IMG/VR virus record: IMGVR_UViG_2917403263_000005 | Length of the DNA stretch: 25,925 nucleotides | Reading direction: 5' to 3' (one strand) | Source: a virus | Lineage: Duplodnaviria > Heunggongvirae > Uroviricota > Caudoviricetes | In this document: positions 1 to 25,925 of the stretch, in pieces | Layout: each line of letters opens with the position of its first letter | How positions within the stretch are numbered: position 1 is the first letter of the stretch | The notes under the pieces: generated by a model | Told to the model about the DNA's origin: nothing | The model's database searches: none | The model's input: only the letters and a program-made list of their open reading frames with translations | Position numbers and translations under genes: made by a program

Positions 1-258
1 ATGCAAACCGTTATTTTTGGTCGTCCGGGTTGCTCTTACTGCGTGCGTGCTAAAGAGTTGGCAGACAAACTGAGTAATGAACGCGATGACTTTGAATATC
101 AGTATGTTGATATTCGTGCAGAAGGGATTAGCAAAGAAGATTTACAACAGAAAGCGGGTAAACCAGTAGAAACCGTACCGCAGATTTTTGTCGACCAGCA
201 ACACATCGGCGGCTATACCGATTTTGCTGCCTGGGTGAAAGAGAATCTTGAAGCCTGA
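1..258 (+). CDS. grxA: glutaredoxin 1
   Basis: Complete 85-aa ORF, ATG at 1, TGA at 256-258. Translation MQTVIFGRPGCSYC...HIGGYTDFAAWVKENLEA matches enterobacterial Grx1 along its length as I recall it. Active-site tetrad reads C-S-Y-C. Confidence 0.9.
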   Translation: MQTVIFGRPGCSYCVRAKELADKLSNERDDFEYQYVDIRAEGISKEDLQQKAGKPVETVPQIFVDQQHIGGYTDFAAWVKENLEA

Positions 259-267
259 TTGCCGGAT

Positions 268-302
268 AAGCCCTCTCTGTTTGAGGGCTTTATTGATTTT
301 TT
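268..302. terminator. hairpin plus T-run between convergent grxA and ybjM
   Basis: Perfect 8-bp inverted repeat AAGCCCTC (268-275) / GAGGGCTT (283-290) with 7-nt loop, followed by T-rich run tattgatttttt (291-302). Lies right after the grxA stop and overlaps the ybjM stop. Confidence 0.5.
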
Positions 303-667
303 CTGTGCTGTGACTTGAACAAACTACTAATAAACAAGAAACACAACGCTCCCAACGCACACCAGAAGACGGCGCTCAATAACCACGCCAGCTCTTGCCA
401 GAATGAGCGTGTTGGTGAAAAAAACAGACGCATAATTAACATAGAACACGGTGCCGCCAGCATTGCGCCAAACAGCGGTTTAAGGACTTCTCTACGCTGC
501 GAAAAAAAGCTGGCAACCGCCCCAGGAAGAATGAAAAACAGCAAGCCGATTTCAGGATGCCCGGCAGCCCGAAAAGCGCCTTTCATTTGCGTCGCCAGGA
601 ACAGGCACACTACAATGAAGAGGACAAAACAGCAGATTGCCCCCGCCCAACGTTGTTTATGTTTCAC
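290..667 (-). CDS. ybjM: inner membrane protein YbjM
   Basis: 125-aa ORF, GTG start at 667, hydrophobic throughout (MKHKQRWAGAICCFVLFIVVCLFLAT...). Matches the small membrane protein found between grxA and ybjL in E. coli-like genomes. Confidence 0.85.
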   Translation of the reverse strand: MKHKQRWAGAICCFVLFIVVCLFLATQMKGAFRAAGHPEIGLLFFILPGAVASFFSQRREVLKPLFGAMLAAPCSMLIMRLFFSPTRSFWQELAWLLSAVFWCALGALCFLFISSLFKSQHRKNQ

Positions 668-934
668 TCGCTCCTCCTGACACTGCCTCTATCGAACACA
701 TTTTCGCCACTATGGCGTTCAGTAAGATAAAGCCGCTTCGCATTCCATGCTAATATAGGCCAACGCAATTTTTATAGCCGTTGGTACTTAATGTGATTAC
801 ACTAGTAAAATATATTGTTTCTTTACTATTGCTTATGTGCGCTGAATGAATCCGCGCCCTGATTTCAGGTAAAAACATTATCTTAAATTACCATTTCTTT
901 CAACAGCTTACTCGTAAACAAGAAGTTAGTCTCC

Positions 935-2620
935 GTGAATATAAACGTCGCCGAATTGTTAAATGGGAATTACATTCTGTTATTATTTGTAGTCCTTGCG
1001 CTTGGACTATGTCTAGGAAAATTACGACTTGGTTCAATCCAACTGGGTAATTCCATTGGCGTTTTAGTCGTATCGTTACTATTAGGGCAACAACATTTCA
1101 GCATTAACACCGACGCGCTTAATCTTGGCTTTATGTTGTTTATTTTCTGCGTCGGGGTCGAAGCCGGACCCAACTTTTTTTCCATTTTTTTCCGCGATGG
1201 GAAAAATTACCTAATGTTAGCTCTGGTGATGGTTAGCAGTGCGCTGGCGATCGCCTTAGGGTTGGGTAAGCTGTTTGGCTGGGATATCGGTCTGACGGCC
1301 GGTATGTTGGCTGGCTCCATGACATCGACACCGGTTCTGGTCGGTGCTGGCGACACATTACGCCATTCCGGTATGGAAAGCGGACAGCTCTCCACAGCAC
1401 TGGATAATCTAAGCCTTGGGTATGCGTTAACTTATTTAATCGGCCTGGTGAGTTTAATTGTCGGTGCACGTTATTTACCGAAGTTGCAACATCAGGATTT
1501 ACAGACCAGCGCCCAACAAATCGCTCGCGAACGTGGCCTGGACACCGATGCCAGCCGAAAAGTTTATTTGCCGGTGATCCGCGCCTACCGTGTCGGCCCG
1601 GAGCTGGTGGCCTGGACCGACGGCAAAAATCTGCGTGAATTGGGTATTTATCGTCAAACTGGTTGCTACATTGAACGTATTCGTCGTAACGGGATTCTGG
1701 CAAATCCGGATGGCGACGCCGTGCTGCAAATGGGCGATGAGATAGCGTTAGTGGGATATCCAGACGCCCATGCCCGCCTCGATCCCAGCTTCCGTAACGG
1801 TAAAGAAGTTTTTGATCGTGACCTTCTCGACATGCGTATCGTCACTGAAGAGGTCGTCGTCAAAAACCATAACGCGGTAGGTAAACGTCTGGCACAACTG
1901 AAGTTGACCGATCACGGTTGCTTCCTTAACCGCGTCATCCGCAGCCAGATTGAGATGCCAATTGATGACAACGTTGTGCTTAATAAAGGTGATGTTTTAC
2001 AGGTGAGCGGCGATGCCCGTCGCGTGAAAACCATTGCTGACCGCATCGGCTTTATCTCGATTCACAGCCAGGTCACAGACCTGCTGGCATTCTGCGCGTT
2101 CTTTGTTATTGGCCTGATGATCGGGATGATCACCTTCCAGTTCAGTACATTTAGCTTCGGCATGGGTAACGCTGCTGGCTTGTTATTCGCCGGCATTATG
2201 TTGGGCTTTATGCGCGCTAACCACCCGACCTTCGGTTACATTCCGCAGGGGGCGTTAAGCATGGTGAAAGAGTTCGGCTTGATGGTGTTTATGGCAGGCG
2301 TTGGTTTAAGCGCCGGTAGCGGCATTAATAACGGCCTGGGCGCGATCGGTGGTCAGATGTTAATTGCCGGATTGATTGTCAGTCTGGTGCCGGTGGTTAT
2401 CTGCTTCCTGTTCGGCGCTTATGTACTGCGTATGAACCGCGCACTCCTGTTCGGCGCGATGATGGGCGCGCGTACTTGTGCTCCGGCAATGGAGATCATC
2501 AGCGACACCGCACGCAGTAACATCCCAGCTTTAGGTTATGCGGGTACTTATGCAATAGCTAACGTACTGCTAACGCTGGCCGGGACAATCATTGTCATGG
2601 TATGGCCAGGACTCGGATAA
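935..2620 (+). CDS. ybjL: putative AAE-family transporter YbjL
   Basis: 561-aa ORF, GTG start at 935. Two hydrophobic membrane halves separated by a soluble central region, the known YbjL architecture; N-terminus [20 protein letters not shown] as in E. coli YbjL. Confidence 0.9.
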
Positions 2621-2732
2621 AACTGAAGTTGCCCTGAAAATGAAATTTTTTTGTACAATCGGCGAACTTTTCTTTGGGGCATCAGTCTTAATTAGTGCCA
2701 CTGCTTTTCTTTGATGTCCCCATTTTGTGGAG

Positions 2733-2775
2733 CCCATCAACCCCGCCATTTCGGTTCAAGGTTGATGGGTTTTTT
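2733..2775 (+). terminator. rho-independent terminator-like hairpin downstream of ybjL
   Basis: Perfect 10-bp inverted repeat CCCATCAACC (2733-2742) / GGTTGATGGG (2760-2769) followed by T6 (2770-2775). The loop is long (17 nt), so confidence is moderate. Confidence 0.5.
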
Positions 2776-2855
2776 GTTGCCTGAAATTTATGCCGTTTAA
2801 AATCATGACGTTAGAAGCACTGTTTTTTAACGATGGCGACAAAATGGCGGCAGCG

Positions 2856-3074
2856 TCAAAGAGAGAGCGCCACCTGTCCTGATTTCATTGGATGCGGCTG
2901 AACCGGATTTGACTCTTTTGGCGTTGCAATCGAACGAACAAAAGTTTCATGGGTAACAAAAGTATGGCTGCAGTTAATGTTCTGGCACTGGTTGTAACGC
3001 TCTTTGGTCAATGAAGATACCTGAAAACTGCTGCGAGTATGGGCGGCACTTCCGCACAGTGGGCAAATCATCAT
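2856..3074 (-). CDS. ogr: Ogr/Delta-family zinc-finger late transcription activator
   Basis: Translation MMICPLCGSAAHTRSSF...KERYNQCQNINCSHTF shows the CxxC-x22-CxxxxC Ogr zinc finger and is close to P2 Ogr. The ORF track starts at a GTG at 3107; I place the start at ATG 3074 because GGGGAGAA sits 8-12 nt upstream. Confidence 0.85.
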   Translation of the reverse strand: MMICPLCGSAAHTRSSFQVSSLTKERYNQCQNINCSHTFVTHETFVRSIATPKESNPVQPHPMKSGQVALSL

Positions 3075-3164
3075 TTTTCGAGTTCTCCCCATTTTTGCTA
3101 AATTCACAATAATGATACCGCATCATTCCATTTTGCAAACTTAAAAGTTCTCCATTGCGAAGAA

Positions 3165-4268
3165 TCATTCCATTTCGAAATCATCAATCCTCACTTCAAG
3201 CTCCAGACTGGTCGTAAAACCGTTATCCGGGCTGACGGTATGCGTCAGAGTCGTAATGGTCCATTCCGCATCATCTATCGGCTGTTTAAAGCCACTGACC
3301 TTCACAGGCATTTCTGTGTAGAGATCTGCCCGCCCTTCCGCCAGTTGTAGCGAGAATAATGCAACGCCGCGTTGCAGGCGTTCCCACTGCATTTTCGCTG
3401 CCCGTTCGGCGTTGCTCCGGTTGGCATAAGTGCGATTAAGTACCAGCACGTTTTCATCCGTACCCACCAGGTAATCGCCCTGCTTCGCTTCTTCCGGCTC
3501 TTTCTTCTGCTTCTTAGTCCTGCGCTTACGCTTCACCGTGGTGCTTTCTTTCTTCGCGGGTTCGCGGGTATGCAACCAGCTGGCAATGACGCCCGTGTAA
3601 GCTCCGCGATCTGCCAGGGTAAAGCGGTGACTGTCGCCGTCCTTGCGTGTGATAGTGATCACCGGCAGTGGTTTACCAGTGGCGCTTTTGCCCTGCCCCT
3701 GCCGGATGAATAACAGATTGCCATTTTTCACCGACGCGATGGCACCGTACTGTCGCGCCAGCCGCATCAGAAAACTGCCGTCACTCTCATTAGTCTGGTC
3801 TATATGATCCACGGGTTTATCCGACAGGTCTTTACCCAGTGCCATCTTCAGTTTGTGACGCGCAGCTATTTCCTTCACCACTTCCCCGACCGTGGTCTTG
3901 TGCCACGATTTTTCACGGCGGGTATTCAGCGTTTCCCGAAAATCAGCACTTCGCGCCCGGATAGTCAGGCGGTCCGGGGCGCCAGTGTGTTCAATCTCGT
4001 CCACCGTGAATGCCCCTTTCGGGAAAAGCGGCTGCCCCTTCCAGCCCAGCGCCAGTGTAATGACCGCACCACGGCGCGGCAGCACGATTTTTCCGTCGGC
4101 GTCGTCCAGCTCCAGATCAAGCTGGTCCGCTTCAAAGCCCCTATTGTCCGTCAGCGTCAGACTCATCAGGCGATTATCCAGGACAGTAGTGATATCCCTG
4201 CCCTCAATACTGATGCTGAATGCGGGAGTTTTGTTACCCTTGTTAAGCAGTTCAGAGCTGAAATTCAC
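3165..4268 (-). CDS. D: tail protein D (late control gene D family)
   Basis: 367 aa. Segments AFSISIEGRDIT, LTLTDNRGFEADQLDLELDD, a basic KRKRRTKKQKK linker and C-terminal PVKVSGFK...WTITT match P2 gpD. GTG start overlaps the U stop (GTGA). Confidence 0.9.
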   Translation of the reverse strand: MNFSSELLNKGNKTPAFSISIEGRDITTVLDNRLMSLTLTDNRGFEADQLDLELDDADGKIVLPRRGAVITLALGWKGQPLFPKGAFTVDEIEHTGAPDRLTIRARSADFRETLNTRREKSWHKTTVGEVVKEIAARHKLKMALGKDLSDKPVDHIDQTNESDGSFLMRLARQYGAIASVKNGNLLFIRQGQGKSATGKPLPVITITRKDGDSHRFTLADRGAYTGVIASWLHTREPAKKESTTVKRKRRTKKQKKEPEEAKQGDYLVGTDENVLVLNRTYANRSNAERAAKMQWERLQRGVALFSLQLAEGRADLYTEMPVKVSGFKQPIDDAEWTITTLTHTVSPDNGFTTSLELEVRIDDFEME

Positions 4269-4750
4269 GACAGCAGCCCTCCCACCGTTTTACTGATATC
4301 GCTTAAAGCAGATGTTGCCGTTTCCTGCAGATTATTCAGTTGCGCACTGAGATCACCGAACATATCGGACAGGGATTCATCCACTCGTTTGAGCGACAGG
4401 GTGAACTCAATCCGGCGCGGCATACCGTCGCGGAAAAACTCCGTTTTAGTCTGATTCAGTCCCTCAATCACATACATGCCGTAAATCGTGCCGCTGCCTT
4501 CAATCAGGGGCCATGCTTTCCCCTGTTCTGCCATCTGCTCAAGTGCCAGCAACGACAGCCTGCCGCCTGTTATCTCCGGCATAAGAACACCGGAAAGCGT
4601 CAGCATGTCGTTGTCCGGTCCCAGAAACTGCGTGGACGGACGACGATTTACCCGGCTGTTAGCCGCATGTCGCCAGCTGCGTTGATACTGCAGTTCCTGA
4701 TACGGCACGGTGCGCAGCATAAACACGTACAATCCCAGCACCATCATCAT
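4265..4750 (-). CDS. U: tail protein U
   Basis: 161 aa beginning MMMVLGLYVFMLRTVPYQELQYQRSWRH, near-identical in its N-terminus to P2 gpU. ATGA overlap with the T stop. Confidence 0.9.
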   Translation of the reverse strand: MMMVLGLYVFMLRTVPYQELQYQRSWRHAANSRVNRRPSTQFLGPDNDMLTLSGVLMPEITGGRLSLLALEQMAEQGKAWPLIEGSGTIYGMYVIEGLNQTKTEFFRDGMPRRIEFTLSLKRVDESLSDMFGDLSAQLNNLQETATSALSDISKTVGGLLS

Positions 4751-7700
4751 GCGTCGTATCCCCCCTGATCGCTGTAGTTACTCCTGGCTTTTGCCTTCAG
4801 CCTGCGTTCACGTTCATCAAGCTGGCGGGCCACCTCCCGCGCAATATCCTGCGCACTTTGTCCTGGCTGCGTCTGAATGATGATCTGCGTCGGTGCCTCA
4901 ATCCGTTGAACGGGCGGCACAGTGGCTGCACGACTCACCATCGCTTCGCCGCCTTTCGCGGGAAGTGCCAAAGGATGCAACGGTGGAAGCTCTGCAGGCG
5001 CGGCAGCAACGCCCATCATTCCGGCAACAACGGCAGCCAGTGCAGCTGTATTTCTCCGGCTGGTCACGTTTGCCGGGCCGTTAACAATTTCCGGCCCGTT
5101 TTCACCGACGATGCCAAACTGCCCGCGCGGGATATAGCCGCCGCTGTCATACATCCCCGCAAAGCCATATCCCCATGACGGAAAACCACCCGATGGCATC
5201 ATCACTTTACCGTCTGCATTCACCGTCGCAGGTTGCTGACGCGTCACGCTTTCCGGCAGTTTCGCCTTTGCAGCCTCTTTACTGACAATGCCGAGTTTAT
5301 CCAGCAACCAGGAAACGCCAGATTTCAGGGAGTCCAGCGGATGCATAACCATATTCAGCCCTTCCGCCAGTGCCTCCCCGAATCGTCGCCCCATTGCCGC
5401 TGCGCTCTGCAGTTCGGCAGAGGTCGACTTAACGGGCGTCAGCAGATCAGTAAACCAGCCCCACAGCGCCTGTACTTTGTCGCCAATCCACTGAAACACA
5501 GGCTTAAGTGGTTCAAATGCAGCACTGATGGGACCTGCCGCCGCTTTGAATCCCTCCACCACGCCATCGAGAAATGCGGTGATGGGTTGCCAGTATTTCC
5601 AGACAACCAGCGCCACGCCTGCCAGTGCAGTAACCACAAGACCTATCGGACTGAGCAGAGCACCTAACAGACCAGATATGGCATACAGGGCAACGCGCAG
5701 CATCGCCAGTGGACCAGATGCCAGTACTCGCAACACCGTGCCTGCGGCGGTCAGTCCACCGCGCAGTACCGCCAGAGGATTCATAAACATCACAGCAACA
5801 GCACGTAAACCGGATAATCCAGACCGCAAAAGTGCAACCGGCGCACCTGCTACAGTTTTCAGGACATTTCCCGTCAGTGATGCCGTGCGGCGCAAAGACG
5901 ACAACGGCGCAGTAAGTAAACCCGCAGCATTGCCCGATGAAGCAAGCCCGCGTCGCAGCAGTGCCAGTGGTGCGCCAGCCAGCCAGGACAACGCGTTGCT
6001 GGTTCGAGTTACTGCTGCCGTAACGGAAGGTAACGTTTTGATACCCAGCACAGAGAATCCCAGACGGATCACTGCCAGCGGCCCCAGCACTGCAGCCAAC
6101 ACTACAGCCAGGGTGCCGAGGCCCACGGTAACAGCAGCCACAACCGCTGCTACTTTCATCAGTGTGCCCGTCAGTTCCGGGTTAGCTTCCACCCAGCGAC
6201 GCAGCGCCCCCGTGACGCTTTTTACCGTGTACAGAATATCCATCAGCGGCTGGCGCAGCGTTTCGCCCAGGCTGCTGAAGGTGTTCTGCGCTCCGGTTTT
6301 GACCAGCAACCACTGAGCAGAAAGTGAATCCTTGTTGATGTCGGATTCTTTCTGCATGGAACCGAGCGCATCATTGCCCGCTGTCAGTTTTAGCTGGCGC
6401 TGCAGTTCCGGCAGGTTGTTTGCCAGTTTCGCCGCGTCATCGCCAAACTCTTTACCAAACAACATGGTCATGGCAGACAGTCGCTTATCCTGCGGCAGTG
6501 CATTCACCTTCTCCAGCACACGCTGGATAGTTCCCATCGCATCCTTCGTCATCTGCTTTTCAATCACTTCAGGATTAAGTTTCAGCAGATTCATTCCTTC
6601 GAAGAAACTCTTACTTTGCATGGTGGCAATGGACAATTCACGCACCATCGCGTTTGCTGCACTGGCTGCAACCTCCGGCGCAGCGCCCAGTGTCAGGAAG
6701 GTGGAACCCAGCGCCGCCGCTTTACGATAATCCAGACGGTCAGCCACACCGCCCAGACGTTGCATAACATCGATGATGTCCGCCCCTTTCGACATGGCGT
6801 TATCATCCAGATAGTTCAGCGCATCGCCGAGCTGTTCAATATTGCGGGTAGGGATTTTGTAGAGCTGGGCGATTTTCCCCAGACTTTCTGACAGTTCATC
6901 CGCTGGCAGCTCAAAGGCTGTTGCCGCCTTTGCCGCCGTACTGGCGAAGGCCAGCAGGTCACGTTTCTGGTCTTCCCAGCTGTCGTCAGGGTTTGCGACG
7001 TTCATGCGCGCCCCACCTTCAACCAGTGCAGCGAAATCCACCGCACCGTTTTCCATCGGCAACTGTTCGCTGGCAGCCTTGATGGCATCCTGCATTTCGT
7101 AAAAACGCGCAGTGCGGTTGCCATTATCGTCACGCAGACCATTGACCTGCTTTGCCACACCTTTCATGGCATCTTCCATGCTGGTATAGCTTTTTACTGC
7201 CGCCATCACTGGTGCGCCCATTGCCAGCCCTGCCGCCGTGGTGGTGGCTCCGGCTCCTGCAATACGATCGCGCACCTCCAGCGAACGGGCATAACTGGCA
7301 CGCGCCGCATTCATCCTGCGCTGAGCTTCCCCCAGTCGCTTCAGCCGCGCCTCCTGTTTCGACAATTCCTGGTTATAACGTGATGTTTCACGGGCTAAAC
7401 GGGCAGTTGCTCCCGCATCATCTTTCGCAGAAATTCCCGCCCGGTACAGTTCTGCACGCACAAGCGCCGTTTGCTTCTGCAAATATTTTTGTTGTTCTTC
7501 CAGGCGTTGGACTGCCAGCGTTTGCCGACCTAAAGCCACAAGGTGCCGTTGTGATGGTTGTTCCATCGCCTCCAGCTCAGAGCTAAGCAAATTAGCCTTC
7601 TGTCTGGCATAGTTCAGCCTGTCGCCTAACTTCTTGTTATCGGCCTGCAGCTTGCGAAATTTTTCCAGGCTGTTACCCGCCTGATTGAGTTGCTTTAATG

Positions 7701-7824
7701 CGTCACGGGAGTTTCTGATTGCGCCAGCCAGCTCTTTCGAACTGGCCTGTGCAGCACGGAATGGGCGGGTGAGTTTGTCAACCGCATTAAGAATGACCTG
7801 CAGCCGCAGGTTGTTATCACTCAT
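4747..7824 (-). CDS. T: tail tape measure protein
   Basis: 1025-aa ORF between E/E' and U. Coiled-coil-rich N-terminus and Ala/Gly/Leu-rich hydrophobic central region typical of tape measure proteins; position equals P2 gpT. Confidence 0.9.
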   Translation of the reverse strand: MSDNNLRLQVILNAVDKLTRPFRAAQASSKELAGAIRNSRDALKQLNQAGNSLEKFRKLQADNKKLGDRLNYARQKANLLSSELEAMEQPSQRHLVALGRQTLAVQRLEEQQKYLQKQTALVRAELYRAGISAKDDAGATARLARETSRYNQELSKQEARLKRLGEAQRRMNAARASYARSLEVRDRIAGAGATTTAAGLAMGAPVMAAVKSYTSMEDAMKGVAKQVNGLRDDNGNRTARFYEMQDAIKAASEQLPMENGAVDFAALVEGGARMNVANPDDSWEDQKRDLLAFASTAAKAATAFELPADELSESLGKIAQLYKIPTRNIEQLGDALNYLDDNAMSKGADIIDVMQRLGGVADRLDYRKAAALGSTFLTLGAAPEVAASAANAMVRELSIATMQSKSFFEGMNLLKLNPEVIEKQMTKDAMGTIQRVLEKVNALPQDKRLSAMTMLFGKEFGDDAAKLANNLPELQRQLKLTAGNDALGSMQKESDINKDSLSAQWLLVKTGAQNTFSSLGETLRQPLMDILYTVKSVTGALRRWVEANPELTGTLMKVAAVVAAVTVGLGTLAVVLAAVLGPLAVIRLGFSVLGIKTLPSVTAAVTRTSNALSWLAGAPLALLRRGLASSGNAAGLLTAPLSSLRRTASLTGNVLKTVAGAPVALLRSGLSGLRAVAVMFMNPLAVLRGGLTAAGTVLRVLASGPLAMLRVALYAISGLLGALLSPIGLVVTALAGVALVVWKYWQPITAFLDGVVEGFKAAAGPISAAFEPLKPVFQWIGDKVQALWGWFTDLLTPVKSTSAELQSAAAMGRRFGEALAEGLNMVMHPLDSLKSGVSWLLDKLGIVSKEAAKAKLPESVTRQQPATVNADGKVMMPSGGFPSWGYGFAGMYDSGGYIPRGQFGIVGENGPEIVNGPANVTSRRNTAALAAVVAGMMGVAAAPAELPPLHPLALPAKGGEAMVSRAATVPPVQRIEAPTQIIIQTQPGQSAQDIAREVARQLDERERRLKAKARSNYSDQGGYDA

Positions 7825-8253
7825 CGTTGGCCCCGCTTCTCTGAATCGCTTTATACCGCCATTCCAGCACTTCGGTCAGCGGCATAACGTCAGTAACGGA
7901 TGGCGGCCAGTGAAAGATGGTGGCGATATCTGCCACCAGATCGTCAACCGTCAGGCTGTCGGTAAACCGGCAAGCACCGACTTCTTCAACAAAAAAGTGA
8001 CAACCTCAACCGACATGGCAGTGAGATCTGCCGGGTCCATCTCTGCAATTTCCTGTGCAGTCAGTGCCGGACTGGAAATGCGGGGGATCACGGTCATCAT
8101 CGCGTTCACATCCATATCCATAATGGCCTGCAGGCGTGTACCGCGCAGCGCACCGGACTGCGGTTTACGCAGCACAATTTCGGTAATTTCTGTTTTACCG
8201 CGCATGATGGGGGTGTCCAGTTGAATGGTCTTTTCAGTCTGCTTATCGCTCAT
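7817..8253 (-). CDS. E+E': tail assembly chaperone E+E' (-1 frameshift product)
   Basis: After TTTTTTG the -1 frame stays open for 56 codons (VEEVGACRFTDSLTVDDLVADIATIFHWPPSVTDVMPLTEVLEWRYKAIQRSGANDE) and ends at TGA 7819-7817, overlapping the T start. This is the conserved P2 E/E' (lambda G/GT-like) arrangement. Confidence 0.65.
7951..8253 (-). CDS. E: tail assembly chaperone E
   Basis: 100-aa ORF immediately upstream of T, ATG at 8253. Contains the slippery heptamer TTTTTTG near its 3' end (minus strand, 7996-7990). Confidence 0.8.
   Translation of the reverse strand: MSDKQTEKTIQLDTPIMRGKTEITEIVLRKPQSGALRGTRLQAIMDMDVNAMMTVIPRISSPALTAQEIAEMDPADLTAMSVEVVTFLLKKSVLAGLPTA
7990..7996 (-). promoter_or_regulatory. 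programmed -1 ribosomal frameshift slippery site (T TTT TTG)
   Basis: Heptamer read directly on the minus strand inside E, in frame as ACT TTT TTG; the downstream -1 frame is open to the T start. Confidence 0.6.
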
Positions 8254-8307
8254 TTTGCTGTCCTGTAAATTGGGTTCTGGCGCGGTATCCCGCGCCGTTC
8301 AGATAGA

Positions 8308-8823
8308 TCAGAGGCCGAGGGCGTTGCGGTGCGCTTCCATCAGGTCCACACCGTCCACAATTTCCACCATGTTGATAAGGTCCACTTCATAGAGCACCTC
8401 ACCATTGATGGTCAGCTTCGCGTAGCTGTTGGTACTGGTCACTTTGGTGGTGTTGCTTTCGCCCGTCTTCCACTCGCCGGAATCCACTTCTTTGTGACGC
8501 CCACGCACCACAAGCTCCACGGCCTGCACTTCCCCGGTATCATCACGCTGAATAGAGCCGGTAAAGCGCAGCTGGATGCCATCCACCGTGGCTTTGCCCA
8601 TCTGCTTAAACAGCAGCAGTTCAGTACCACCAATGGAAAATTCTGTATCCAGTGCACTGTCATCCAGTCCCAGATCCACATCCACCGCCCCCGGCATACC
8701 GCCGCCGCGATACTTCTCATATTTGCGGGTGAATTTCGGCAGCGTCAGCGACTCAACGATCCCCTGCCAGTTGTTCCCGTCGTTAAACAGGTTCAGGTGT
8801 TTTAATTTGCGTGGTAAAGCCAT
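8308..8823 (-). CDS. FII: tail tube protein FII
   Basis: 171 aa, MALPRKLKHLNLFNDG...; size, sequence and position (between FI and E) match the P2 major tail tube protein. Confidence 0.9.
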   Translation of the reverse strand: MALPRKLKHLNLFNDGNNWQGIVESLTLPKFTRKYEKYRGGGMPGAVDVDLGLDDSALDTEFSIGGTELLLFKQMGKATVDGIQLRFTGSIQRDDTGEVQAVELVVRGRHKEVDSGEWKTGESNTTKVTSTNSYAKLTINGEVLYEVDLINMVEIVDGVDLMEAHRNALGL

Positions 8824-8832
8824 GTTGTCCCC

Positions 8833-10005
8833 TTACGCGCTGACCTGGCTGGCGAAATTCACCAGGTACTGATCGGTGATGCGCTGACGCAGCATCAGGT
8901 TTTCAAGTGGCGGCACTGGCGTGTAGTCGTAGTCGATGGTGAGCTTCCCGGCTTTCAGAGTGTCTTTATCGTTCACCGACTCGTCCAGCCAGCAATCACC
9001 ACCAATGAGATAGCCCTGACTGACCAGGCTGCGCATTTTGGCGCGGATACCTTCGATAATGTCGCGGGCCAGCGACGGGTTCAGCGGTTTGTCCACCGCC
9101 CACATATGCGCTTCTGCCATCGTGTCCATCAGTACCTGCGCCGTGCGGGTGTAGTTTTCGAAGGCAAAGAGCGGGTCATCACTCAGGCTGCGGGAACCCC
9201 AGAAGCGGAAACCGTCTTTGCGGATAAGCGTGGTGACGTCGTTCTGGTTCAGCAGACCTGCATCTGTTGCCGGGTCCTGCAGATCCCAGAACACATCAGC
9301 AGAAATTCCGGTGACACCGTTCACGCCCACGTTGGACAGGCTTTTGTGCCATCCGGTCTGCTCGTCAATTTTGGCGCGCAGGCCAAGCGCACGTGCGGTG
9401 GCGTATGCCGTTGCTTCGGCATTCAGCACCGTGTCCCAGCTGATAAAATCCGGCCAGATCAGCATCCCTTCACGCTGGCTGAAGTTTTCGCGGTAGGTAA
9501 GCACTTCTTCCACTGTTTTGCAGCCATACGCCGACAGGTAAGCAAACCCGCGCAGGCTTTGCGCCACACTCAGCAGCTCAGTCGCAACGGCTTTGTTATC
9601 GTGACCTGGCACGCCGAGAATGCGCGGTTTAACGCCGAGCTGTGACTGGGCAGATAACAGGGCTTTCATGCCTGTTTTTTTACCCTCGGCGGTCACTGCG
9701 CCGATGATATTGGTTGTGGTTTCTTCTTCCGTTTCACCCTGCGGCACACGCACAACAACGGTCACGGGTTTTGCCTGATCAGCGATGGCATCCAGCGAAC
9801 GGGCCAGCGTGCCGGACTCACCCGCTTTACCGCTGGCGGTCAGTACATCAGTTATCAGCACGGGTTTATTAAGAGGAAACATTTTTGCATCGGCATCATC
9901 GCCCGTGCAGACCATACCCACGATGGCGGTGCTCACCGTGGTAATGGATCGGGTGCCTTCGTTGACTTCAACAACGCGCACTCCGTGGTGGTAATCCTGA
10001 GCCAT
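8833..10005 (-). CDS. FI: tail sheath protein FI
   Basis: 390 aa, [19 protein letters not shown]...; strong AGGAGG Shine-Dalgarno 8 nt upstream of ATG 10005; matches P2 contractile sheath protein. Confidence 0.9.
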
Positions 10006-10199
10006 AGTGGCGAACCTCCTGATTGGATTAGGCTTCGCCCTATGTTGAAGTGATTGTGCCTGACAAACAGCTAAGCGCAGTTGTACCGTTATTCATACAA
10101 AATGAGGGGAAGGCTTCAGAAGCTCACTCCACACTGGCGCTTATAGAGCTGTGTCTGATCATATGTTGATACAAGTACATAACGAATAAGCATGGTTAA

Positions 10200-10222
10200 G
10201 CTCCCAGACCAGAACTGGGAGC
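10200..10222 (-). terminator. hairpin downstream of the acyltransferase cargo gene
   Basis: 8-bp inverted repeat GCTCCCAG / CTGGGAGC with 7-nt loop, 15 nt after the acyltransferase stop. No clean U-tract follows, so weak. Confidence 0.3.
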
Positions 10223-10236
10223 ATGCCATTCACTTG

Positions 10237-11421
10237 TTATTTCTGTATTCTCACTGCCATTCTTTTTTGCACATCAAAAAATTTATTAATCACTCCATTG
10301 CGATTAATAAATGGATATTCTATACCTTTAAAAGTCATATAAGCGATAGTCACAACAATTGGCGACAACATCAGAATTAAATATGCGTATGAATTATCAC
10401 TCAAATTTCGCACATACGCCTTCCCGAGTAAAACATCTAAAGTAAAATATAGAACAATCCCGTGCATTAGATAGATACTATATGATATCTCACCAAAGAC
10501 TCTGGAGATTTTCAACTTTAACACACCAAATAGATCACATCCATTTACGATCAAAATAAATATAGCGCCGATCAATAAAATTGGCAGGTAATCAAACGAG
10601 TGAGGGAAGTAAAACAACGAAAAAACGAAACCTGAAACACACAAAAACGATGTCAATTTCAAAGATGCAACTTTTAAGATTAATTTATTACCTCGTACTG
10701 CTGAAGCTAAAAAGCCACAGGCGAATGGCAGCAAAAAGATGTAATTTAAGTTGAGGTAATTAAACGCATATAAGCTAAATGCAGGGATAACTAGCACAAA
10801 GATATTTTTGGTTCTTCTCAAAGCAAATGCAATGAGCGGTAGAGAAAAATAGAATAACCACTCATACACAAGCGTCCAATAAATACCAGCATATATATAA
10901 CCAGTATCACTAAATCCATTTATATGTGAATTACCATAAGTTGCATATATCATCCATGAAAGAATGGATTCAATTAGTTCACCTGCACTTACATTGAGTT
11001 TCCAGCCTGTTTTATATCCTATGATAAATAATGCAATTAAAAGCGAGAACATATACAGAGGATATATTCTAAAAATTCTTGATTTGTACAACGAGAACCA
11101 ATTTATTTTTTTTGAATCAATTATTTTAGAAAAAAACAAATACCCCGTTATCATAAAGAAAATCATAACGGGTAATTGCCCTGCATTCGCAAATACATGA
11201 CTTGAAGGTAAAGACCATTCATTTGTTTTTATAAAGTGATGCCATATATAAGAGTGATGCAGAAACACTAAGAAGGCCAAATACCCTCTTAATCCATCAA
11301 TATTAACGTTCCTACCTTTACCTTCAATTGGTAGCGGGCTTATTTTATCAAGAAAATACAATATGGCGATAGCTGCAAATATAGCAGCTACTATTAACAT
11401 AGGGCTATTATAAATTAACAT
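10237..11421 (-). CDS. acyltransferase-3 family integral membrane protein (putative O-antigen/LPS O-acyltransferase)
   Basis: 394-aa ORF, ATG at 11421 with AAGG 9 nt upstream. Polytopic hydrophobic protein with the N-terminal AT3 signature NIDGLRGYLAFLVFLHH (DGLRG...H). Two sampled 60-nt lines gave about 32% and 40% G+C, against about 52% in a sampled line of the flanking sheath gene. Confidence 0.8.
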   Translation of the reverse strand: MLIYNSPMLIVAAIFAAIAILYFLDKISPLPIEGKGRNVNIDGLRGYLAFLVFLHHSYIWHHFIKTNEWSLPSSHVFANAGQLPVMIFFMITGYLFFSKIIDSKKINWFSLYKSRIFRIYPLYMFSLLIALFIIGYKTGWKLNVSAGELIESILSWMIYATYGNSHINGFSDTGYIYAGIYWTLVYEWLFYFSLPLIAFALRRTKNIFVLVIPAFSLYAFNYLNLNYIFLLPFACGFLASAVRGNKLILKVASLKLTSFLCVSGFVFSLFYFPHSFDYLPILLIGAIFILIVNGCDLFGVLKLKISRVFGEISYSIYLMHGIVLYFTLDVLLGKAYVRNLSDNSYAYLILMLSPIVVTIAYMTFKGIEYPFINRNGVINKFFDVQKRMAVRIQK

Positions 11422-11640
11422 GTAATTAACCTTAGGATTTTTCAGAAATTTTCACAGCAATATTTTTATATTGTACGCTCACAAATATATCTTTCACAAT
11501 ATAAATGGTCATTACCATCATCAAAAACTGTCCCAGGATTACAGTTCTCCTGAACTCAACCAGGGCGAGAGTATCTCTATCATGTTGATTTGCAACGTGC
11601 CAGTAGCCTGTTTTATCGTGTTTCCAAAATGAGCTGGTTA

Positions 11641-11678
11641 AAAACTGGCAGGCATGAAAATCTACCTGCCAGTTTTTT
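11641..11678. terminator. bidirectional terminator-like hairpin after tail-fibre assembly gene
   Basis: AAAA-CTGGCAGG (11645-11652), 12-nt loop, CCTGCCAG (11665-11672), TTTTTT (11673-11678). Immediately 3' of the tail-fibre assembly stop (11677-11679). Confidence 0.45.
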
Positions 11679-12066
11679 ACAATGCAGGTTTATCAGGCCA
11701 TTCAATGTCCGGAGCAGTAGATGTATCGACAGCTTTCACGTCTTTGACATACTGCATCCACATAATCAACTTTGCTTTATTTTCATCACTAATGGTTCCC
11801 AGAAATAAATCAGTCCGCCAGTCTGCTGTTACGGCATTAGCATCTGCAAGCCGTGATTGTCTTTCCTGTTCAGCATTGTTAACCAGCTCTTCATATGTTT
11901 TTACGGGGGCTGGCGGAGCAATAAATTCACCATCAGCGAAAAGCCAGCCAATGCGCACTCCATCAGCAAGTGGGAACACTTGAAAACCATCCGTAGCCCA
12001 TTCACTCTCCCCATCCCATACCGCAATGTTGACAACAACACCATCTCTCACCATTGCATAATTCAT
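11677..12066 (-). CDS. G: tail fibre assembly chaperone (Tfa / gpG-like)
   Basis: C-terminal block LGTISDENKAKLIMWMQYVKDVKAVDTSTAPDIEWPDKP matches the conserved Tfa C-terminus. Start placed at ATG 12066 (GGAG 9 nt upstream, TAATG overlap with the upstream stop) rather than the ORF-track start at 12081. Confidence 0.8.
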   Translation of the reverse strand: MNYAMVRDGVVVNIAVWDGESEWATDGFQVFPLADGVRIGWLFADGEFIAPPAPVKTYEELVNNAEQERQSRLADANAVTADWRTDLFLGTISDENKAKLIMWMQYVKDVKAVDTSTAPDIEWPDKPAL

Positions 12067-12386
12067 TATGCGTACTCCCATACAATTACAATGCCTGCCA
12101 TCCCTGCACCTCCAGCACGTTGCTGTGTCGCGCCGCCGTAAACACAGGCACCGCCACCACCGCCACCTGGTCCATTAGCATTAATTCCTTCTCCGGCAAT
12201 GGCCTGTGAACCCGCGCCCTCACCCAGAACAGAACTGCCACCAGGTCCTCCCATTGCCAGCAATCCTGAATAGCGAACACCTGGCATGGTATAGCCACTG
12301 CCACTGCCAAAAATATTCGCCCCCGTGAATCCAGGTGTGTATGCACCAGCAGGCCCTACAACGGCTACATTATTACCCTCTGTCAT
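12066..12386 (-). CDS. glycine-rich tail-fibre C-terminal segment, out of frame with H (likely 3' part of a split tail-fibre gene)
   Basis: 106-aa ORF whose ATG overlaps the H stop (TAATG). Composition (GPGGGGGGACVYGG...) continues the Gly-rich character of the last 80 residues of H. The -1 frame is open across the G10 tract, so one extra G or two fewer would fuse it to H. Confidence 0.6.
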   Translation of the reverse strand: MTEGNNVAVVGPAGAYTPGFTGANIFGSGSGYTMPGVRYSGLLAMGGPGGSSVLGEGAGSQAIAGEGINANGPGGGGGGACVYGGATQQRAGGAGMAGIVIVWEYA

Positions 12387-13771
12387 TACAGCTCCACCCC
12401 CCCCCCTTTTGCGGTAACAACGTCACCAAATGCTGAACTTCCCCCTGTCGCCCCCGGCATTGCACTGGCTCCCGTTCCTCCGTACCCAACGGTAACCGTT
12501 GTTACTACCGGATGGTCTATGCGGGCTTTAACGTATTCTCCCGACATTCCCCCTCCGCCGCAGGCAGCATTGCCCCCTGTACCGACCTGGCATCCGCCGC
12601 CAGCGCCACCACCGCCAACCACTTCAACAATCGCAAACTTTATACCTGCAGTTGGCGTATATGTCCCGGAGGCTTTGAACACCTGACATTTCACCAGTCG
12701 GCCTGTTCCGTCGCCAAGCCCAAGGTATGTGAGAAGACCAGCTACATCCTTTCCACTCAAATTAGTCAGCGTATTATCCAGCGGTTGTTTTCCCGCCAGT
12801 GCATTAAGCATTGTCGTGGCAAAGTTCGGGTCATTCCCCAGCGCCGCCGCCAGTTCGTTCAGCGTATCCAGTGCCGCAGGTGCAGAACCCACTATTGCTG
12901 CAATCGCCGATTTCACAAAAGCCGTGGTGGCAATCTGTGTATTGTTGACCGACTGTGCCGCAGTCGGTGCTGTTGGCGTTCCGGTGAATGCCGGACTCGA
13001 CAGCGGCGCTTTCAGTGCTAACGCATTGTTAATGGTGGTGCTGAATTTCGGATCATTGTTAATGGCTGCGGCTATTTCTTTCAGCGTGTCCAGCGTGGCT
13101 GGCGCACCATTAATAAGAGCCGTCAGTGCCGCCTGAACAAACGCAGTGGTCGCAACCTGCGTGGTATTATTCCCCGCCGCTGGCGTTGGCGCTTTGGGTG
13201 TTCCGGTAAACGTCGGACTTTCTTTGGGTGCATACTGTGAATGCGGGTCCAGTGCGGCAAGATGTTTTGCCATCTGATCATCCGCGTACACCTTCAGCTC
13301 CAGTACCTTATCATCCACATACTTGCGAGTCGCCAGTACTACAGCAGGGTCGATTGTCAGGGTGATATTGTCCGTACTACTGGTAATCAGCACCATACGC
13401 ACGGTCTGGGTACGCCCGCTGCCTTCAGCCAGTTGCGGCTTATAGCTTTCCGGGCAGTTGCCCACGGCAATCAATGCCCCGGATTCATCAAACAGGCCCA
13501 CTTCACGTATCCACCAACCGCCCTCGTTTTCAGGGATCACCTGTTCAGCAATAATCTGGCTGCTGTTCTGCGGGTCGATATAGAGCATATTCAGCGCAGC
13601 CCGGCGTTTCTCATTTACCAGTGCAGTCTGCTTTGCGTCCGGCGTTGGCAATGTCCCGCCGCCATCGCCGACCGCCATATGGGTAATTTTTAAAGGCACA
13701 CCGAGCGCGGCGGCGCTGGCAAGTTTCGCCGCGCCAATATCCGTCAGCAGGGTATAAAATTTTGTGCTCAT
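12386..13771 (-). CDS. H: tail fibre protein H (N-terminal baseplate-binding part plus repeats; apparently truncated at a G10 tract)
   Basis: 461 aa. N-terminus MSTKFYTLLTDIGAAKLASAAALG is P2 gpH-like. Two tandem ~70-aa repeats (SPTFTGTPKAPT...NALALKA and SPAFTGTPTAPT...NALAGKQ) followed by a Gly-rich C-terminus. ATGA overlap with the I stop. Confidence 0.85.
   Translation of the reverse strand: MSTKFYTLLTDIGAAKLASAAALGVPLKITHMAVGDGGGTLPTPDAKQTALVNEKRRAALNMLYIDPQNSSQIIAEQVIPENEGGWWIREVGLFDESGALIAVGNCPESYKPQLAEGSGRTQTVRMVLITSSTDNITLTIDPAVVLATRKYVDDKVLELKVYADDQMAKHLAALDPHSQYAPKESPTFTGTPKAPTPAAGNNTTQVATTAFVQAALTALINGAPATLDTLKEIAAAINNDPKFSTTINNALALKAPLSSPAFTGTPTAPTAAQSVNNTQIATTAFVKSAIAAIVGSAPAALDTLNELAAALGNDPNFATTMLNALAGKQPLDNTLTNLSGKDVAGLLTYLGLGDGTGRLVKCQVFKASGTYTPTAGIKFAIVEVVGGGGAGGGCQVGTGGNAACGGGGMSGEYVKARIDHPVVTTVTVGYGGTGASAMPGATGGSSAFGDVVTAKGGGVEL
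12397..12406 (-). repeat. homopolymeric G10 tract (C10 on plus strand) at the 3' end of tail-fibre gene H
   Basis: Counted directly: plus strand ccaCCCCCCCCCCtttt. On the coding strand it reads GCA AAA GGG GGG GGG GTG GAG CTG TAA. Confidence 0.9.
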
Positions 13772-14373
13772 GGATTCACTCTCATTGTGTCAATAACATG
13801 GATCGCCCCGCCTTCATGCGCGGTGCCGCCAGAAATAATTGTTTCGTTGATATACGGATAGATCGTGATTTCTTCGCCAAGATAGCTGGCGGCCCCCACC
13901 CAATGCGGACCGCTGGTCTGCAGATTGATGGACATGCCGATCATGTGACGGCTACATGGTTTGGCATCGCTTATCAGTCGCTCAAGTTCCAGATAGGTAT
14001 CTTCAGTGATGCCCTGATCCTGCACGCCGATATCCAGGCGAAACGTGCCTGGTGTTTCTCCGGTCTGCCACCACTCAATAATGCGGATCAGAAAGCCGAA
14101 CGGCTCCACCACCCGCCGCACGGCACTGGTGGTTCCTTTGTGCTGATGAATATAAAAAGCATCCTTCACCACCTGGCGTTTGACGCTTTCTGTCCAGCTC
14201 TCGTCCCAGCGATCCACAGAGAACGCCCAGGCGAGATAAGGCAGGAAACTGACCGGACAGGTAGCCGGATCCCACAAGTCACGTAGCGGCACCTGCAAAT
14301 CAGAAATCCCGCTGCAGGTTTGTGCCAGTCGGCGCTCCAGTGGTGTTGAACCCGGTGGCAGCAGACTATTCAT
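13768..14373 (-). CDS. I: baseplate protein I
   Basis: 201 aa; motifs LPYLAWAFSVDRWDE and PGTFRLDIGV match P2 gpI. Confidence 0.85.
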   Translation of the reverse strand: MNSLLPPGSTPLERRLAQTCSGISDLQVPLRDLWDPATCPVSFLPYLAWAFSVDRWDESWTESVKRQVVKDAFYIHQHKGTTSAVRRVVEPFGFLIRIIEWWQTGETPGTFRLDIGVQDQGITEDTYLELERLISDAKPCSRHMIGMSINLQTSGPHWVGAASYLGEEITIYPYINETIISGGTAHEGGAIHVIDTMRVNP

Positions 14374-15274
14374 CCGTTCCTCCGTTGGTTACGCTCCACT
14401 GCGTACATGATGCCGCCTGCGTTTTGTTCAGAACCACATCCGCCAGCGGAGAAGCCAGTTCCACACGCTGCACACCCTCAACATGCAGCGCGGCAAAAAT
14501 GGCACTACGGCGAATATCCCGACCGAGCCGCGTCTGACTGGCAATGTACCTCTGCAGACTGGCTTTTGCCGCTGCCATTACCGGCTCTGCTTCCGGTCCC
14601 GGATAGAGAAAAATGGTGGCATCCACCCGGTACGGGATGATTTCTGCGCTGCGAACCGTCAGACGGTCAGCCACCGGGCGGACGTTCTCACTGTTCAGGG
14701 CTTTTTCCACCACGTCCAGCAGGTCTTTTTCTGCTGTTCCGTCGCCTTCGCGGCTAAGGACAGTCAGCACCACCTCTGCAGGTGCCGGACTGGTTGCACT
14801 GGCATCCGCCACCCGACCGTCGGCGCTTCGTGCATGAAATTCATAAGCGGCAGTTGGCCCCGCAACTGAAAGTCCTTCAAAGGCTGCAGGCACACGCAGG
14901 CGTAACGCTTCATCGCTTTCCATCACAGCCGCAACGGGCGGTACAGCGTCATCATCAGCAGGCGTCACCGTCAGGCGTTTCACGTTGTAGTTGGCAGCGA
15001 GCTGGTCCAGATCGCCGCCCATCGCATAAGCCACCATCACCGCCTGCGCGGCTTCGTTAATGCGCTGGCGCAGAAGCAGCTCACGATAAGCGTTCTCCTG
15101 CAACAATTTGGTGACGGGTTCAGATTCCAGTTCCAGCGTGCGGATCACTGCTTCCTGCTCATCTTTCGGATGAAGCGCCACAAATTCTGCCTTGCGTTCG
15201 GCAAGCAGCGTCTCAAAGTCCGACACATCCACAATCTGCGGCGCAGGCAACTGCGAAAGGTCAATCACTGCCAT
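14366..15274 (-). CDS. J: baseplate assembly protein J
   Basis: Matches P2 gpJ (MAVIDLSQLPAPQ...LHVEGVQRVELASPLADVVLN). Start placed at ATG 15274 (AGGAG 8 nt upstream) rather than the ORF-track start at 15313. Confidence 0.85.
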   Translation of the reverse strand: MAVIDLSQLPAPQIVDVSDFETLLAERKAEFVALHPKDEQEAVIRTLELESEPVTKLLQENAYRELLLRQRINEAAQAVMVAYAMGGDLDQLAANYNVKRLTVTPADDDAVPPVAAVMESDEALRLRVPAAFEGLSVAGPTAAYEFHARSADGRVADASATSPAPAEVVLTVLSREGDGTAEKDLLDVVEKALNSENVRPVADRLTVRSAEIIPYRVDATIFLYPGPEAEPVMAAAKASLQRYIASQTRLGRDIRRSAIFAALHVEGVQRVELASPLADVVLNKTQAASCTQWSVTNGGTDE

Positions 15275-15620
15275 TCTCTGCTCCTGTTGATACGGAAAGG
15301 GAAACAGGCACACCGTTATTACGCCGCCCGGTCAGCTCCACCACCATTGAACCGTCAAAATCGCTGTTGATGGTGATGGAATCCAGCGTCAGCCGTGGCT
15401 CCCAGCGACTCAGCGCCACATACACTGCCGACATGACCTGCAGGCGTAACGCCGAATTTTGTGGCTGATCTATCAGTGCCGACAGCAGGGAACCATATTC
15501 CCGGCGGGCAATGCGGCTACCCTGCGGCGTCAGCAGAATGTCCCGCACTGACTGGCGCAGATGGTCAATATCAGTAATGGTCTTGCCCGTTGCGCTGTTC
15601 ATGCCGTAATACATCGTCAT
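15261..15620 (-). CDS. W: baseplate wedge protein W (gp25-like)
   Basis: 119 aa; MTMYYGMNSATGKTITDIDHLRQSVRDILLTPQGSRIARREYGS matches P2 gpW; ATGA overlap with the V stop. Confidence 0.85.
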   Translation of the reverse strand: MTMYYGMNSATGKTITDIDHLRQSVRDILLTPQGSRIARREYGSLLSALIDQPQNSALRLQVMSAVYVALSRWEPRLTLDSITINSDFDGSMVVELTGRRNNGVPVSLSVSTGAENGSD

Positions 15621-16195
15621 ACCGGGCCTCCCGATGTGTCGCCGCCAGACTTCACTTTATTGTGCGCGTGGTCATCCACCACGATCTCGTTGGAACTCAT
15701 CGGGCCGCCGCCCTGAGTCACACCACCGTTGATCACCACCTCACTGTTAATACGGGTGGTGTCGGCTTCCACGATAAACTCCCCGGTTTTGAAGGTGACG
15801 TTATCCACCGCCTCGATCACCATGGATTTAATACCCCGAACGTACCAGCGCCCGATTTCGGGGTCGTACTCAAACCAGCCGCCGTCCGGGTATTCCGTCA
15901 CGTTGCCGTCCTCAGACCTGGACGGCGGCGGAAACTGGTTTGAATAGACGGCAGGCAGGGCAAAGGCGGTTTCCAGATTGCCGCCCAGGCTGAACAGCAC
16001 AACCTGCTCCCCCACAGACGGTTTCCACCAGGTGCGCGAGTTGCCCGCGCGCAGCGTCAGCCAGTTAATCCAGTTGGTTTCAAGCTCACCCGTTTTCACC
16101 CGGCACAGCCAGTTGTCCCGGTCCACTGCCGTTACAGTTCCGGTGCGGATTAGGTTGGTGATAAGGCGCATGATTTCTGTGAGTTGTGCGTTCAT
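15617..16195 (-). CDS. V: baseplate spike/assembly protein V
   Basis: 192 aa; MNAQLTEIMRLITNLIRTGTVTAVD...RSEDGNVTEYPDGG is P2 gpV-like; ATG at 16195. Confidence 0.85.
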   Translation of the reverse strand: MNAQLTEIMRLITNLIRTGTVTAVDRDNWLCRVKTGELETNWINWLTLRAGNSRTWWKPSVGEQVVLFSLGGNLETAFALPAVYSNQFPPPSRSEDGNVTEYPDGGWFEYDPEIGRWYVRGIKSMVIEAVDNVTFKTGEFIVEADTTRINSEVVINGGVTQGGGPMSSNEIVVDDHAHNKVKSGGDTSGGPV

Positions 16196-16251
16196 AGCTA
16201 TAGATTGCCATGAATGATGTATCTAAGAACAAGGTGAGCTTAGTCTGGTCC

Positions 16252-16279
16252 ATGACACAATTAAGAATTACTATATAAA
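16252..16279 (+). promoter_or_regulatory. candidate sigma70 promoter for the V-S cargo gene
   Basis: ATGACA (16252-16257), 16-bp spacer, TATAAA (16274-16279), about 30 nt upstream of ATG 16310. Hexamers read by eye in an AT-rich region, so this is weak. Confidence 0.3.
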
Positions 16280-16309
16280 AATTGTTAACTACTTGGTTGA
16301 GAAACAAAC

Positions 16310-17137
16310 ATGAAAAATAAGAACCAGTATCAGGCTTTACTTAGAGGGAAGGTCGAATCGGCGATTGCTCAAGCCAAAAGTGCTGCAGGATTTTCCCACC
16401 AGGGTGTTAAGGGAGCTGTTCTAGAAATATTATTAAGTCAACTATTTCGACCTCTTTTGCCCGCAGATGTTGGCATTGGCACAGGGCAAATCATTGAACA
16501 GTATTCAGGAAAGTTATCACCTCAAATAGATATTATTATTTACAATAAATCAATACTCCCTCCGATATTAATCGATGGTGCCACAGGGTTATTCCCAATA
16601 GAATCAGTTCTATATACCATTGAGGTAAAAACCACATTAAGCTCATCGGAACTCAGCTCTGCACACTCAAGTGCAAAAGAACTTAATGAGAAATTCGGTT
16701 ACTTACCTGGAATAAAAGATGAATCAGGCAAACTAATCCAACACAAAATAGAGAAACTTCGCTCGGTAATATTCGCTCTAAGTAGCGACTTATCACCAAA
16801 TGGAATTACTGAAGCCGAAAGGTATAAAAAAATATACAAAGAAGACTTTCGTTACGTTACAGCAATTTGCGTTGCAGGTCGTGAGTATAGTTATGAAGAT
16901 CGAGATTGCTGGGTAACAATGCGTAATACTCAAGCGTATGATGAAATCCTTGCATTTATTGGAGGCATAACCAATACATATAAAGGTGTTTCAGAAAGTC
17001 GTGGGACACCATTGCTAGGATATTACATTGTTCCAGAGAATGTCGAACTGAGCCTTACAGCTTGTACCACACTCCCGGAATTGCAAGTTAAGTGCACGCA
17101 ATGCGCTGAAACTAAAAAAAATAATCCCCACCTTTGA
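16310..17137 (+). CDS. uncharacterised PD-(D/E)xK-like nuclease-fold protein with C-terminal CxxC (cargo gene, frame as called)
   Basis: 275-aa ORF on the strand opposite all flanking late genes. Restriction-endonuclease-like motif pattern E39 ... D74 (PQIDIIIY) ... E105-x-K107 (YTIEVKTT). C262-x-x-C265 near the C-terminus. AT-rich: two sampled lines gave about 27% and 38% G+C. I cannot assign it to a named family. Confidence 0.6.
   Translation: MKNKNQYQALLRGKVESAIAQAKSAAGFSHQGVKGAVLEILLSQLFRPLLPADVGIGTGQIIEQYSGKLSPQIDIIIYNKSILPPILIDGATGLFPIESVLYTIEVKTTLSSSELSSAHSSAKELNEKFGYLPGIKDESGKLIQHKIEKLRSVIFALSSDLSPNGITEAERYKKIYKEDFRYVTAICVAGREYSYEDRDCWVTMRNTQAYDEILAFIGGITNTYKGVSESRGTPLLGYYIVPENVELSLTACTTLPELQVKCTQCAETKKNNPHL
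17114..17121 (+). repeat. A8 homopolymer at the point where the cargo ORF changes frame
   Basis: Counted directly: actAAAAAAAAtaat (17114-17121). In frame it reads ACT AAA AAA AAT AAT CCC CAC CTT TGA. Confidence 0.9.
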
Positions 17138-17297
17138 CAACGATGATGAACTAATACTAAAAAACTACACTATTACTGATAACAAGCCTTGTAAATGTGG
17201 TGGGGAATTTAAATCAGAAAAAGGTAATTTCACCATTAAAAATGGTCGACTGAGAGAAATAGAGTACAACGAGCCAGCTCGAATTTACAAAGAGTAA
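17136..17297 (+). other. out-of-frame coding continuation of the cargo gene (+1 frame, no start codon) carrying the second half of a zinc ribbon
   Basis: Open frame ...DNDDELILKNYTITDNKPCKCGGEFKSEKGNFTIKNGRLREIEYNEPARIYKE ending at TAA 17295-17297, 15 nt before the S stop. It has no ATG/GTG/TTG start of its own. Its CKC pairs with the upstream CTQC to give CxxC-x33-CxC. Confidence 0.55.
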
Positions 17298-17311
17298 ATA
17301 TAACGAAGGAA

Positions 17312-17758
17312 TTAAGGCCTTAGCCATTTATAAACGACAGATGCAATTTCATCTTTGTCAGATGAAGTAAAACCTAGTAACAGCCGCTCCGCATAACGTA
17401 CCTCTGGCCCCCGGCGGCTTACACGATCGAGCAGACCGTAATGGTGAACACGGGCAATACGCTGCACCTTGCCTTCAAACTGTACGCTGGCAGAGTCGGC
17501 GCTGGCGGCAGTTTTCAGGTATTTTGTGGTGCGCAGCTTTGCAAACATCTGACGTTTGATGCGCCCCTTTTTACTGCGTGCTGTTACCCGTCGCGGTTCA
17601 TAGCTGCTGCCGTCAGGGTTGCGCTGCATCCTGATATTCTGCTGCTGTGTCCGGCGCAGTTCCTGCGCCAGCTGACGCATCATGCGAATTCTTGCGGCTG
17701 GCTCCAGATTCGCCAGCAAGGCACTCAGCCAGTCGTCCACTTTCTGCAGTTCAGCCAC
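17312..17758 (-). CDS. S: tail completion protein S
   Basis: 148 aa, GTG start; (M)AELQKVDDWLSALLANLEPAARIRMMR resembles the P2 gpS N-terminus; overlaps the R stop. Confidence 0.85.
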   Translation of the reverse strand: MAELQKVDDWLSALLANLEPAARIRMMRQLAQELRRTQQQNIRMQRNPDGSSYEPRRVTARSKKGRIKRQMFAKLRTTKYLKTAASADSASVQFEGKVQRIARVHHYGLLDRVSRRGPEVRYAERLLLGFTSSDKDEIASVVYKWLRP

Positions 17759-18182
17759 GTTTCACCGTCCACATTTCTTCAGGTTCATCGGGTTCCGTTA
17801 TCGCTTCAACGCTCGACACACTTCCGTCAGTGCTGACCAGCACACGCTCCGTCAGTTGCAGGTTCAGGCTGATATCACAGACATCATTGCGCAGAATATC
17901 CACCTCAAAGGTGAATAACTTTTCCCGTAACGTCGGGTTATTGATGGCATCGGGCTGGTTATCCCGCAGCCACAGCAAAACCGGAGCCATCAGCAGATTC
18001 TGGTCGCCGCTGAAATCCTCGATCACCACGTTCAGGGTATAACGGTACTCCCATGACATGGAGCTGGCCCCCGTGGCAACCAGCGAACCGTTATCCACAA
18101 ACAGATGCAGTTTGTCCGGGTTATTACAGACATAAGGCACCGCTTTATTGAGGGCGTGGCGCAGGGATTGTGGTTTGTTCAC
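17751..18182 (-). CDS. R: tail completion protein R
   Basis: Alignment with P2 gpR begins at VNKPQSLRHALNKAV. Start placed at GTG 18182 (AGGAG 7 nt upstream) rather than the TTG at 18203 used by the ORF track. Confidence 0.85.
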   Translation of the reverse strand: MNKPQSLRHALNKAVPYVCNNPDKLHLFVDNGSLVATGASSMSWEYRYTLNVVIEDFSGDQNLLMAPVLLWLRDNQPDAINNPTLREKLFTFEVDILRNDVCDISLNLQLTERVLVSTDGSVSSVEAITEPDEPEEMWTVKRG

Positions 18183-18435
18183 TGTTTCGCTCCTGACACG
18201 CAATAATCATGTCCACTTTGTCTGCACAGACCGCCCAGGCAGCCTCCGTTTCATCCAGCAATGCGTTCAGATCACCGTTAGTGCGCGGCGCTGCCTGATC
18301 CAGCCGACACGGCGTCACTCGCGGACAACCACTGACGGTAAGCTGCACCTCCGGTGAGTGCCGGACGTTCCCGCAGCCGGATAATGTCAGCAGGCAAAGG
18401 AGTATCAGCCCAGCGGCGTAAATCCTCGTTCTCAC
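18145..18435 (-). CDS. lysC: LysC / Rz1-like outer-membrane lipoprotein (o-spanin), overlapping lysB
   Basis: 96 aa with signal peptide and lipobox LTLSGC, Pro-rich; embedded out of frame in the 3' part of lysB and running into R, as in P2. GTG start with GAGGA 8-9 nt upstream. Confidence 0.6.
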   Translation of the reverse strand: MRTRIYAAGLILLCLLTLSGCGNVRHSPEVQLTVSGCPRVTPCRLDQAAPRTNGDLNALLDETEAAWAVCADKVDMIIACQERNSEQTTIPAPRPQ

Positions 18436-18706
18436 TTTTCAGTTCCTCGATCCGGCGTTGTCGTTGTCTCAGCAATGCGCTGGTCTGTTCAGCTTCGGCA
18501 TAGAGCCGCGCCTGCTCCCGGTTATTGGTTTCAGTCAGAATGGACAGGCTGATAAGCTGGCTGTTGCTCTTTGCCAGTGCCTGGCTTTTGCTCTGCAGCT
18601 CGTCTGCCTGCGTGCTGATGGTCTGGCTGGCATCAGCCAGCCGCCACGTCTGCCAGCCCAGCGCCGCCAGTAATAACGCCAGCATAACCAGCAGCAACCG
18701 GTTCAT
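18278..18706 (-). CDS. lysB: LysB / Rz-like inner-membrane spanin
   Basis: 142 aa; N-terminal TM anchor MNRLLLVMLALLLAALGW followed by a long coiled-coil-like region rich in Q/E/R/L. Confidence 0.7.
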   Translation of the reverse strand: MNRLLLVMLALLLAALGWQTWRLADASQTISTQADELQSKSQALAKSNSQLISLSILTETNNREQARLYAEAEQTSALLRQRQRRIEELKSENEDLRRWADTPLPADIIRLRERPALTGGAAYRQWLSASDAVSAGSGSAAH

Positions 18707-19080
18707 GCTGCTACCTGTTGCGCCATCTGGTTACGGGTGATCCGGAAGGCAATAACGGTCAGCAGATAAAAGACCAGGGTAATGGCCCACCCCGTCCAGG
18801 CGAGACTTACGACAATCAGCAATCGCATCACCCAGCTGATAAATACGTTTTCTTTTCGGGTAATGGTCTTCAGCAAAGATGCCCTCAACTCCTGCCAGAG
18901 CGGGCCGTTCTTAATTAACGCAGCCAGTGATACCGGAATTACCGCCCATGTCAGCAGACAGGCTACCCAGACACCGGACGCTGCCAGTACCGGAAAAATC
19001 CCCTGCGGATACACCATTGCTGCGATCAACAGCGCCATCCATAACATCAGAAACAGCCCGCTGATTACTTTCTTTTTCAT
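18703..19080 (-). CDS. lysA: LysA-like membrane protein (lysis timing)
   Basis: Four predicted TM segments. Start placed at ATG 19080 (MKKKVISGLF...), directly after the endolysin stop, rather than the ORF-track start at 19152. Confidence 0.6.
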   Translation of the reverse strand: MKKKVISGLFLMLWMALLIAAMVYPQGIFPVLAASGVWVACLLTWAVIPVSLAALIKNGPLWQELRASLLKTITRKENVFISWVMRLLIVVSLAWTGWAITLVFYLLTVIAFRITRNQMAQQVAA

Positions 19081-19081
19081 T

Positions 19082-19594
19082 TCAGTTTGCTCCCTGTAAG
19101 CACCAGGCCATCTCCCGCGCACGGCGGTTATCCAGCCCCTGATTAAACACACCTTTTACATACACCCAGCGCGGCAACTGTCGGCACGCATCCGCCCAGC
19201 GCCGCTGATTGAGCAATTTCACCAGCGTGGAACTACAGGCATTGCCCGTCCCCACGTTGAAGGCAAACGACACCGTAGCGTCATACACCTTCTGCGGTGG
19301 CTGTTGCTTCACACACCTTTCCAGCGCCCGCTCCACACGCAGCACGTTGGAGATCAGCCCTTCTGCTGCCTGTCGCTCCGTAATGGTTTTGCCGGGAATG
19401 ACGCCCGACGTATTACCAATGCCGTCGGTCCAGACACCCGCGCTGCACTGATACGGCTGCAGACGACAACCTTCGTAATCGGCAATCAGTTTCAGCCCTT
19501 CCACGGAGGTGTGAAGCTGCTGAAAACCCGGCAGCGTGGCAGCAATAGCCAGCACGGCCCCGACAAGGCAGCGTTTAACGATTGATGGATTCAT
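19082..19594 (-). CDS. SAR-type endolysin (T4-lysozyme/GH24-like, P1 Lyz / phage 21 R-like)
   Basis: 170 aa. N-terminal weakly hydrophobic Gly/Ala-rich segment KRCLVGAVLAIAATLPGF, then catalytic block EGCRLQPYQCSAGVWTDGIGNT characteristic of SAR lysozymes. Confidence 0.85.
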   Translation of the reverse strand: MNPSIVKRCLVGAVLAIAATLPGFQQLHTSVEGLKLIADYEGCRLQPYQCSAGVWTDGIGNTSGVIPGKTITERQAAEGLISNVLRVERALERCVKQQPPQKVYDATVSFAFNVGTGNACSSTLVKLLNQRRWADACRQLPRWVYVKGVFNQGLDNRRAREMAWCLQGAN

Positions 19595-19790
19595 AGTCCT
19601 CCCGCGAGATCTGCCCGTCGCGCAGAAGCTGGTAGGCTTTGTGTTTGTAGTACCAGTTGATAGCCAGCATCAGCACACCAATCATCAGGCCGCCCAGCGT
19701 TGAGGCATCCTTGATGGACAAATCGCCCAGCCAGGCCAGCACAACGGCGATGCAATACGTGATAAAGGCGCTGATTCGCTCAAGCGTCAT
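19575..19790 (-). CDS. small two-TMD holin (pinholin-like)
   Basis: 71 aa, two hydrophobic segments (ISAFITYCIAVVLAWLG; LGGLMIGVLMLAINWYY) and a charged C-terminus; immediately upstream of and overlapping the SAR endolysin. Confidence 0.65.
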   Translation of the reverse strand: MTLERISAFITYCIAVVLAWLGDLSIKDASTLGGLMIGVLMLAINWYYKHKAYQLLRDGQISREDYESINR

Positions 19791-19793
19791 AAT

Positions 19794-19997
19794 TCAGTCC
19801 CATAGCTGGACGGTCTGCACGGTGGTGGTGGTCGGAATGTCCGGCAGCTCCACCTGCAGCCCGTGAGGTAAAAAGGGGCCGTATTCGGCAAGCCCCGGAT
19901 TTGCCTTCAGTACCTGCTCCGTGACACCCTGCGTGCGCCCGTAATGACGCCAGCAAAGCGCGTCCACCGTGTCATACTGATGCGCACGCACTTTCAT
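19794..19997 (-). CDS. X: tail protein X
   Basis: 67 aa, MKVRAHQYDTVDALCWRHYGRTQGVTEQVLKANPGLA matches P2 gpX. Confidence 0.8.
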   Translation of the reverse strand: MKVRAHQYDTVDALCWRHYGRTQGVTEQVLKANPGLAEYGPFLPHGLQVELPDIPTTTTVQTVQLWD

Positions 19998-20461
19998 CAG
20001 ATAAGCTCCACTGTGCAGTGCGGCGCATCCTGTACCCGGCTGATGGCCCAGCGGGCGTCACGCCACAAATCACCGCTGGCTTCTGCCAGTTCTTCGCCCC
20101 GCTTCACACCGGATGCCGTGGCGTCATAGTCCTGGTAACGTTCGTTGAGCATGGCGCGTGCCCAGCAGTAAACCGCGTTGAAATAGTGCTGAATGCGCTC
20201 ACTTTTGCCGTCCAGCTGTTCCGCCGGAACCTCTGCCAGCGAGGCATACCCCAGCATCTGCTGGCGTCTGCGAAACTCATACAGCTCTGCGTTGACCTCC
20301 GAAATTGCCGACAGCGCAACCTGCTTTAAACGCGGCTGCGTCACCGTGCCGTCAGTGCGCATCACGCTGCGAAACTCCGACAGGTCCACATCAGGCCAGA
20401 ACGGCGTATTTCTGATGATTTCCGCCTGTTCCGGTGCCTGTTCTGGCGCAACAAACTTCAT
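19997..20461 (-). CDS. L: capsid completion protein L
   Basis: Matches P2 gpL (FWPDVDLSEFRSVMRTDGTVTQ...TVELI). Start placed at ATG 20461 (GGAG 10 nt upstream) rather than the GTG at 20524 used by the ORF track. Confidence 0.8.
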   Translation of the reverse strand: MKFVAPEQAPEQAEIIRNTPFWPDVDLSEFRSVMRTDGTVTQPRLKQVALSAISEVNAELYEFRRRQQMLGYASLAEVPAEQLDGKSERIQHYFNAVYCWARAMLNERYQDYDATASGVKRGEELAEASGDLWRDARWAISRVQDAPHCTVELI

Positions 20462-20556
20462 GCTGCTTTCTCCTGAAATAAAGGGCGGTGGACGGGGTTT
20501 TGATGTGGCAGTGCCTTTCGCCACCCCGTGCCGCCCGTGCGCGGGGGCACGTTCTG

Positions 20557-21208
20557 TCAGCGGCTGTCATTGCGCAGTCTGCGCTCCAGCTGCTGTTTGT
20601 CTTTTTTCACGCCACAGCGGGGATCGAGCTGTAACGCATGGTTGAGATGATTAAGGGCGGAAGCCGGATTGCTTTCACTCAGGACAGCGCCAATCGCTTT
20701 ATGCAGACGTGCCCGTGACTGGTCCGGCATATCCAGACCGTCTGTCAGCTCCAGCGTCTGCAGCAACAGATCAGCATCAAAGCCGGTGGCGGCAAGCATT
20801 GCGCTCTGCGCTGCGTCTGCCATTTCCTCTGCCAGCACGGTCTGCACGTTGCGGTTACCCAACGGCATCACCCAGCCATGACGCAGGGCGTGACGCCCGA
20901 TCTCCAGCCGCCCCGGCATAATCTCCGGCATCAATGCGCCACAGCATCACGTACATCAGCACGTCATCCTGTTGCGCGCCTCCGGCAGCCAGGACACCCT
21001 CTGCCCAGGCGGCGTATTTCGGCAGCAGTTCCACCTTGATTTCCGCTTTTTTGACCGTGGACTGAACACCCTTGAGACGGCGGCGGTCTTCCGCCAGTTG
21101 CAGCAGCATCAGGTCATAGCCCGACGCGTGGCGAACGCTGCCGCCCTCACGGGCGGCCTGTTCAGCCTGAACGCGCAGGCGATGCTGCCGTGCGGGACTC
21201 AGGCTCAT
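20557..21208 (-). pseudogene. M: terminase endonuclease/small subunit M, interrupted by a 1-nt frameshift
   Basis: N-terminal part (frame A, 21208..20855: ...DDVLMYVMLWRIDAGDYAGA) and C-terminal part (frame B, 20934..20557: LEIGRHALRHGWVMP...GVKKDKQQLERRL) each match consecutive halves of P2 gpM. The join needs removal of one G in GCCGGGGCG-G-CTGGAG (plus strand 20902-20917). Confidence 0.75.
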
Positions 21209-21211
21209 GGG

Positions 21212-22270
21212 TTACGCTCCGGTTTCTGCTGCGGCGGCGCTGAAATCGCCAATCTGGATGTTTTCCACCAGTGCAGCGCAGCGGTAGTCCTCAACCACAT
21301 AGGCTTCGTTAACAGATTCAAAGTTTTCAATCCGGTCACGTTTCGGGTTGTCGATAACTGAACGGCGGCGGGTGTCTTCCTGCCAGTAGATGGACAGGTT
21401 ATCCAGACGGGTGATCAGCAGCGCATTCGGCGGGAAGAACGGCGCACGCACGGCCTGCAGACCGCCCATGCGTTTCTGACTGATAATCATATCGGCTGCC
21501 AGTTTTTCACTGTTTTCCTGCTCTTTGTTGACCAGCGGGAAATACTTGTCAGACAGCAGTTCACGACCGCAAATCACTACCAGATCGTCATCGTCCTGGT
21601 AGACCACGTCGATAAGCTCATTGACCGCATCCATCACCACAGCGTCCAGGTTGGCATATTCGCCACCTTTCCCGACTTTCACCGCACCCGGTGTGGTTTC
21701 GCCGCCCGTGGTGGTGCTGCCCATGACGTGATCCGGTGCATCCTCACGGATTTTCTGCAGCCAGCCTTTATTCACATCCTGCAGCAGCGGGTTTTCGCTA
21801 CGGTTGGAAGTTTTCGCACGCTTCACGCCGTTAAAGCCGATCATGATGCGGTCCAGTGCCTGACGTTTCACGATGGCGTCACGGATGCGCACCTGGAAAT
21901 CCTGAAACTTCGCCCACAGATCCAGCTTCGCGTAGGTCAGCACCGTGTCAAAGTTGGTCTGCTCGCATTTATATTCCACATCGACCATCAGCGTCGGATC
22001 GACAGGCTCACGCTCTTTCGCGGTGGTATCAGTGGTTCCGGCAATGGTGCTGCCAACACCCAATCCAAGCAGCTGACCGGACTGCTCAGTCACTGGCGTG
22101 ACGTTAATCAGTGTCAGGAAAGCGGCGGACTGCTGGATCTGGTCTTCCAGCGTCTGCTGTACAGACGGCTCCACGGTGAACTTGCTGGACAGTTCTTCAA
22201 CTGCCACACCGTTCAGACGCGCCAGCTGCTGCAGGTAAGCGTTAAAAGCAAAGCGGGTATTCTTCTTCAT
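21212..22270 (-). CDS. N: major capsid protein N
   Basis: 352 aa; MKKNTRFAFNAYL...GKGGEYANLDAVVMDA...LSIYWQED matches P2 gpN throughout. Confidence 0.9.
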   Translation of the reverse strand: MKKNTRFAFNAYLQQLARLNGVAVEELSSKFTVEPSVQQTLEDQIQQSAAFLTLINVTPVTEQSGQLLGLGVGSTIAGTTDTTAKEREPVDPTLMVDVEYKCEQTNFDTVLTYAKLDLWAKFQDFQVRIRDAIVKRQALDRIMIGFNGVKRAKTSNRSENPLLQDVNKGWLQKIREDAPDHVMGSTTTGGETTPGAVKVGKGGEYANLDAVVMDAVNELIDVVYQDDDDLVVICGRELLSDKYFPLVNKEQENSEKLAADMIISQKRMGGLQAVRAPFFPPNALLITRLDNLSIYWQEDTRRRSVIDNPKRDRIENFESVNEAYVVEDYRCAALVENIQIGDFSAAAAETGA

Positions 22271-22286
22271 CAGGTTTTGTGCTCCA

Positions 22287-23120
22287 TCAGCAATTGGTCA
22301 GAGTGTCAGCGGGGGCGTTACCGCCTGTTGCACGCTGGCGGTAGTCCTGGCGGCTGTCTTCATGGCTCAGCTTGTCCACCAGTTCGTTAAAGGCGGTCAG
22401 CTGTGCCTGCAGGGCTGTCTCCAGCTCAGACAGGCGTTCTTCCTGTTCAGACAGGGATTTTTCGGTGCGCGCACTCAGGTTTTGCTGCTCAGTGGCGACC
22501 AGCTCCACGGCCTTATGCACATCAGAGAACCGGGCATCATCGGACTGCTCTTTTTTGGTAAACAGCGCCGTGACACGGGCAAACAGGGATGGTTTTTCGT
22601 CCTGGACTTCTTCCAGTTCGATCACCGTTTCCTCTGCAGCGGTAAAAAGATTGGCGGGATTCTGCTTGCGGTTTGCCAGCGGGTTATGGGCTGCACTGGC
22701 ACTGAATGTCAGCATTTCCGTACCCAGACTGGCTGGATCATCAGTGGCGGCCAGGCCAACCAGGTAGGCTTTGCCCGTATCAGCGAACTTCGGGCTGACT
22801 TCCATAGATGTGAATAATTTCTGGCCTTTTTTCACCAGTTCCACCAGGGACTCCGTTGGCTCAACGTCGGCATACAGTGCCATCTTGCCCGCCAGCGGAC
22901 CTTCCGTGATTTCTTCAGCAAACAGCGCCGTCACCTTGCCGTAGCGGTTAAAGGTGCTGTCCGGCAGATAAGACTTGATGTGCTCAAGGTTAATCAGCGC
23001 GGTATACACCGCCGGGTTGTAGCTGGCTGCCATCTGTTCCAGCCATTCACGCTGGATTTCGCGTCCGTCGGTAGTGGCACCTTCCACCCCGATGCGAAAA
23101 CGCTTTGCTTTCACTGTCAT
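22287..23120 (-). CDS. O: capsid scaffolding protein O
   Basis: 277 aa; MTVKAKRFRIGVEGATTDGREI... with a coiled-coil C-terminal half; matches P2 gpO. Confidence 0.9.
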   Translation of the reverse strand: MTVKAKRFRIGVEGATTDGREIQREWLEQMAASYNPAVYTALINLEHIKSYLPDSTFNRYGKVTALFAEEITEGPLAGKMALYADVEPTESLVELVKKGQKLFTSMEVSPKFADTGKAYLVGLAATDDPASLGTEMLTFSASAAHNPLANRKQNPANLFTAAEETVIELEEVQDEKPSLFARVTALFTKKEQSDDARFSDVHKAVELVATEQQNLSARTEKSLSEQEERLSELETALQAQLTAFNELVDKLSHEDSRQDYRQRATGGNAPADTLTNC

Positions 23121-23198
23121 GAGCCGTGCTCCGTTAGAAAAAACTTACTGGAGCCTTATGGTTGCGGTGATGGGGGCAGTGAAACAATGCGCGGTCTT

Positions 23199-23216
23199 TG
23201 TACCGACAACCACACA
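23199..23216. promoter_or_regulatory. candidate Ogr-responsive late-promoter element (TGT-N12-ACA) in the O/P divergent region
   Basis: Exact TGTaccgacaaccacACA read in the 142-bp intergenic region between divergent O (start 23120) and P (start 23263). Centre is about 55 bp upstream of a plausible O transcription start near 23152. Confidence 0.4.
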
Positions 23217-23262
23217 AACCGCAGGCGGGGAAAGCCTTCATTCAAGGCTGTAGGTTTGTGCC

Positions 23263-25029
23263 ATGAACACCACACTGACACCCGCAGATCTCGATCCCCG
23301 TCGGCAGGCCATGCTGCTGTACTTTCAGGGATACCGCGTAGCCCGCATTGCTGAAATGCTGGGCGAGAAAGTTGCAACCGTTCACAGCTGGAAAAAACGC
23401 GACAAGTGGGGTGACTATGGGCCGCTGGATCAGATGCAGCTCACCACCGCCGCACGCTACTGCCAGCTCATTATGAAGGAGCACAAAGAAGGGAAAGATT
23501 TCAAAGAGATTGACCTGCTGGCGCGCCAGTCGGAGCGCCACGCGCGGATCGGCAAGTTTAACAATGGCGGCAACGAAGCCGACTTAAACCCTAACGTCGC
23601 CAACCGCAACAAAGGGCCGCGCCGTCAGCCGGAAAAGAATGTTTTCACCGATGAACAGATTGAGAAGCTGGAAGAAATCTTCCATTCCTCCATGTTCAAC
23701 TACCAGCGCCACTGGTGGGAAGCAGGAAAAACCAACCGCATCCGTAATCTGCTGAAGTCACGCCAGATCGGCGCGACCTTTTACTTTGCCCGTGAAGCCC
23801 TGATTGACGCCCTGCTTACCGGACGTAACCAGATTTTCCTTTCTGCCAGTAAGGCACAGGCGCACGTCTTTAAGCAGTACATCATCGATTTTGCCAAAGA
23901 AGTCGAAGTGGAGCTGAAAGGCGATCCGATGGTGCTTCCTAACGGTGCCACGCTTTACTTCCTCGGCACCAATGCCCGCACGGCCCAGAGTTATCACGGC
24001 AACCTGTATCTGGATGAATATTTCTGGATACCGAAATTTCAGGAGCTGCGCAAAGTGGCTTCCGGTATGGCTATTCACAAAAAATGGCGACAAACCTATT
24101 TTTCCACGCCATCCAGCCTGACCCACAGTGCTTATCCGTTCTGGTCCGGTGCGCTGTTCAATCGTGGGCGCAACAAAGCCGATAAGGTGGACATCGACCT
24201 GTCCCACAACAATCTGGCCCCCGGCCTGCTGTGCGCAGACGGGCAATACCGCCAGATAGTCACCGTGGAAGATGCGGTGCGCGGCGGCTGTAACCTGTTC
24301 GATCTCGACCAGTTGCGCATGGAGTACAGCCCGGACGAATACCAGAACCTGCTGATGTGTGAGTTCGTGGACGATCTCGCGTCCGTGTTCCCGCTCAGCG
24401 AGCTGCAGGCGTGCATGGTGGACAGTTGGGAAGTCTGGACCGACTTTCATGCACTGGCGCTGCGCCCGTTTGGCTGGCGCGAGGTTTGGATCGGTTATGA
24501 CCCGGCAAAAGGTACGCAGAACGGCGACAGCGCCGGATGCGTGGTGGTGGCACCGCCAGCCGTGCCGGGCGGTAAGTTCCGCATTCTTGAGCGTCACCAG
24601 TGGCGCGGGATGGACTTCCGCGCCCAGGCTGACGCCATCAAAAAACTGACCGAACAGTATAACGTGACCTATATCGGCATCGACTCGACCGGCGTCGGTC
24701 ACGGGGTTTACGAGAACGTGAAAGCATTTTTTCCTGCCGTCAGGGAGTTTGTCTACAACCCCAACGTTAAAAACGCCCTGGTACTCAAGGCCTACGACAT
24801 TATCAGCCACCGCCGTCTGGAGTTTGACGCCGGGCACACCGACATTGCGCAGTCATTTATGGCAATCCGTCGCGCCACCACTGCCAGTGGCAACCGCCCG
24901 ACCTATGAAGCCAGCCGCAGCGAAGAAGCCAGCCATGCCGATCTGGCCTGGGCAACAATGCACGCACTGTTTAACGAACCGCTGCAGGGCGAGTCCGCCA
25001 ATACCAGCAATATTGTGGAGATTTTTTGA
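23263..25029 (+). CDS. P: terminase large (ATPase) subunit P
   Basis: 588 aa; MNTTLTPADLDPRRQAMLLYFQGYRVARIAEMLGEK... matches P2 gpP; divergent from O. Confidence 0.9.
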   Translation: MNTTLTPADLDPRRQAMLLYFQGYRVARIAEMLGEKVATVHSWKKRDKWGDYGPLDQMQLTTAARYCQLIMKEHKEGKDFKEIDLLARQSERHARIGKFNNGGNEADLNPNVANRNKGPRRQPEKNVFTDEQIEKLEEIFHSSMFNYQRHWWEAGKTNRIRNLLKSRQIGATFYFAREALIDALLTGRNQIFLSASKAQAHVFKQYIIDFAKEVEVELKGDPMVLPNGATLYFLGTNARTAQSYHGNLYLDEYFWIPKFQELRKVASGMAIHKKWRQTYFSTPSSLTHSAYPFWSGALFNRGRNKADKVDIDLSHNNLAPGLLCADGQYRQIVTVEDAVRGGCNLFDLDQLRMEYSPDEYQNLLMCEFVDDLASVFPLSELQACMVDSWEVWTDFHALALRPFGWREVWIGYDPAKGTQNGDSAGCVVVAPPAVPGGKFRILERHQWRGMDFRAQADAIKKLTEQYNVTYIGIDSTGVGHGVYENVKAFFPAVREFVYNPNVKNALVLKAYDIISHRRLEFDAGHTDIAQSFMAIRRATTASGNRPTYEASRSEEASHADLAWATMHALFNEPLQGESANTSNIVEIF

Positions 25030-25925
25030 TGGGAAAGAGTAAGAAAAAACGCGCTGCGGCGACGAATCAGATCCAGCATAAAAACCAAACTTCAGCCGAA
25101 GCATTCAGCTTCGGTGATCCCGTTCCTGTTCTGGACCGCCGCGAACTGCTGGACTATGTGGAATGCGTACAGATGGACCGTTGGTATGAGCCACCAGTGA
25201 GTTTCGACGGCCTGGCGCGAACCTTCCGCGCCGCCGTACACCACAGCTCACCGATTGCAGTAAAGTGCAACATTCTGACCAGCACCTATATCCCTCACCC
25301 GTTGCTCAGCCAGCAGGCTTTTTCACGTTTTGTGCAGGACTATCTGGTATTTGGTAACGCCTACCTGGAGAAACGCACGAACCGCTTCGGTGAAGTTATC
25401 GCCCTTGAACCTGCCCTGGCAAAATACACTCGACGCGGATTAGACCTGGATACCTACTGGTTTGTGCAATACGGTATGGCAACCCAGCCGTATCAGTTCA
25501 CGAAAGGCAGCATCTTTCATCTGATGGAACCGGATATTAATCAGGAGATCTACGGCCTGCCTGGCTATCTTTCTGCTATTCCATCCGCTCTGCTCAACGA
25601 GTCCGCCACGCTGTTCCGCCGGAAGTATTACATTAACGGTAGTCATGCAGGCTTCATCATGTACATGACCGATGCCGCGCAGAACCAGGAGGATGTGAAC
25701 AACCTCCGCAATGCGATGAAAAGCGCCAAAGGCCCTGGCAACTTCCGCAATCTGTTTATGTACTCGCCTAATGGTAAAAAAGACGGACTTCAGATTATCC
25801 CGTTGTCAGAAGTCGCAGCGAAGGATGAGTTTCTGAATATCAAAAACGTGAGCCGTGATGACATGATGGCTGCGCATCGTGTTCCGCCACAGATGATGGG
25901 GATTATGCCGAATGAAGTGTTGGGG
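25029..25925 (+). CDS. Q: portal protein Q (5' partial; runs off the window end)
   Basis: ATG at 25029 overlaps the P stop (TGATG). Hand translation MGKSKKKRAAATNQIQHKNQTSAEAFSFGDPVPVLDRRELLDYVECVQMDRWYEPP... matches P2 gpQ; no stop before the window end. Confidence 0.9.
   Translation, partial: MGKSKKKRAAATNQIQHKNQTSAEAFSFGDPVPVLDRRELLDYVECVQMDRWYEPPVSFDGLARTFRAAVHHSSPIAVKCNILTSTYIPHPLLSQQAFSRFVQDYLVFGNAYLEKRTNRFGEVIALEPALAKYTRRGLDLDTYWFVQYGMATQPYQFTKGSIFHLMEPDINQEIYGLPGYLSAIPSALLNESATLFRRKYYINGSHAGFIMYMTDAAQNQEDVNNLRNAMKSAKGPGNFRNLFMYSPNGKKDGLQIIPLSEVAAKDEFLNIKNVSRDDMMAAHRVPPQMMGIMPNEVLG

Follow-up and report, generated by a model that had tools for sequence, protein, structure and literature searches.

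The 3' end of a tRNA or tmRNA gene is a site at which phages and islands integrate (Williams 2002, cited in both PMC10121019 and PMC3603311). Genes for small RNAs (sRNAs) are phage targets in general (Bobay et al. 2013, PMC3603311), and ryeE is cited in that paper as a target already known. The P2-type prophages Rybb*W, Rybb*B and Rybb*Cr, which belong to E. coli W, B and Crooks, respectively, have been recorded as inserted at 'rybB ncRNA' (Archer et al. 2011, PMC3032704). The rybB prophage of E. coli B carries the retron Ec86 (PMC3032704), and cyaR is the site of P2 elements that include the ogr-D' remnant of K-12 (PMC3032704, Table 2). An island Kpn38RybB has been reported in K. pneumoniae (Hudson et al. 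2014, PMC4048246), and Hochhauser et al. (2023, PMC10121019) described hotspot #29 of E. coli, which in 109 genomes holds Felsduovirus prophages and no others, with rybB as the gene they integrate into. RybB itself is a sigma-E-dependent sRNA that represses porins (PMC3632133).

In the annotated record of phage P2, ogr is followed by an Int arm site with two copies of TGTGGAC, an IHF site, a 27-bp core and Cox sites, and the end of int contains a further pair of arm repeats. The loci used by P2 are named locI, locII, locIII and locH, and one P2 site lies beside the sRNA gene cyaR (ryeE).

We analysed a stretch of 25,925 nucleotides of phage DNA, called the window below, in which the gap between the host gene ybjL and the phage gene ogr occupies positions 2621 to 2855. 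Our conclusion, to which we give a probability of roughly 93%, is that this gap consists of the host gene rybB overlapping the ogr-side att junction of a P2-like (Peduoviridae) prophage, with rybB kept intact. The locus agrees with the rybB hotspot of P2-like prophages in the target gene, in the position at its 3' end, in the core sequence and in the order ybjL-rybB-core-ogr ... int-core-rcdA. It differs from it in the host, which is here a cryptic-clade Escherichia, and in an attB/attP identity that covers the full 27 bp. As in P2, the att site adjoins ogr, int is on the other side, the core has 27 bp, the ogr-side junction is attR, each arm has two tandem repeats, here putatively of the arm type, at similar distances from the core, and an sRNA gene is the target. 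Integration into tRNA and tmRNA genes is similar: there, too, the element has a copy of the 3'-terminal part of a structured RNA gene, the crossover falls inside this part, and one junction ends up with a restored gene. The target here, however, is an Hfq-dependent regulatory sRNA, and only the last ~11 nt of the gene, half the terminator stem plus the U-tract, are duplicated. The integration site and mechanism are already known, and nothing in this work changes the current understanding of them. The coordinates of the features are collected in Table 1.

Table 1. Features of the host-phage junction and its surroundings, in window coordinates.
Feature	Position	Strand	Basis or remark
ybjL, aspartate:alanine antiporter family	935-2620	+	561-aa ORF; host gene left of the junction
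Putative sigma-E promoter of rybB	2664-2690	+	-35 GAACTT 2664-2669, 16-nt spacer, -10 TCTTA 2686-2690, +1 2697
rybB small RNA gene, complete	2697-2775	+	Rfam RF00110, seed identity, fold
Rho-independent terminator of RybB, hairpin plus T6	2733-2775	+	Inverted repeat, Rfam match, fold
Probable strand-exchange segment ATGGGTTTTTTGTT	2765-2778		3' half of RybB terminator stem plus U-tract; from E. coli HS cores
att core, ogr-side junction (attR)	2765-2791		27-bp block ATGGGTTTTTTGTTGCCTGAAATTTAT common to attB, attP, attL and attR
ogr-side arm of the phage att site (P arm in the P2 record)	2792-2855		64 bp; 96-97% identical to KP12/4LV2017 arms
Tandem repeat TGGCGACAAAATGGCGGCAG, candidate integrase arm-binding sites	2834-2853	+	Motif in both arms
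ogr, late-gene activator, first prophage gene	2856-3074	-	72 aa in contig L007; Pfam Ogr_Delta, E 5e-22
gpD-like tail gene	3165-4268	-	Pfam Phage_GPD in contig L007; P2-type late genes continue to window end

The rybB gene between ybjL and ogr

A sequence-only reading of the window had described the gap as an intergenic prophage-host junction bounded by the end of ybjL at 2620 and the end of ogr at 2856. Both boundaries were borne out by the ORF calls (935-2620 on the plus strand, and a mechanical ORF at 2856-3107 on the minus strand). What had been overlooked is that the gap contains a complete sRNA gene. Scanning the whole window against Rfam gave RybB (RF00110) as the sole match, on the plus strand from 2700 to 2778. 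It scored 105.3 bits, the gathering score being 40, with an E-value of 5.1e-21, and was full length (model positions 1-79 of 79). The three bases upstream of this match complete the 5' end of RybB and put the true start at 2697. The seed that serves in target recognition, GCCACTGCTTTTCTTT at 2697-2712, is the same as in E. coli K-12 and identical to GCCACUGCUUUUCUUU, the 16-nt RybB seed oligonucleotide RybB-16 (PMC4911921). Over its whole length the RybB of the window is identical to that of K-12 and of prophage-free conspecific strains, apart from one such strain that differs at a single loop base.

Upstream of the gene, GAACTT-N16-TCTTA fits the sigma-E consensus, which we take to be GGAACTT-N16-TCAAA. 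The putative -10 element ends 7 nt before +1, and the whole promoter region is identical at the conspecific empty sites and conserved in E. coli K-12. This suggests that rybB would be transcribed from a sigma-E promoter in this host as well.

The perfect 10-bp inverted repeat followed by T6 that had been noted within the gap is indeed present. Its arms, CCCATCAACC at 2733-2742 and GGTTGATGGG at 2760-2769, are 100% complementary and separated by 17 nt, and the T6 run is at 2770-2775. When the RNA from 2697 to 2778 was folded, the terminator stem comprised 12 pairs (2731-2742 with 2760-2771) with the U-tract at 2770-2775, and the energy was -25.2 kcal/mol compared with -16.8 +/- 2.5 for shuffled sequences (z -3.3; 0 of 200 shuffles folded as well). 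A simple terminator scan of 2400-3300 found no terminator, because it permits only loops of 3-8 nt and the loop of this hairpin has 17 nt. The hairpin had been proposed as either the ybjL terminator or part of the integration target. The second proposal stands, the core including the last five bases of the stem and the T-run; the first is too simple, the hairpin being first of all the terminator of RybB. It lies 113 nt past the ybjL stop and may serve as an additional stop for ybjL read-through, which probably ends at the RybB hairpin too because there is no other hairpin with a T-run between 2620 and 2731.

That lack of a competitor is also what would favour taking the hairpin as the ybjL terminator only, and the gap as a non-coding spacer with an att site and no sRNA gene. 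A second role in ybjL termination is compatible with the presence of rybB, but the absence of an sRNA gene is not: the 79-82 nt that end in the hairpin score 105 bits against the full-length RybB covariance model, the published seed is present, and a sigma-E-like promoter is found 7 nt upstream of +1. We consider a gap without an sRNA gene highly improbable, and the label of the gap should be rybB plus attR rather than spacer.

In some assemblies of the same species, a gene for a 59-aa protein has been called at the positions corresponding to 2570-2749 on the minus strand (for example 11636-11815 in contig L005). This ORF, for which no Pfam match was obtained, is antisense to the greater part of rybB and to the ybjL stop. 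It is almost certainly a spurious call over an unannotated sRNA gene.

Host flanks, breakpoints and the att core

Contigs of the same species were found by an exact-protein look-up with the YbjL of the window. One of them (L007; GCA_005781135.1, VATQ01000003.1) is 100% identical to the window across 12,620 bases, two further contigs have related prophages at the same place, and five are prophage-free, with a host side 99.2-99.7% identical to the window and the gene order ybjL-rybB-rcdA. The identity of ybjL is consistent with Pfam Asp-Al_Ex/TrkA_C matches for YbjL in the identical contigs and with the E. coli annotation of ybjL at ~90% DNA identity. Prophage genes to the left of ybjL would have been at odds with a junction in the gap; in the identical contig there are only host genes, the 9 kb left of the window being ordinary host sequence that includes pot, rimK and nfsA. 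At the empty sites rybB is followed by rcdA (ybjK), a TetR-family gene, and ybjL and rcdA are also the neighbours of rybB in E. coli K-12. In the window the prophage parts rybB from rcdA.

In its flanks the window shares 90-91% identity with E. coli, 95% with E. whittamii and 97% with Escherichia sp. E1V33, and no conspecific-level match was found among species-representative genomes. Judged by these identities the host is a cryptic-clade Escherichia, neither E. coli proper nor Klebsiella, and the window is at most a new host record for a known element.

A comparison with an uninterrupted region downstream of ybjL, which the earlier reading had proposed, gave the host-side breakpoint. Up to the end of ...GGTTGATGGGTTTTTTGTTGCCTGAAATTTAT, at 2791, the window is identical to all five empty conspecific sites; beyond that point they are unrelated to it and lack the sequence at 2792-2855. 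The phage-side breakpoint came from the record of the Klebsiella phage KP12, which joins int and ogr across attP in the order int, arm, ATGGGTTTTTTGTTGTCTGAAATTTAT, arm, ogr, and which matches the window at 96% from ATGGG (2765) rightwards. We defined the 27-bp core as the overlap of the empty-site homology and the KP12 attP homology, and this places it inside the gap, where it had been expected. The core begins with the last 5 nt of the RybB terminator stem, continues through the U-tract and extends 16 nt beyond. It occurs once in the window, with no second copy there, and the attR annotated in the Klebsiella phage 4LV2017 (NC_047818) maps to 2765-2783. The left prophage boundary in the window can in this way be fixed to the base, at 2765-2791.

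The 4LV2017 record also covers the rybB sequence, its match starting at window position 2677, as would be expected if rybB were phage-borne and the real host-phage junction lay farther left, within 2621-2696. That record, however, was cut from a lysogen and has its attR annotated inside. In the circularly joined attP of KP12, the sequence to the left of ATGGG is int-side arm sequence and not rybB, and prophage-free conspecific strains carry an identical rybB. We therefore rejected a phage-borne rybB on the ground that attP is without the 5' part of the gene, and we give next to no credence to a junction farther left.

Identity between attB and attP extends over the full 27 bp in the host of the window; in K. 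pneumoniae it spans 19-20 bp, and in E. coli K-12 and HS it is limited to 14 contiguous bp. The same core, over 26 nt, is found at empty rybB sites in Enterobacter, Citrobacter, Atlantibacter and E. whittamii. We also observed that GTTGCCTGAAATTTA, which is the part of the core past the RybB U-tract (window 2776-2791), is identical at the empty sites of Enterobacter, Citrobacter, Atlantibacter and cryptic Escherichia (loci L018-L037). The sequence equivalent to that farther downstream of 2791 is unrelated between these genera, and E. coli proper differs at 3-4 positions of 2776-2791.

The int-side junction and the occupancy of the site

The window ends inside the portal gene, ~10 kb short of the int end of its prophage. 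A look-up with the large terminase, the last complete gene, together with 10-kb flanks gave 8823 blocks and returned only other genomes. The direct repeat that had been predicted for the int-proximal end was found in the relatives Escherichia sp. E1V33, E. coli HS and 4LV2017, the window itself stopping short of that end.

The E1V33 junctions were found by an exact-pattern scan of species-representative genomes for the core. Both are present in this strain, whose rcdA side shares 97% identity with the species of the window and whose prophage, over 5.2 kb, shares 96% with that of the window. Around the junction, the E1V33 attR does not differ from the window, and its attL reads ...AACCCGTTTACATAA (int-side arm), ATGGGTTTTTTGTTGCCTGAAATTTAT (core), CTCCTGCCCCGCCAC... 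(rcdA-side flank as at the empty sites). In the complete genome of E. coli HS a distance of 31,464 bp separates the two copies of the core, and the order is rcdA, core, int ... ogr, core, rybB, ybjL; in 4LV2017 the attL and attR are annotated with the same sequence. A tyrosine integrase of 343 aa lies beside attL in E1V33, HS, 4LV2017 and KP12, all of them relatives of the prophage in the window. The four-way alignment of attB, attP, attL and attR was as expected for E1V33, E. coli HS and K-12. From these relatives, the int end of the prophage in the window would be expected to read int, ...CCCGTTTACATAA, ATGGGTTTTTTGTTGCCTGAAATTTAT, CTCCTGCCCCGCCAC..., rcdA.

The right side of the core differs between host and phage in E. 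coli (ATGGGTTTTTTGTTATCTAAAAYTTAT in the host versus ...GTTGCCTGAAATTTA in the phage), and this gives information on the position of the crossover. E. coli HS retains the host version ATCTAAAATTTA at attL, on the int side, and has the phage version GCCTGAAATTTA at attR, on the ogr side. The two cores differ only to the right of ATGGGTTTTTTGTT, and therefore the crossover took place within the left 14 bp. The same segment would have been used in the host of the window, where the core is identical over 27 bp and the deduction is carried over from one E. coli genome; the cleavage positions themselves would lie within this segment. Because the segment consists of the U-tract and the 3' side of the terminator stem, the RybB transcript is rebuilt base for base.

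The sequence-only reading had regarded integration between ybjL and its neighbour as unusual. This view does not hold: rybB is a well-known site, four papers naming either this gene or small-RNA genes at large as targets of P2-like prophages (PMC3032704, PMC4048246, PMC10121019, PMC3603311), and it is occupied in ~20% of complete E. coli genomes. The ogr-side junction ybjL-rybB-ogr-gpD was found in 1115 of 5426 such genomes and the int-side junction int-arm-core-rcdA in 1114. The other E. coli genomes (~4300) align only up to 2791, or only from the first core base.

These counts also bear on whether the junction, although genuine, belongs to a prophage that is now fixed or defective, its int end lost or rearranged, so that the att site is no longer functional. 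The int end in question lies outside the window, and another prophage at the same rybB site (L015, CP099186.1) has a large internal deletion. Against this, the P2-type late genes from ogr to the large terminase are all intact ORFs over the 23 kb that are visible, the counts of the two junctions in E. coli are nearly equal, and empty and occupied states both occur among conspecific strains, which points to recent mobility. We consider a prophage that has lost its att function unlikely. The prophage with the deletion aligns to window positions 1-7118 and 21307-25925 and is without ~7118-21307, that is, most of the tail, baseplate and lysis genes; it is presumably a deleted, defective derivative.

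The phage arm, the prophage genes and the proposed integration

The reading had also stated that this is not one of the classical P2 loci, and here our results agree. The 27-bp core of P2, AAAAAATAAGCCCGTGTAAGGGAGATT, which we verified in NC_001895, had 0 matches in the window with up to 3 mismatches. Since the integrase gene of the prophage lies outside the window, the E1V33 integrase was used as its proxy; it is ~36% identical to integrases of Peduovirus (P2-type) and ~55% to 186-like ones. Only the 15 phage records of its own group, which come from E. coli and Klebsiella, gave identities of 95-99%, and those to the integrases of vB_EcoM-813R9 and Kp4880-1 are 98-99%. A classical P2 locus was rejected on these two grounds, the missing core and the distant integrase. 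The arm and ogr region, in turn, is 96-97% identical to that of the Klebsiella phages KP12 and 4LV2017.

Just before the ogr stop, two 9-bp repeats at a spacing of 11 bp make up TGGCGACAAAATGGCGGCAG, a motif found nowhere else in the window (0 occurrences expected by chance). When one position is left free, the 20-mer is found a single time in either arm of the KP12 attP, in the same orientation (positions 2387 and 2570 of L003), and the motif is found at both attL and attR of E. coli HS, 4LV2017 and E1V33. Its presence in both arms, and the layout of the P2 attP, suggest that these repeats are integrase arm-binding sites, to which the integrase would bind. The arm repeats are TGGCGRCA here whereas they are TGTGGAC in P2, and the cores are unrelated. 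In P2, ogr has its own terminator between the gene and the arm site, whereas here ogr ends 2 nt from the arm motif. An IHF-like match is found at 2801-2813, where P2 has its IHF site, but the consensus is not above chance in the window (24 found versus 18.7 expected).

In attP, the ATGGGTT of the core forms the 3' half of a small phage hairpin, AACCCGTTT-ACAT-AAATGGGTT followed by T6, downstream of int. Its fold is weak (-9 kcal/mol, z -2.0, equalled by 7 of 200 shuffles), and that it acts as a terminator in attP is a guess. As the ATGGGTT and T6 of the core are the 3' half of this hairpin, both recombinant junctions end in a hairpin plus T-run.

After ogr, the genes in the identical contig are those for GPD, GpU, tape measure, GpE, tube and sheath. 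Several other genes were observed near the att site or among the late genes in the window and its relatives. In E. coli 2c3 (L039, NZ_CM176618.1, 4556-5171) there is a gene for a hypothetical protein of 120 aa between the ogr-side arm and ogr, and therefore some members of the group have cargo at this place. A conserved 89-aa ORF lies between int and the repeats of the int-side arm in the prophages of E1V33 (L036, 4605-4874) and E. coli HS (L017, 4947-5216), and one possibility is that it encodes an excision or directionality factor.

Two islands of low GC content were seen within the window. The first (10201-11600) has a GC content of 0.32-0.34, compared with ~0.55 in the rest of the prophage, and contains a 394-aa acyltransferase (Pfam Acyl_transf_3; ORF 10237-11421, minus strand) between the tail-fibre assembly and sheath genes, at the position of the Z/fun cargo locus of P2. 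Conspecific prophages at the same rybB site have different acyltransferases in the opposite orientation, and the gene is probably surface-modification cargo. The second island (16201-17400; 0.377) contains, between the genes for baseplate V and tail S, a 275-aa ORF (16310-17137) on the plus strand, the adjacent genes being on the other strand. Its matches are to Pfam DUF6602, a PD-(D/E)xK model of PADLOC (4.5e-32) and NucC-like nuclease models (~5e-14), and it is a candidate for anti-phage defence cargo. Another P2-like prophage has a Peptidase_U49 gene at the same spot.

For the integration itself, we propose that the tyrosine integrase of the phage recombines the 27-bp attP core ATGGGTTTTTTGTTGCCTGAAATTTAT with the identical sequence at the 3' end of rybB. 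The exchange would occur inside the first 14 bp of the core, for which the phage carries the same sequence, and the promoter, seed, terminator stem and U-tract of rybB are therefore left intact. The lysogen would in this manner keep a working RybB.

Perhaps the tie between phage and rybB goes beyond neutral docking, in one of two ways that can be imagined from the sequence arrangement. The sigma-E-driven rybB promoter is directed towards ogr, whose 3' end is separated from it only by the shared terminator and 80 bp, and envelope stress could cause antisense read-through into the late-gene activator; if true, this would couple prophage development to membrane stress. Alternatively, repeated integration and excision, rather than a host function, might keep the 16 nt beyond the U-tract uniform, the phage homogenising the host site. 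Taken jointly, we regard these two proposals as very unlikely.

The junction is a clean example of a known principle, in which a temperate phage docks at the 3' end of a conserved structured RNA gene and brings a replacement part with it. The host retains its envelope-stress sRNA, and the phage gains a site that is conserved across several enterobacterial genera.

Follow-up and report, generated by a model that had tools for sequence, protein, structure and literature searches.

The stretch of DNA analysed here (the window; 25,925 nucleotides) comes from a P2-like prophage integrated beside ybjL, and it carries an acyltransferase-3 (AT3) gene on the minus strand (10237..11421) between the tail-fibre assembly gene G and the sheath gene FI. 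The upstream G-like gene (11677..12066, minus strand; 129 aa as annotated in identical RefSeq copies, the longest ORF being 11677..12081) matches Caudo_TAP with an E-value of 4.4e-25, and the downstream FI gene (8833..10005, minus strand) has Phage_sheath domains. These flanking genes, together with the P2 record, in which fun(Z) lies directly upstream of FI, bear out the original prediction that the AT3 gene occupies the Z/fun position. The accompanying claim that this slot carries variable cargo in the P2 family also holds, the G/FI slot of P2-like phages being a documented cargo hotspot (PMC3573123; bioRxiv 10.1101/2024.10.15.618418). It is occupied by a DNA invertase in three sampled relatives and in phage Cartapus, and by neaT, an unrelated AT3 gene, in the sister prophage of CFT073. 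The invertase of the sampled relatives comes with an alternative fibre tip. A second cargo slot of the same prophage holds a NucC-like nuclease.

The AT3 gene lies in a foreign, AT-rich cassette of approximately 1.5 kb, spanning about 10109-11640, which is compositionally distinct and missing from near-identical prophages. The G+C content is 32.2% in the AT3 ORF and 33.8% in the block 10109-11640, against about 55-57% in the phage backbone and 52.7% in the whole window. The expected AT-richness is thus confirmed, whereas FI, at 56.9%, is somewhat richer than the anticipated value of about 52%. The cargo had been placed at 10006-11676, but its first 103 nt (10006..10108, minus strand) are a conserved part of the backbone ahead of FI, with 97-99% identity across 829 E. 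coli genomes, and homology to other Peduoviridae and to more than 800 E. coli genomes ends at 10108. Beyond this boundary, a 3' non-coding tail of the foreign block (10109..10199, minus strand) is unmatched in other E. coli prophages, and the interval 10109-10236 has a G+C content of 46%. A copy of the cassette in Citrobacter (L004) is 76% identical, with homology spanning 10259-11614. In a repeat search, the block proved to have neither direct nor inverted repeats at its ends, such as would mark a transposon-like element.

Just past the cargo boundary, the backbone segment contains a TGT-N12-ACA dyad (10082-10099, minus strand), a candidate Ogr/activator site of the late F promoter. The dyad lies 77-94 nt before the FI ATG, compared with 69-97 nt for the pF activator site in the P2 record, and occupies the same aligned position in CFT073; the pattern alone occurs near chance frequency, with 9 instances in the window against approximately 6 expected.

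Two hairpins had been proposed as inverted repeats bracketing the cargo, at 11641-11678 and 10200-10222. Both exist, but they are independent stem-loops rather than arms of one repeat, and neither accompanies the cassette in the Citrobacter copy. The first is an intrinsic terminator (11640..11678, minus strand) with an A-run, a 15-bp stem and a T-run, situated directly after the stop codon of gene G. Its folding energy is -25.7 kcal/mol (z -6.2), and none of 200 shuffled sequences folds as well; Rfam returned only sub-threshold chance matches to miRNA hairpins on it. This terminator is expected to shield the cargo from late transcription of V-W-J-I-H-G, and since it lacks homology to the Citrobacter cassette, it belongs to this junction and not to the cassette. 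The second is a stem-loop (10200..10222, minus strand) with an 8-bp GC-rich stem and no U-tract, located 14 nt past the AT3 stop codon, with a dG of -19.3 and a z of -3.1 (1 of 200 shuffles as good). It was not picked up in the terminator scan and could act as a weak terminator or 3' stabiliser at most. Its inclusion in the cassette was considered and rejected, as the Citrobacter copy is followed by no equivalent.

A consensus scan located a candidate sigma-70-type promoter for the AT3 gene, TTGTGA-N18-TACAAT (11470..11499, minus strand), although promoter-type matches as such are not above chance in this AT-rich DNA, where 12 occur and 7.7 +/- 2.3 are expected. Both hexamers recur unchanged in the Citrobacter cassette, whose overall identity is 76%, while the spacer is substituted. 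A Shine-Dalgarno-like TAAGG (11430..11434, minus strand), 8 nt ahead of the ATG, is likewise kept there. The 5' region 11422-11700 contains no GATC and hence no Dam/OxyR-type phase-variation signature as seen upstream of gtr and oafB. With an upstream terminator and a candidate promoter, the gene may form a transcription unit of its own, of the moron type, although the downstream hairpin is unconserved and without a U-tract.

The product was expected to be a 394-aa acyltransferase-3 membrane protein with the family signature, and this is well supported. The suggested Pfam search matches PF01757 (Acyl_transf_3) over residues 39-360 with an E-value of 3.4e-27. The score of 95.8 bits lies above the cut-off of 31, the alignment takes in positions 2-323 of the 326 in the profile, and the PHROG match reads 'O-acetyltransferase'. 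The signature motif NIDGLRGYLAFLVFLHH occupies residues 40-56 and holds R45 and H56, forming R-X10-H, while the RXXR motif corresponds to R115-I-F-R118; R45, H56 and both RXXR arginines are invariant across 120 homologues. These two motifs are the defining and essential elements of AT3 proteins, providing an essential arginine and the catalytic histidine (PMC9833829), and here they fall in the first core helix and in core helix 3, respectively. The AF2 model, with a pLDDT of 95.5 and a pTM of 0.92, predicts an extra N-terminal helix followed by a ten-helix core with the transmembrane acyltransferase (TmAT) fold. The protein ends after the membrane domain, with no SGNH or other extra domain. 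By profile, motifs and modelled fold, the predicted protein is therefore an AT3-only membrane O-acyltransferase. RefSeq already labels the gene generically as an 'acyltransferase family protein'. An NCBIfam search gave no named family, with no match to WecH, OpgC or other named-enzyme models. PDB sequence searches with the single protein and with a 120-sequence profile found no relative, a BFVD search returned a single AT3-like viral match, and the accessions of the protein are absent from all searchable papers.

The closest characterised homologue is OacB of phage Sf101, with 38.9% identity over 95%; OacB is itself 72% identical to OacC of Shigella flexneri (PMC4206707), and identity to the pair lies at 38-39%. 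In a neighbour-joining tree, the protein falls with OacB and OacC in an 8-member clade (86 of 100 bootstraps), on a separate sub-branch with two further homologues, P0002 and P0003 (100%). Clade members of known context lie in temperate phages, several of them adjoining a tailspike or tail fibre gene. The residues critical in OacB are R47, H58, W71, F98, R116, R119 and S146 (PMC8952252), and all seven are present here as R45, H56, W69, F96, R115, R118 and S145. Like OacB and OacC, the protein is AT3-only, falls in the range of about 380-395 aa, has an extra N-terminal helix and is borne by a temperate phage; oacB adjoins a receptor-binding tailspike gene. OacB of phage Sf101 and OacC of an SfII-like prophage 3/4-O-acetylate rhamnose III of the S. 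flexneri O-antigen, the acceptor being Rha III in an alpha-L-Rha-(1->2)-alpha-L-Rha fragment. Their carriers are P22-like or SfII-like, whereas the present carrier is P2-like, and the known lysogen has an O7-family O-antigen cluster with rfbBDAC rhamnose genes rather than an S. flexneri type. Almost the same closeness (33-38% identity) is reached by hundreds of proteins from environmental Pseudomonas and Burkholderia, so acceptor specificity cannot be transferred from OacB and OacC.

The concept of a temperate-phage AT3 moron that acetylates O-antigen also applies to two AT3-only serotype converters, Oac/OacA of phage Sf6 and the O157 acetylase of phiV10, both of which prevent re-adsorption and superinfection (PMC9558356). 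When 50,697 phage genomes were searched by tblastn at E <= 1e-5, similarity to neither came up, and the only matches were Sf101, a Tunturiibacter phage and ESSI2_ev239. The Salmonella OafA, OafB and GtrC-type O-antigen acetylases share the AT3 domain, R-X10-H, RXXR and the TmAT fold with this protein, but are AT3-SGNH enzymes, while the present protein lacks SGNH.

The G/FI slot has close precedents for cargo of this kind. NeaT of E. coli CFT073 prophage phi-b0847 (Wiles et al. 2013, PMC3573123) is also a PF01757 protein encoded at the same moron position between G and FI. The two prophages belong to one lineage, with backbones 92-96% identical, and both are integrated at ybjL; CFT073 and a near-identical copy of the present prophage (L002) have the same protein accessions for tail tube, GpE and Ogr. 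Both genes have low, unameliorated G+C (29.8% for neaT, 32.2% here), and both are rare, with neaT in 9 and the present gene in 2 of 5426 genomes; none of the nine neaT genomes carries this gene. The proteins, however, are only 23% identical over 137 residues (E 0.001), which points to independent acquisition of a different AT3 subfamily; the candidate identification of the gene as neaT itself was rejected on the same value. NeaT is also shorter (343 against 394 aa), its gene is transcribed opposite to the tail genes, whereas the present gene runs in their direction, and the DNA upstream of FI also differs in CFT073. The only AT3 protein of this slot to have been studied, NeaT has been linked to bacteraemia fitness and surface behaviour, namely aggregation and macrophage/phagocyte association, and not to phage exclusion (PMC3573123). 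The classical lysogenic-conversion gene fun(Z) of P2 lies at this position too, immediately ahead of the pF activator site and FI, and is likewise non-essential cargo of a P2-like phage. By its annotation, it differs in being encoded on the opposite strand, in size (about 528 aa from its coordinates) and in its annotated function, T5 exclusion and FUdR sensitivity.

The cassette is rare, occurring in 2 of 5426 complete E. coli genomes, against 829 for the adjacent backbone, and a scan of one genome per species found no close relative. Its hosts comprise E. coli, E. ruysiae, Escherichia sp. E3659 and S. sonnei. The stretch 11560-12400 is found only in the same two E. coli genomes, and the same 129-aa G-like gene precedes the AT3 gene in 7 of 8 retrieved contigs, which are all those that include the upstream side. 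The G-like gene is thus a rare allele that is always found together with this AT3 gene. The full-length ORF is identical or 98-99% identical in many independent assemblies, and it is intact in a prophage copy (L021) that, by gene calls, appears to have lost the tail tube to tape-measure genes. The dN/dS ratio is 0.19 against the 99% copies and 0.13 against the 76%-identical Citrobacter copy, indicating at the sequence level that the gene is under purifying selection.

Taken together, the membrane enzyme most likely acetylates a cell-surface sugar. The reading we favour, at somewhat better than even confidence, is that the cassette in the G/FI hotspot encodes a self-transcribed O-acyltransferase of the OacB/OacC clade, most probably modifying the O-antigen and thereby effecting lysogenic conversion. 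As regards promoter activity, acyl donor, acceptor and phenotype, we infer the following course. The strong terminator after gene G would halt late-operon transcription, and the AT3 gene would be read from its own sigma-70-type promoter, making it expressible in the lysogen. The 11-helix protein would insert into the inner membrane with its N-terminus out and its C-terminus in, and acetyl-CoA may be bound from the cytoplasm through R45 and R115/R118. Catalytic His56, near the periplasmic face, would then move the acetyl group to an envelope-glycan hydroxyl. The acceptor would most probably be the O-antigen repeat, altering serotype and recognition by phages and antibodies. An O-antigen target is favoured by the kinship with OacB and OacC, by the temperate-phage setting of the clade, and by the rhamnose genes in the O7 cluster of one lysogen. 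O-antigen acetylation and superinfection exclusion are accordingly plausible outcomes, although the spread of the cassette over several species makes one common O-antigen unlikely.

That same spread would favour a conserved acceptor, which is what the most serious rival proposes: an active AT3 acyltransferase acting on another envelope glycan, such as LPS core, enterobacterial common antigen, periplasmic glucans, peptidoglycan, colanic acid or capsule, whose main role, as with NeaT, would be in host fitness or surface behaviour rather than in serotype or phage exclusion. A variety of acceptors is known for AT3-only proteins (PMC9558356), NeaT in the same slot of a sister prophage affects aggregation and the association with macrophages and is required during bacteraemia, and the apparent retention of the gene in the degraded prophage L021 is as expected for a host-beneficial trait. 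With so low an identity, however, the NeaT phenotypes cannot be carried over to this protein; within its own clade, the enzymes that have been characterised, OacB and OacC, act on O-antigen, and no NCBIfam model for WecH, OpgC or another named enzyme matches. We consider this alternative possible but distinctly less probable than O-antigen modification.

A more elaborate proposal, which we regard as doubtful, is that the rare fibre tip, its chaperone and the AT3 enzyme form one co-inherited 'recognise, then erase' module, in which the enzyme would acetylate precisely the glycan receptor read by the linked fibre and which would have taken over from the invertase-based host-range switch of sister prophages. 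If so, specificity and self-exclusion would move together, and the independent captures of this gene and neaT would reflect selection placing receptor-modifying beside receptor-binding genes.

Very improbable, in our estimate, is an anti-phage defence gene that, comparably to the P2 hotspot cargo old, tin and fun, would block superinfection without modifying a glycan receptor. P2-like hotspots are rich in defence systems (PMC9122126; PMC13586616), P2 fun(Z) in the same slot blocks T5, and the second cargo slot of this prophage holds the NucC-like nuclease, yet the acyltransferase matches no defence system in PADLOC, it is a complete AT3 enzyme with no additional domain, and no role of AT3 proteins is known beyond the acylation of extracytoplasmic acceptors (PMC9558356). 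Equally hard to credit is that the gene is a passenger without function, left to decay after horizontal transfer, for despite its extreme rarity, its unameliorated composition and some truncated database copies (most of them partial contigs), the dN/dS values, the intact catalytic and critical residues, the near-identical full-length ORFs in many assemblies and the promoter hexamers kept at 76% overall identity all speak against decay.

The AT3 gene is real but an ordinary kind of prophage cargo, and a different AT3 enzyme is already known at the same site in E. coli CFT073. Current understanding stands. If active, the gene would alter a surface glycan of the lysogen, with possible consequences for serotyping, for vaccine or antibody recognition, for susceptibility to therapeutic or competing phages and, if neaT is a guide, for how the bacterium behaves in the host. 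It represents a second, independent AT3 capture in the G/FI slot of prophages of the phi-b0847 lineage, which makes this slot a natural system for asking why receptor-modifying enzymes settle near receptor-binding genes.

The 394-aa reading frame that the original prediction had recognised as an acyltransferase-3 (AT3) gene was borne out, extending over 10237..11421 on the minus strand, with the motif NIDGLRGYLAFLVFLHH occupying residues 40-56. The protein matches Pfam PF01757 (Acyl_transf_3) across residues 39-360 (E 3.4e-27) and PHROG 3333 'O-acetyltransferase' (E 1.4e-53). It carries R-X10-H (R45...H56) and RXXR (R115, R118), both invariant in 120 homologues; these motifs define the AT3 family and are essential in OafB (PMC9833829). 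Seven residues are critical by mutagenesis in OacB (PMC8952252), an O-antigen acetylase of Shigella flexneri phage Sf101, and all seven are conserved here. The AlphaFold2 model, built on a 120-sequence alignment, is very confident (pLDDT 95.5, pTM 0.92), displaying an extra N-terminal helix, a multi-helix core and a basic C-terminal helix, with no SGNH or other added domain in the protein. Its enzymatic identity as an AT3 acyltransferase is near certain. The protein is uncharacterised, bearing the RefSeq name 'acyltransferase family protein', and a literature search found no papers citing its accessions.

A P2-like prophage (Peduoviridae), inserted next to ybjL, makes up the window together with host DNA at its left end (grxA-ybjM-ybjL, 1 to ~2850), after which come ogr, D, U, T, E, FII and FI. 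The ogr gene, at the right end of the prophage, abuts ybjL, which is also the attachment region of the E. coli CFT073 prophage phi-b0847. On the downstream side of the AT3 frame lies FI, the tail sheath gene (8833..10005, minus strand, Phage_sheath domains), and on the upstream side G, the tail-fibre assembly gene (11677..12066/12081, minus strand, Caudo_TAP). G+C content is 32.2% in the AT3 frame and 33.8% in the foreign block at 10109-11640, against 56.9% in FI and 52.7% in the entire window. Backbone homology through FI, shared with Peduoviridae (Cartapus, Klebsiella phages) and 829 of 5426 complete E. coli genomes, ends at 10108, which is 103 nt ahead of the FI start codon. The conserved 103-nt block contains a TGT-N12-ACA dyad (10082-10099, 77-94 nt before the FI ATG), which aligns with the equivalent CFT073 dyad; in the P2 record the pF activator site is annotated 69-97 nt before FI. 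The dyad is a candidate F-promoter control site, on a positional argument only, because the pattern occurs near chance frequency. By the homology stop and the dyad position, the foreign block therefore fits exactly into the interval from the G terminator to the F-promoter control region.

The hairpins proposed to bracket the gene are both real, forming independent stem-loops; a repeat search found no terminal repeats delimiting the foreign block. The upstream hairpin (11678-11640) starts at the G stop codon and has a 15-bp stem between an A-run and a T-run, with a dG of -25.7 kcal/mol (z -6.2) that none of 200 shuffles equalled; on this position and fold it is a classical intrinsic terminator of the late fibre operon. 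The hairpin on the downstream side (10222-10200) has an 8-bp GC-rich stem without a U-tract (dG -19.3, z -3.1). Between the terminator and the frame lies a sigma-70-like promoter candidate (11499-11470, TTGTGA-N18-TACAAT). A 76%-identical cassette occurs in a Citrobacter-type P2-like phage (L004), in a cluster that includes a C. freundii protein, and it matches the window only over 10259-11614, the frame plus ~190 nt of upstream DNA, including neither hairpin. The promoter hexamers and the TAAGG ribosome-binding site are identical in that cassette while adjacent bases vary, which provides moderate evidence that the gene may travel with its own promoter. No GATC cluster was found upstream of the gene, which thus lacks a gtr/oafB-like phase-variation signature. 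In L004, an inverted, fragmentary tail-fibre assembly gene (3260-3591, 73-80% nucleotide identity to the window G) lies downstream of the AT3 copy, and the ~1.2 kb upstream of the cassette shows no convincing ORF; the locus resembles the remains of an invertible fibre segment that received the cassette.

The names 'moron position 2' and Z/fun hotspot have been used for the G/FI site (PMC3573123; bioRxiv 10.1101/2024.10.15.618418), where fun(Z) immediately precedes the pF site and FI in the P2 record. A Gin-like recombinase, usually accompanied by an inverted alternative fibre tip and chaperone, fills the slot in Cartapus and in three E. coli prophages that were sampled and share the block upstream of FI. 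In phi-b0847, which shares the ybjL integration site and 92-96% backbone identity, the slot holds neaT, a PF01757 acyltransferase gene (343 aa, 29.8% G+C; 9 of 5426 E. coli genomes) that is transcribed against the direction of the tail genes. Over 137 residues, NeaT is only 23% identical to the window protein, so that two unrelated AT3 genes have been captured independently in the same slot of one prophage lineage. NeaT alters aggregation and macrophage association and is required in bacteraemia; transcription of neaT occurred in broth culture, and virulence was restored by a clone carrying the gene with its native upstream region (PMC3573123). A NeaT-like fitness role, with another envelope glycan as acceptor, is the strongest alternative to O-antigen modification, though clearly the less likely of the two.

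An exact match to the protein exists in Escherichia sp. E3659 (WP_135486431.1), and E. coli, E. ruysiae and S. sonnei have variants that are 98-99% identical, one of those in E. coli being labelled O7:H10. The protein is present in 2 of 5426 complete E. coli genomes and two IMG/VR contigs, and in none of a one-per-species genome set. Among 50,697 phage genomes, the only full-length match is OacB of Sf101 (38.9% identity over 95% of the query). A 382-aa Shigella/E. coli protein (P0153) is 72% identical to OacB, the value reported for OacC (PMC4206707). A neighbour-joining tree was built from 61 members of the subfamily and an outgroup; in it the window protein, the Citrobacter copy (76%) and P0003 (49%) form a trio with 100% support (40 replicates). 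With P0007, Kosakonia P0004, OacB and OacC they form an 8-member clade (86 of 100 bootstraps), separate from a mostly environmental remainder, such as Pseudomonas and Burkholderia. Judging from gene contexts, this clade is largely temperate-phage cargo, several members adjoining receptor-binding genes. OacB adjoins the Sf101 tailspike and integrase, P0007 a P22-type tailspike, and P0003 PglD-like and MaoC-like sugar-modification genes, while P0004 lies in a prophage region and the Citrobacter copy follows a tail-fibre assembly gene. A third, distant AT3 gene (27% identity) occurs in Escherichia phage ESSI2_ev239 (Peduoviridae; 4914-6017), adjoining the integrase and not in the G/FI slot.

The region variable against Cartapus and CFT073, from 10109 (or 10007) to 12719, comprises the C-terminal part of the fibre gene H, G and the acyltransferase. 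The H-tip and G allele (11560-12400) is limited in E. coli to the same two AT3-carrying genomes, and the same 129-aa G gene precedes AT3 in 7 of 8 retrieved contigs, all that include the upstream side. Since G+C is 45-56% in H and G vs 32% in AT3, the two differ in origin and are now co-inherited. A co-transferred recognise-and-erase module of fibre tip, chaperone and acyltransferase, which would also be why AT3 genes repeatedly settle in the slot, is a rather improbable reading that draws on this linkage and the two independent captures only. Within H (12066..13771), the window has a G10 run at ~12396-12405 (minus strand) against GGGGGGTTGGG in three other copies; the resulting frameshift divides a 568-aa fibre into ORFs of 461 and 106 aa. 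The split recurs in four independent assemblies with an identical acyltransferase allele and is therefore a real allele, not a one-off error: the fibre is broken or, possibly, the tract is prone to slippage; two others have an intact fibre. In a Logan contig (L021, SRR14012069; 4417-6575), gene calls run from a truncated sheath (350 aa) directly to a shortened D-like gene (278 aa), then ogr and ybjL. Tail tube to tape-measure genes appear deleted and acyltransferase, fibre and chaperone are all intact, consistent with cargo retention in a decaying prophage.

A second AT-rich insert (16212-17384, 1.17 kb, 37% G+C) separates baseplate gene V from virion-morphogenesis gene S, is absent from two sister prophages and occurs in 3 of 5426 E. 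coli genomes. Its ORF (16310..17137) runs on the plus strand, against the direction of the late genes, and its 275-aa DUF6602 product matches PADLOC PD-(D/E)xK (E 4.5e-32) as well as models of the NucC nuclease (E 6e-14). No cyclase was found near this gene, and the lone NucC-like nuclease is a candidate anti-phage cargo. For the acyltransferase itself, a non-receptor defence function is very improbable. Its dN/dS (0.19 vs 99% copies, 0.13 vs the 76% copy) shows purifying selection, and a dead passenger gene is equally remote.

Phage-borne AT3 morons are already well known, including Oac, OacB, OacC, OacD, the phiV10 acetylase and, at this same site, NeaT. In the favoured mechanism, late transcription would end at the terminator after G, and the cassette promoter would drive expression in the lysogen. 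The protein would insert with its N-terminus out and C-terminus in, following the positive-inside rule (K35/R37 loop and basic C-terminal tail inside), consistent with the predicted OacB topology (PMC8952252). Acetyl-CoA would be bound from the cytoplasm by R45, R115 and R118, with the acetyl group passed at His56 to an envelope-glycan hydroxyl on the periplasmic side, as in the general AT3/TmAT mechanism (PMC9833829, PMC12423673). The lysogen 2018-05-5CC carries an O7-family O-antigen cluster with rfbBDAC, vioAB and manBC, so that at least one host offers a rhamnose-containing O-antigen, a circumstantial point. The entire scheme, from terminator to O-antigen acceptor, is judged probable by a modest degree, the O-antigen as acceptor on its own having about an even chance. 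The acceptor would most probably be the O-antigen repeat, resulting in lysogenic conversion, with superinfection exclusion as a plausible putative consequence.

Follow-up and report, generated by a model that had tools for sequence, protein, structure and literature searches.

Hypermutable poly-G tracts are described in the receptor-binding protein genes of Campylobacter Fletchervirus phages, as far as the account cited in PMC10877375 goes (Sorensen et al. 2021, Cell Rep 35:109214). A G homopolymer of this kind is present in the receptor-binding/fibre gene of the prophage considered here, a change in its length likewise shifts the frame and truncates the protein, and the tract length differs between datasets. 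The Fletchervirus tracts are reportedly conserved in their lineage, and ON and OFF lengths are said to coexist in lysates. Unlike them, the tract described below is young, is absent from most relatives and is on record in OFF lengths only. The host is also different, being an enterobacterium (Escherichia sp. E3659) with a temperate P2-like prophage.

Two other systems share single features with this locus. In the thymidine kinase gene of HSV, a G7 run carries a 'savior indel' accompanied by compensatory low-level frameshifting (PMC5009743). There, as here, an indel of one base in a G run inactivates a viral gene, and rare slippage could yield traces of the full-length product. Unlike in this eukaryotic system, no sign was seen in the prophage of an advantage of the OFF state or of a role for trace expression. 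In the programmed −1 frameshifts of tail assembly chaperones, G/GT of lambda and E/E+E' of P2, two overlapping ORFs of the tail region stand in a −1 relation and meet at a stretch of one repeated base, which is also the arrangement found here. The sites of these chaperones are conserved across relatives and consist of efficient slippery heptamers, whereas the fibre-gene site is not conserved, has a motif that works poorly in E. coli and showed no stimulator.

The window, i.e., the whole stretch of DNA analysed (25,925 nucleotides), contains on the minus strand a fibre gene H of the P2 gpH type (12066..13771) that is interrupted by a −1 frameshift. The layout of a P2-type fibre module is present: H comes after the baseplate genes J and I and is followed by a Caudo_TAP chaperone gene, and the gene order V-W-J-I-H-TFA is common to the window and its relatives. 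As assembled, the first part of the gene is H' (12386..13771, minus strand; 461 aa; WP_240727707.1 of Escherichia sp. E3659), composed of residues 1-457 of the intact fibre and the out-of-frame tail GVEL. The break is at a G10 homopolymer inside H (12397-12406, minus strand; C10 on the plus strand), where direct reading of the minus strand gives ...GCA AAA GGG GGG GGG GTG GAG CTG TAA TG... This is the only homopolymer of at least 9 nt in the window; chance alone would yield about 0.03 such tracts per window, and they were present in 2 of 100 shuffles. The stop codon TAA of H' (12386-12388) stands three codons past the end of the tract (GTG GAG CTG TAA) and seven codons from its start, which corrects the distance of eight codons given previously.

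The second part, ORF2 (12066..12386, minus strand; 106 aa), covers the C-terminal half of the Gly-rich distal domain and corresponds to M463-A568 of the intact fibre. It begins at an ATG that overlaps the stop codon of H' by one base (TAATG). Upstream of this ATG the frame stays open through the tract, as the sequence-only reading had described, over a length of 13 codons. The segment TGGAGCTGTA (12387..12396, minus strand) holds a GGAG 5 nt upstream of this ATG together with the start of the H' stop. Owing to the GGAG and the TAATG overlap, the ORF2 fragment is probably translated. The signals themselves are fortuitous, the intact gene using the same bases for G-G-A-V-M. Internal promoter or terminator signals around the split were not found above the shuffle expectation. 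The gene of the tail-fibre assembly chaperone (11677..12066, minus strand; 129 aa; PF02413 Caudo_TAP, E=3.9e-25), annotated as 'tail fiber assembly protein' in relatives, overlaps the ORF2 stop by its start, again as TAATG. Simulated tracts of G11 and G8 give a single fibre of 568 and 567 aa, respectively, in line with the roughly 567 aa predicted, while G9 and G12 lead into a third, dead frame.

On comparison with homologous proteins, H' and ORF2 are recognized as halves of one P2-type tail-fibre gene, and a two-gene arrangement is ruled out. Orthologues of H are one 1707-nt CDS coding for 568 aa (WP_095186540.1), in which a Phage_tail_fib N-terminus is followed by a repeated shaft and a C-terminal Gly_rich_2 distal domain. 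In a Pfam scan the fused product matched PF12571 Phage_tail_fib at residues 1-150 (E=6e-65) and PF21722 Gly_rich_2 at residues 370-563 (E=1e-9; 39.2 bits against a cut-off of 24.3; profile positions 7-223 of 226). The second match runs across the junction, which bears out the suggestion that a fibre gene is split here by a frameshift in the homopolymer. ORF2 shares 98-99% identity with the C-terminal ends of the 568-aa proteins, and its assignment to the C-terminal part of the fibre holds. At 76-81% identity and over 99-100% of its length, it also matches the C-terminal part of fragments from a 'carbohydrate kinase'/Gly_rich_2 family, whose full-length members (~316 aa) align unbroken across the junction. 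Continuity through 'GG-x-GG' is likewise seen in the wider family (hundreds of contigs, at 78% identity) and in distant members. ORF2 alone gave no Pfam match and, with this and its identity to the 568-aa C-termini, was rejected as an independent gene. In annotation, the products listed for E3659 as a 461-aa 'phage tail protein' and a 106-aa 'hypothetical protein' should be regarded as one frameshifted or mis-sequenced fibre gene.

The structure of the distal domain was considered using P0023, a 78%-identical homologue, in place of the window protein. In its AF2 model (pLDDT 90-98 in the distal domain), the junction falls on a Gly turn that links strands, 100 residues of the domain preceding it and 111 following, and the ORF2 start falls inside a beta-strand of the compact domain. 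Foldseek with this model retrieved the Pam3 fibre (7ypx_A, E=1.4e-10) and the Bxb1 tail tip (9d93, E=1e-7), while a search of PDB by sequence gave no match. The likeness to these PF21722 distal domains thus consists in the sequence family and, through a close homologue, in the fold; unlike the others, the copy in the window is cut in two by a frameshift. Because the cut falls in mid-domain and takes away half of one compact domain, not a separable module, the length switch envisaged by the sequence-only reading is unlikely.

The tract is derived. Intact relatives carry G6-TT-G3 (11 nt, Leu458; L001, L002, L007, L008, L014 and L015) or G7-T-G3 (Val458; L006), and G10 is the Val allele minus its T. 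The Leu, Val and frameshifted forms share one protein background (P0001, P0005, P0014), L458V was seen in three backgrounds, and across the wider family the codon at position 458 specifies Leu, Asn or Tyr. As a separate matter, some of the recurrent T>G calls beside G runs could be systematic sequencing errors. The G10 form is carried by at least three flanking haplotypes; such recurrence could also come from short-patch recombination instead of repeated mutation. The heterogeneity in tract length that had been anticipated was found within the haplotype of the window (G10, G9 and a contig break), but not among related prophages, which have G6TTG3 or G7TG3 and a single 568-aa ORF. In the orthologues and related lineages examined the tract is not retained as a repeat. 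This type of fibre gene occurs at >85% nucleotide identity in 2 of 5426 complete E. coli genomes, both with G6TTG3. The phage collection held no full match to the gene, and flank-anchored pattern scans returned no genome locus, one metagenome locus and two viral loci, none of them with a homopolymer.

The cleanest comparison is given by L013, an 89-kb E. coli contig with G10. It differs from the prophage of the complete genome AP027886 by 10 mismatches in 20.3 kb, the sole indel being at the tract, and its late genes other than H are all intact. Such near-identity to an intact prophage indicates that the G10 alleles are very young. In at least this one clean dataset, G10 is, on the contig sequence, to be regarded as real.

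The best explanation, to which we give about as much credence as doubt, is one P2-type fibre gene whose frame was recently shifted by −1 at a mutational hot spot, without an evolved switch. An ancestor with AAA-GGG-GGG-TTG-GGT would have passed by a T>G change beside the G6 run to G7TG3, and the loss of the last T would then have merged both runs into G10. In the G10 form as assembled, translation ends three codons further on, yielding a 461-aa fibre without the C-terminal ~107 residues of the single compact Gly-rich distal (receptor-binding-type) domain; the remainder is probably made as a separate 106-aa fragment. With the fibre truncated and its end produced separately, the G10 fibre is most likely non-functional (OFF). 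The lesion may be able to revert, since G10 is intrinsically slippery: a change of G10 to G11 in the DNA, or rare slippage of polymerase or ribosome, would restore a full-length L458G fibre. As this reversibility would stem from the slippery lesion itself, any switching would be an accidental by-product. Other −1 lesions occur at the same site, namely G5TTG3 in five runs and a product ending in '...GGWVEL*' in the P0001 background, and are better explained by a fragile site than by a designed switch.

A frameshift of this kind is similar to ordinary prophage decay, in that a one-base deletion in a G-rich run truncates a structural gene of an integrated prophage and in that, set against the intact copies, the allele is rare and recent. 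Unlike in ordinary decay, the prophage is otherwise intact in the cleaner datasets (L011, L013), the same site is hit on several haplotypes, and the succession of TTG > GTG > T loss builds a reversible homopolymer.

A platform under-call of an intact gene is a serious rival to a real frameshift, although we consider it unlikely. It supposes that E3659 truly carries an in-frame G11 (Leu458 to Gly, intact 568 aa), in which one or two bases were missed. The reads of the strain are single-end Ion Torrent data of 35-400 nt at 40x (PMC6639607), and homopolymer indels of this platform are frequent, increase with run length and are mostly deletions (PMC12046094). A homopolymer sequencing error, already allowed for by the sequence-only reading, is on account of this source a live possibility. 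The window resembles Ion Torrent draft artefacts (PMC12046094) in its platform, in its single-base run indels and in its frameshifted ORFs. It includes two further single-base indels, A8 instead of A7 at 17114 and an extra C at 20908, both of which break genes, gene M being one of them, and are absent from an independent 20.3-kb contig of otherwise identical haplotype. The E3659 draft thus carries gene-breaking indel errors in the same window. The G11 allele would be viable, since Gly at position 458 is natural in distant members of the family.

Unlike those two indels, the G10 tract recurs in another dataset with the haplotype of the window. In SRR8835201 G10 is kept while gene M and the DUF6602 gene are intact, and random Ion Torrent errors usually fail to recur between datasets (PMC12046094). 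The frameshift at the tract is the only recurring indel in the haplotype of the window. The same haplotype gave G9 in SRR26188687 and a contig break inside the tract, at G9|G10, in SRR6148330; all these tract lengths are contig-level calls. The order of accessions and the sequence identity suggest that SRR6148330 is E3659 and SRR8835201 is E4385. As one haplotype yields G10, G9 and a break, G10 and not G11 can be taken only provisionally as the true length in E3659. The under-call is further opposed by the presence of G10 on other haplotypes in unrelated datasets, including L013, and by exact look-ups in a collection of 15 billion sequences, where the proteins expected from G11 or G8 were absent in five backgrounds (window, P0001, P0004, P0006 and P0007) and products of +1 frameshifting were not found. 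Every homopolymer length on record is 10 or shorter.

Next in standing is a phase-variable switch, in which replication slippage would toggle the population between G10 and G11 (or G8) while selection would preserve this ON/OFF switching of the distal domain. We regard it as improbable. The position of a 10-nt G run within a receptor-binding-type domain, the length polymorphism inside one haplotype, and the occurrence of G10 on at least three haplotypes are compatible with it, as are contigs ending exactly at the split site in three runs, which would fit mixed populations; the Campylobacter phages, in the account cited in PMC10877375, provide a precedent. However, most relatives have G6TTG3 or G7TG3 in place of the tract, and the G10 alleles are evolutionarily very young. 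Both homopolymer lengths seen, G10 and G9, are OFF, and a homopolymer allele of ON length is missing from the five backgrounds searched. Part of the length variation may be accounted for by platform error, and the non-homopolymer lesion G5TTG3 at the same site suggests fragility. The built-in slipped-strand switch put forward on first inspection of the sequence is not supported by these observations. Should the tract be real and toggling, it would amount to accidental natural switching of host range (adsorption) in an enterobacterial prophage.

A related view, which we hold to be highly doubtful, treats the series G6TTG3 > G7TG3 > G10 (> G9) as the birth of a contingency locus, with G10/G11 used as an ON/OFF device by P2-like Escherichia prophages. 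The Gly-rich domain, which is encoded by GGN codons, would repeatedly, and on independent haplotypes, ratchet towards a long run of G by run-extending substitutions and the loss of the interrupting base. The switch would perhaps be tolerated, the clean split leaving a translationally coupled two-piece tip. If this view is true, temperate phages of enterobacteria would join the Campylobacter phages in showing poly-G phase variation of receptor-binding proteins, and the origin of such tracts would become apparent.

The least probable of the alternatives, very improbable in our judgement, is that G10 is tolerated, either by virtue of −1 ribosomal frameshifting or RNA-polymerase slippage or by non-covalent association of H' (1-461) with the 106-aa fragment in a functional tip. 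A −1 shift on G_GGG_GGG, a heptamer that occurs in the H frame, would give exactly the G11 product, while the efficient A_AAG_GGG is outside the H frame. The split is clean, with only residues 458-462 replaced, and the break sits in a Gly turn; the initiation signals ahead of ORF2, the frameshifting at the G runs of HSV thymidine kinase, and the repeated occurrence of this split in prophages that are otherwise intact also agree with tolerance. Motifs of the type G_GG.G_GG.N, however, rank near the bottom of −1 motifs in E. coli, with 0.018% frameshifting at G_GG.G_GG.U in the absence of a stimulator. The 87 nt downstream showed no stimulatory RNA structure, being no more structured than shuffles (−20.1 kcal/mol vs a shuffle mean of −21.8, z=+0.6). 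Neither the two-ORF arrangement nor a recoding signal at the site is conserved, since in the relatives one ORF simply runs through in frame. As in fibres of the P2 gpH type, three chains presumably make up the fibre, and a few percent of full-length chains would therefore rarely give trimers in which all chains are full-length. A two-piece tip is further opposed by the ORF2 start lying within a beta-strand of a compact domain. Programmed −1 frameshifting was rejected, its motif being poor and a stimulatory structure not being found.

Apart from the fate of the E3659 fibre, the short G-rich stretch of the fibre-tip domain is either a real hot spot that makes a hypermutable tract anew or a site that several sequencing technologies misread. 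In public data it is altered repeatedly: by T>G, by −1 lesions, and by TT>G giving G10.

The tail-fibre gene H of the window is read as two open reading frames on the minus strand, which carries the late-gene block of a P2-like prophage. The first, H' (12386..13771, 461 aa), terminates three codons past a run of ten G residues at 12397-12406 on the same strand. The second, ORF2 (12066..12386, 106 aa), starts on the last base of the H' stop (TAATG); followed upstream, its frame stays open through the run. Across the junction the minus strand reads ACC GCA AAA, GGG GGG GGG, GTG GAG CTG TAA and TG ACA GAG in succession. ORF2 itself overlaps the tail-fibre assembly gene (Caudo_TAP; 11677..12066, minus strand, 129 aa) through a second TAATG. 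The G10 run is the sole homopolymer of at least 9 nt across the 25.9-kb window, about 0.03 being expected by chance. In simulation, G11 gives a single ORF of 568 aa and G8 one of 567 aa; G9 and G12 lead into the third frame, which is closed. The sequence-only reading is thus borne out in the ORF2 start at the H stop with its open frame, in the chaperone that follows, and in the fusion to about 567 aa by G11 or G8. It was also right about the G10 tract and the nearby stop, which it had placed eight codons away instead of three. The most likely reading, at about even odds, is that a single tail-fibre gene has undergone a real, recent -1 frameshift at a fragile G-rich site, which leaves the fibre OFF and the tract physically able to slip back.

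Judged from domain and homologue comparisons, H' and ORF2 are one gene. The fused product matches Phage_tail_fib at its N-terminus (residues 1-150, E=6e-65) and Gly_rich_2 (PF21722) over residues 370-563, the latter covering profile positions 7-223 of 226 across the junction. ORF2 by itself had no family match in the same domain scan. The fibre C-terminus was found at high nucleotide identity in only two of 5426 complete E. coli genomes, and both carriers have H annotated as one 1707-nt CDS (WP_095186540.1) followed by the chaperone. The 90% protein cluster consists mostly of 568-aa members from E. coli, E. ruysiae and Shigella. A wider family of about 316-aa proteins shows 78% identity across the entire C-terminal 217 aa and is unbroken through AKGG-L-GG; across 30 aligned sequences the two GG pairs enclose L, N, Y, A or V, and G in a few distant members. 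With no match alone, a Gly_rich_2 domain spanning the junction and single-CDS relatives, ORF2 as an independent gene is ruled out. The sequence-only reading had allowed that ORF2 might not resemble fibre C-termini; the Gly_rich_2 match of the fused product reaches far into its sequence.

The wider family (proteins P0018-P0107) occurs by the hundreds in E. coli and Shigella under the NCBI name "carbohydrate kinase". For glycine-rich fibre-tip proteins this name looks like a propagated misannotation, as fold and gene context point to a phage fibre tip. Two other Gly_rich_2 relatives, P0118 (35 contigs) and P0122 (46 contigs), are frameshift-truncated at other positions, and frameshifted copies, real or artefactual, seem common in the GGN-rich coding sequence of this family.

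The distal domain was modelled with AlphaFold2 on P0023, an intact homologue 78% identical to the window protein. Residues ~105-316 of the model form a single beta-rich, glycine-rich domain (pLDDT 90-98). The tract site corresponds to L205, in a tight Gly turn joining two strands, with about 100 domain residues before it and 111 after; the ORF2 start would fall within the strand after the turn. Foldseek matched this model to the cyanophage Pam3 fibre (7ypx_A, E=1.4e-10), the mycobacteriophage Bxb1 tail tip (9d93, 1e-7) and, weakly, the glycine-rich TG domain of ALK/LTK; a PDB sequence search gave no match. The frameshift is predicted to take off half of a compact distal domain and not a separable module, so the length switch of the distal domain suggested earlier is disfavoured by a cut that falls mid-domain.

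Comparison of alleles indicates that the G10 tract is derived, not conserved. The two complete genomes carry AAAA-GGGGGG-TT-GGG-TGGAGC at the site (11 nt, in frame), from which the window differs by a net TT>G. Scanning with a flank-anchored pattern turned up two viral contigs with G6TTG3 and one gut-metagenome contig with G7TG3; no scanned contig had a homopolymer at the site. Tract length in related prophages, a comparison proposed by the sequence-only reading, therefore reveals G6TTG3 or G7TG3 and no conserved homopolymer. P0001 (70 contigs) has Leu at codon 458, whereas P0005 of the same background (11 contigs) has Val, as do P0011 and the Shigella-type background P0285. The Val allele (G7TG3) minus its single T is exactly G10. 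In the simplest history, TTG > GTG would lengthen a G run, and loss of the T from GTG would then join two G runs into G10.

Lesions recur at this site. The truncation "...AKGGGVEL*" is also present in the P0001 background (P0014), where an additional -1 product, "...AKGGWVEL*", is recorded. ORF2 used as a query retrieved a 99%-identical E. coli version on at least 24 contigs. The tract state was read in all fetched loci: G10 in L013 (SRR35690774) and L021 (SRR26188678); G5TTG3, a different -1 lesion, in five runs of a more divergent haplotype (L017-L020, L022); and G6TTG3 in L014 and L015, where the 106-aa ORF call is due only to a deletion or contig start. G10 stands on at least three flanking haplotypes tabulated over -450..+750 nt: the L001 type (L013), L021 and window/L011. 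L013, an 89-kb E. coli contig, differs from the intact prophage of the complete genome AP027886 by 10 mismatches and one indel over 20.3 kb; the indel is at the tract, and the other late genes are all intact. This near-identity with a single indel argues that the lesion in L013 is recent and that its dataset is not indel-noisy.

Contigs L016 (SRR15598597) and L023 (SRR8634378) start exactly at ...GGGTGGAGC. These independent assemblies break at the same base, directly 3' of the variable TT/G position, which points to heterogeneity among the reads, or to two diverged copies, at the site. L014 (GCA_041084385.1, JBCEXT010000008.1) has an internal deletion fusing a terminase fragment to the final 106 H codons, and a 786-aa sheath-containing fusion ORF with Pfam matches to sheath domains only. 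It is clearly a degraded copy of the same prophage element in the same ybjL-side location.

The main rival, possible but clearly less probable, is that the source strain holds an intact in-frame G11 allele under-called by the sequencer. Both products, of 461 and 106 aa, have exact counterparts in Escherichia sp. E3659, a cryptic-clade-II isolate sequenced by Ion Torrent (single-end, 35-400 nt, 40x) and assembled with MIRA and SPAdes (PMC6639607). Homopolymer indels on this platform are frequent, mostly deletions, and increase with run length; they rarely repeat between independent runs (PMC12046094). Gene M (terminase small/endonuclease subunit; 20557-21208, minus strand), 216 aa in relatives, is here, against the closest intact relative, split into ORFs of 117 and 125 aa by one extra C at 20908/20909 (GGGGCGGCTGG vs GGGGCGCTGG). 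The window was compared with Logan-assembled SRA runs identified by accession alone, not by strain or platform. The 20.3-kb SRR8835201 contig differs from the window by no substitution and by two indels only: it has an intact M and, at 17114, A7 in place of A8, while H is still G10. The extra C, absent from this otherwise identical contig and from AP027886, is a probable Ion Torrent error. The A8 run (17114-17121) lies in a DUF6602 cargo gene (16310-17137, plus strand) between baseplate gene V and tail gene S, of 275 aa in the window vs 328 aa in the SRR8835201 contig; the window copy is probably cut short by sequencing error. Since both indels are gone in a same-haplotype contig, two of the three window frameshifts look like platform errors. 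SRR6148330 contigs match the window at 100%, M frameshift included, and one terminates within the tract at nine G's, as expected from abundant k-mers of both G9 and G10-or-longer. The SRR26188687 contig equals the window except for G9. Tract length thus varies between datasets (G10, G9), which favours the artefact. However, of the window's frameshifts only that of H recurs, G10 is found across datasets and in the clean L013, and in the 15-billion-protein collection neither of the in-frame homopolymer lengths, G11 and G8, occurs in the five backgrounds tested. No +1 frameshift products were found there either.

An evolved phase-variable switch, the slipped-strand ON/OFF device originally envisaged, is unlikely. 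Neither tract conservation nor coexisting ON and OFF lengths, both defining tests of such a system, was found, and no ON-length allele is on record in the five backgrounds tested. The nearest known system in kind is the poly-G phase variation reported for Campylobacter Fletchervirus receptor-binding proteins (Sorensen 2021, as cited in PMC10877375); the likeness is trivial only, as any G10 run slips.

Ribosomes slipping by -1 on G_GGG_GGG would make exactly the G11 product. G_GG.G_GG.N heptamers are among the weakest in E. coli (0.018% without a stimulator; PMC4066793), the efficient motif A_AAG_GGG is not in phase with H, and no stimulatory RNA structure above shuffles was detected in the 87 nt downstream (z=+0.6). 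With this poor heptamer, structure score and phase, nothing points to a programmed frameshift site. Around the split, neither promoter nor terminator signals are prominent. Trace slippage rescue may occur at G10, by analogy with the G7 run of HSV thymidine kinase (PMC5009743). Expression-level rescue in general, or a functional two-piece fibre tip, is unsupported and improbable.

The main value of the frameshift finding lies in annotation and data quality. The same 11-nt stretch has changed repeatedly, and directionally, in public data, which is of modest, secondary interest.

The DUF6602 gene lies on the strand opposite to the late genes and is not in the AP027886 prophage. Its matches to Pfam DUF6602 (1e-21), PADLOC PD_DExK (6.6e-32) and a NucC-like nuclease (7e-14) make it a candidate prophage-borne defence nuclease. 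An Acyl_transf_3 membrane acyltransferase gene (10237-11421, minus strand, 394 aa) separates the fibre chaperone from the sheath gene and is present in all fetched loci with enough sequence downstream of this fibre type. It is likely a fibre-linked moron modifying surface polysaccharide (lysogenic conversion). An A7/A8 difference splits this gene in some noisy contigs (L017, L020). Within window positions 1-3000, beside the ogr end of the prophage, are the host genes grxA, ybjM and ybjL, the same insertion surroundings as in E. coli AP027886 despite the cryptic clade II Escherichia host.

Follow-up and report, generated by a model that had tools for sequence, protein, structure and literature searches.

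Two sequencing errors and a very likely genuine poly-G fibre allele among three frame disruptions in a P2-like prophage of Escherichia strain E3659

Late genes of the prophage and their three frame disruptions

The stretch of DNA analysed here (25,925 nt in full, hereafter the window) was found to be 100% identical, base for base, to PDID01000004.1 of assembly GCA_004745145.1, which derives from the Escherichia cryptic-clade-II strain E3659. It carries the late genes of a P2-like prophage, the early region lying outside the window, and the coordinates of the relevant features are collected in Table 1. The original prediction had pointed to three frame disruptions, in the tail-fibre gene, a cargo gene and gpM, and all three were recovered at or near the positions given for them. 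Its remark that the rest of the late genes are intact was likewise confirmed, as the genes from ogr to P were all present and full-length when the two artefacts described below are set aside and the fibre gene is excepted. It had further described the three as single-base events. This holds for the A run of the cargo gene and for gpM, in which one extra base is indeed present, although at 20908-20909 and not at 20917; the fibre tract arose differently, as comparison with the common allele showed two T's lost and one G gained (GGGGGGTTGGG, 11 nt, to GGGGGGGGGG, 10 nt), a net change of −1.

Table 1. Positions in the window of the disrupted genes, the sites of disruption and neighbouring or control features
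Feature	Position	Strand	Remarks
Tail-fibre assembly gene (Caudo_TAP)	11677..12066	-	Intact; downstream of the fibre gene
106-aa ORF, remaining glycine-rich domain of the fibre	12066..12386	-	-1 frame; ATG overlaps the upstream stop (TAATG); GGAG 5 nt upstream
Tail-fibre gene (P2 gpH-like), N-terminal ORF, 461 aa	12386..13771	-	Ends ...TAKGGGVEL*
G10 homopolymer in the tail-fibre gene	12397..12406	-	C10 on the + strand; net -1 against the common GGGGGGTTGGG
Cargo gene of low GC, lying between gpS and gpV	16310..17297	+	DUF6602 / NucC-like PD-(D/E)xK nuclease; true gene 328 aa
A8 run	17114..17121	+	A7 in independent same-strain data; Ion Torrent homopolymer overcall
gpM (small terminase / endonuclease subunit), split	20557..21208	-	One extra base, + strand 20908-20909 (CC for C)
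gpP (large terminase), control	23263..25029	+	Intact in the window; 1-nt deletion at window 23579 in Logan SRR6148330, absent from the GenBank assembly

In the fibre gene, a stop codon 8 nt past the G10 tract ends the reading frame at 461 aa. The fibre of relatives is one uninterrupted ORF of 566-568 aa, found on at least 160 contigs, and most relatives carry either GGGGGGTTGGG, the common allele, which gives an intact 568-aa product, or GGGGGGGTGGG. The G tract falls within the Pfam Gly_rich_2 domain, which occupies residues 370-564 of the intact fibre; on the 461-aa ORF, Pfam identified Phage_tail_fib at residues 1-150 and a Gly_rich_2 match reduced to profile positions 7-95 of 226, and the 106-aa ORF matches residues 463-568 of the intact 568-aa fibres at 99% identity. 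Matches to Klebsiella and E. coli P2-like phages covered the first ~1 kb of the fibre gene only, the C-terminal part being a different cassette. This Gly_rich_2 cassette was found in 2 of 5426 complete E. coli genomes, and a C-terminal query against the INPHARED phages matched over its first ~40 nt only, the receptor cassette not being among the sequenced phages there. The tract is the only G/C run of at least 9 nt in the window, where shuffles expect 0.03; across the 24 loci examined such runs occurred only at the same fibre site, and an uninterrupted G10-type run was otherwise absent from the ~400 kb of related DNA examined.

The cargo gene is read in the window as an ORF of 275 aa at 16310-17137 (+), with the remainder open in the +1 frame until 17297. 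In relatives the run is A7 and the gene encodes 328 aa, the full DUF6602 protein having a CxxC...CxC motif at its C terminus. The gpM gene is read as two ORFs of 117 and 125 aa, and its alignment with relatives (GCCGGGGCGGCTGG in the window and GCCGGGGCGCTGG in the relatives) differs by one extra base.

Independent same-strain data and the origin of the cargo-gene and gpM disruptions

Flow-based Ion Torrent sequencing is prone to miscalling long homopolymers. A check of platform and coverage, which had been advised originally, found that the E3659 reads behind PDID00000000 were Ion Torrent, single-end, 35-400 bp and at 40x, and were assembled with MIRA and SPAdes (PMC6639607), which makes this an indel-prone data set. 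We compared the window with other data from the same strain. The second NCBI assembly of E3659, VATQ01000003.1, corresponds to positions 1-12620 and matched them without any mismatch or gap, G10 being present; the Logan assembly of SRR8835201 matched positions 2386-23773 (21.4 kb) without mismatches, the only differences being 2 gaps, where A8 at 17114 becomes A7 and the extra C at 20908 is missing. Together the two cover 23.8 kb of the window with 0 substitutions and exactly these 2 gaps. A literature search found no paper giving the platform of this second data set (SRR8835201/VATQ). At NCBI, the DUF6602 cargo gene of E3659 is represented by two products, one of 275 aa (CRI65 locus tag) and one of 328 aa (FEK47 locus tag), the latter being the A7 product of the second assembly. 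A8 is an artefact, a consensus error of the Ion Torrent assembly, and the true cargo gene is intact at 328 aa.

The A8 cargo allele was also observed on a 2.5-kb Logan contig of SRR32904615 that is 97.6% identical, and A7/A8 at this gene may be natural variation as well.

In SRR8835201, gpM has no extra base and encodes an intact product of 216 aa. The Logan assembly of SRR6148330, which was taken as the E3659 Ion Torrent run from its 0 mismatches to the window over 13.3 kb, reads A7 in the cargo gene, keeps the gpM insertion and introduces the new deletion in gpP listed in Table 1. The gpM insertion hence comes from two assemblers of those reads, which points to a systematic read error or, less likely, to a real variant of the first culture. 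It is an artefact, a consensus error of the Ion Torrent draft, and the true gpM is 216 aa.

The baseline count of frameshifts that had also been proposed was obtained by detecting frame-split genes with tblastn in sister loci, among which window/VATQ was the sole qualifying same-strain pair. Frameshifts were found in 2 of the 3 sister Ion Torrent assemblies (grxA in PDIA and gpU in PDIB), compared with 0/7 for the same genes in other assemblies. All PDID-series cryptic-clade-II drafts should be treated as indel-prone, false indels here amounting to ~1 per 10-12 kb. The practical value is that two apparent pseudogenes, which are open to over-reading, one as a truncated nuclease of the defence type and the other as a dead terminase, are platform errors.

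The fibre G10 allele and its interpretation

The G10 tract was present in every E3659 assembly spanning the site, namely both NCBI assemblies and Logan SRR8835201. It was also found in the E. coli isolate SRR35690774, which is assembled in contigs of 89-306 kb by two assemblers and whose fibre region of 2.2 kb shows no other difference from an intact copy in a complete genome, and in SRR26188678, where 9 differences from the window are scattered over 2.8 kb. With SRR6148330, represented by the PDID assembly, four read sets deposited by three or more submitters thus show exactly G10. The explanation by indel-prone assembly, as first offered, accounts for A8 and the gpM insertion, which are absent from independent same-strain reads, but not for G10, which recurs in both NCBI assemblies, in SRR8835201 and in two other samples. 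This indicates that G10 is very likely a real allele that is present in other bacteria too; the G10 alleles either have independent origins or were spread by a recombination patch of ~470 bp or less. The combined reading, that A8 and the gpM insertion are Ion Torrent errors and the fibre G10 is a genuine allele derived from GGGGGGTTGGG, is one that we hold with considerable confidence. The original prediction was right to advise that the pattern be resolved before any of the three is read biologically, the answer being a mixture of causes.

It is improbable that all three lesions are artefacts and that flow-based sequencing called G10 in a fibre tract that is truly G11, an in-frame allele with Leu replaced by Gly. 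The window assembly comes from a platform known for such miscalls, the Logan assembly of the Ion Torrent run ends 52 nt short of the tract, and if SRR8835201/VATQ were also Ion Torrent, a true G11 could read as G10 in both E3659 data sets. Such an undercall is nevertheless hard to reconcile with the identical length in four read sets of several submitters, one of them an isolate in long contigs from two assemblers, and a G11 product was absent from a 15-billion-protein collection for the seven sequence backgrounds tested. Illumina errors of the GGT-to-GGG or two-colour poly-G kind are substitutions or read-end G runs, and not a net 1-nt deletion with the correct flank after it; on this established knowledge, they were rejected as a source of G10.

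Starting from GGGGGGTTGGG, the likely path to the genuine G10 allele would pass through the observed GGGGGGGTGGG variant (Leu to Val), and loss of the last T would then give G10. With the net −1, the fibre ends at residue 461, midway along the glycine-rich domain at its C terminus, and the last 106 codons are left as a separate ORF with overlapping stop and start. The most likely outcome would be a prophage whose distal fibre is non-functional or very poorly expressed, and DNA slippage from G10 to G11 could in principle bring the frame back. The small genuine observation is that a glycine-rich domain of GGN codons gave an uninterrupted G10, so that in three samples or more the fibre is broken at its receptor-binding end.

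Net −1 alleles of two kinds were seen at the site: two sequence backgrounds carry G10, and one more carries GGGGGTTGGG. It is doubtful that the G-rich codons of the fibre Gly domain form a recurrent −1 hot spot acting as a reversible switch, or that the fibre is tolerated as two translationally coupled pieces; if so, Escherichia P2-like prophages would carry a fibre-gene contingency locus or tolerate a split, translationally coupled fibre. A working contingency locus, in which slipped-strand mispairing would alternate ON (G11 or G8) and OFF (G10, G9) states so that lysogens release mixed phages, is unlikely. In its favour, the run at 12397-12406 is an uninterrupted homopolymer of at least 7 nt within coding sequence, is found in a receptor-recognition gene and is exceptional for Escherichia DNA; a +1 slip in it gives back the full-length product, GGGGGTTGGG is a second net −1 allele of another lineage, and in two further runs Logan contigs break exactly at the tract. 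PolyG tracts are also among the precedents listed for phage contingency loci (Gomez, Barrick and Waters 2025, PMC12633550). Nevertheless, the three independent samples (E3659, SRR35690774 and SRR26188678) showed the single length of 10, with no length polymorphism and no in-frame length among them. Exact look-ups in the 15-billion-protein collection found no products of G8, G9, G11 or G12 in the E3659 and E. coli backgrounds and none of G11 in 4-5 further backgrounds; products truncated by G10 were likewise absent for six further backgrounds. Scanning by pattern for variants of the tract returned two viral contigs and one metagenome contig, each with an interrupted allele, to which a broader viral scan added none, and a scan of genome contigs gave 0 matches and then 3 chance matches in unrelated MAGs, none of them relevant. 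Moreover, the tract is not conserved, most relatives having the interrupted GGGGGGTTGGG, and the runs that yielded the GGGGGTTGGG contigs show variation at an A7/A8 run too and so may be noisy. Phase variation of the fibre G10, which had been raised for the prophage as a whole, is unproven, the only length being 10 and no in-frame length having been found.

It is highly improbable that the split is tolerated or used, whether through slippage by −1 on G GGG GGG, ribosomal or transcriptional, or through assembly of coupled 461-aa and 106-aa pieces. The tract does contain a formal X XXY YYZ heptamer with the −1 frame open for 106 codons, the stop/start overlap TAATG is preceded by GGAG, and G10 is common to two copies differing at 9 sites in 2.8 kb; however, the ATG and GGAG are already in-frame codons of intact genes, so that their presence is coincidental, the 97 nt 3′ of the tract fold no better than shuffles (z = +0.72), the break sits in the middle of one Pfam domain, and the two-frame arrangement is not conserved, being missing in most homologues, which are the single ORFs described above. 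Programmed frameshifting at G10 as an evolved feature was rejected because both downstream structure and conservation are lacking.

We give equally little credence to the reading that all three lesions are real and that the prophage is decaying via accumulated frameshifts: all three stand in the deposited sequence and the gpM insertion came from two assemblers of the first run, but the second E3659 read set lacks two of the three and shows no substitution in 21.4 kb, differences confined to indels when assemblies of a single strain are compared are the signature of platform error, conserved host genes of same-project sister assemblies are frameshifted as well, and the remaining late genes are intact. 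The decaying prophage proposed originally is unsupported because only one genuine lesion remains after removal of the two artefacts; the prophage is otherwise intact and not decaying.

Comparison with known systems

Like other Ion Torrent indel artefacts, A8 (for A7) and the gpM insertion (CC for C) each misstate a length by 1 nt, on a documented platform; they are missing from independent same-strain data, and the same kind of lesion occurs in sister assemblies. If SRR6148330 is the E3659 run, the indels would also differ by assembler. The fibre G10 is unlike these artefacts in that independent data and other strains show it as well.

Hypermutable polyG tracts are reportedly described in receptor-binding proteins of Campylobacter Fletchervirus (Sorensen et al. 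are said to have done so in 2021). The fibre tract resembles these and other contingency loci in being a G-run within the range of 7-11 in a host-recognition gene, in which a change of +/-1 switches the frame. It differs in being the unconserved, derived state of a normally interrupted sequence, with no length variation or ON state seen. If the tract were reversible in culture, temperate P2-like prophages would join the virulent Campylobacter phages and coliphages as carriers of phage contingency loci.

The programmed −1 frameshift of P2 E/E+E' (tail assembly chaperone) is intact in the window, at TTTTTTG (~7990-7996, - strand). This site is conserved in all relatives, in contrast to the fibre G10, which is unconserved and without stimulatory structure. 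Finally, the fibre locus resembles the P2 gpH/gpG module with its swappable C-terminal receptor domain, having an N-terminal Phage_tail_fib domain, the gene order I-H-G and a Caudo_TAP chaperone gene downstream, whereas its C-terminal cassette is Gly_rich_2, rare in complete E. coli genomes (2/5426) and frame-disrupted.

Source assembly and the indels in the cargo gene and gpM

The P2-like prophage is integrated beside ybjL, ybjM and grxA, and was found to be 100% identical (19,616 nt compared) to contig PDID01000004.1 of NCBI assembly GCA_004745145.1, the organism being given in protein records as Escherichia sp. E3659. [quoted passage not shown] ORFs, tract coordinates and alignment to relatives confirmed that all three frame disruptions are present in the deposited sequence. 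The phage backbone is broken by two cargo genes of low GC, and the expectation of otherwise intact late genes was borne out, as the tail-fibre assembly gene downstream of the fibre and every other late gene are unbroken. Away from the three lesions, the same prophage carries a genuine programmed frameshift, the intact, conserved P2 E/E+E' −1 site (TTTTTTG) in the tail assembly chaperone.

Coordinates of the features (window positions unless a contig is named)
Feature	Location	Strand	Remark
Late genes	ogr/D (about 2.9 kb) to P/Q (about 25.9 kb)	mostly −	
P2 E/E+E' site	about 7990-7996, within about 7817-8253	−	TTTTTTG
Acyl_transf_3 gene	10237-11421	−	between fibre-assembly and sheath genes
T8 run	11106-11113	+	A8 on coding strand of Acyl_transf_3 gene
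C-terminal fibre module	11650-12720	−	about 1.1 kb
Fibre ORF	12386-13771	−	
C10 run	12397-12406	+	G10 on coding strand of fibre gene
Cargo gene	16310-17297	+	between gpS and gpV
A8 run	17114-17121	+	cargo gene
gpM insertion	20908-20909	+	
gpU frameshift	L019 (PDIB01000030.1) 13331-13809		
grxA frameshift	L020 (PDIA01000061.1) 9067-9324		host gene
GGGGGTTGGG allele	L027, L028, L029, L032 (SRR348993xx), L034 (DRR848653)		about 10 nt upstream of TGGAGCTGTAATG
Terminase-fibre junction	L026 (ERR4220878_3) 1860-2821		

The cargo ORF ends at 17137 (275 aa), while one A fewer would keep the frame open to 17297 and add 53 residues, among them the latter half of a CxxC...CxC motif. Alignment of gpM with Klebsiella phage 4LV2017 and E. 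coli prophages showed one base too many (GCCGGGGCGGCTGG in the window versus GCCGGGGCGCTGG in relatives); relatives have the shorter form at both sites, with A7 in the cargo gene. As assembled by Logan, SRR8835201 matched window 2386-23773 with no mismatches and exactly two gaps, by which A8 becomes A7 at 17114 and the extra C at 20908 is gone, giving a cargo product of 328 aa and a gpM of 216 aa. Two versions of the cargo product, 275 aa (CRI65 locus tag) and 328 aa (FEK47 locus tag), are on record at NCBI for strain E3659. The Logan assembly (L009) of the Ion Torrent run SRR6148330 (SRX3260350) agreed with the window over 13.3 kb without a mismatch, which indicates that it is E3659 or a clone thereof; it has A7 at the cargo run, keeps the gpM insertion and shows a new 1-nt deletion in gpP (window 23579) that is absent from the GenBank assembly. 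Indels of 1 nt alone, without substitutions and apparently dependent on the assembler, are a signature of flow-space error and not mutation-like. Judged by these sequence comparisons, the A8 and the gpM insertion are sequencing artefacts and the true genes are whole, which corresponds to a false-indel rate in the window of 2 per 23.8 kb.

For the baseline that the original prediction had proposed, sister assemblies were compared over one set of 13-20 conserved genes. Frameshifts were found in two of the three sister Ion Torrent assemblies of the same project (grxA in PDIA and gpU in PDIB), versus none of the seven other assemblies. Many false pseudogenes are likely to be found throughout the PDHW-PDIL series; the result is an ordinary one, and its chief value is as a caution on this assembly series.

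The cargo gene is an insertion of GC about 0.40 that is missing in several close relatives. Its product is a predicted DUF6602 PD-(D/E)xK nuclease with the C-terminal CxxC...CxC motif, for which PADLOC gave hits to CRISPR-associated PD-DExK (E = 7e-32) and NucC-type effectors (E = 7e-14). It has the look of a putative gene for anti-phage defence, sited at a P2 hotspot. An apparent A8 allele of it is also carried by a 2.5-kb contig from SRR32904615 (97.6% identical).

The G10 tract and its consequence for the fibre

The C10 run is the sole G/C run of at least 9 nt in the window, with 0.03 expected from shuffles. On the coding strand the fibre ORF ends ...ACC GCA AAA GGG GGG GGG GTG GAG CTG TAA, stopping after 461 aa, and the ATG of a 106-aa ORF overlaps this stop (TAATG); the latter has the same C-terminus, ...IVIVWEYA, as full-length relatives, and the addition of one G, or slippage by −1, would join them into a single frame.

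Allele calls were taken from assemblies and contigs. G10 was found in both NCBI assemblies of E3659, the second of which (GCA_005781135.1, VATQ01000003.1) equals window 1-12620 with no mismatches or gaps, and in the SRR8835201 assembly. An indel-prone assembly, as originally proposed, therefore accounts for A8 and gpM, which are missing from independent same-strain data, but not for G10, which is reproduced there. G10 was also found in a contig from SRR26188678, with an E3659-like background and nine dispersed differences from the window in 2.8 kb, and in the E. coli isolate SRR35690774 (protein EPS2524001.1), whose 2.2-kb fibre region otherwise equals the intact copy in the complete genome NZ_AP027886.1. 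For E3659 alone, it is possible that the real tract is an in-frame G11 undercalled as G10. The E. coli isolate carries G10 in an assembly of 89-306 kb contigs obtained by two assemblers, which argues that G10 as such is a real allele. Most probably, G10 is an authentic allele that inactivates the fibre gene and recurs at a hot spot rich in G.

The Pfam domain Gly_rich_2 covers residues 370-564 of the intact fibre, and the truncated fibre retains only profile positions 7-95 of 226, which indicates that G10 halves the distal, presumably receptor-recognising, domain; fibre function is most likely lost through it. A decaying prophage is not supported, since the other two lesions are artefactual and the remaining late genes intact.

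The C-terminal fibre module, comprising the Gly_rich_2 cassette and a chaperone, was absent from all 50,697 INPHARED phage records and present in 2 of 5426 complete E. coli genomes, and the N-terminal part is ~95% identical to common Klebsiella/E. coli P2-like phages. By sequence, this is the pattern of a typical receptor-cassette swap.

Alleles at the fibre site and their origin

The common allele, GGGGGGTTGGG (KGGLGG), is in frame. It is carried by two complete E. coli genomes, a pair of IMG/VR contigs and additional Logan contigs; fibres of 566-568 aa are encoded on at least 160 contigs of E. coli, E. ruysiae and Shigella, and GGGGGGGTGGG (KGGVGG) is a second in-frame variant. By the simplest path, G10 would have arisen in two steps, in which a T bordering the G6 run was replaced by G and the single T then left between G7 and G3 was deleted. 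As an alternative to independent origin, a short recombination patch could have moved G10 between backgrounds, because, counted from the tract, the window and the E. coli G10 copy first differ at 248 nt upstream and 220 nt downstream.

Another net −1 allele, GGGGGTTGGG (G6 to G5), was found in a third sequence background on five contigs from two projects, and produces the same 461 + 106 aa split. An A7/A8 run in the adjacent acyltransferase gene varies among these contigs, so platform noise is possible for them. In addition, two Logan contigs (L011, SRR8634378; L031, SRR15598597) start exactly at ...|GGGTGGAGC, and the L009 contig ends at window 12458, 52 nt short of the tract; such breaks at the G-rich stretch hint at read-level heterogeneity or a coverage drop. 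The GGGGGTTGGG allele and the breaks at GGGTGGAGC suggest a hot spot, a suggestive but not clean picture.

The neighbouring Acyl_transf_3 gene (GC about 0.32-0.36) is probably a conversion gene for O-antigen modification. The A8 run on its coding strand is A7 in two of the five otherwise identical contigs (L027 and L032 versus L028, L029 and L034), with a frameshift to 105 + 271 aa, reflecting either real homopolymer variation or platform noise. In L026, a terminase fragment adjoins the last 106 fibre codons with the tract intact (GGGGGGTTGGG), which is either a big internal deletion in a related prophage or a mis-join.

Phase variation and programmed frameshifting

Slipped-strand mispairing makes homopolymers of such length hypermutable. 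The G10 tract is long enough for this, and a +1 change in it would bring the frame back. Nevertheless, phase variation, the other biological reading of the original prediction, is not demonstrated: three independent samples all showed length 10 and no other, no G8, G9, G11 or G12 product was found among 15 billion proteins in any background tried, and the tract is not conserved in relatives. Programmed −1 frameshifting at G10 is not supported, because the formal slippery heptamer G GGG GGG has no stimulatory structure downstream (z = +0.72) and homologues do not share the two-ORF layout; the GGAG and ATG through which the 106-aa piece could be translated by coupling are also present in intact genes, as ordinary codons read in frame. 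As a tract in a fibre gene, G10 resembles the polyG receptor-binding proteins of Fletchervirus, which together with a phage contingency-locus preprint (PMC12633550) provide the precedents for a switching tract.

What the first reader, a model, noticed from the sequence alone, without database searches (positions are those of the whole stretch)
16196..17311. Uncharacterised opposite-strand cargo gene between tail genes V and S: PD-(D/E)xK-like nuclease plus zinc ribbon, candidate novel prophage defence/exclusion gene
In the P2 family, S and V are separated at most by a small ORF (orf30 in P2, as I recall). Here the slot holds a 1.1-kb AT-rich insert (about 27-38% G+C in sampled lines) transcribed against the flanking late operons, with its own promoter-like hexamers, so it can be expressed in the lysogen independently of Ogr. 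The product has the restriction-endonuclease motif arrangement E39 / D74 (QIDIIIY) / E105-V-K107 (TIEVK), reminiscent of Hjc- or Mrr-type catalytic cores. It ends in CxxC which, with the frame-shifted continuation, completes a CxxC-x33-CxC zinc ribbon. I do not recognise it as any named defence family. Nuclease-plus-sensor single-gene systems in prophage hotspots are a recurring source of new anti-phage functions.
Basis: partly seen in the sequence, partly recalled or inferred. Interest (0 to 1): 0.85.

Follow-up and report, generated by a model that had tools for sequence, protein, structure and literature searches.

The report
NucC-like nuclease cargo in P2 prophage
Between two tail genes of a P2-like prophage sits an imported gene for a DNA-cutting enzyme built like the bacterial immune nuclease NucC but lacking its signal-binding residues and carrying an extra zinc-ribbon domain, so it is a credible, untested single-gene anti-phage candidate rather than an entirely new kind of system, and the copy in this window carries a frameshift.

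Summary
An AT-rich insert (36-41% G+C against 55-60%) lies between gpV and gpS and carries one opposite-strand gene. An A8 run (17114-17121) cuts the ORF to 275 aa; relatives with A7 encode 328 aa.

It is not a canonical NucC. Two cA3-contact residues are replaced (R53 to D, Y81 to I), no cyclase or Cas10 gene is a conserved neighbour, and an 85-residue variable zinc-ribbon domain is added.

Context supports defence. Of 53 sampled related E. coli prophages, 32 have this slot empty; others hold SIR2, TIR or ApeA-like genes. Alleles 51-98% identical recur in the slot, in a Vibrio integron cassette and next to an island integrase.

The nearest named system is Damona, a validated DUF6602 single-gene defence. 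I could not obtain its sequence, so membership is unproven.

Verdict: the nuclease-plus-zinc-ribbon reading is right and the defence role plausible but untested. The family is partly catalogued, so this is a new variant of a known kind. Interest is moderate.

The parts
16196..17311 (.). AT-rich cargo region that fills the whole gpV-gpS intergenic space. Related prophages with an empty slot have 68 bp here.
   Evidence: G+C is 0.36-0.41 against 0.55-0.60 in the flanks. The empty-slot comparison is L065. The insert differs by 0.6-0.9% from the copies in L001, L039, L043 and L044, while the flanks differ by 3.5-6%.
16242..16259 (.). Ogr-type dyad of the late V promoter, AGT-N12-ACA, one mismatch from TGT-N12-ACA. 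It lies 47-64 bp upstream of gpV, so the cargo sits between the S stop codon and the V promoter.
   Evidence: A dyad sits at the same distance from V in empty and filled slots (L065, L061, L063, L064, L033, L037; L036 also has AGT). Perfect dyads elsewhere in the window lie upstream of the sheath gene and between O and P. That these dyads bind Ogr is prior knowledge of P2 late promoters, not tested here.
16252..16279 (+). Candidate sigma-70-like promoter for the cargo gene: ATGACA-N16-TATAAA. It overlaps the right half of the Ogr-type dyad.
   Evidence: Read directly from the sequence. The consensus scan did not call it. It is no more than a chance-level match in AT-rich DNA.
16310..17137 (+). 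ORF as it stands in the window, 275 aa. It covers the NucC-like PD-(D/E)xK core (residues 1-240), a linker and the first CxxC of the zinc ribbon, then a premature TGA.
   Evidence: It is identical to TGB88081.1/P0140 of Escherichia sp. E3659. Pfam DUF6602 matches residues 25-126.
16310..17029 (+). NucC-fold nuclease core, residues 1-240. It holds catalytic E39, D74, E98, E105 and K107, the invariant Gly-rich loop P48-I61, and a gate-loop-like coil at 129-150.
17114..17121 (+). A8 homopolymer that causes the frameshift. Intact relatives have A7.
   Evidence: A8 is found on two different haplotypes of the insert (the window and L043), and A7 is found on both haplotypes as well.
17138..17297 (+). 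Continuation in the +1 frame. It encodes the rest of the C-terminal domain (...FDNDDELILKNYTITDNKPCKCGG...IYKE), including C294 and C296. The stop codon is TAA at 17295-17297.
   Evidence: The fused sequence is identical to P0138. C262, C265, C294 and C296 are invariant in 60 homologues.
15617..16195 (-). gpV, baseplate assembly protein V. Left border of the slot.
   Evidence: PGAP annotation of near-identical loci. Pfam Phage_base_V in related loci.
17312..17758 (-). gpS, virion morphogenesis / tail completion protein. Right border of the slot, convergent with the cargo gene.
   Evidence: PGAP annotation. Pfam Phage_tail_S in related loci.

Best explanation
The insert is a one-gene accessory module (a 'moron') carried in the variable gpS-gpV slot of a P2-like prophage of Escherichia sp. 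E3659. Its intact product is 328 aa. It is a Mg2+-dependent PD-(D/E)xK DNA endonuclease whose first 240 residues take the whole fold of NucC, the DNase effector of CBASS and type III CRISPR systems. A C-terminal four-cysteine zinc-ribbon domain of about 85 residues is added to that core. The most likely function is a self-contained anti-phage or exclusion nuclease. It would be made in the lysogen, kept inactive as a NucC-like oligomer, and switched on during infection to cut DNA. The target could be the invader's DNA or, as with NucC, all DNA in the cell (abortive infection). Control would not come from cyclic tri-AMP made by a partner cyclase. It would come from the remodelled pocket and/or the fast-evolving zinc-ribbon domain acting as sensor or DNA-binding module. 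What is shown: the fold, the invariant catalytic residues, the invariant cysteines, the loss of two cA3 contacts, the absence of a partner gene, purifying selection, and mobility among known cargo and defence hotspots. What is inferred: oligomeric state, trigger, DNA target, expression in the lysogen, and the anti-phage phenotype itself. In this window the gene has an A8 frameshift. It removes the second half of the zinc ribbon, so this copy may be inactive or may depend on slippage.
For: Family and fold:
- Pfam DUF6602, E 8e-22. PADLOC PD_DExK 4.5e-32 and NucC effector 4e-14 over residues 6-216.
- PDB sequence hits are NucC only.

Conservation and selection:
- E39, D74, E98, E105, K107, C262, C265, C294 and C296 are invariant.
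- dN/dS is 0.08-0.10.

Context:
- There is no conserved neighbour in 24 diverse loci, and no cyclase or Cas10 gene.
- The gene's G+C is below its locus's almost everywhere.
- The S-V slot is empty in 32 and occupied in 21 of 53 sampled E. coli relatives. Cargo there includes SIR2 (ThsA/LmuA-like), TIR and ApeA-like genes.
- Alleles 51-98% identical occupy the same slot in Salmonella, Kluyvera, Enterobacter, Cronobacter and Janthinobacterium, and in 13 of 15 IMG/VR contigs.
- Other members are a Vibrio integron cassette, lie next to the integrase of an island beside smpB, or have neighbours matching PADLOC PtuA (E about 1e-168), PDC-M01 and PDC-S51 models.
- A core-only relative lies beside RVT_1 and DUF4238 genes.

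Precedent: a DUF6602 single-gene cassette, Damona, protects against phage (10.1101/2024.07.02.601686). NucC is an established immune DNase (10.1101/694703).
Against: - No experiment exists for this subfamily, and no paper in the searchable library mentions it.
- The link to Damona is at domain level only.
- No promoter or terminator was called by the scan, so expression in the lysogen is assumed.
- The window copy is frameshifted.
- The pocket keeps a gate-loop-length insertion and an invariant Gly-rich loop, so a small-molecule ligand cannot be excluded.
Confidence: 0.62

Rival explanations
1. It is an orphan NucC: a cA3-activated effector carried by the prophage that responds to cyclic trinucleotides made by a CBASS or type III CRISPR system elsewhere in the host.
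For: It shares the whole NucC fold, including the N-terminal helix and a 22-residue coil where NucC has its gate loop. It matches NucC HMMs.
Against: The cA3 phosphate contact R53 is an invariant Asp, and the adenine-stacking Y81 is an invariant Ile. No cyclase or Cas10 gene appears among 122 neighbours in 24 loci. The family is spread as a solitary gene on phages, integrons and islands across many genera, which would not guarantee a matching signal source.
Confidence: 0.07
2. It is a selfish, free-standing homing-type endonuclease. It cuts the empty S-V junction of related phages and is copied in by repair, which would explain why it recurs in the same slot.
For: The same slot is occupied in distantly related P2-like phages. 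The cargo is 5-7 times less diverged than its flanks among near relatives, which suggests recent lateral spread. A nuclease joined to a zinc-ribbon DNA-binding-type module is a common homing-endonuclease layout (from general knowledge).
Against: The slot also takes many unrelated cargo genes in either orientation, so slot recurrence needs no homing. Family members also sit in integron cassettes, next to an island integrase, and at unrelated chromosomal sites with no common flanks. The nearest structural relative, NucC, is largely non-specific. In Janthinobacterium the gene has the opposite orientation relative to the tail genes.
Confidence: 0.07
3. It serves the phage itself rather than the host. 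It might degrade host or competitor DNA during lytic growth, or act against P4-like satellites or host defences.
For: It is phage-borne and lies next to late genes. The candidate promoter overlaps the Ogr-type dyad of the V promoter, so late-stage regulation is conceivable.
Against: It is absent from most relatives, so it is dispensable. It is transcribed against the late operons. Members occur in non-phage settings such as integron cassettes and defence-type neighbourhoods.
Confidence: 0.1
4. In this particular genome the gene is a dead pseudogene. The A8 frameshift is real and the truncated 275-aa product is non-functional.
For: A8 is in the window and in an independent Logan assembly on a different haplotype. 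The truncation removes two of the four zinc ligands.
Against: A second record under the same strain name encodes the intact 328-aa protein with otherwise identical sequence. Homopolymer miscalls are common. An A8 run could allow some slippage back into frame (general knowledge, not tested). This rival concerns only this copy and does not change what the family is.
Confidence: 0.35

Closest known systems
NucC, the cA3-activated DNA endonuclease effector of type III CBASS and type III CRISPR-Cas (PDB 6p7p, 6q1h, 6uxf, 7zgv)
   Different: Sequence identity is only 16-20%. The cA3 contacts R53 and Y81 are replaced by invariant D53 and I82, and an invariant Gly-rich loop (D-x-G-x-G-T-G-Q-I) takes that position. 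There is no CD-NTase or Cas10 neighbour. An extra four-cysteine C-terminal domain of about 85 residues is present. The gene is solitary on mobile elements.
Damona, a single-gene anti-phage system from the Vibrio cholerae N16961 chromosomal integron (Darracq et al., bioRxiv 10.1101/2024.07.02.601686)
   Same: It is described as a DUF6602 protein that also matches Cas PD_DExK and the CBASS small endonuclease. My searches gave the same three matches. It is a single gene, and the paper reports its homologues mostly in prophages. A member of the present family is itself a Vibrio integron cassette.
   Different: The Damona sequence could not be retrieved. No V. cholerae or Acinetobacter protein appears among the 120 best hits to this family from two queries. 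Both genera do appear in a second DUF6602 subfamily of about 355 aa. That subfamily is 27-30% identical, lacks the gate-loop segment and the four-cysteine ribbon, and has an insertion of about 85 residues. Damona therefore probably belongs to a different branch.
Core-only DUF6602 relatives of about 230-260 aa, mostly metagenomic
   Same: They are 35-44% identical over the whole core, including the catalytic residues, most of the PLLPxD-G-x-G-T-G loop and the gate-loop region. One lies in a defence-type neighbourhood with RVT_1 and DUF4238 genes.
   Different: They end at the LGxYL motif (residue 240) and have no zinc-ribbon domain. They are uncharacterised.
Type IIP/IIF restriction endonucleases of the NgoMIV / SgrAI / Bse634I / BbvCI group
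   Different: The similarity is far weaker than to NucC. There is no methyltransferase partner and no evidence of sequence specificity.
P2 orf30 and other occupants of the S-V slot (SIR2, TIR, ApeA-like, DUF2971, DUF6216 and FRG genes)
   Same: They occupy the same position in the phage genome as single-gene accessory cargo. That P2's orf30 sits here is recalled from the P2 literature and was not tested.
   Different: The proteins are unrelated. The analogy is one of position only.

Membership tests
Pfam DUF6602 (PF20247) | Profile score above the curated gathering threshold | tested here: met
   77.5 bits against a cutoff of 27, E 8e-22, residues 25-126. All listed homologues carry PF20247.
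PD-(D/E)xK nuclease superfamily | A conserved acidic/lysine catalytic constellation on a restriction-endonuclease-like core | tested here: met
   E39, D74, E105 and K107 are invariant in 37 and 60 homologues. They align to NucC D73/E104/K106. The fold matches NucC and type II restriction enzymes.
NucC (CBASS / type III CRISPR effector) | Overall NucC fold | tested here: met
NucC (CBASS / type III CRISPR effector) | cA3-binding pocket residues shown by mutation to be required (R53, Y81, T226 in E. coli NucC) | tested here: not met
   R53 aligns to invariant D53 and Y81 to invariant I82. T226 could not be mapped, because there is no sequence-level match for the C-terminal half of the core.
NucC (CBASS / type III CRISPR effector) | Genomic association with a CD-NTase or a Cas10 cyclase | tested here: not met
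   It is the only gene in the S-V slot. No cyclase or Cas10 family appears among the most frequent families of 122 neighbours in 24 loci, and no family recurs in more than 3 neighbours.
NucC (CBASS / type III CRISPR effector) | Homotrimer that forms a hexamer on activation | not testable with these tools
Damona (DefenseFinder-type single-gene system) | Single gene encoding a DUF6602 nuclease-like protein | tested here: met
Damona (DefenseFinder-type single-gene system) | Sequence homology to the V. cholerae N16961 Damona protein at the level its authors used (blastp) | tested here: inconclusive
   The sequence is not in the text or in the stored part of the supplement. No V. cholerae or Acinetobacter hit appears among the best 120 for this family. 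Both genera occur in a different DUF6602 subfamily.
Damona (DefenseFinder-type single-gene system) | Demonstrated anti-phage activity | not testable with these tools
   This needs cloning and phage challenge.
Zinc ribbon | Two Cys pairs (knuckles) on a small beta domain | tested here: met
   C262-x2-C265 and C294-x-C296 are invariant. The model is beta-rich at residues 247-319, with pLDDT 82-97 over residues 251-320. Only sub-threshold matches to generic Zn-ribbon Pfam families were found. Metal binding itself was not tested.
Core gene of P2-like phages | Present and syntenic in essentially all members | tested here: not met
   3 of 1055 E. coli genomes with the related region carry it. The slot is empty in 32 of 53 sampled relatives.
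Homing endonuclease | Confined to one target site and spread by conversion of empty sites | tested here: inconclusive
   It recurs in the S-V slot. It also occurs in an integron cassette, an island and unrelated loci. Cleavage specificity was not tested.

The most novel reading that the evidence does not exclude
A NucC-fold DNase has been uncoupled from cyclic-oligonucleotide signalling. The three-fold allosteric pocket has been rebuilt: Arg to Asp, Tyr to Ile, and a new invariant Gly-rich loop. A fast-evolving zinc-ribbon domain has been added as a built-in sensor. One 328-aa protein would then both detect infection and carry out DNA destruction. It would be a one-protein counterpart of the cyclase-plus-NucC effector pair, spread as a cassette among P2-like prophage tail-gene slots, integrons and satellite-like islands. 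A slip-prone A7/A8 tract might in addition switch it on and off.
Probability: 0.25. Interest if true: 0.7.

Novelty: new variant of a known kind. Interest (0 to 1): 0.5.

Why it matters
If the intact protein protects against phage, it would show how an immune effector that normally waits for a second messenger can become autonomous. The changes would be a remodelled ligand pocket and a small added sensor domain. That gives a compact model for studying how abortive-infection nucleases are triggered. It would also add the gpS-gpV junction to the places in P2-like prophages worth mining for defence genes. The papers I could read named the gpA-gpQ hotspot, the Z/fun hotspot and a tail-to-CI hotspot. 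One of them also noted less populated hotspots, including one 'within the tail genes'. In practical terms the gene is short and self-contained and has clear mutational targets: D74, E105, K107, the four cysteines, D53 and I82.

Tried and rejected
Searches that returned nothing useful:
- NCBIfam gave no match. PHROGs gave only a weak match to an unannotated family.
- The phage collection holds no close relative, only two partial hits from another DUF6602 subfamily.
- I tried to obtain the Damona sequence by searching the paper text, the stored part of its supplement and citing papers. None gives a locus tag or sequence.
- Looking for V. cholerae members by cluster look-up and by a second search from a Vibrio member found none in this family.

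Steps that were blocked or failed:
- Mapping NucC T226 with a profile of the C-terminal half of the core found no PDB match.

Ideas considered and rejected:
- Hjc- or Mrr-type core: NucC is far closer.
- Core morphogenesis gene: the gene is rare and the slot is usually empty.
- cA3 sponge or decoy: the catalytic residues are invariant and the cA3 contacts are lost.
- An operon partner or toxin-antitoxin pair: no conserved neighbour exists.
- The borderline Pfam 'Fin' hit in some homologues: it falls at residues 159-202, not on the zinc ribbon, so I disregarded it.

Full report
**What is in the sequence.** The window is an exact match to contig PDID01000004.1 of Escherichia sp. E3659, GCA_004745145.1. 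It holds the host genes ybjM and ybjL, followed by most of a P2/186-like prophage. The prophage gene order is ogr, D, U, T, E, FII, FI, a cargo gene, G, H, I, J, W, V, the insert, S, R, lysis genes, X, L, M, N, O and P. gpV lies at 15617-16195 and gpS at 17312-17758, both on the minus strand. Between them is 1116 bp with 36-41% G+C against 55-60% in the flanks. The insert carries one plus-strand ORF, 16310-17137, of 275 aa.

**The frameshift.** The ORF stops just after a CxxC pair. The next frame stays open to 17297 and supplies a CxC pair. The cause is an A8 run at 17114-17121. Three complete E. coli genomes carry the same insert at 99.3% identity with A7, and there it is annotated as an intact 328-aa "DUF6602 domain-containing protein", WP_021515772.1.
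- A second protein record under the same strain name (TLJ13571.1) is identical to the window sequence with one A removed.
- A8 also occurs in an independent assembly on a different haplotype of the insert, and A7 occurs on both haplotypes.
- The tract has therefore changed length at least twice, or has been misread at least twice. I cannot tell sequencing error from real, possibly recurrent, slippage.
- The truncated product lacks two of the four cysteines.

**What the protein is.** It matches Pfam DUF6602 (E 8e-22), PADLOC's Cas-associated PD_DExK model (4.5e-32) and NucC effector models (4e-14, residues 6-216). Sequence searches of the PDB find only NucC.
- An AlphaFold2 model of the 98%-identical Salmonella protein, built on a 60-sequence alignment, is confident (pLDDT 86.5, pTM 0.85).
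- In Foldseek, all 14 hits with E at or below 0.001 are NucC chains.
- Residues 1-240 are therefore a complete NucC-type fold, not just a generic nuclease core.
- Residues 247-319 form an extra beta-rich domain. It gives only sub-threshold matches to generic zinc-ribbon families.

**Conservation.** About 300 homologues of 312-330 aa cover the full length at 48-70% identity. They come from Gamma- and Betaproteobacteria, Sulfurovum and others.
- E39, D74, E98, E105, K107 and C262, C265, C294, C296 are invariant.
- Where synonymous sites are not saturated, dN/dS is 0.08-0.10.
- The nuclease core is much more conserved than the C-terminal domain: 68% against 34-37% mean pairwise identity.
- A profile search of 1.84 billion representative proteins finds 252 clusters at E at or below 1e-30. 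Only about a dozen of the best 150 have the C-terminal domain. Most are core-only proteins of 230-260 aa that end at residue 240 of our numbering.
- The zinc ribbon is therefore a subfamily-specific addition.

**Why it is not a canonical NucC.** Lau et al. showed that R53, Y81 and T226 of E. coli NucC bind cyclic tri-AMP and are required for activation. D73, E104 and K106 form the active site (10.1101/694703).
- In an ungapped, high-confidence profile alignment the active site matches residue for residue. R53 corresponds to an invariant Asp and Y81 to an invariant Ile.
- That segment is part of an invariant Gly-rich loop, P-L-L-P-x-D-x-G-x-G-T-G-Q-I, which canonical NucC lacks. T226 could not be mapped.
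- A 22-residue coil with near-invariant aromatic residues remains where NucC has its gate loop. A pocket may therefore persist with a different ligand. This is unexplained.
- No cyclase or Cas10 gene is nearby. Among 122 neighbours in 24 diverse loci, no family recurs in more than three.

**Genomic context.** In a spread sample of E. coli genomes carrying the related phage region, the S-V slot is 68 bp and empty in 32 of 53 cases. In 21 cases it is filled by a single unrelated gene or an IS element, in either orientation. The cargo includes a ThsA/LmuA-like SIR2 protein, a TIR protein, a full-length ApeA-like protein, and DUF2971, DUF6216 and FRG proteins.
- An Ogr-type TGT-N12-ACA dyad lies 47-64 bp upstream of V in empty and filled slots. 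The window has AGT-N12-ACA at 16242-16259. Cargo therefore enters between the S stop codon and the V late promoter.
- Alleles of this family, 51-98% identical, sit in the same slot in Salmonella, Kluyvera, Enterobacter, Cronobacter and a metagenomic enterobacterium. They also occur there in 13 of 15 IMG/VR contigs and in Janthinobacterium, where the gene is co-oriented with the tail genes.
- Among near relatives the insert differs by 0.6-0.9% while the flanks differ by 3.5-6%. Among distant ones the cargo is more diverged than gpV and gpR. This pattern fits exchange of cassettes better than vertical descent.
- Outside P2-like phages, a member is a cassette between attC-like repeats in a Vibrio integron. 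A common Enterobacter hormaechei allele sits close to the integrase of an island beside smpB.
- The gene's G+C is below its locus's almost everywhere.

**Comparison with what is known.** The only paper in the searchable library that mentions DUF6602 describes Damona. It is a single-gene cassette from the V. cholerae integron with anti-phage activity. It is described as DUF6602 with matches to Cas PD_DExK and the CBASS small endonuclease, and its homologues are reported mainly in Acinetobacter prophages.
- I could not obtain its sequence.
- Neither V. cholerae nor Acinetobacter appears among the best 120 hits to the present family.
- Both appear in a second DUF6602 subfamily. That subfamily is 27-30% identical, lacks the gate-loop segment and the four-cysteine ribbon, and has a long insertion.
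- Damona is therefore the closest named system in function and domain, but membership is unproven and a different branch is likely.
- The papers I read on P2 hotspots name the gpA-gpQ, Z/fun and tail-to-CI regions, plus less populated ones "within the tail genes". None names the S-V junction.

**Mechanism and rivals.** The best-supported reading is a self-contained defence or exclusion DNase. It has a NucC-type catalytic machine, regulated by its rebuilt pocket and/or the variable zinc-ribbon domain rather than by a partner cyclase.
- The catalytic machinery, the loss of cA3 contacts, the solitary state and the mobile, defence-type context are shown.
- Oligomerisation, the trigger, the DNA target, expression in the lysogen and the phenotype are inferred.
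- Rival readings are an orphan cA3-responsive effector, a homing-type selfish nuclease, a nuclease that serves the phage, and a dead copy in this strain. Each has specific evidence against it, or concerns only this copy.

**Verdict.** The Hjc/Mrr comparison and the claim that it belongs to no named family are not. The Pfam family is already catalogued, and a DUF6602 protein has been validated as a defence gene. That makes this a new variant of a known kind, with moderate interest.

Noticed in passing
window 17114-17121: The A7/A8 tract has changed length on two different haplotypes of the insert. A8 is on the window haplotype and on the L001-type haplotype in SRR32904615, and A7 is on both as well. 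This could be recurrent slippage (phase variation, or loss of a costly nuclease) or repeated homopolymer miscalls.
   Followed up: partly
window 10237-11421 (-): A second accessory gene sits between the sheath gene FI and the tail-fibre assembly gene, in the Z/fun position. It is a 393-aa Acyl_transf_3 family membrane acyltransferase with no PADLOC match. Similar genes sit near the tail-fibre genes in the Kluyvera locus (L033) and the metagenomic locus (L037). It could modify a surface receptor; this was not examined.
   Followed up: partly
window 14000-18664 compared with L001, L039, L043 and L044: The cargo insert differs by only 0.6-0.9% from other copies, while the adjoining V/W/J and S/R genes differ by 3.5-6%. 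This suggests recent transfer of the cassette between P2-like prophages, or recombination in the flanks.
   Followed up: partly
window 16242-16259; also 10082-10099, 23199-23216 and 23257-23274: Ogr-type TGT-N12-ACA dyads lie upstream of FI and between O and P. The one upstream of V reads AGT-N12-ACA, as it does in the Cronobacter locus L036. It overlaps the candidate -35 hexamer of the cargo gene.
   Followed up: partly
E. coli loci L061-L064, same S-V slot: Other single-gene cargo in this slot includes a 400-aa SIR2 protein (ThsA/LmuA-like), a 265-aa TIR protein, a 583-aa ApeA-like protein (PADLOC E 1e-12 over the full length) and a 401-aa protein with no PADLOC match. They occur in either orientation.
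   Followed up: partly
L060 (Klebsiella phage ST13-OXA48phi12.3, 2923-4002): A second DUF6602 subfamily of about 355 aa occurs in a Klebsiella phage two genes away from a GIY-YIG nuclease gene. It also occurs in V. cholerae, Aeromonas and Acinetobacter baumannii. It keeps the catalytic residues but has a different C-terminal architecture.
   Followed up: partly
L066 6001-6702: A core-only relative of 233 aa lies between an HsdM_N fragment and genes for a 591-aa reverse transcriptase (RVT_1) and a DUF4238 protein. This looks like a defence island.
   Followed up: no
L028-L032 (Enterobacter hormaechei): A common allele (62% identical, listed in 779 blocks of the collection) sits about 1.2 kb downstream of a tyrosine integrase, with one 214-aa gene between them. 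The island lies beside smpB and also carries AlpA and a DUF927 primase-like gene, so it resembles a satellite or PICI-type element.
   Followed up: no
window 18664-19093, ORF 18703-19152 (-): A segment of the lysis region does not align with the otherwise 96%-identical E. coli A41 prophage. Its 148-aa ORF has no Pfam or PADLOC match. The sequence is hydrophobic and could be a LysA-type membrane protein.
   Followed up: no
model of P0001, residues 227-232: A loop holding near-invariant S230 and invariant R231 is predicted with very low confidence (pLDDT below 50) although its sequence is conserved. It lies near where NucC has its T226/V227 ligand contacts and could become ordered on binding something.
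   Followed up: no

Follow-up and report, generated by a model that had tools for sequence, protein, structure and literature searches.

The DNA analysed here, referred to as the window, is a stretch of 25,925 nt that is an exact substring of contig PDID01000004.1 (50,414 nt, of which it forms the last 25,925 nt) from assembly GCA_004745145.1 of Escherichia sp. E3659. Its genes follow the order of a P2-like prophage. They run tape measure, E, tail assembly chaperone, tube, sheath, an acyltransferase cargo gene, G, H, I, J, W, and V; after V come a further cargo gene, S, R, the lysis genes, X, L, M, N, O, P, and Q. The cargo gene after V, which is the subject of this study, is the sole gene between gpV and gpS and lies on the strand opposite to both. 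The slot is made up as follows:

15617–16195, minus strand: gpV (baseplate spike, PF04717), left border of the slot.
16196–17311, no strand assigned: AT-rich insert with 34–43% G+C vs 56–60% in the flanks, matching the P2 orf30 moron slot between V and S.
16310–17297, plus strand: the whole cargo gene; minus one A it encodes a 328-aa DUF6602 protein, a NucC-fold nuclease with a C-terminal four-Cys module.
17312–17758, minus strand: gpS (tail completion, PF05069), right border of the slot, convergent with the cargo gene.

The slot that orf30 occupies in P2, between V and S, is reportedly covered in the review by Christie and Calendar. The insert has the properties of a P2-like moron, being a non-structural, compositionally foreign gene placed between gpV and gpS. 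V–S is the third classical moron slot in P2-like phages and is occupied by orf30 in P2 (PMC6823313). Scanning for promoters and terminators up- and downstream of the cargo gene returned nothing convincing.

Two other parts of the window also bear on the prophage setting. A second cargo slot, at the P2 Z/fun position, holds an AT-rich gene for a 394-aa Acyl_transf_3 protein (10237–11421, minus strand) flanked by the tail-fibre assembly and sheath genes, and this gene contains a T8 run (11106–11113) and an A7 run (11130–11136). Towards the left end, ORFs of 125 aa (290–667, minus strand) and 561 aa (935–2620, plus strand) are equal in length to the YbjM-like and Asp-Al_Ex (YbjL-like) transporter genes, which sit just beyond gpD and ogr in other P2-like lysogens. 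Because the lengths and order of these ORFs match the genes found past gpD and ogr elsewhere, the left part of the window (290–2620) probably holds the prophage–chromosome junction; ORF size and order are the basis for this reading.

As read, the cargo gene is interrupted at an A8 tract, the sole A run of eight or longer in the whole window. The ORF that starts with ATG at 16310 ends with TGA at 17135–17137 and encodes 275 aa with the C-terminus ...CTQCAETKKNNPHL. It ends in ...CTQCAETKK followed by NNPHL, that is, five aberrant codons past the tract and then the stop. The +1 frame, whose codon starts are divisible by 3, is open from 17049 to the TAA at 17295–17297 and reads ...KKIIPTFDNDDELILKNYTITDNKPCKCGGEF...RIYKE; its translation is ...KKIIPTFDNDDELILKNYTITDNKPCKCGGEFKSEKGNFTIKNGRLREIEYNEPARIYKE. 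From 17136 onward this frame comprises 54 codons including the stop and contains no ATG, GTG, or TTG, and it is absent from the ORF list. Its stop lies 14 nt short of the end of gpS. The features around the break are:

16310–17137, plus strand: ORF as read, 275 aa ending KKNNPHL and a stop, identical to TGB88081.1 of Escherichia sp. E3659.
17093–17104, plus strand: first Cys pair, C262-x-x-C265, upstream of the break and invariant in 117 of 117 homologues.
17114–17121, plus strand: A8 tract, one A above the A7 of every close relative; site of the frame break.
17136–17297, plus strand: out-of-frame C-terminal tail of 53 sense codons and TAA with no start, containing C294/C296 and a conserved GG...G..L motif.
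17190–17198, plus strand: second Cys pair, C294-x-C296, downstream of the break and invariant in 117 of 117 homologues.

Removal of one A in silico gave a continuous 328-aa protein. At the local composition, a +1 frame of 53 codons would stay open by chance with a probability of ~ 0.02, and the split-gene pattern is not due to chance because 117 relatives have C-termini homologous to the tail. The original prediction had described the A8 tract, the end of the called ORF, and a start-less +1 frame carrying a second Cys pair, and all of these statements hold. Its further proposals, that a single gene of ~ 328 aa is broken at the A tract and that the break divides a four-Cys module, are borne out: the close relatives have A7 and a single ORF, and C262/C265 lie upstream of the tract and C294/C296 downstream of it.

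The reconstituted protein matched Pfam DUF6602 (PF20247) with 77.1 bits against a gathering cut-off of 27. Among the PADLOC profiles, it matched the Cas-associated PD_DExK profile (6.6e-32) and NucC (7e-14). The nuclease core is located as follows:

16382–16687, plus strand: DUF6602 (PF20247) match, residues 25–126, PD-(D/E)xK nuclease core.
16529–16531 (D74), 16622–16624 (E105), and 16628–16630 (K107), plus strand: catalytic residues, invariant in the alignment of 117 homologues.

An AlphaFold2 monomer model built with 117 sequences had a mean pLDDT of 89.4 and a pTM of 0.84 and was confident through the C-terminal domain. When it was compared with the PDB using Foldseek, the best 14 matches were all NucC (probability 1.0; target-normalised TM 0.65–0.74; ~ 220 aligned columns), and a profile search of PDB sequences also found NucC (E = 8e-12). 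For the C-terminal module, the same PDB profile search gave only insignificant zinc-finger-like matches. No NCBIfam model covered the cargo protein, and PHROGs returned only a weak match to a family of unknown function. The protein is therefore a NucC-fold PD-(D/E)xK nuclease core (residues ~ 1–240) followed by a β-rich module of ~ 80 residues with four invariant Cys. This module is plausibly a zinc ribbon; it probably binds zinc, and it is likely to serve regulation or target sensing rather than catalysis.

The gene is intact in close relatives. The complete genomes of E. coli A41, 442/2, and F719 carry the same insert in the same V–S slot at 99.3% identity, and in each the cargo is one 987-nt CDS annotated as DUF6602 domain-containing protein WP_021515772.1. 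Alignment of the insert to these three genomes required a single gap, located in the A tract, which is A7 in all three. Within the 90%-identity protein cluster, 328-aa forms occur on > 130 contigs (89 + 12 + 11 + 9 + 6 + 4 and further) from E. coli and Salmonella, and the one contig listed in the cluster table for the 275-aa form is that of E3659 itself (TGB88081.1, PDID01000004.1). A contig look-up for the 275-aa protein added one Logan contig (SRR32904615).

More distant relatives gave the same picture. Among 5.8 billion proteins searched, we found 297 homologues, which come from Gammaproteobacteria and Betaproteobacteria. We aligned 117 full-length homologues of 303–364 aa, which cover ~ 96% of the fused query and are 48–70% identical to the cluster representative (itself 98% identical). 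None of D74, E98, E105, K107, or the four Cys varies in this alignment. The KK codons that form the A tract vary among homologues at 50–70% identity; the tract is therefore an accident of codon choice in this lineage and not a conserved slippery site. The original prediction had suggested comparing fused with split homologues, and by this comparison the homologues are fused and the split is not conserved. In the phage collection, megablast with the cargo region gave no match and tblastn gave only two weak partial matches, both to Klebsiella phages. When GTDB representative genomes were scanned with the fused protein, we found only distant N-terminal relatives with 29–40% identity, and the other E3659 assembly was not among the matches.

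We then compared assemblies of the strain itself. TLJ13571.1, also labelled Escherichia sp. E3659 and encoded on a contig of 243,743 nt, is a fused 328-aa protein. It bears the window's own residues I288, T289, and A323, where E. coli has L, S, and D. The gpW sequence of the window was present on only four contigs in the entire collection (two NCBI and two Logan), whereas gpU is too widely conserved to single out sister assemblies. The two Logan assemblies aligned to the window as follows:

SRR8835201: 20,362 nt aligned, no substitutions, and exactly two one-base gaps; the tract is A7, and the extra C at 20908 is missing (gpM 216 aa).
SRR6148330: 13,165 nt aligned, no substitutions; the tract is A7, a private one-base deletion at 23579 breaks gpP, and the extra C in gpM is shared with the window.

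Thus, the tract is A7 in three of the four assemblies of the E3659 prophage, and A8 is private to the deposited contig. The four assemblies differ only by single-base indels in short runs, and in every case the minority state disrupts an ORF found intact elsewhere. SRR6148330 probably holds the reads behind the deposited contig, since it shares the odd gpM insertion of the window; the links between runs and NCBI assemblies are our own assignment. Independent re-assembly of SRR6148330 nevertheless gives A7 despite this shared insertion. A literature search on strain E3659 found no genome announcement stating the sequencing platform.

The gpM and gpP differences are frameshifts in their own right. 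In the window, gpM (the small, endonuclease subunit of the terminase) is split by one extra C at 20908 (CAGC[C]GCCCC), a second frameshift of the same kind:

21208–20855 and 20934–20557, minus strand: the two gpM ORFs, 117 aa and 125 aa.

SRR6148330 also has the extra C; SRR8835201 and E. coli A30 lack it and encode a gpM of 216 aa. The private deletion of SRR6148330 (AAGC[C]GAC, window position 23579) leaves the large terminase gpP in two pieces of 445 and 107 aa and is further evidence of sporadic indels arising from this read set.

A different case is presented by the tail-fibre gene H, which is split at a G10 run (C10 on the plus strand, 12397–12406) into an ORF of 461 aa and a glycine-rich ORF of 106 aa:

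13771–12386 and 12386–12066, minus strand: the two H ORFs, with G10 in both the window and the SRR8835201 assembly.

In E. coli 2018-05-5CC, two T interrupt the G run, there is one base more in total, and a single tail protein of 568 aa is annotated; PCP07083 shows the same one-base-longer match and is annotated "phage tail protein". The H split looks real, the other option being a systematic miscall. Because both read sets agree on it, it appears to reflect real decay under way in the prophage, and it could affect host range or mark prophage decay.

What, then, accounts for the extra A in the cargo gene? We consider it likely that the A8 split is a sequencing or assembly indel and not biology. 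The A8 tract would be a one-base homopolymer over-call in the deposited assembly, and the E3659 gene would really have A7 and form a single ORF of 328 codons. This reading follows from the three same-strain assemblies and the > 130 related contigs in which the gene is intact. It also follows from the pattern of differences between the assemblies: indels with no substitutions, all of them ORF-breaking and none shared by more than two assemblies, have the signature of technical error. True mutation would be expected to bring mostly substitutions, and the indel-only pattern fits technical error instead. From this, we infer that the extra A is technical rather than a variant of the culture. A homopolymer sequencing error was one of the alternatives offered in the original prediction, and it is the one favoured by the A7 of the same-strain assembly and of the two re-assemblies, with the other differences all being single-base indels. 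Relaxed selection past the break was also considered, as suggested by the tail differences from E. coli being non-synonymous in 3 of 3 cases vs upstream differences falling at third codon positions in 4 of 4. We rejected it because the intact E3659 protein has these same three residues and they are in keeping with the family; the tail residues as a whole fit the family as well, and there is no decay downstream.

The leading alternative is a genuine, very recent slippage from A7 to A8, fixed in the sequenced DNA preparation or present there as a sub-population, as with an A7/A8 mixture in the 2017 culture, which we regard as unlikely but worth keeping in mind. Such a mutation would truncate the nuclease after its first Cys pair; it would be inactivating or attenuating, and a costly nuclease might make it advantageous in culture. 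The same additional A has been seen independently: in Logan contig SRR32904615 (1630–1637), A8 occurs on the E. coli allele, in a sequence otherwise identical over 2,528 nt to the three finished A7 genomes. Homopolymer slippage is generally known as the commonest route of accessory-gene inactivation in Enterobacteria, the tail-fibre split in this prophage is backed by both read sets, and homologues of 252 aa that lack the ribbon indicate that a shortened protein can persist. However, of the three strain assemblies with A7, one probably derives from the same reads, as judged by the shared gpM insertion; two to three indels stand beside no substitutions; the tail is without sign of relaxed selection; and defence-gene pseudogenes are rare in P2-like prophages, at ~ 2% of pseudogenes (PMC13586616). 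The original prediction had also named a genuine or phase-variable indel, which is possible but less likely. A contingency switch in which A7 is ON and A6 or A8 is OFF, allowing lysogens to toggle a costly and potentially toxic nuclease, is in our view improbable. Tracts consistent with A6, A7, and A8 do occur among near-identical sequences, each on an otherwise identical background. The A6 case is a fragment, STO18311.1, that ends ...AETKK, from which A6 is deduced. The lengths are, however, distributed very unevenly, with A8 found twice, the deduced A6 once, and A7 on > 130 contigs, a ratio of ~ 130 to 2 to 1. For a contingency locus, seven A make a short run, and the family does not keep the tract, since its KK codons vary. 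In the assembly that gave the A6 case, the gene has several homopolymer breaks besides this one and is apparently also broken at its other A7 tract. The recurrence of A8 and the deduced A6 therefore point to a tract that is error-prone, genuinely slippage-prone, or both. If an A-tract switch did operate, the 275-aa product, like the 252-aa homologues, may be a deregulated form or one of altered specificity, not a dead one.

Programmed recoding, by which +1 ribosomal frameshifting or transcriptional slippage on A8 would yield the full-length protein, had likewise been put forward, and we consider it very improbable. tRNA-Lys is able to re-pair in the +1 frame on A AAA AAA A, and RNA polymerase is generally known to slip on A/T runs of this length, so that some full-length product would be expected if A8 were real. 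Yet close and distant homologues are all fused single ORFs, and neither the split nor the slippery site is conserved. The site has no Shine–Dalgarno-like stimulator and no slow or rare codon or stop, the RNA downstream of the tract is unstructured by RNA folding (z = 0.11), an Rfam search found no element, and a −1 slip meets TAA at once. The fused state of all relatives refutes recoding as an evolved mechanism, and the variable KK codons and the lack of a stimulatory element agree with this.

The 252-aa homologues show that the family does include short members. They form three 90%-clusters, are 62–64% identical over the core, and end cleanly just past the nuclease core. They are located in the V–S slot of Enterobacter hormaechei P2-like prophages (6001–6759 on three contigs) with their stop only 23 nt from gpS, and the whole four-Cys module is absent with no ribbon remnant. 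A stable ribbon-less lineage therefore exists. Its sequences suggest that the nuclease core can work without the four-Cys module; because these natural forms exist, loss of the ribbon need not abolish nuclease function. According to the original prediction, reads confirming A8 together with naturally short homologues would have spoken against a broken gene. Such homologues do exist, and in the same slot, but they do not make the 275-aa form natural: it retains half a ribbon followed by five aberrant residues, and the gene is intact in its own strain. It would be wrong to take the deposited 275-aa protein (TGB88081.1 / WP_135486436.1) for a natural short form, and caution is warranted with draft GCA_004745145.1 since it carries gene-splitting single-base indels.

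As a feature of biology, the frameshift is most probably not real. Experimental work on solo NucC-like nucleases could reasonably take up the gene family. It is widespread and well conserved, and its members, which ride in hotspots of phages and satellites, combine a solo NucC-fold nuclease with a C-terminal module of four invariant Cys; none has been characterised, except possibly Damona. The family could help to show what controls a NucC-like nuclease when no cyclic-nucleotide partner is present, with the 252-aa variants as a built-in comparison. Apart from the V–S slot of P2-like prophages in Escherichia and Enterobacter, family genes were found in a P4-like integrase/AlpA/DUF927 island adjoining smpB in Enterobacter hormaechei, in a cassette-like array with a PhdYeFM/ParE toxin–antitoxin pair in Vibrio diabolicus, and beside a TIR_2 gene in Microbulbifer. 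In every context examined the gene is solo, with no cyclase/CD-NTase, CBASS, or CRISPR neighbour. As a solo moron in the V–S slot, the cargo gene would act as a prophage-borne anti-phage nuclease. Taking fold, context, and one preprint together, a prophage-carried anti-phage nuclease is its most likely role.

The break resembles homopolymer indel errors in draft assemblies and frameshift pseudogenes, in which a one-base change in a run splits a conserved ORF and other private indels are seen alongside; we noted no difference from such cases, and this is an ordinary one. NucC is the cA3-activated endonuclease of type III CBASS and type III CRISPR (PDB 6p7p, 6q1h, 7zgw). The cargo protein shares with it the PD-(D/E)xK fold over ~ 220 residues (TM 0.73 normalised to NucC), and the D...E-x-K catalytic set is invariant in the family. 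In contrast, identity to NucC is only 15–20%, and NucC is without the C-terminal four-Cys domain of ~ 80 aa. Because no cyclase or CRISPR partner was found in the contexts examined, the cargo protein is not a member of a NucC system. The location is like that of P2 orf30, with the same gpV and gpS bounds and one AT-rich gene unrelated to phage morphogenesis (PMC6823313), whereas the slot holds a 261-bp orf30 in P2, a 741-bp ORF in R18C and, here, a nuclease gene of 987 bp that runs on the opposite strand. Damona is a DUF6602 single-gene anti-phage system of the Vibrio cholerae chromosomal integron with reported activity, and outside Vibrio it is reportedly often located in prophages (10.1101/2024.07.02.601686). 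The likeness to it is by description only and consists of the combination of DUF6602 with matches to the Cas PD_DExK and CBASS small-endonuclease profiles, which is the same here (10.1101/2024.07.02.601686). A second point of likeness is that the Vibrio homologues of the cargo family also lie in cassette-like arrays.

Follow-up and report, generated by a model that had tools for sequence, protein, structure and literature searches.

Packaging of phage P2 DNA requires both gpM and gpP (PMC7552001), and gpM is one of the seven hallmark proteins of P2-like viruses (PMC13100340). P2 gpM (AAD03272.1) belongs to Pfam family PF05944 (Phage_term_smal), is 247 amino acids long and is encoded in the late operon O-N-M-L-X-Y-K. 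In E. coli P2/186-like prophages (e.g. WP_000059205.1) and in Klebsiella phage 4LV2017 (GpM, ARB15687.1; Elveevirus), M is uninterrupted and 651 nucleotides long, and the M products of such relatives are annotated as 'terminase endonuclease subunit' or 'phage terminase small subunit'. The stretch of DNA analyzed here, referred to as the window (25,925 nucleotides), carries a P2/186-like prophage (Peduoviridae) inserted next to ybjL. Its M gene occupies the same place as in the P2 operon, between the capsid gene N and the head-completion gene L and opposite the divergent P-Q operon (tblastn and P2 annotation). Over 1 kb with the same neighboring genes, the nucleotide identity of the M region is 99.3–99.6% to the E. 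coli prophages and 97.7% to phage 4LV2017. As deposited, however, the window M gene contains one additional G that these relatives lack. The presence of the resulting frameshift in the deposited sequence is confirmed, an error of the sequencing platform is its most likely and, in our judgment, probable cause, and the biological interpretation given to it earlier is not supported. The features considered are listed below.

12066..13771, minus strand: tail-fibre gene H, out of frame (461 + 106 amino acids), with the break at a G10 run at 12397-12406
19997..20461, minus strand: gene L, head completion protein, intact, directly downstream of M (tblastn, 154/154 amino acids, 100% identity)
20557..21208, minus strand: gene M, small terminase subunit of the P2 gpM family, 652 nucleotides as deposited, one base over
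20855..21208, minus strand: ORF1, 117 amino acids, native gpM residues 1-100 followed by 17 out-of-frame residues (AGDRASRPASWLGDAVG)
20557..20934, minus strand: ORF2, 125 amino acids with a TTG start, 9 out-of-frame residues followed by native gpM residues 101-216 (native part 20560..20907)
20908..20909, either strand: the duplicated base, CC on the plus strand and GG on the coding strand, a single C/G in all relatives
21212..22270, minus strand: gene N, major capsid protein, intact, directly upstream of M (tblastn, 352/352 amino acids, 98.9% identity)
23263..25029, plus strand: gene P, large terminase (ATPase) subunit, intact in the window (tblastn)

The window begins with the host genes grxA-ybjM-ybjL, which are followed by the phage genes ogr, D, U, T, E/E', FII and FI, an acyltransferase cargo gene, then G, H, I, J, W, V, a DUF6602 cargo gene, S and R, and finally lysC/B/A, K, Y, X, L, M, N, O and the divergent genes P and Q. 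The portal gene Q runs off the end of the contig, and the early region of the prophage sits on another contig. When about 26 late genes plus ogr were compared with the prophage of E. coli 2018-05-5CC using tblastn, all late genes were full length except M and H. The insertion is located directly downstream of ybjL, which encodes an aspartate:alanine antiporter, with ogr at the junction (window positions 1-3100); the ybjL site is also used by E. coli prophages. The host flank is 96.7% identical to Escherichia sp. E1V33, 95.2% identical to E. whittamii and about 91% (90–95%) identical to E. coli, values that are consistent with a host belonging to Escherichia cryptic clade II.

The two halves of gpM are encoded by two overlapping minus-strand ORFs in different frames, in agreement with the earlier note. 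The interval between the ATG and the stop codon is 652 nucleotides in the window compared with 651 nucleotides, encoding 216 amino acids, in the relatives. Members of the P2 gpM family possess one uninterrupted frame of about 216–247 codons, and the deposited M does not. ORF1 matches positions 1–66 of the PF05944 profile (E value 9.6e-24) and ORF2 matches positions 67–130 (E value 1.2e-9), so that the halves of a single domain are split between the two frames, which is not a chance pattern. Removal of base 20908 or 20909 yields a 216-residue ORF that reads ...DAGDYAGALEIGRHALRHGWVMP... across the junction, hence the single-base repair proposed earlier holds, as does the alignment of the repaired stretch with P2, whose gpM reads DTGDIAGALEIARYALKYGLTMP at the aligned position. 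The repaired protein scores 138.1 bits against PF05944 (gathering cut-off 29.4) and covers profile positions 1–130 of 130. No NCBIfam model matches gpM. BLASTP alignment of the repaired protein with P2 gpM shows 49% identity over 212 amino acids with an E value of 5e-59. The two proteins differ in length, 216 residues in the window and 247 in P2, and the basic C-terminal tail of P2 gpM is absent from the window protein. Unlike P2 gpM, the window M is interrupted after residue 100 as deposited.

The position of the additional base was defined by an alignment of the window M with those of E. coli A30, E. coli CUPS SST 5/1 and Klebsiella phage 4LV2017, which has a mean column identity of 99% and a single gap, the extra G of the window, at column 300. 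The junction reads GCCGGGGCGCTGGAG in the relatives and GCCGGGGCGGCTGGAG in the window. The G is located directly after the Ala100 codon (GCG), one base away from a run of four Gs, and constitutes a G to GG change; in the alignment with the SRR8835201 assembly described below, the gap is placed at window position 20909. From Leu101 onward ORF2 is native. A fifth G within the G4 run was ruled out, as deletion from the run produces AGRLEI whereas the relatives read AGALEI, and the alignment gap falls at the next G.

The extra G was then sought in other genomes. A megablast search with the 71-nucleotide junction against 5,426 E. coli genomes returned 934 matching complete-genome records, none of which contains the extra G (0/934); the best match covers 70 of 71 positions with one gap. 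There is no exact 30-mer match to the extra-G junction in the GTDB species representatives, IMG/VR or the JGI metagenomes. The junction is in frame at 25 fetched loci, and the extra G was seen only in the window together with its own NCBI contig and in one Logan contig, that of SRR6148330. Among the sequences searched, the extra G is apparently private to one source or read set. A frameshift inherited by descent in independent genomes was rejected, since none carrying it was found among the 5,426 E. coli genomes, the GTDB representatives, IMG/VR and the JGI metagenomes.

The window corresponds to contig PDID01000004.1 (GCA_004745145.1) of Escherichia cryptic clade II strain E3659, with 100% identity over the 12,828 nucleotides fetched. 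The E3659 genome (PDID00000000) was obtained from Ion Torrent single-end reads of 35–400 nucleotides at approximately 40x coverage and assembled with MIRA and SPAdes (PMC6639607). On the PDID01000004.1 record no protein product is listed for the interval separating L from N, which would follow if the annotation pipeline had classed M as a pseudogene.

Two Logan assemblies are nearly identical to the window. The contig of SRR8835201 aligns with window positions 237..21423 with 0 substitutions and 2 single-base indels over 21,185 nucleotides. It lacks the extra G, so that M is intact and encodes 216 amino acids, and it has a run of seven Ts where the window has eight at position 17121. The contig of SRR6148330 (13,322 nucleotides) aligns with window positions 12458..25781, also with 0 substitutions and 2 single-base indels. 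It contains the same extra G, and M is called as two ORFs of 117 and 103 amino acids. Its two differences from the window are a GG to G change at window position 23580 (contig position 2201; TCGGCT to TCGCT), which splits P into 107 and 445 amino acids, and T7 in place of T8. The P site at 23580 resembles the M site in its context, CG[G]CT. Because the P protein of the window is a very common allele (8,823 index blocks) and T8 also occurs in an independent sample at 97.6% identity, both differences look like errors of the SRR6148330 re-assembly. M is 216 amino acids long in every relative shown among the O and P protein matches. Relatives also encode a CI repressor of the 186 type and DinI/Tum-like genes. 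The O and P proteins themselves were discarded as markers of sister strains, as they are too widespread (2,811 index blocks for O and 8,823 for P).

The PDID01000004.1 and SRR6148330 contigs both break inside Q at 25.8–25.9 kb, the latter approximately 145 nucleotides earlier, and the SRR8835201 contig extends about 5 kb further past the break. The shared break in Q suggests that SRR6148330 is the E3659 read set. The right end of the window (25781-25925) lies within Q and stops exactly at the end of PDID01000004.1; E3659 may carry a second P2-like element with the same sequence as this right end.

Given the choice left by the earlier note between a defective prophage and indel-prone sequence data, the latter is favored, on the grounds of the Ion Torrent draft, the private G, the intact M of the sister assembly and the indel-only differences. 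We judge it probable that the extra G is an Ion Torrent base-calling error. A single G would have been over-called one flow after the G4 run, or the site would be a run-specific 'high-frequency indel', and the miscalled base would then have been carried into the E3659 draft assembly; the true gene would be an ordinary intact 216-residue small terminase. This account supposes that the reads miscall the site and that SRR6148330 consists of E3659 reads. Across the three assemblies the differences comprise G to GG in M, GG to G in P and T8 to T7, with zero substitutions. As a rough expectation of our own, about one consensus indel per 26 kb would not be surprising on the Ion Torrent platform.

The published behavior of the platform supports this account. 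In Ion Torrent data, short homopolymers are called too long and long ones too short (Bragg et al. 2013, PMC3623719). High-frequency indels (HFIs) occur at about 1 per 1–2 kb of reference and are mostly single-base; 29% of them are in homopolymers, 82–87% are run-specific, and in assemblies they lead to 'unresolvable differences or frame-shifts' (PMC3623719). Indels were likewise the predominant errors in the study of Song et al., in which about 15% of reads carried site-specific insertions (PMC5556038). The window insertion resembles the HFI errors of Bragg et al. in that it is a single base that repeats its neighbor in a GC-rich context, is found in one read set, is missing from the sister run and occurs alongside further disagreements that are all indels. 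It differs in that HFI insertions are more often A/T than G/C (PMC3623719), whereas the inserted base here is a G. The all-indel pattern of disagreement matches the published Ion Torrent errors and therefore favors an artefact. Moreover, with no substitution in 21 kb relative to the sister assembly, there has been hardly any time in which a real insertion could have arisen outside a homopolymer, and beyond the shift M does not differ from the intact SRR8835201 copy.

Several observations count against an artefact. The consensus of the depositors, obtained with MIRA and SPAdes, and the Logan k-mer assembly both call the extra G; as two assembly routes agree, the extra G dominates the reads and is not the product of one assembler. 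Nor does a G to GG change represent an error in a long homopolymer. Inactivating mutations in prophage genes are common, and selection on the virion genes may already be relaxed, H being out of frame. Were SRR6148330 another isolate, the shared rare insertion would favor a real inherited mutation.

The alternative, that the extra G is a real and very recent single-base duplication in E3659 that truncates gpM after residue 100, is possible but doubtful. It draws on the occurrence of the base in both the NCBI assembly and the SRR6148330 Logan re-assembly, on the split of PF05944 at profile position 66/67, on the requirement for gpM and gpP in P2 packaging and the hallmark status of gpM (PMC7552001, PMC13100340), and on the out-of-frame H of the lineage, which would fit a relaxation of selection on the genes for the virion. 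Set against it are the platform together with the indel-only disagreements between assemblies, the scant time that the sister assembly allows for a non-homopolymer insertion, and the lack of any other damage private to the E3659 assembly. The two accounts predict different junctions, GCGGCTGG if the insertion is real and GCGCTGG if it is an artefact.

Because packaging requires both gpM and gpP and the only domain of gpM is bisected, a real truncation at residue 100 would presumably leave the prophage unable to cut or package cos DNA but still able to excise, replicate and lyse its host. A real insertion would be an ordinary private loss of function affecting a packaging gene that the phage cannot do without, and prophages are well known to become cryptic in this way. 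Satellites dependent on the terminase of this prophage would then be predicted to be immobile from E3659. Defective prophages with point lesions offer a parallel, in that the late region of the window is otherwise complete and the lesion falls in an essential packaging gene. However, multiple lesions, deletions and accumulated substitutions are usual in established defective prophages, whereas the window shows one private base on an indel-prone platform. M has one extra base and no substitutions, and H is out of frame at a G10 run that other samples share. The gene-by-gene tblastn comparison with the E. coli relative, in which the other late genes are full length except H, gives little sign of a general decay in the late region.

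The further proposal that the cargo genes are 'effectively domesticated' finds no support whether the extra G is real or not. Beyond the shift M matches the intact copy base for base, the assembly carries no further private lesion, and a lysogen expresses its cargo genes whether or not the phage can package its DNA. Such a mutation, even if real, would have arisen extremely recently and would show no sign of selection. A single-base frameshift in an Ion Torrent draft should not be equated with the inactivation or domestication of a prophage without read-level or orthogonal confirmation, and the same caution applies to other 'pseudogenes' in the 16 clade II assemblies of the project.

It is very improbable that the frameshift is real but tolerated, either through +1 slippage on the upstream GGG-G or because the two halves act as a working split subunit. 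If ribosomes slipped by +1 on GCC GGG G, the original frame would be regained one codon ahead of the extra base, giving ...DYAGRLEIGRH... with Ala100 replaced by Arg. In addition, ORF2 has an in-frame ATG at its start that is preceded, at a distance of 3 nucleotides, by a GGAG motif. GGG-G could permit only weak slippage, and the spacing between GGAG and the ATG is too short for efficient initiation. Inspection of the site, GAT TAT GCC GGG GCG GCT GGA GAT, revealed no 0-frame stop, no hungry or known pause codon and no recognized +1 stimulator, and the break falls at the middle of the sole Pfam domain. The arrangement is not conserved either, with 0/934 E. coli records, 0/25 fetched loci and no match in the GTDB representatives, IMG/VR or the JGI metagenomes. 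A programmed frameshift or a split functional subunit was therefore rejected for want of conservation and of a recognizable signal. The least probable combination, for which we see hardly any chance, is a real extra G with weak +1 slippage on GGG-G that still supplies a little full-length small terminase (Ala100 to Arg); the supply of terminase, and with it virion output, would be throttled but not abolished and, together with the G10 tract of H, particle production would be gated by two slippage-prone sites.

The tail-fibre gene H, which the earlier note did not mention, is better evidence on the competence of the prophage than M. In-frame relatives of H read GGGGGGTTGGG and were found in 2 E. 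coli genomes, 3 Logan samples and 2 IMG/VR contigs. The corresponding run is G10 in the window, in SRR8835201 and in SRR26188678, and G9 in SRR26188687; neither length is in frame, as H is in frame only with G8 or G11. SRR26188678 represents a different strain, with 9 substitutions relative to the window in 2.8 kb. The Gly_rich_2 domain is interrupted by the break, at position 95 of its 226-position profile. The end of the 461-residue ORF and the start codon of the 106-residue ORF overlap in the sequence TAATG. Because the out-of-frame variant of H involves a substitution and recurs in another, independent project, it is a genuine feature of the lineage, either a lesion or a slippage-prone switch. 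H could thus be a phase-variable or a decaying tail fibre.

Two cargo genes were noted in the late region. The first encodes a 394-residue Acyl_transf_3 protein (PF01757) at 10237-11421 on the minus strand, between the tail sheath gene FI and the tail-fibre assembly gene G. An identical protein is encoded on 11 contigs, and the gene may specify a lysogenic-conversion acyltransferase. The second, a DUF6602 gene at 16310-17137 on the plus strand, is carried by an extra 1.1 kb between V and S. Its product is 275 amino acids long with the A8/T8 run of the window and 328 amino acids long with the T7 run of both Logan assemblies, the run being located at approximately 17114-17121. Comparison of the 328-residue version with PADLOC models gave matches to a PD-(D/E)xK nuclease (E value 6.6e-32) and to NucC-like effectors (E value 7e-14).
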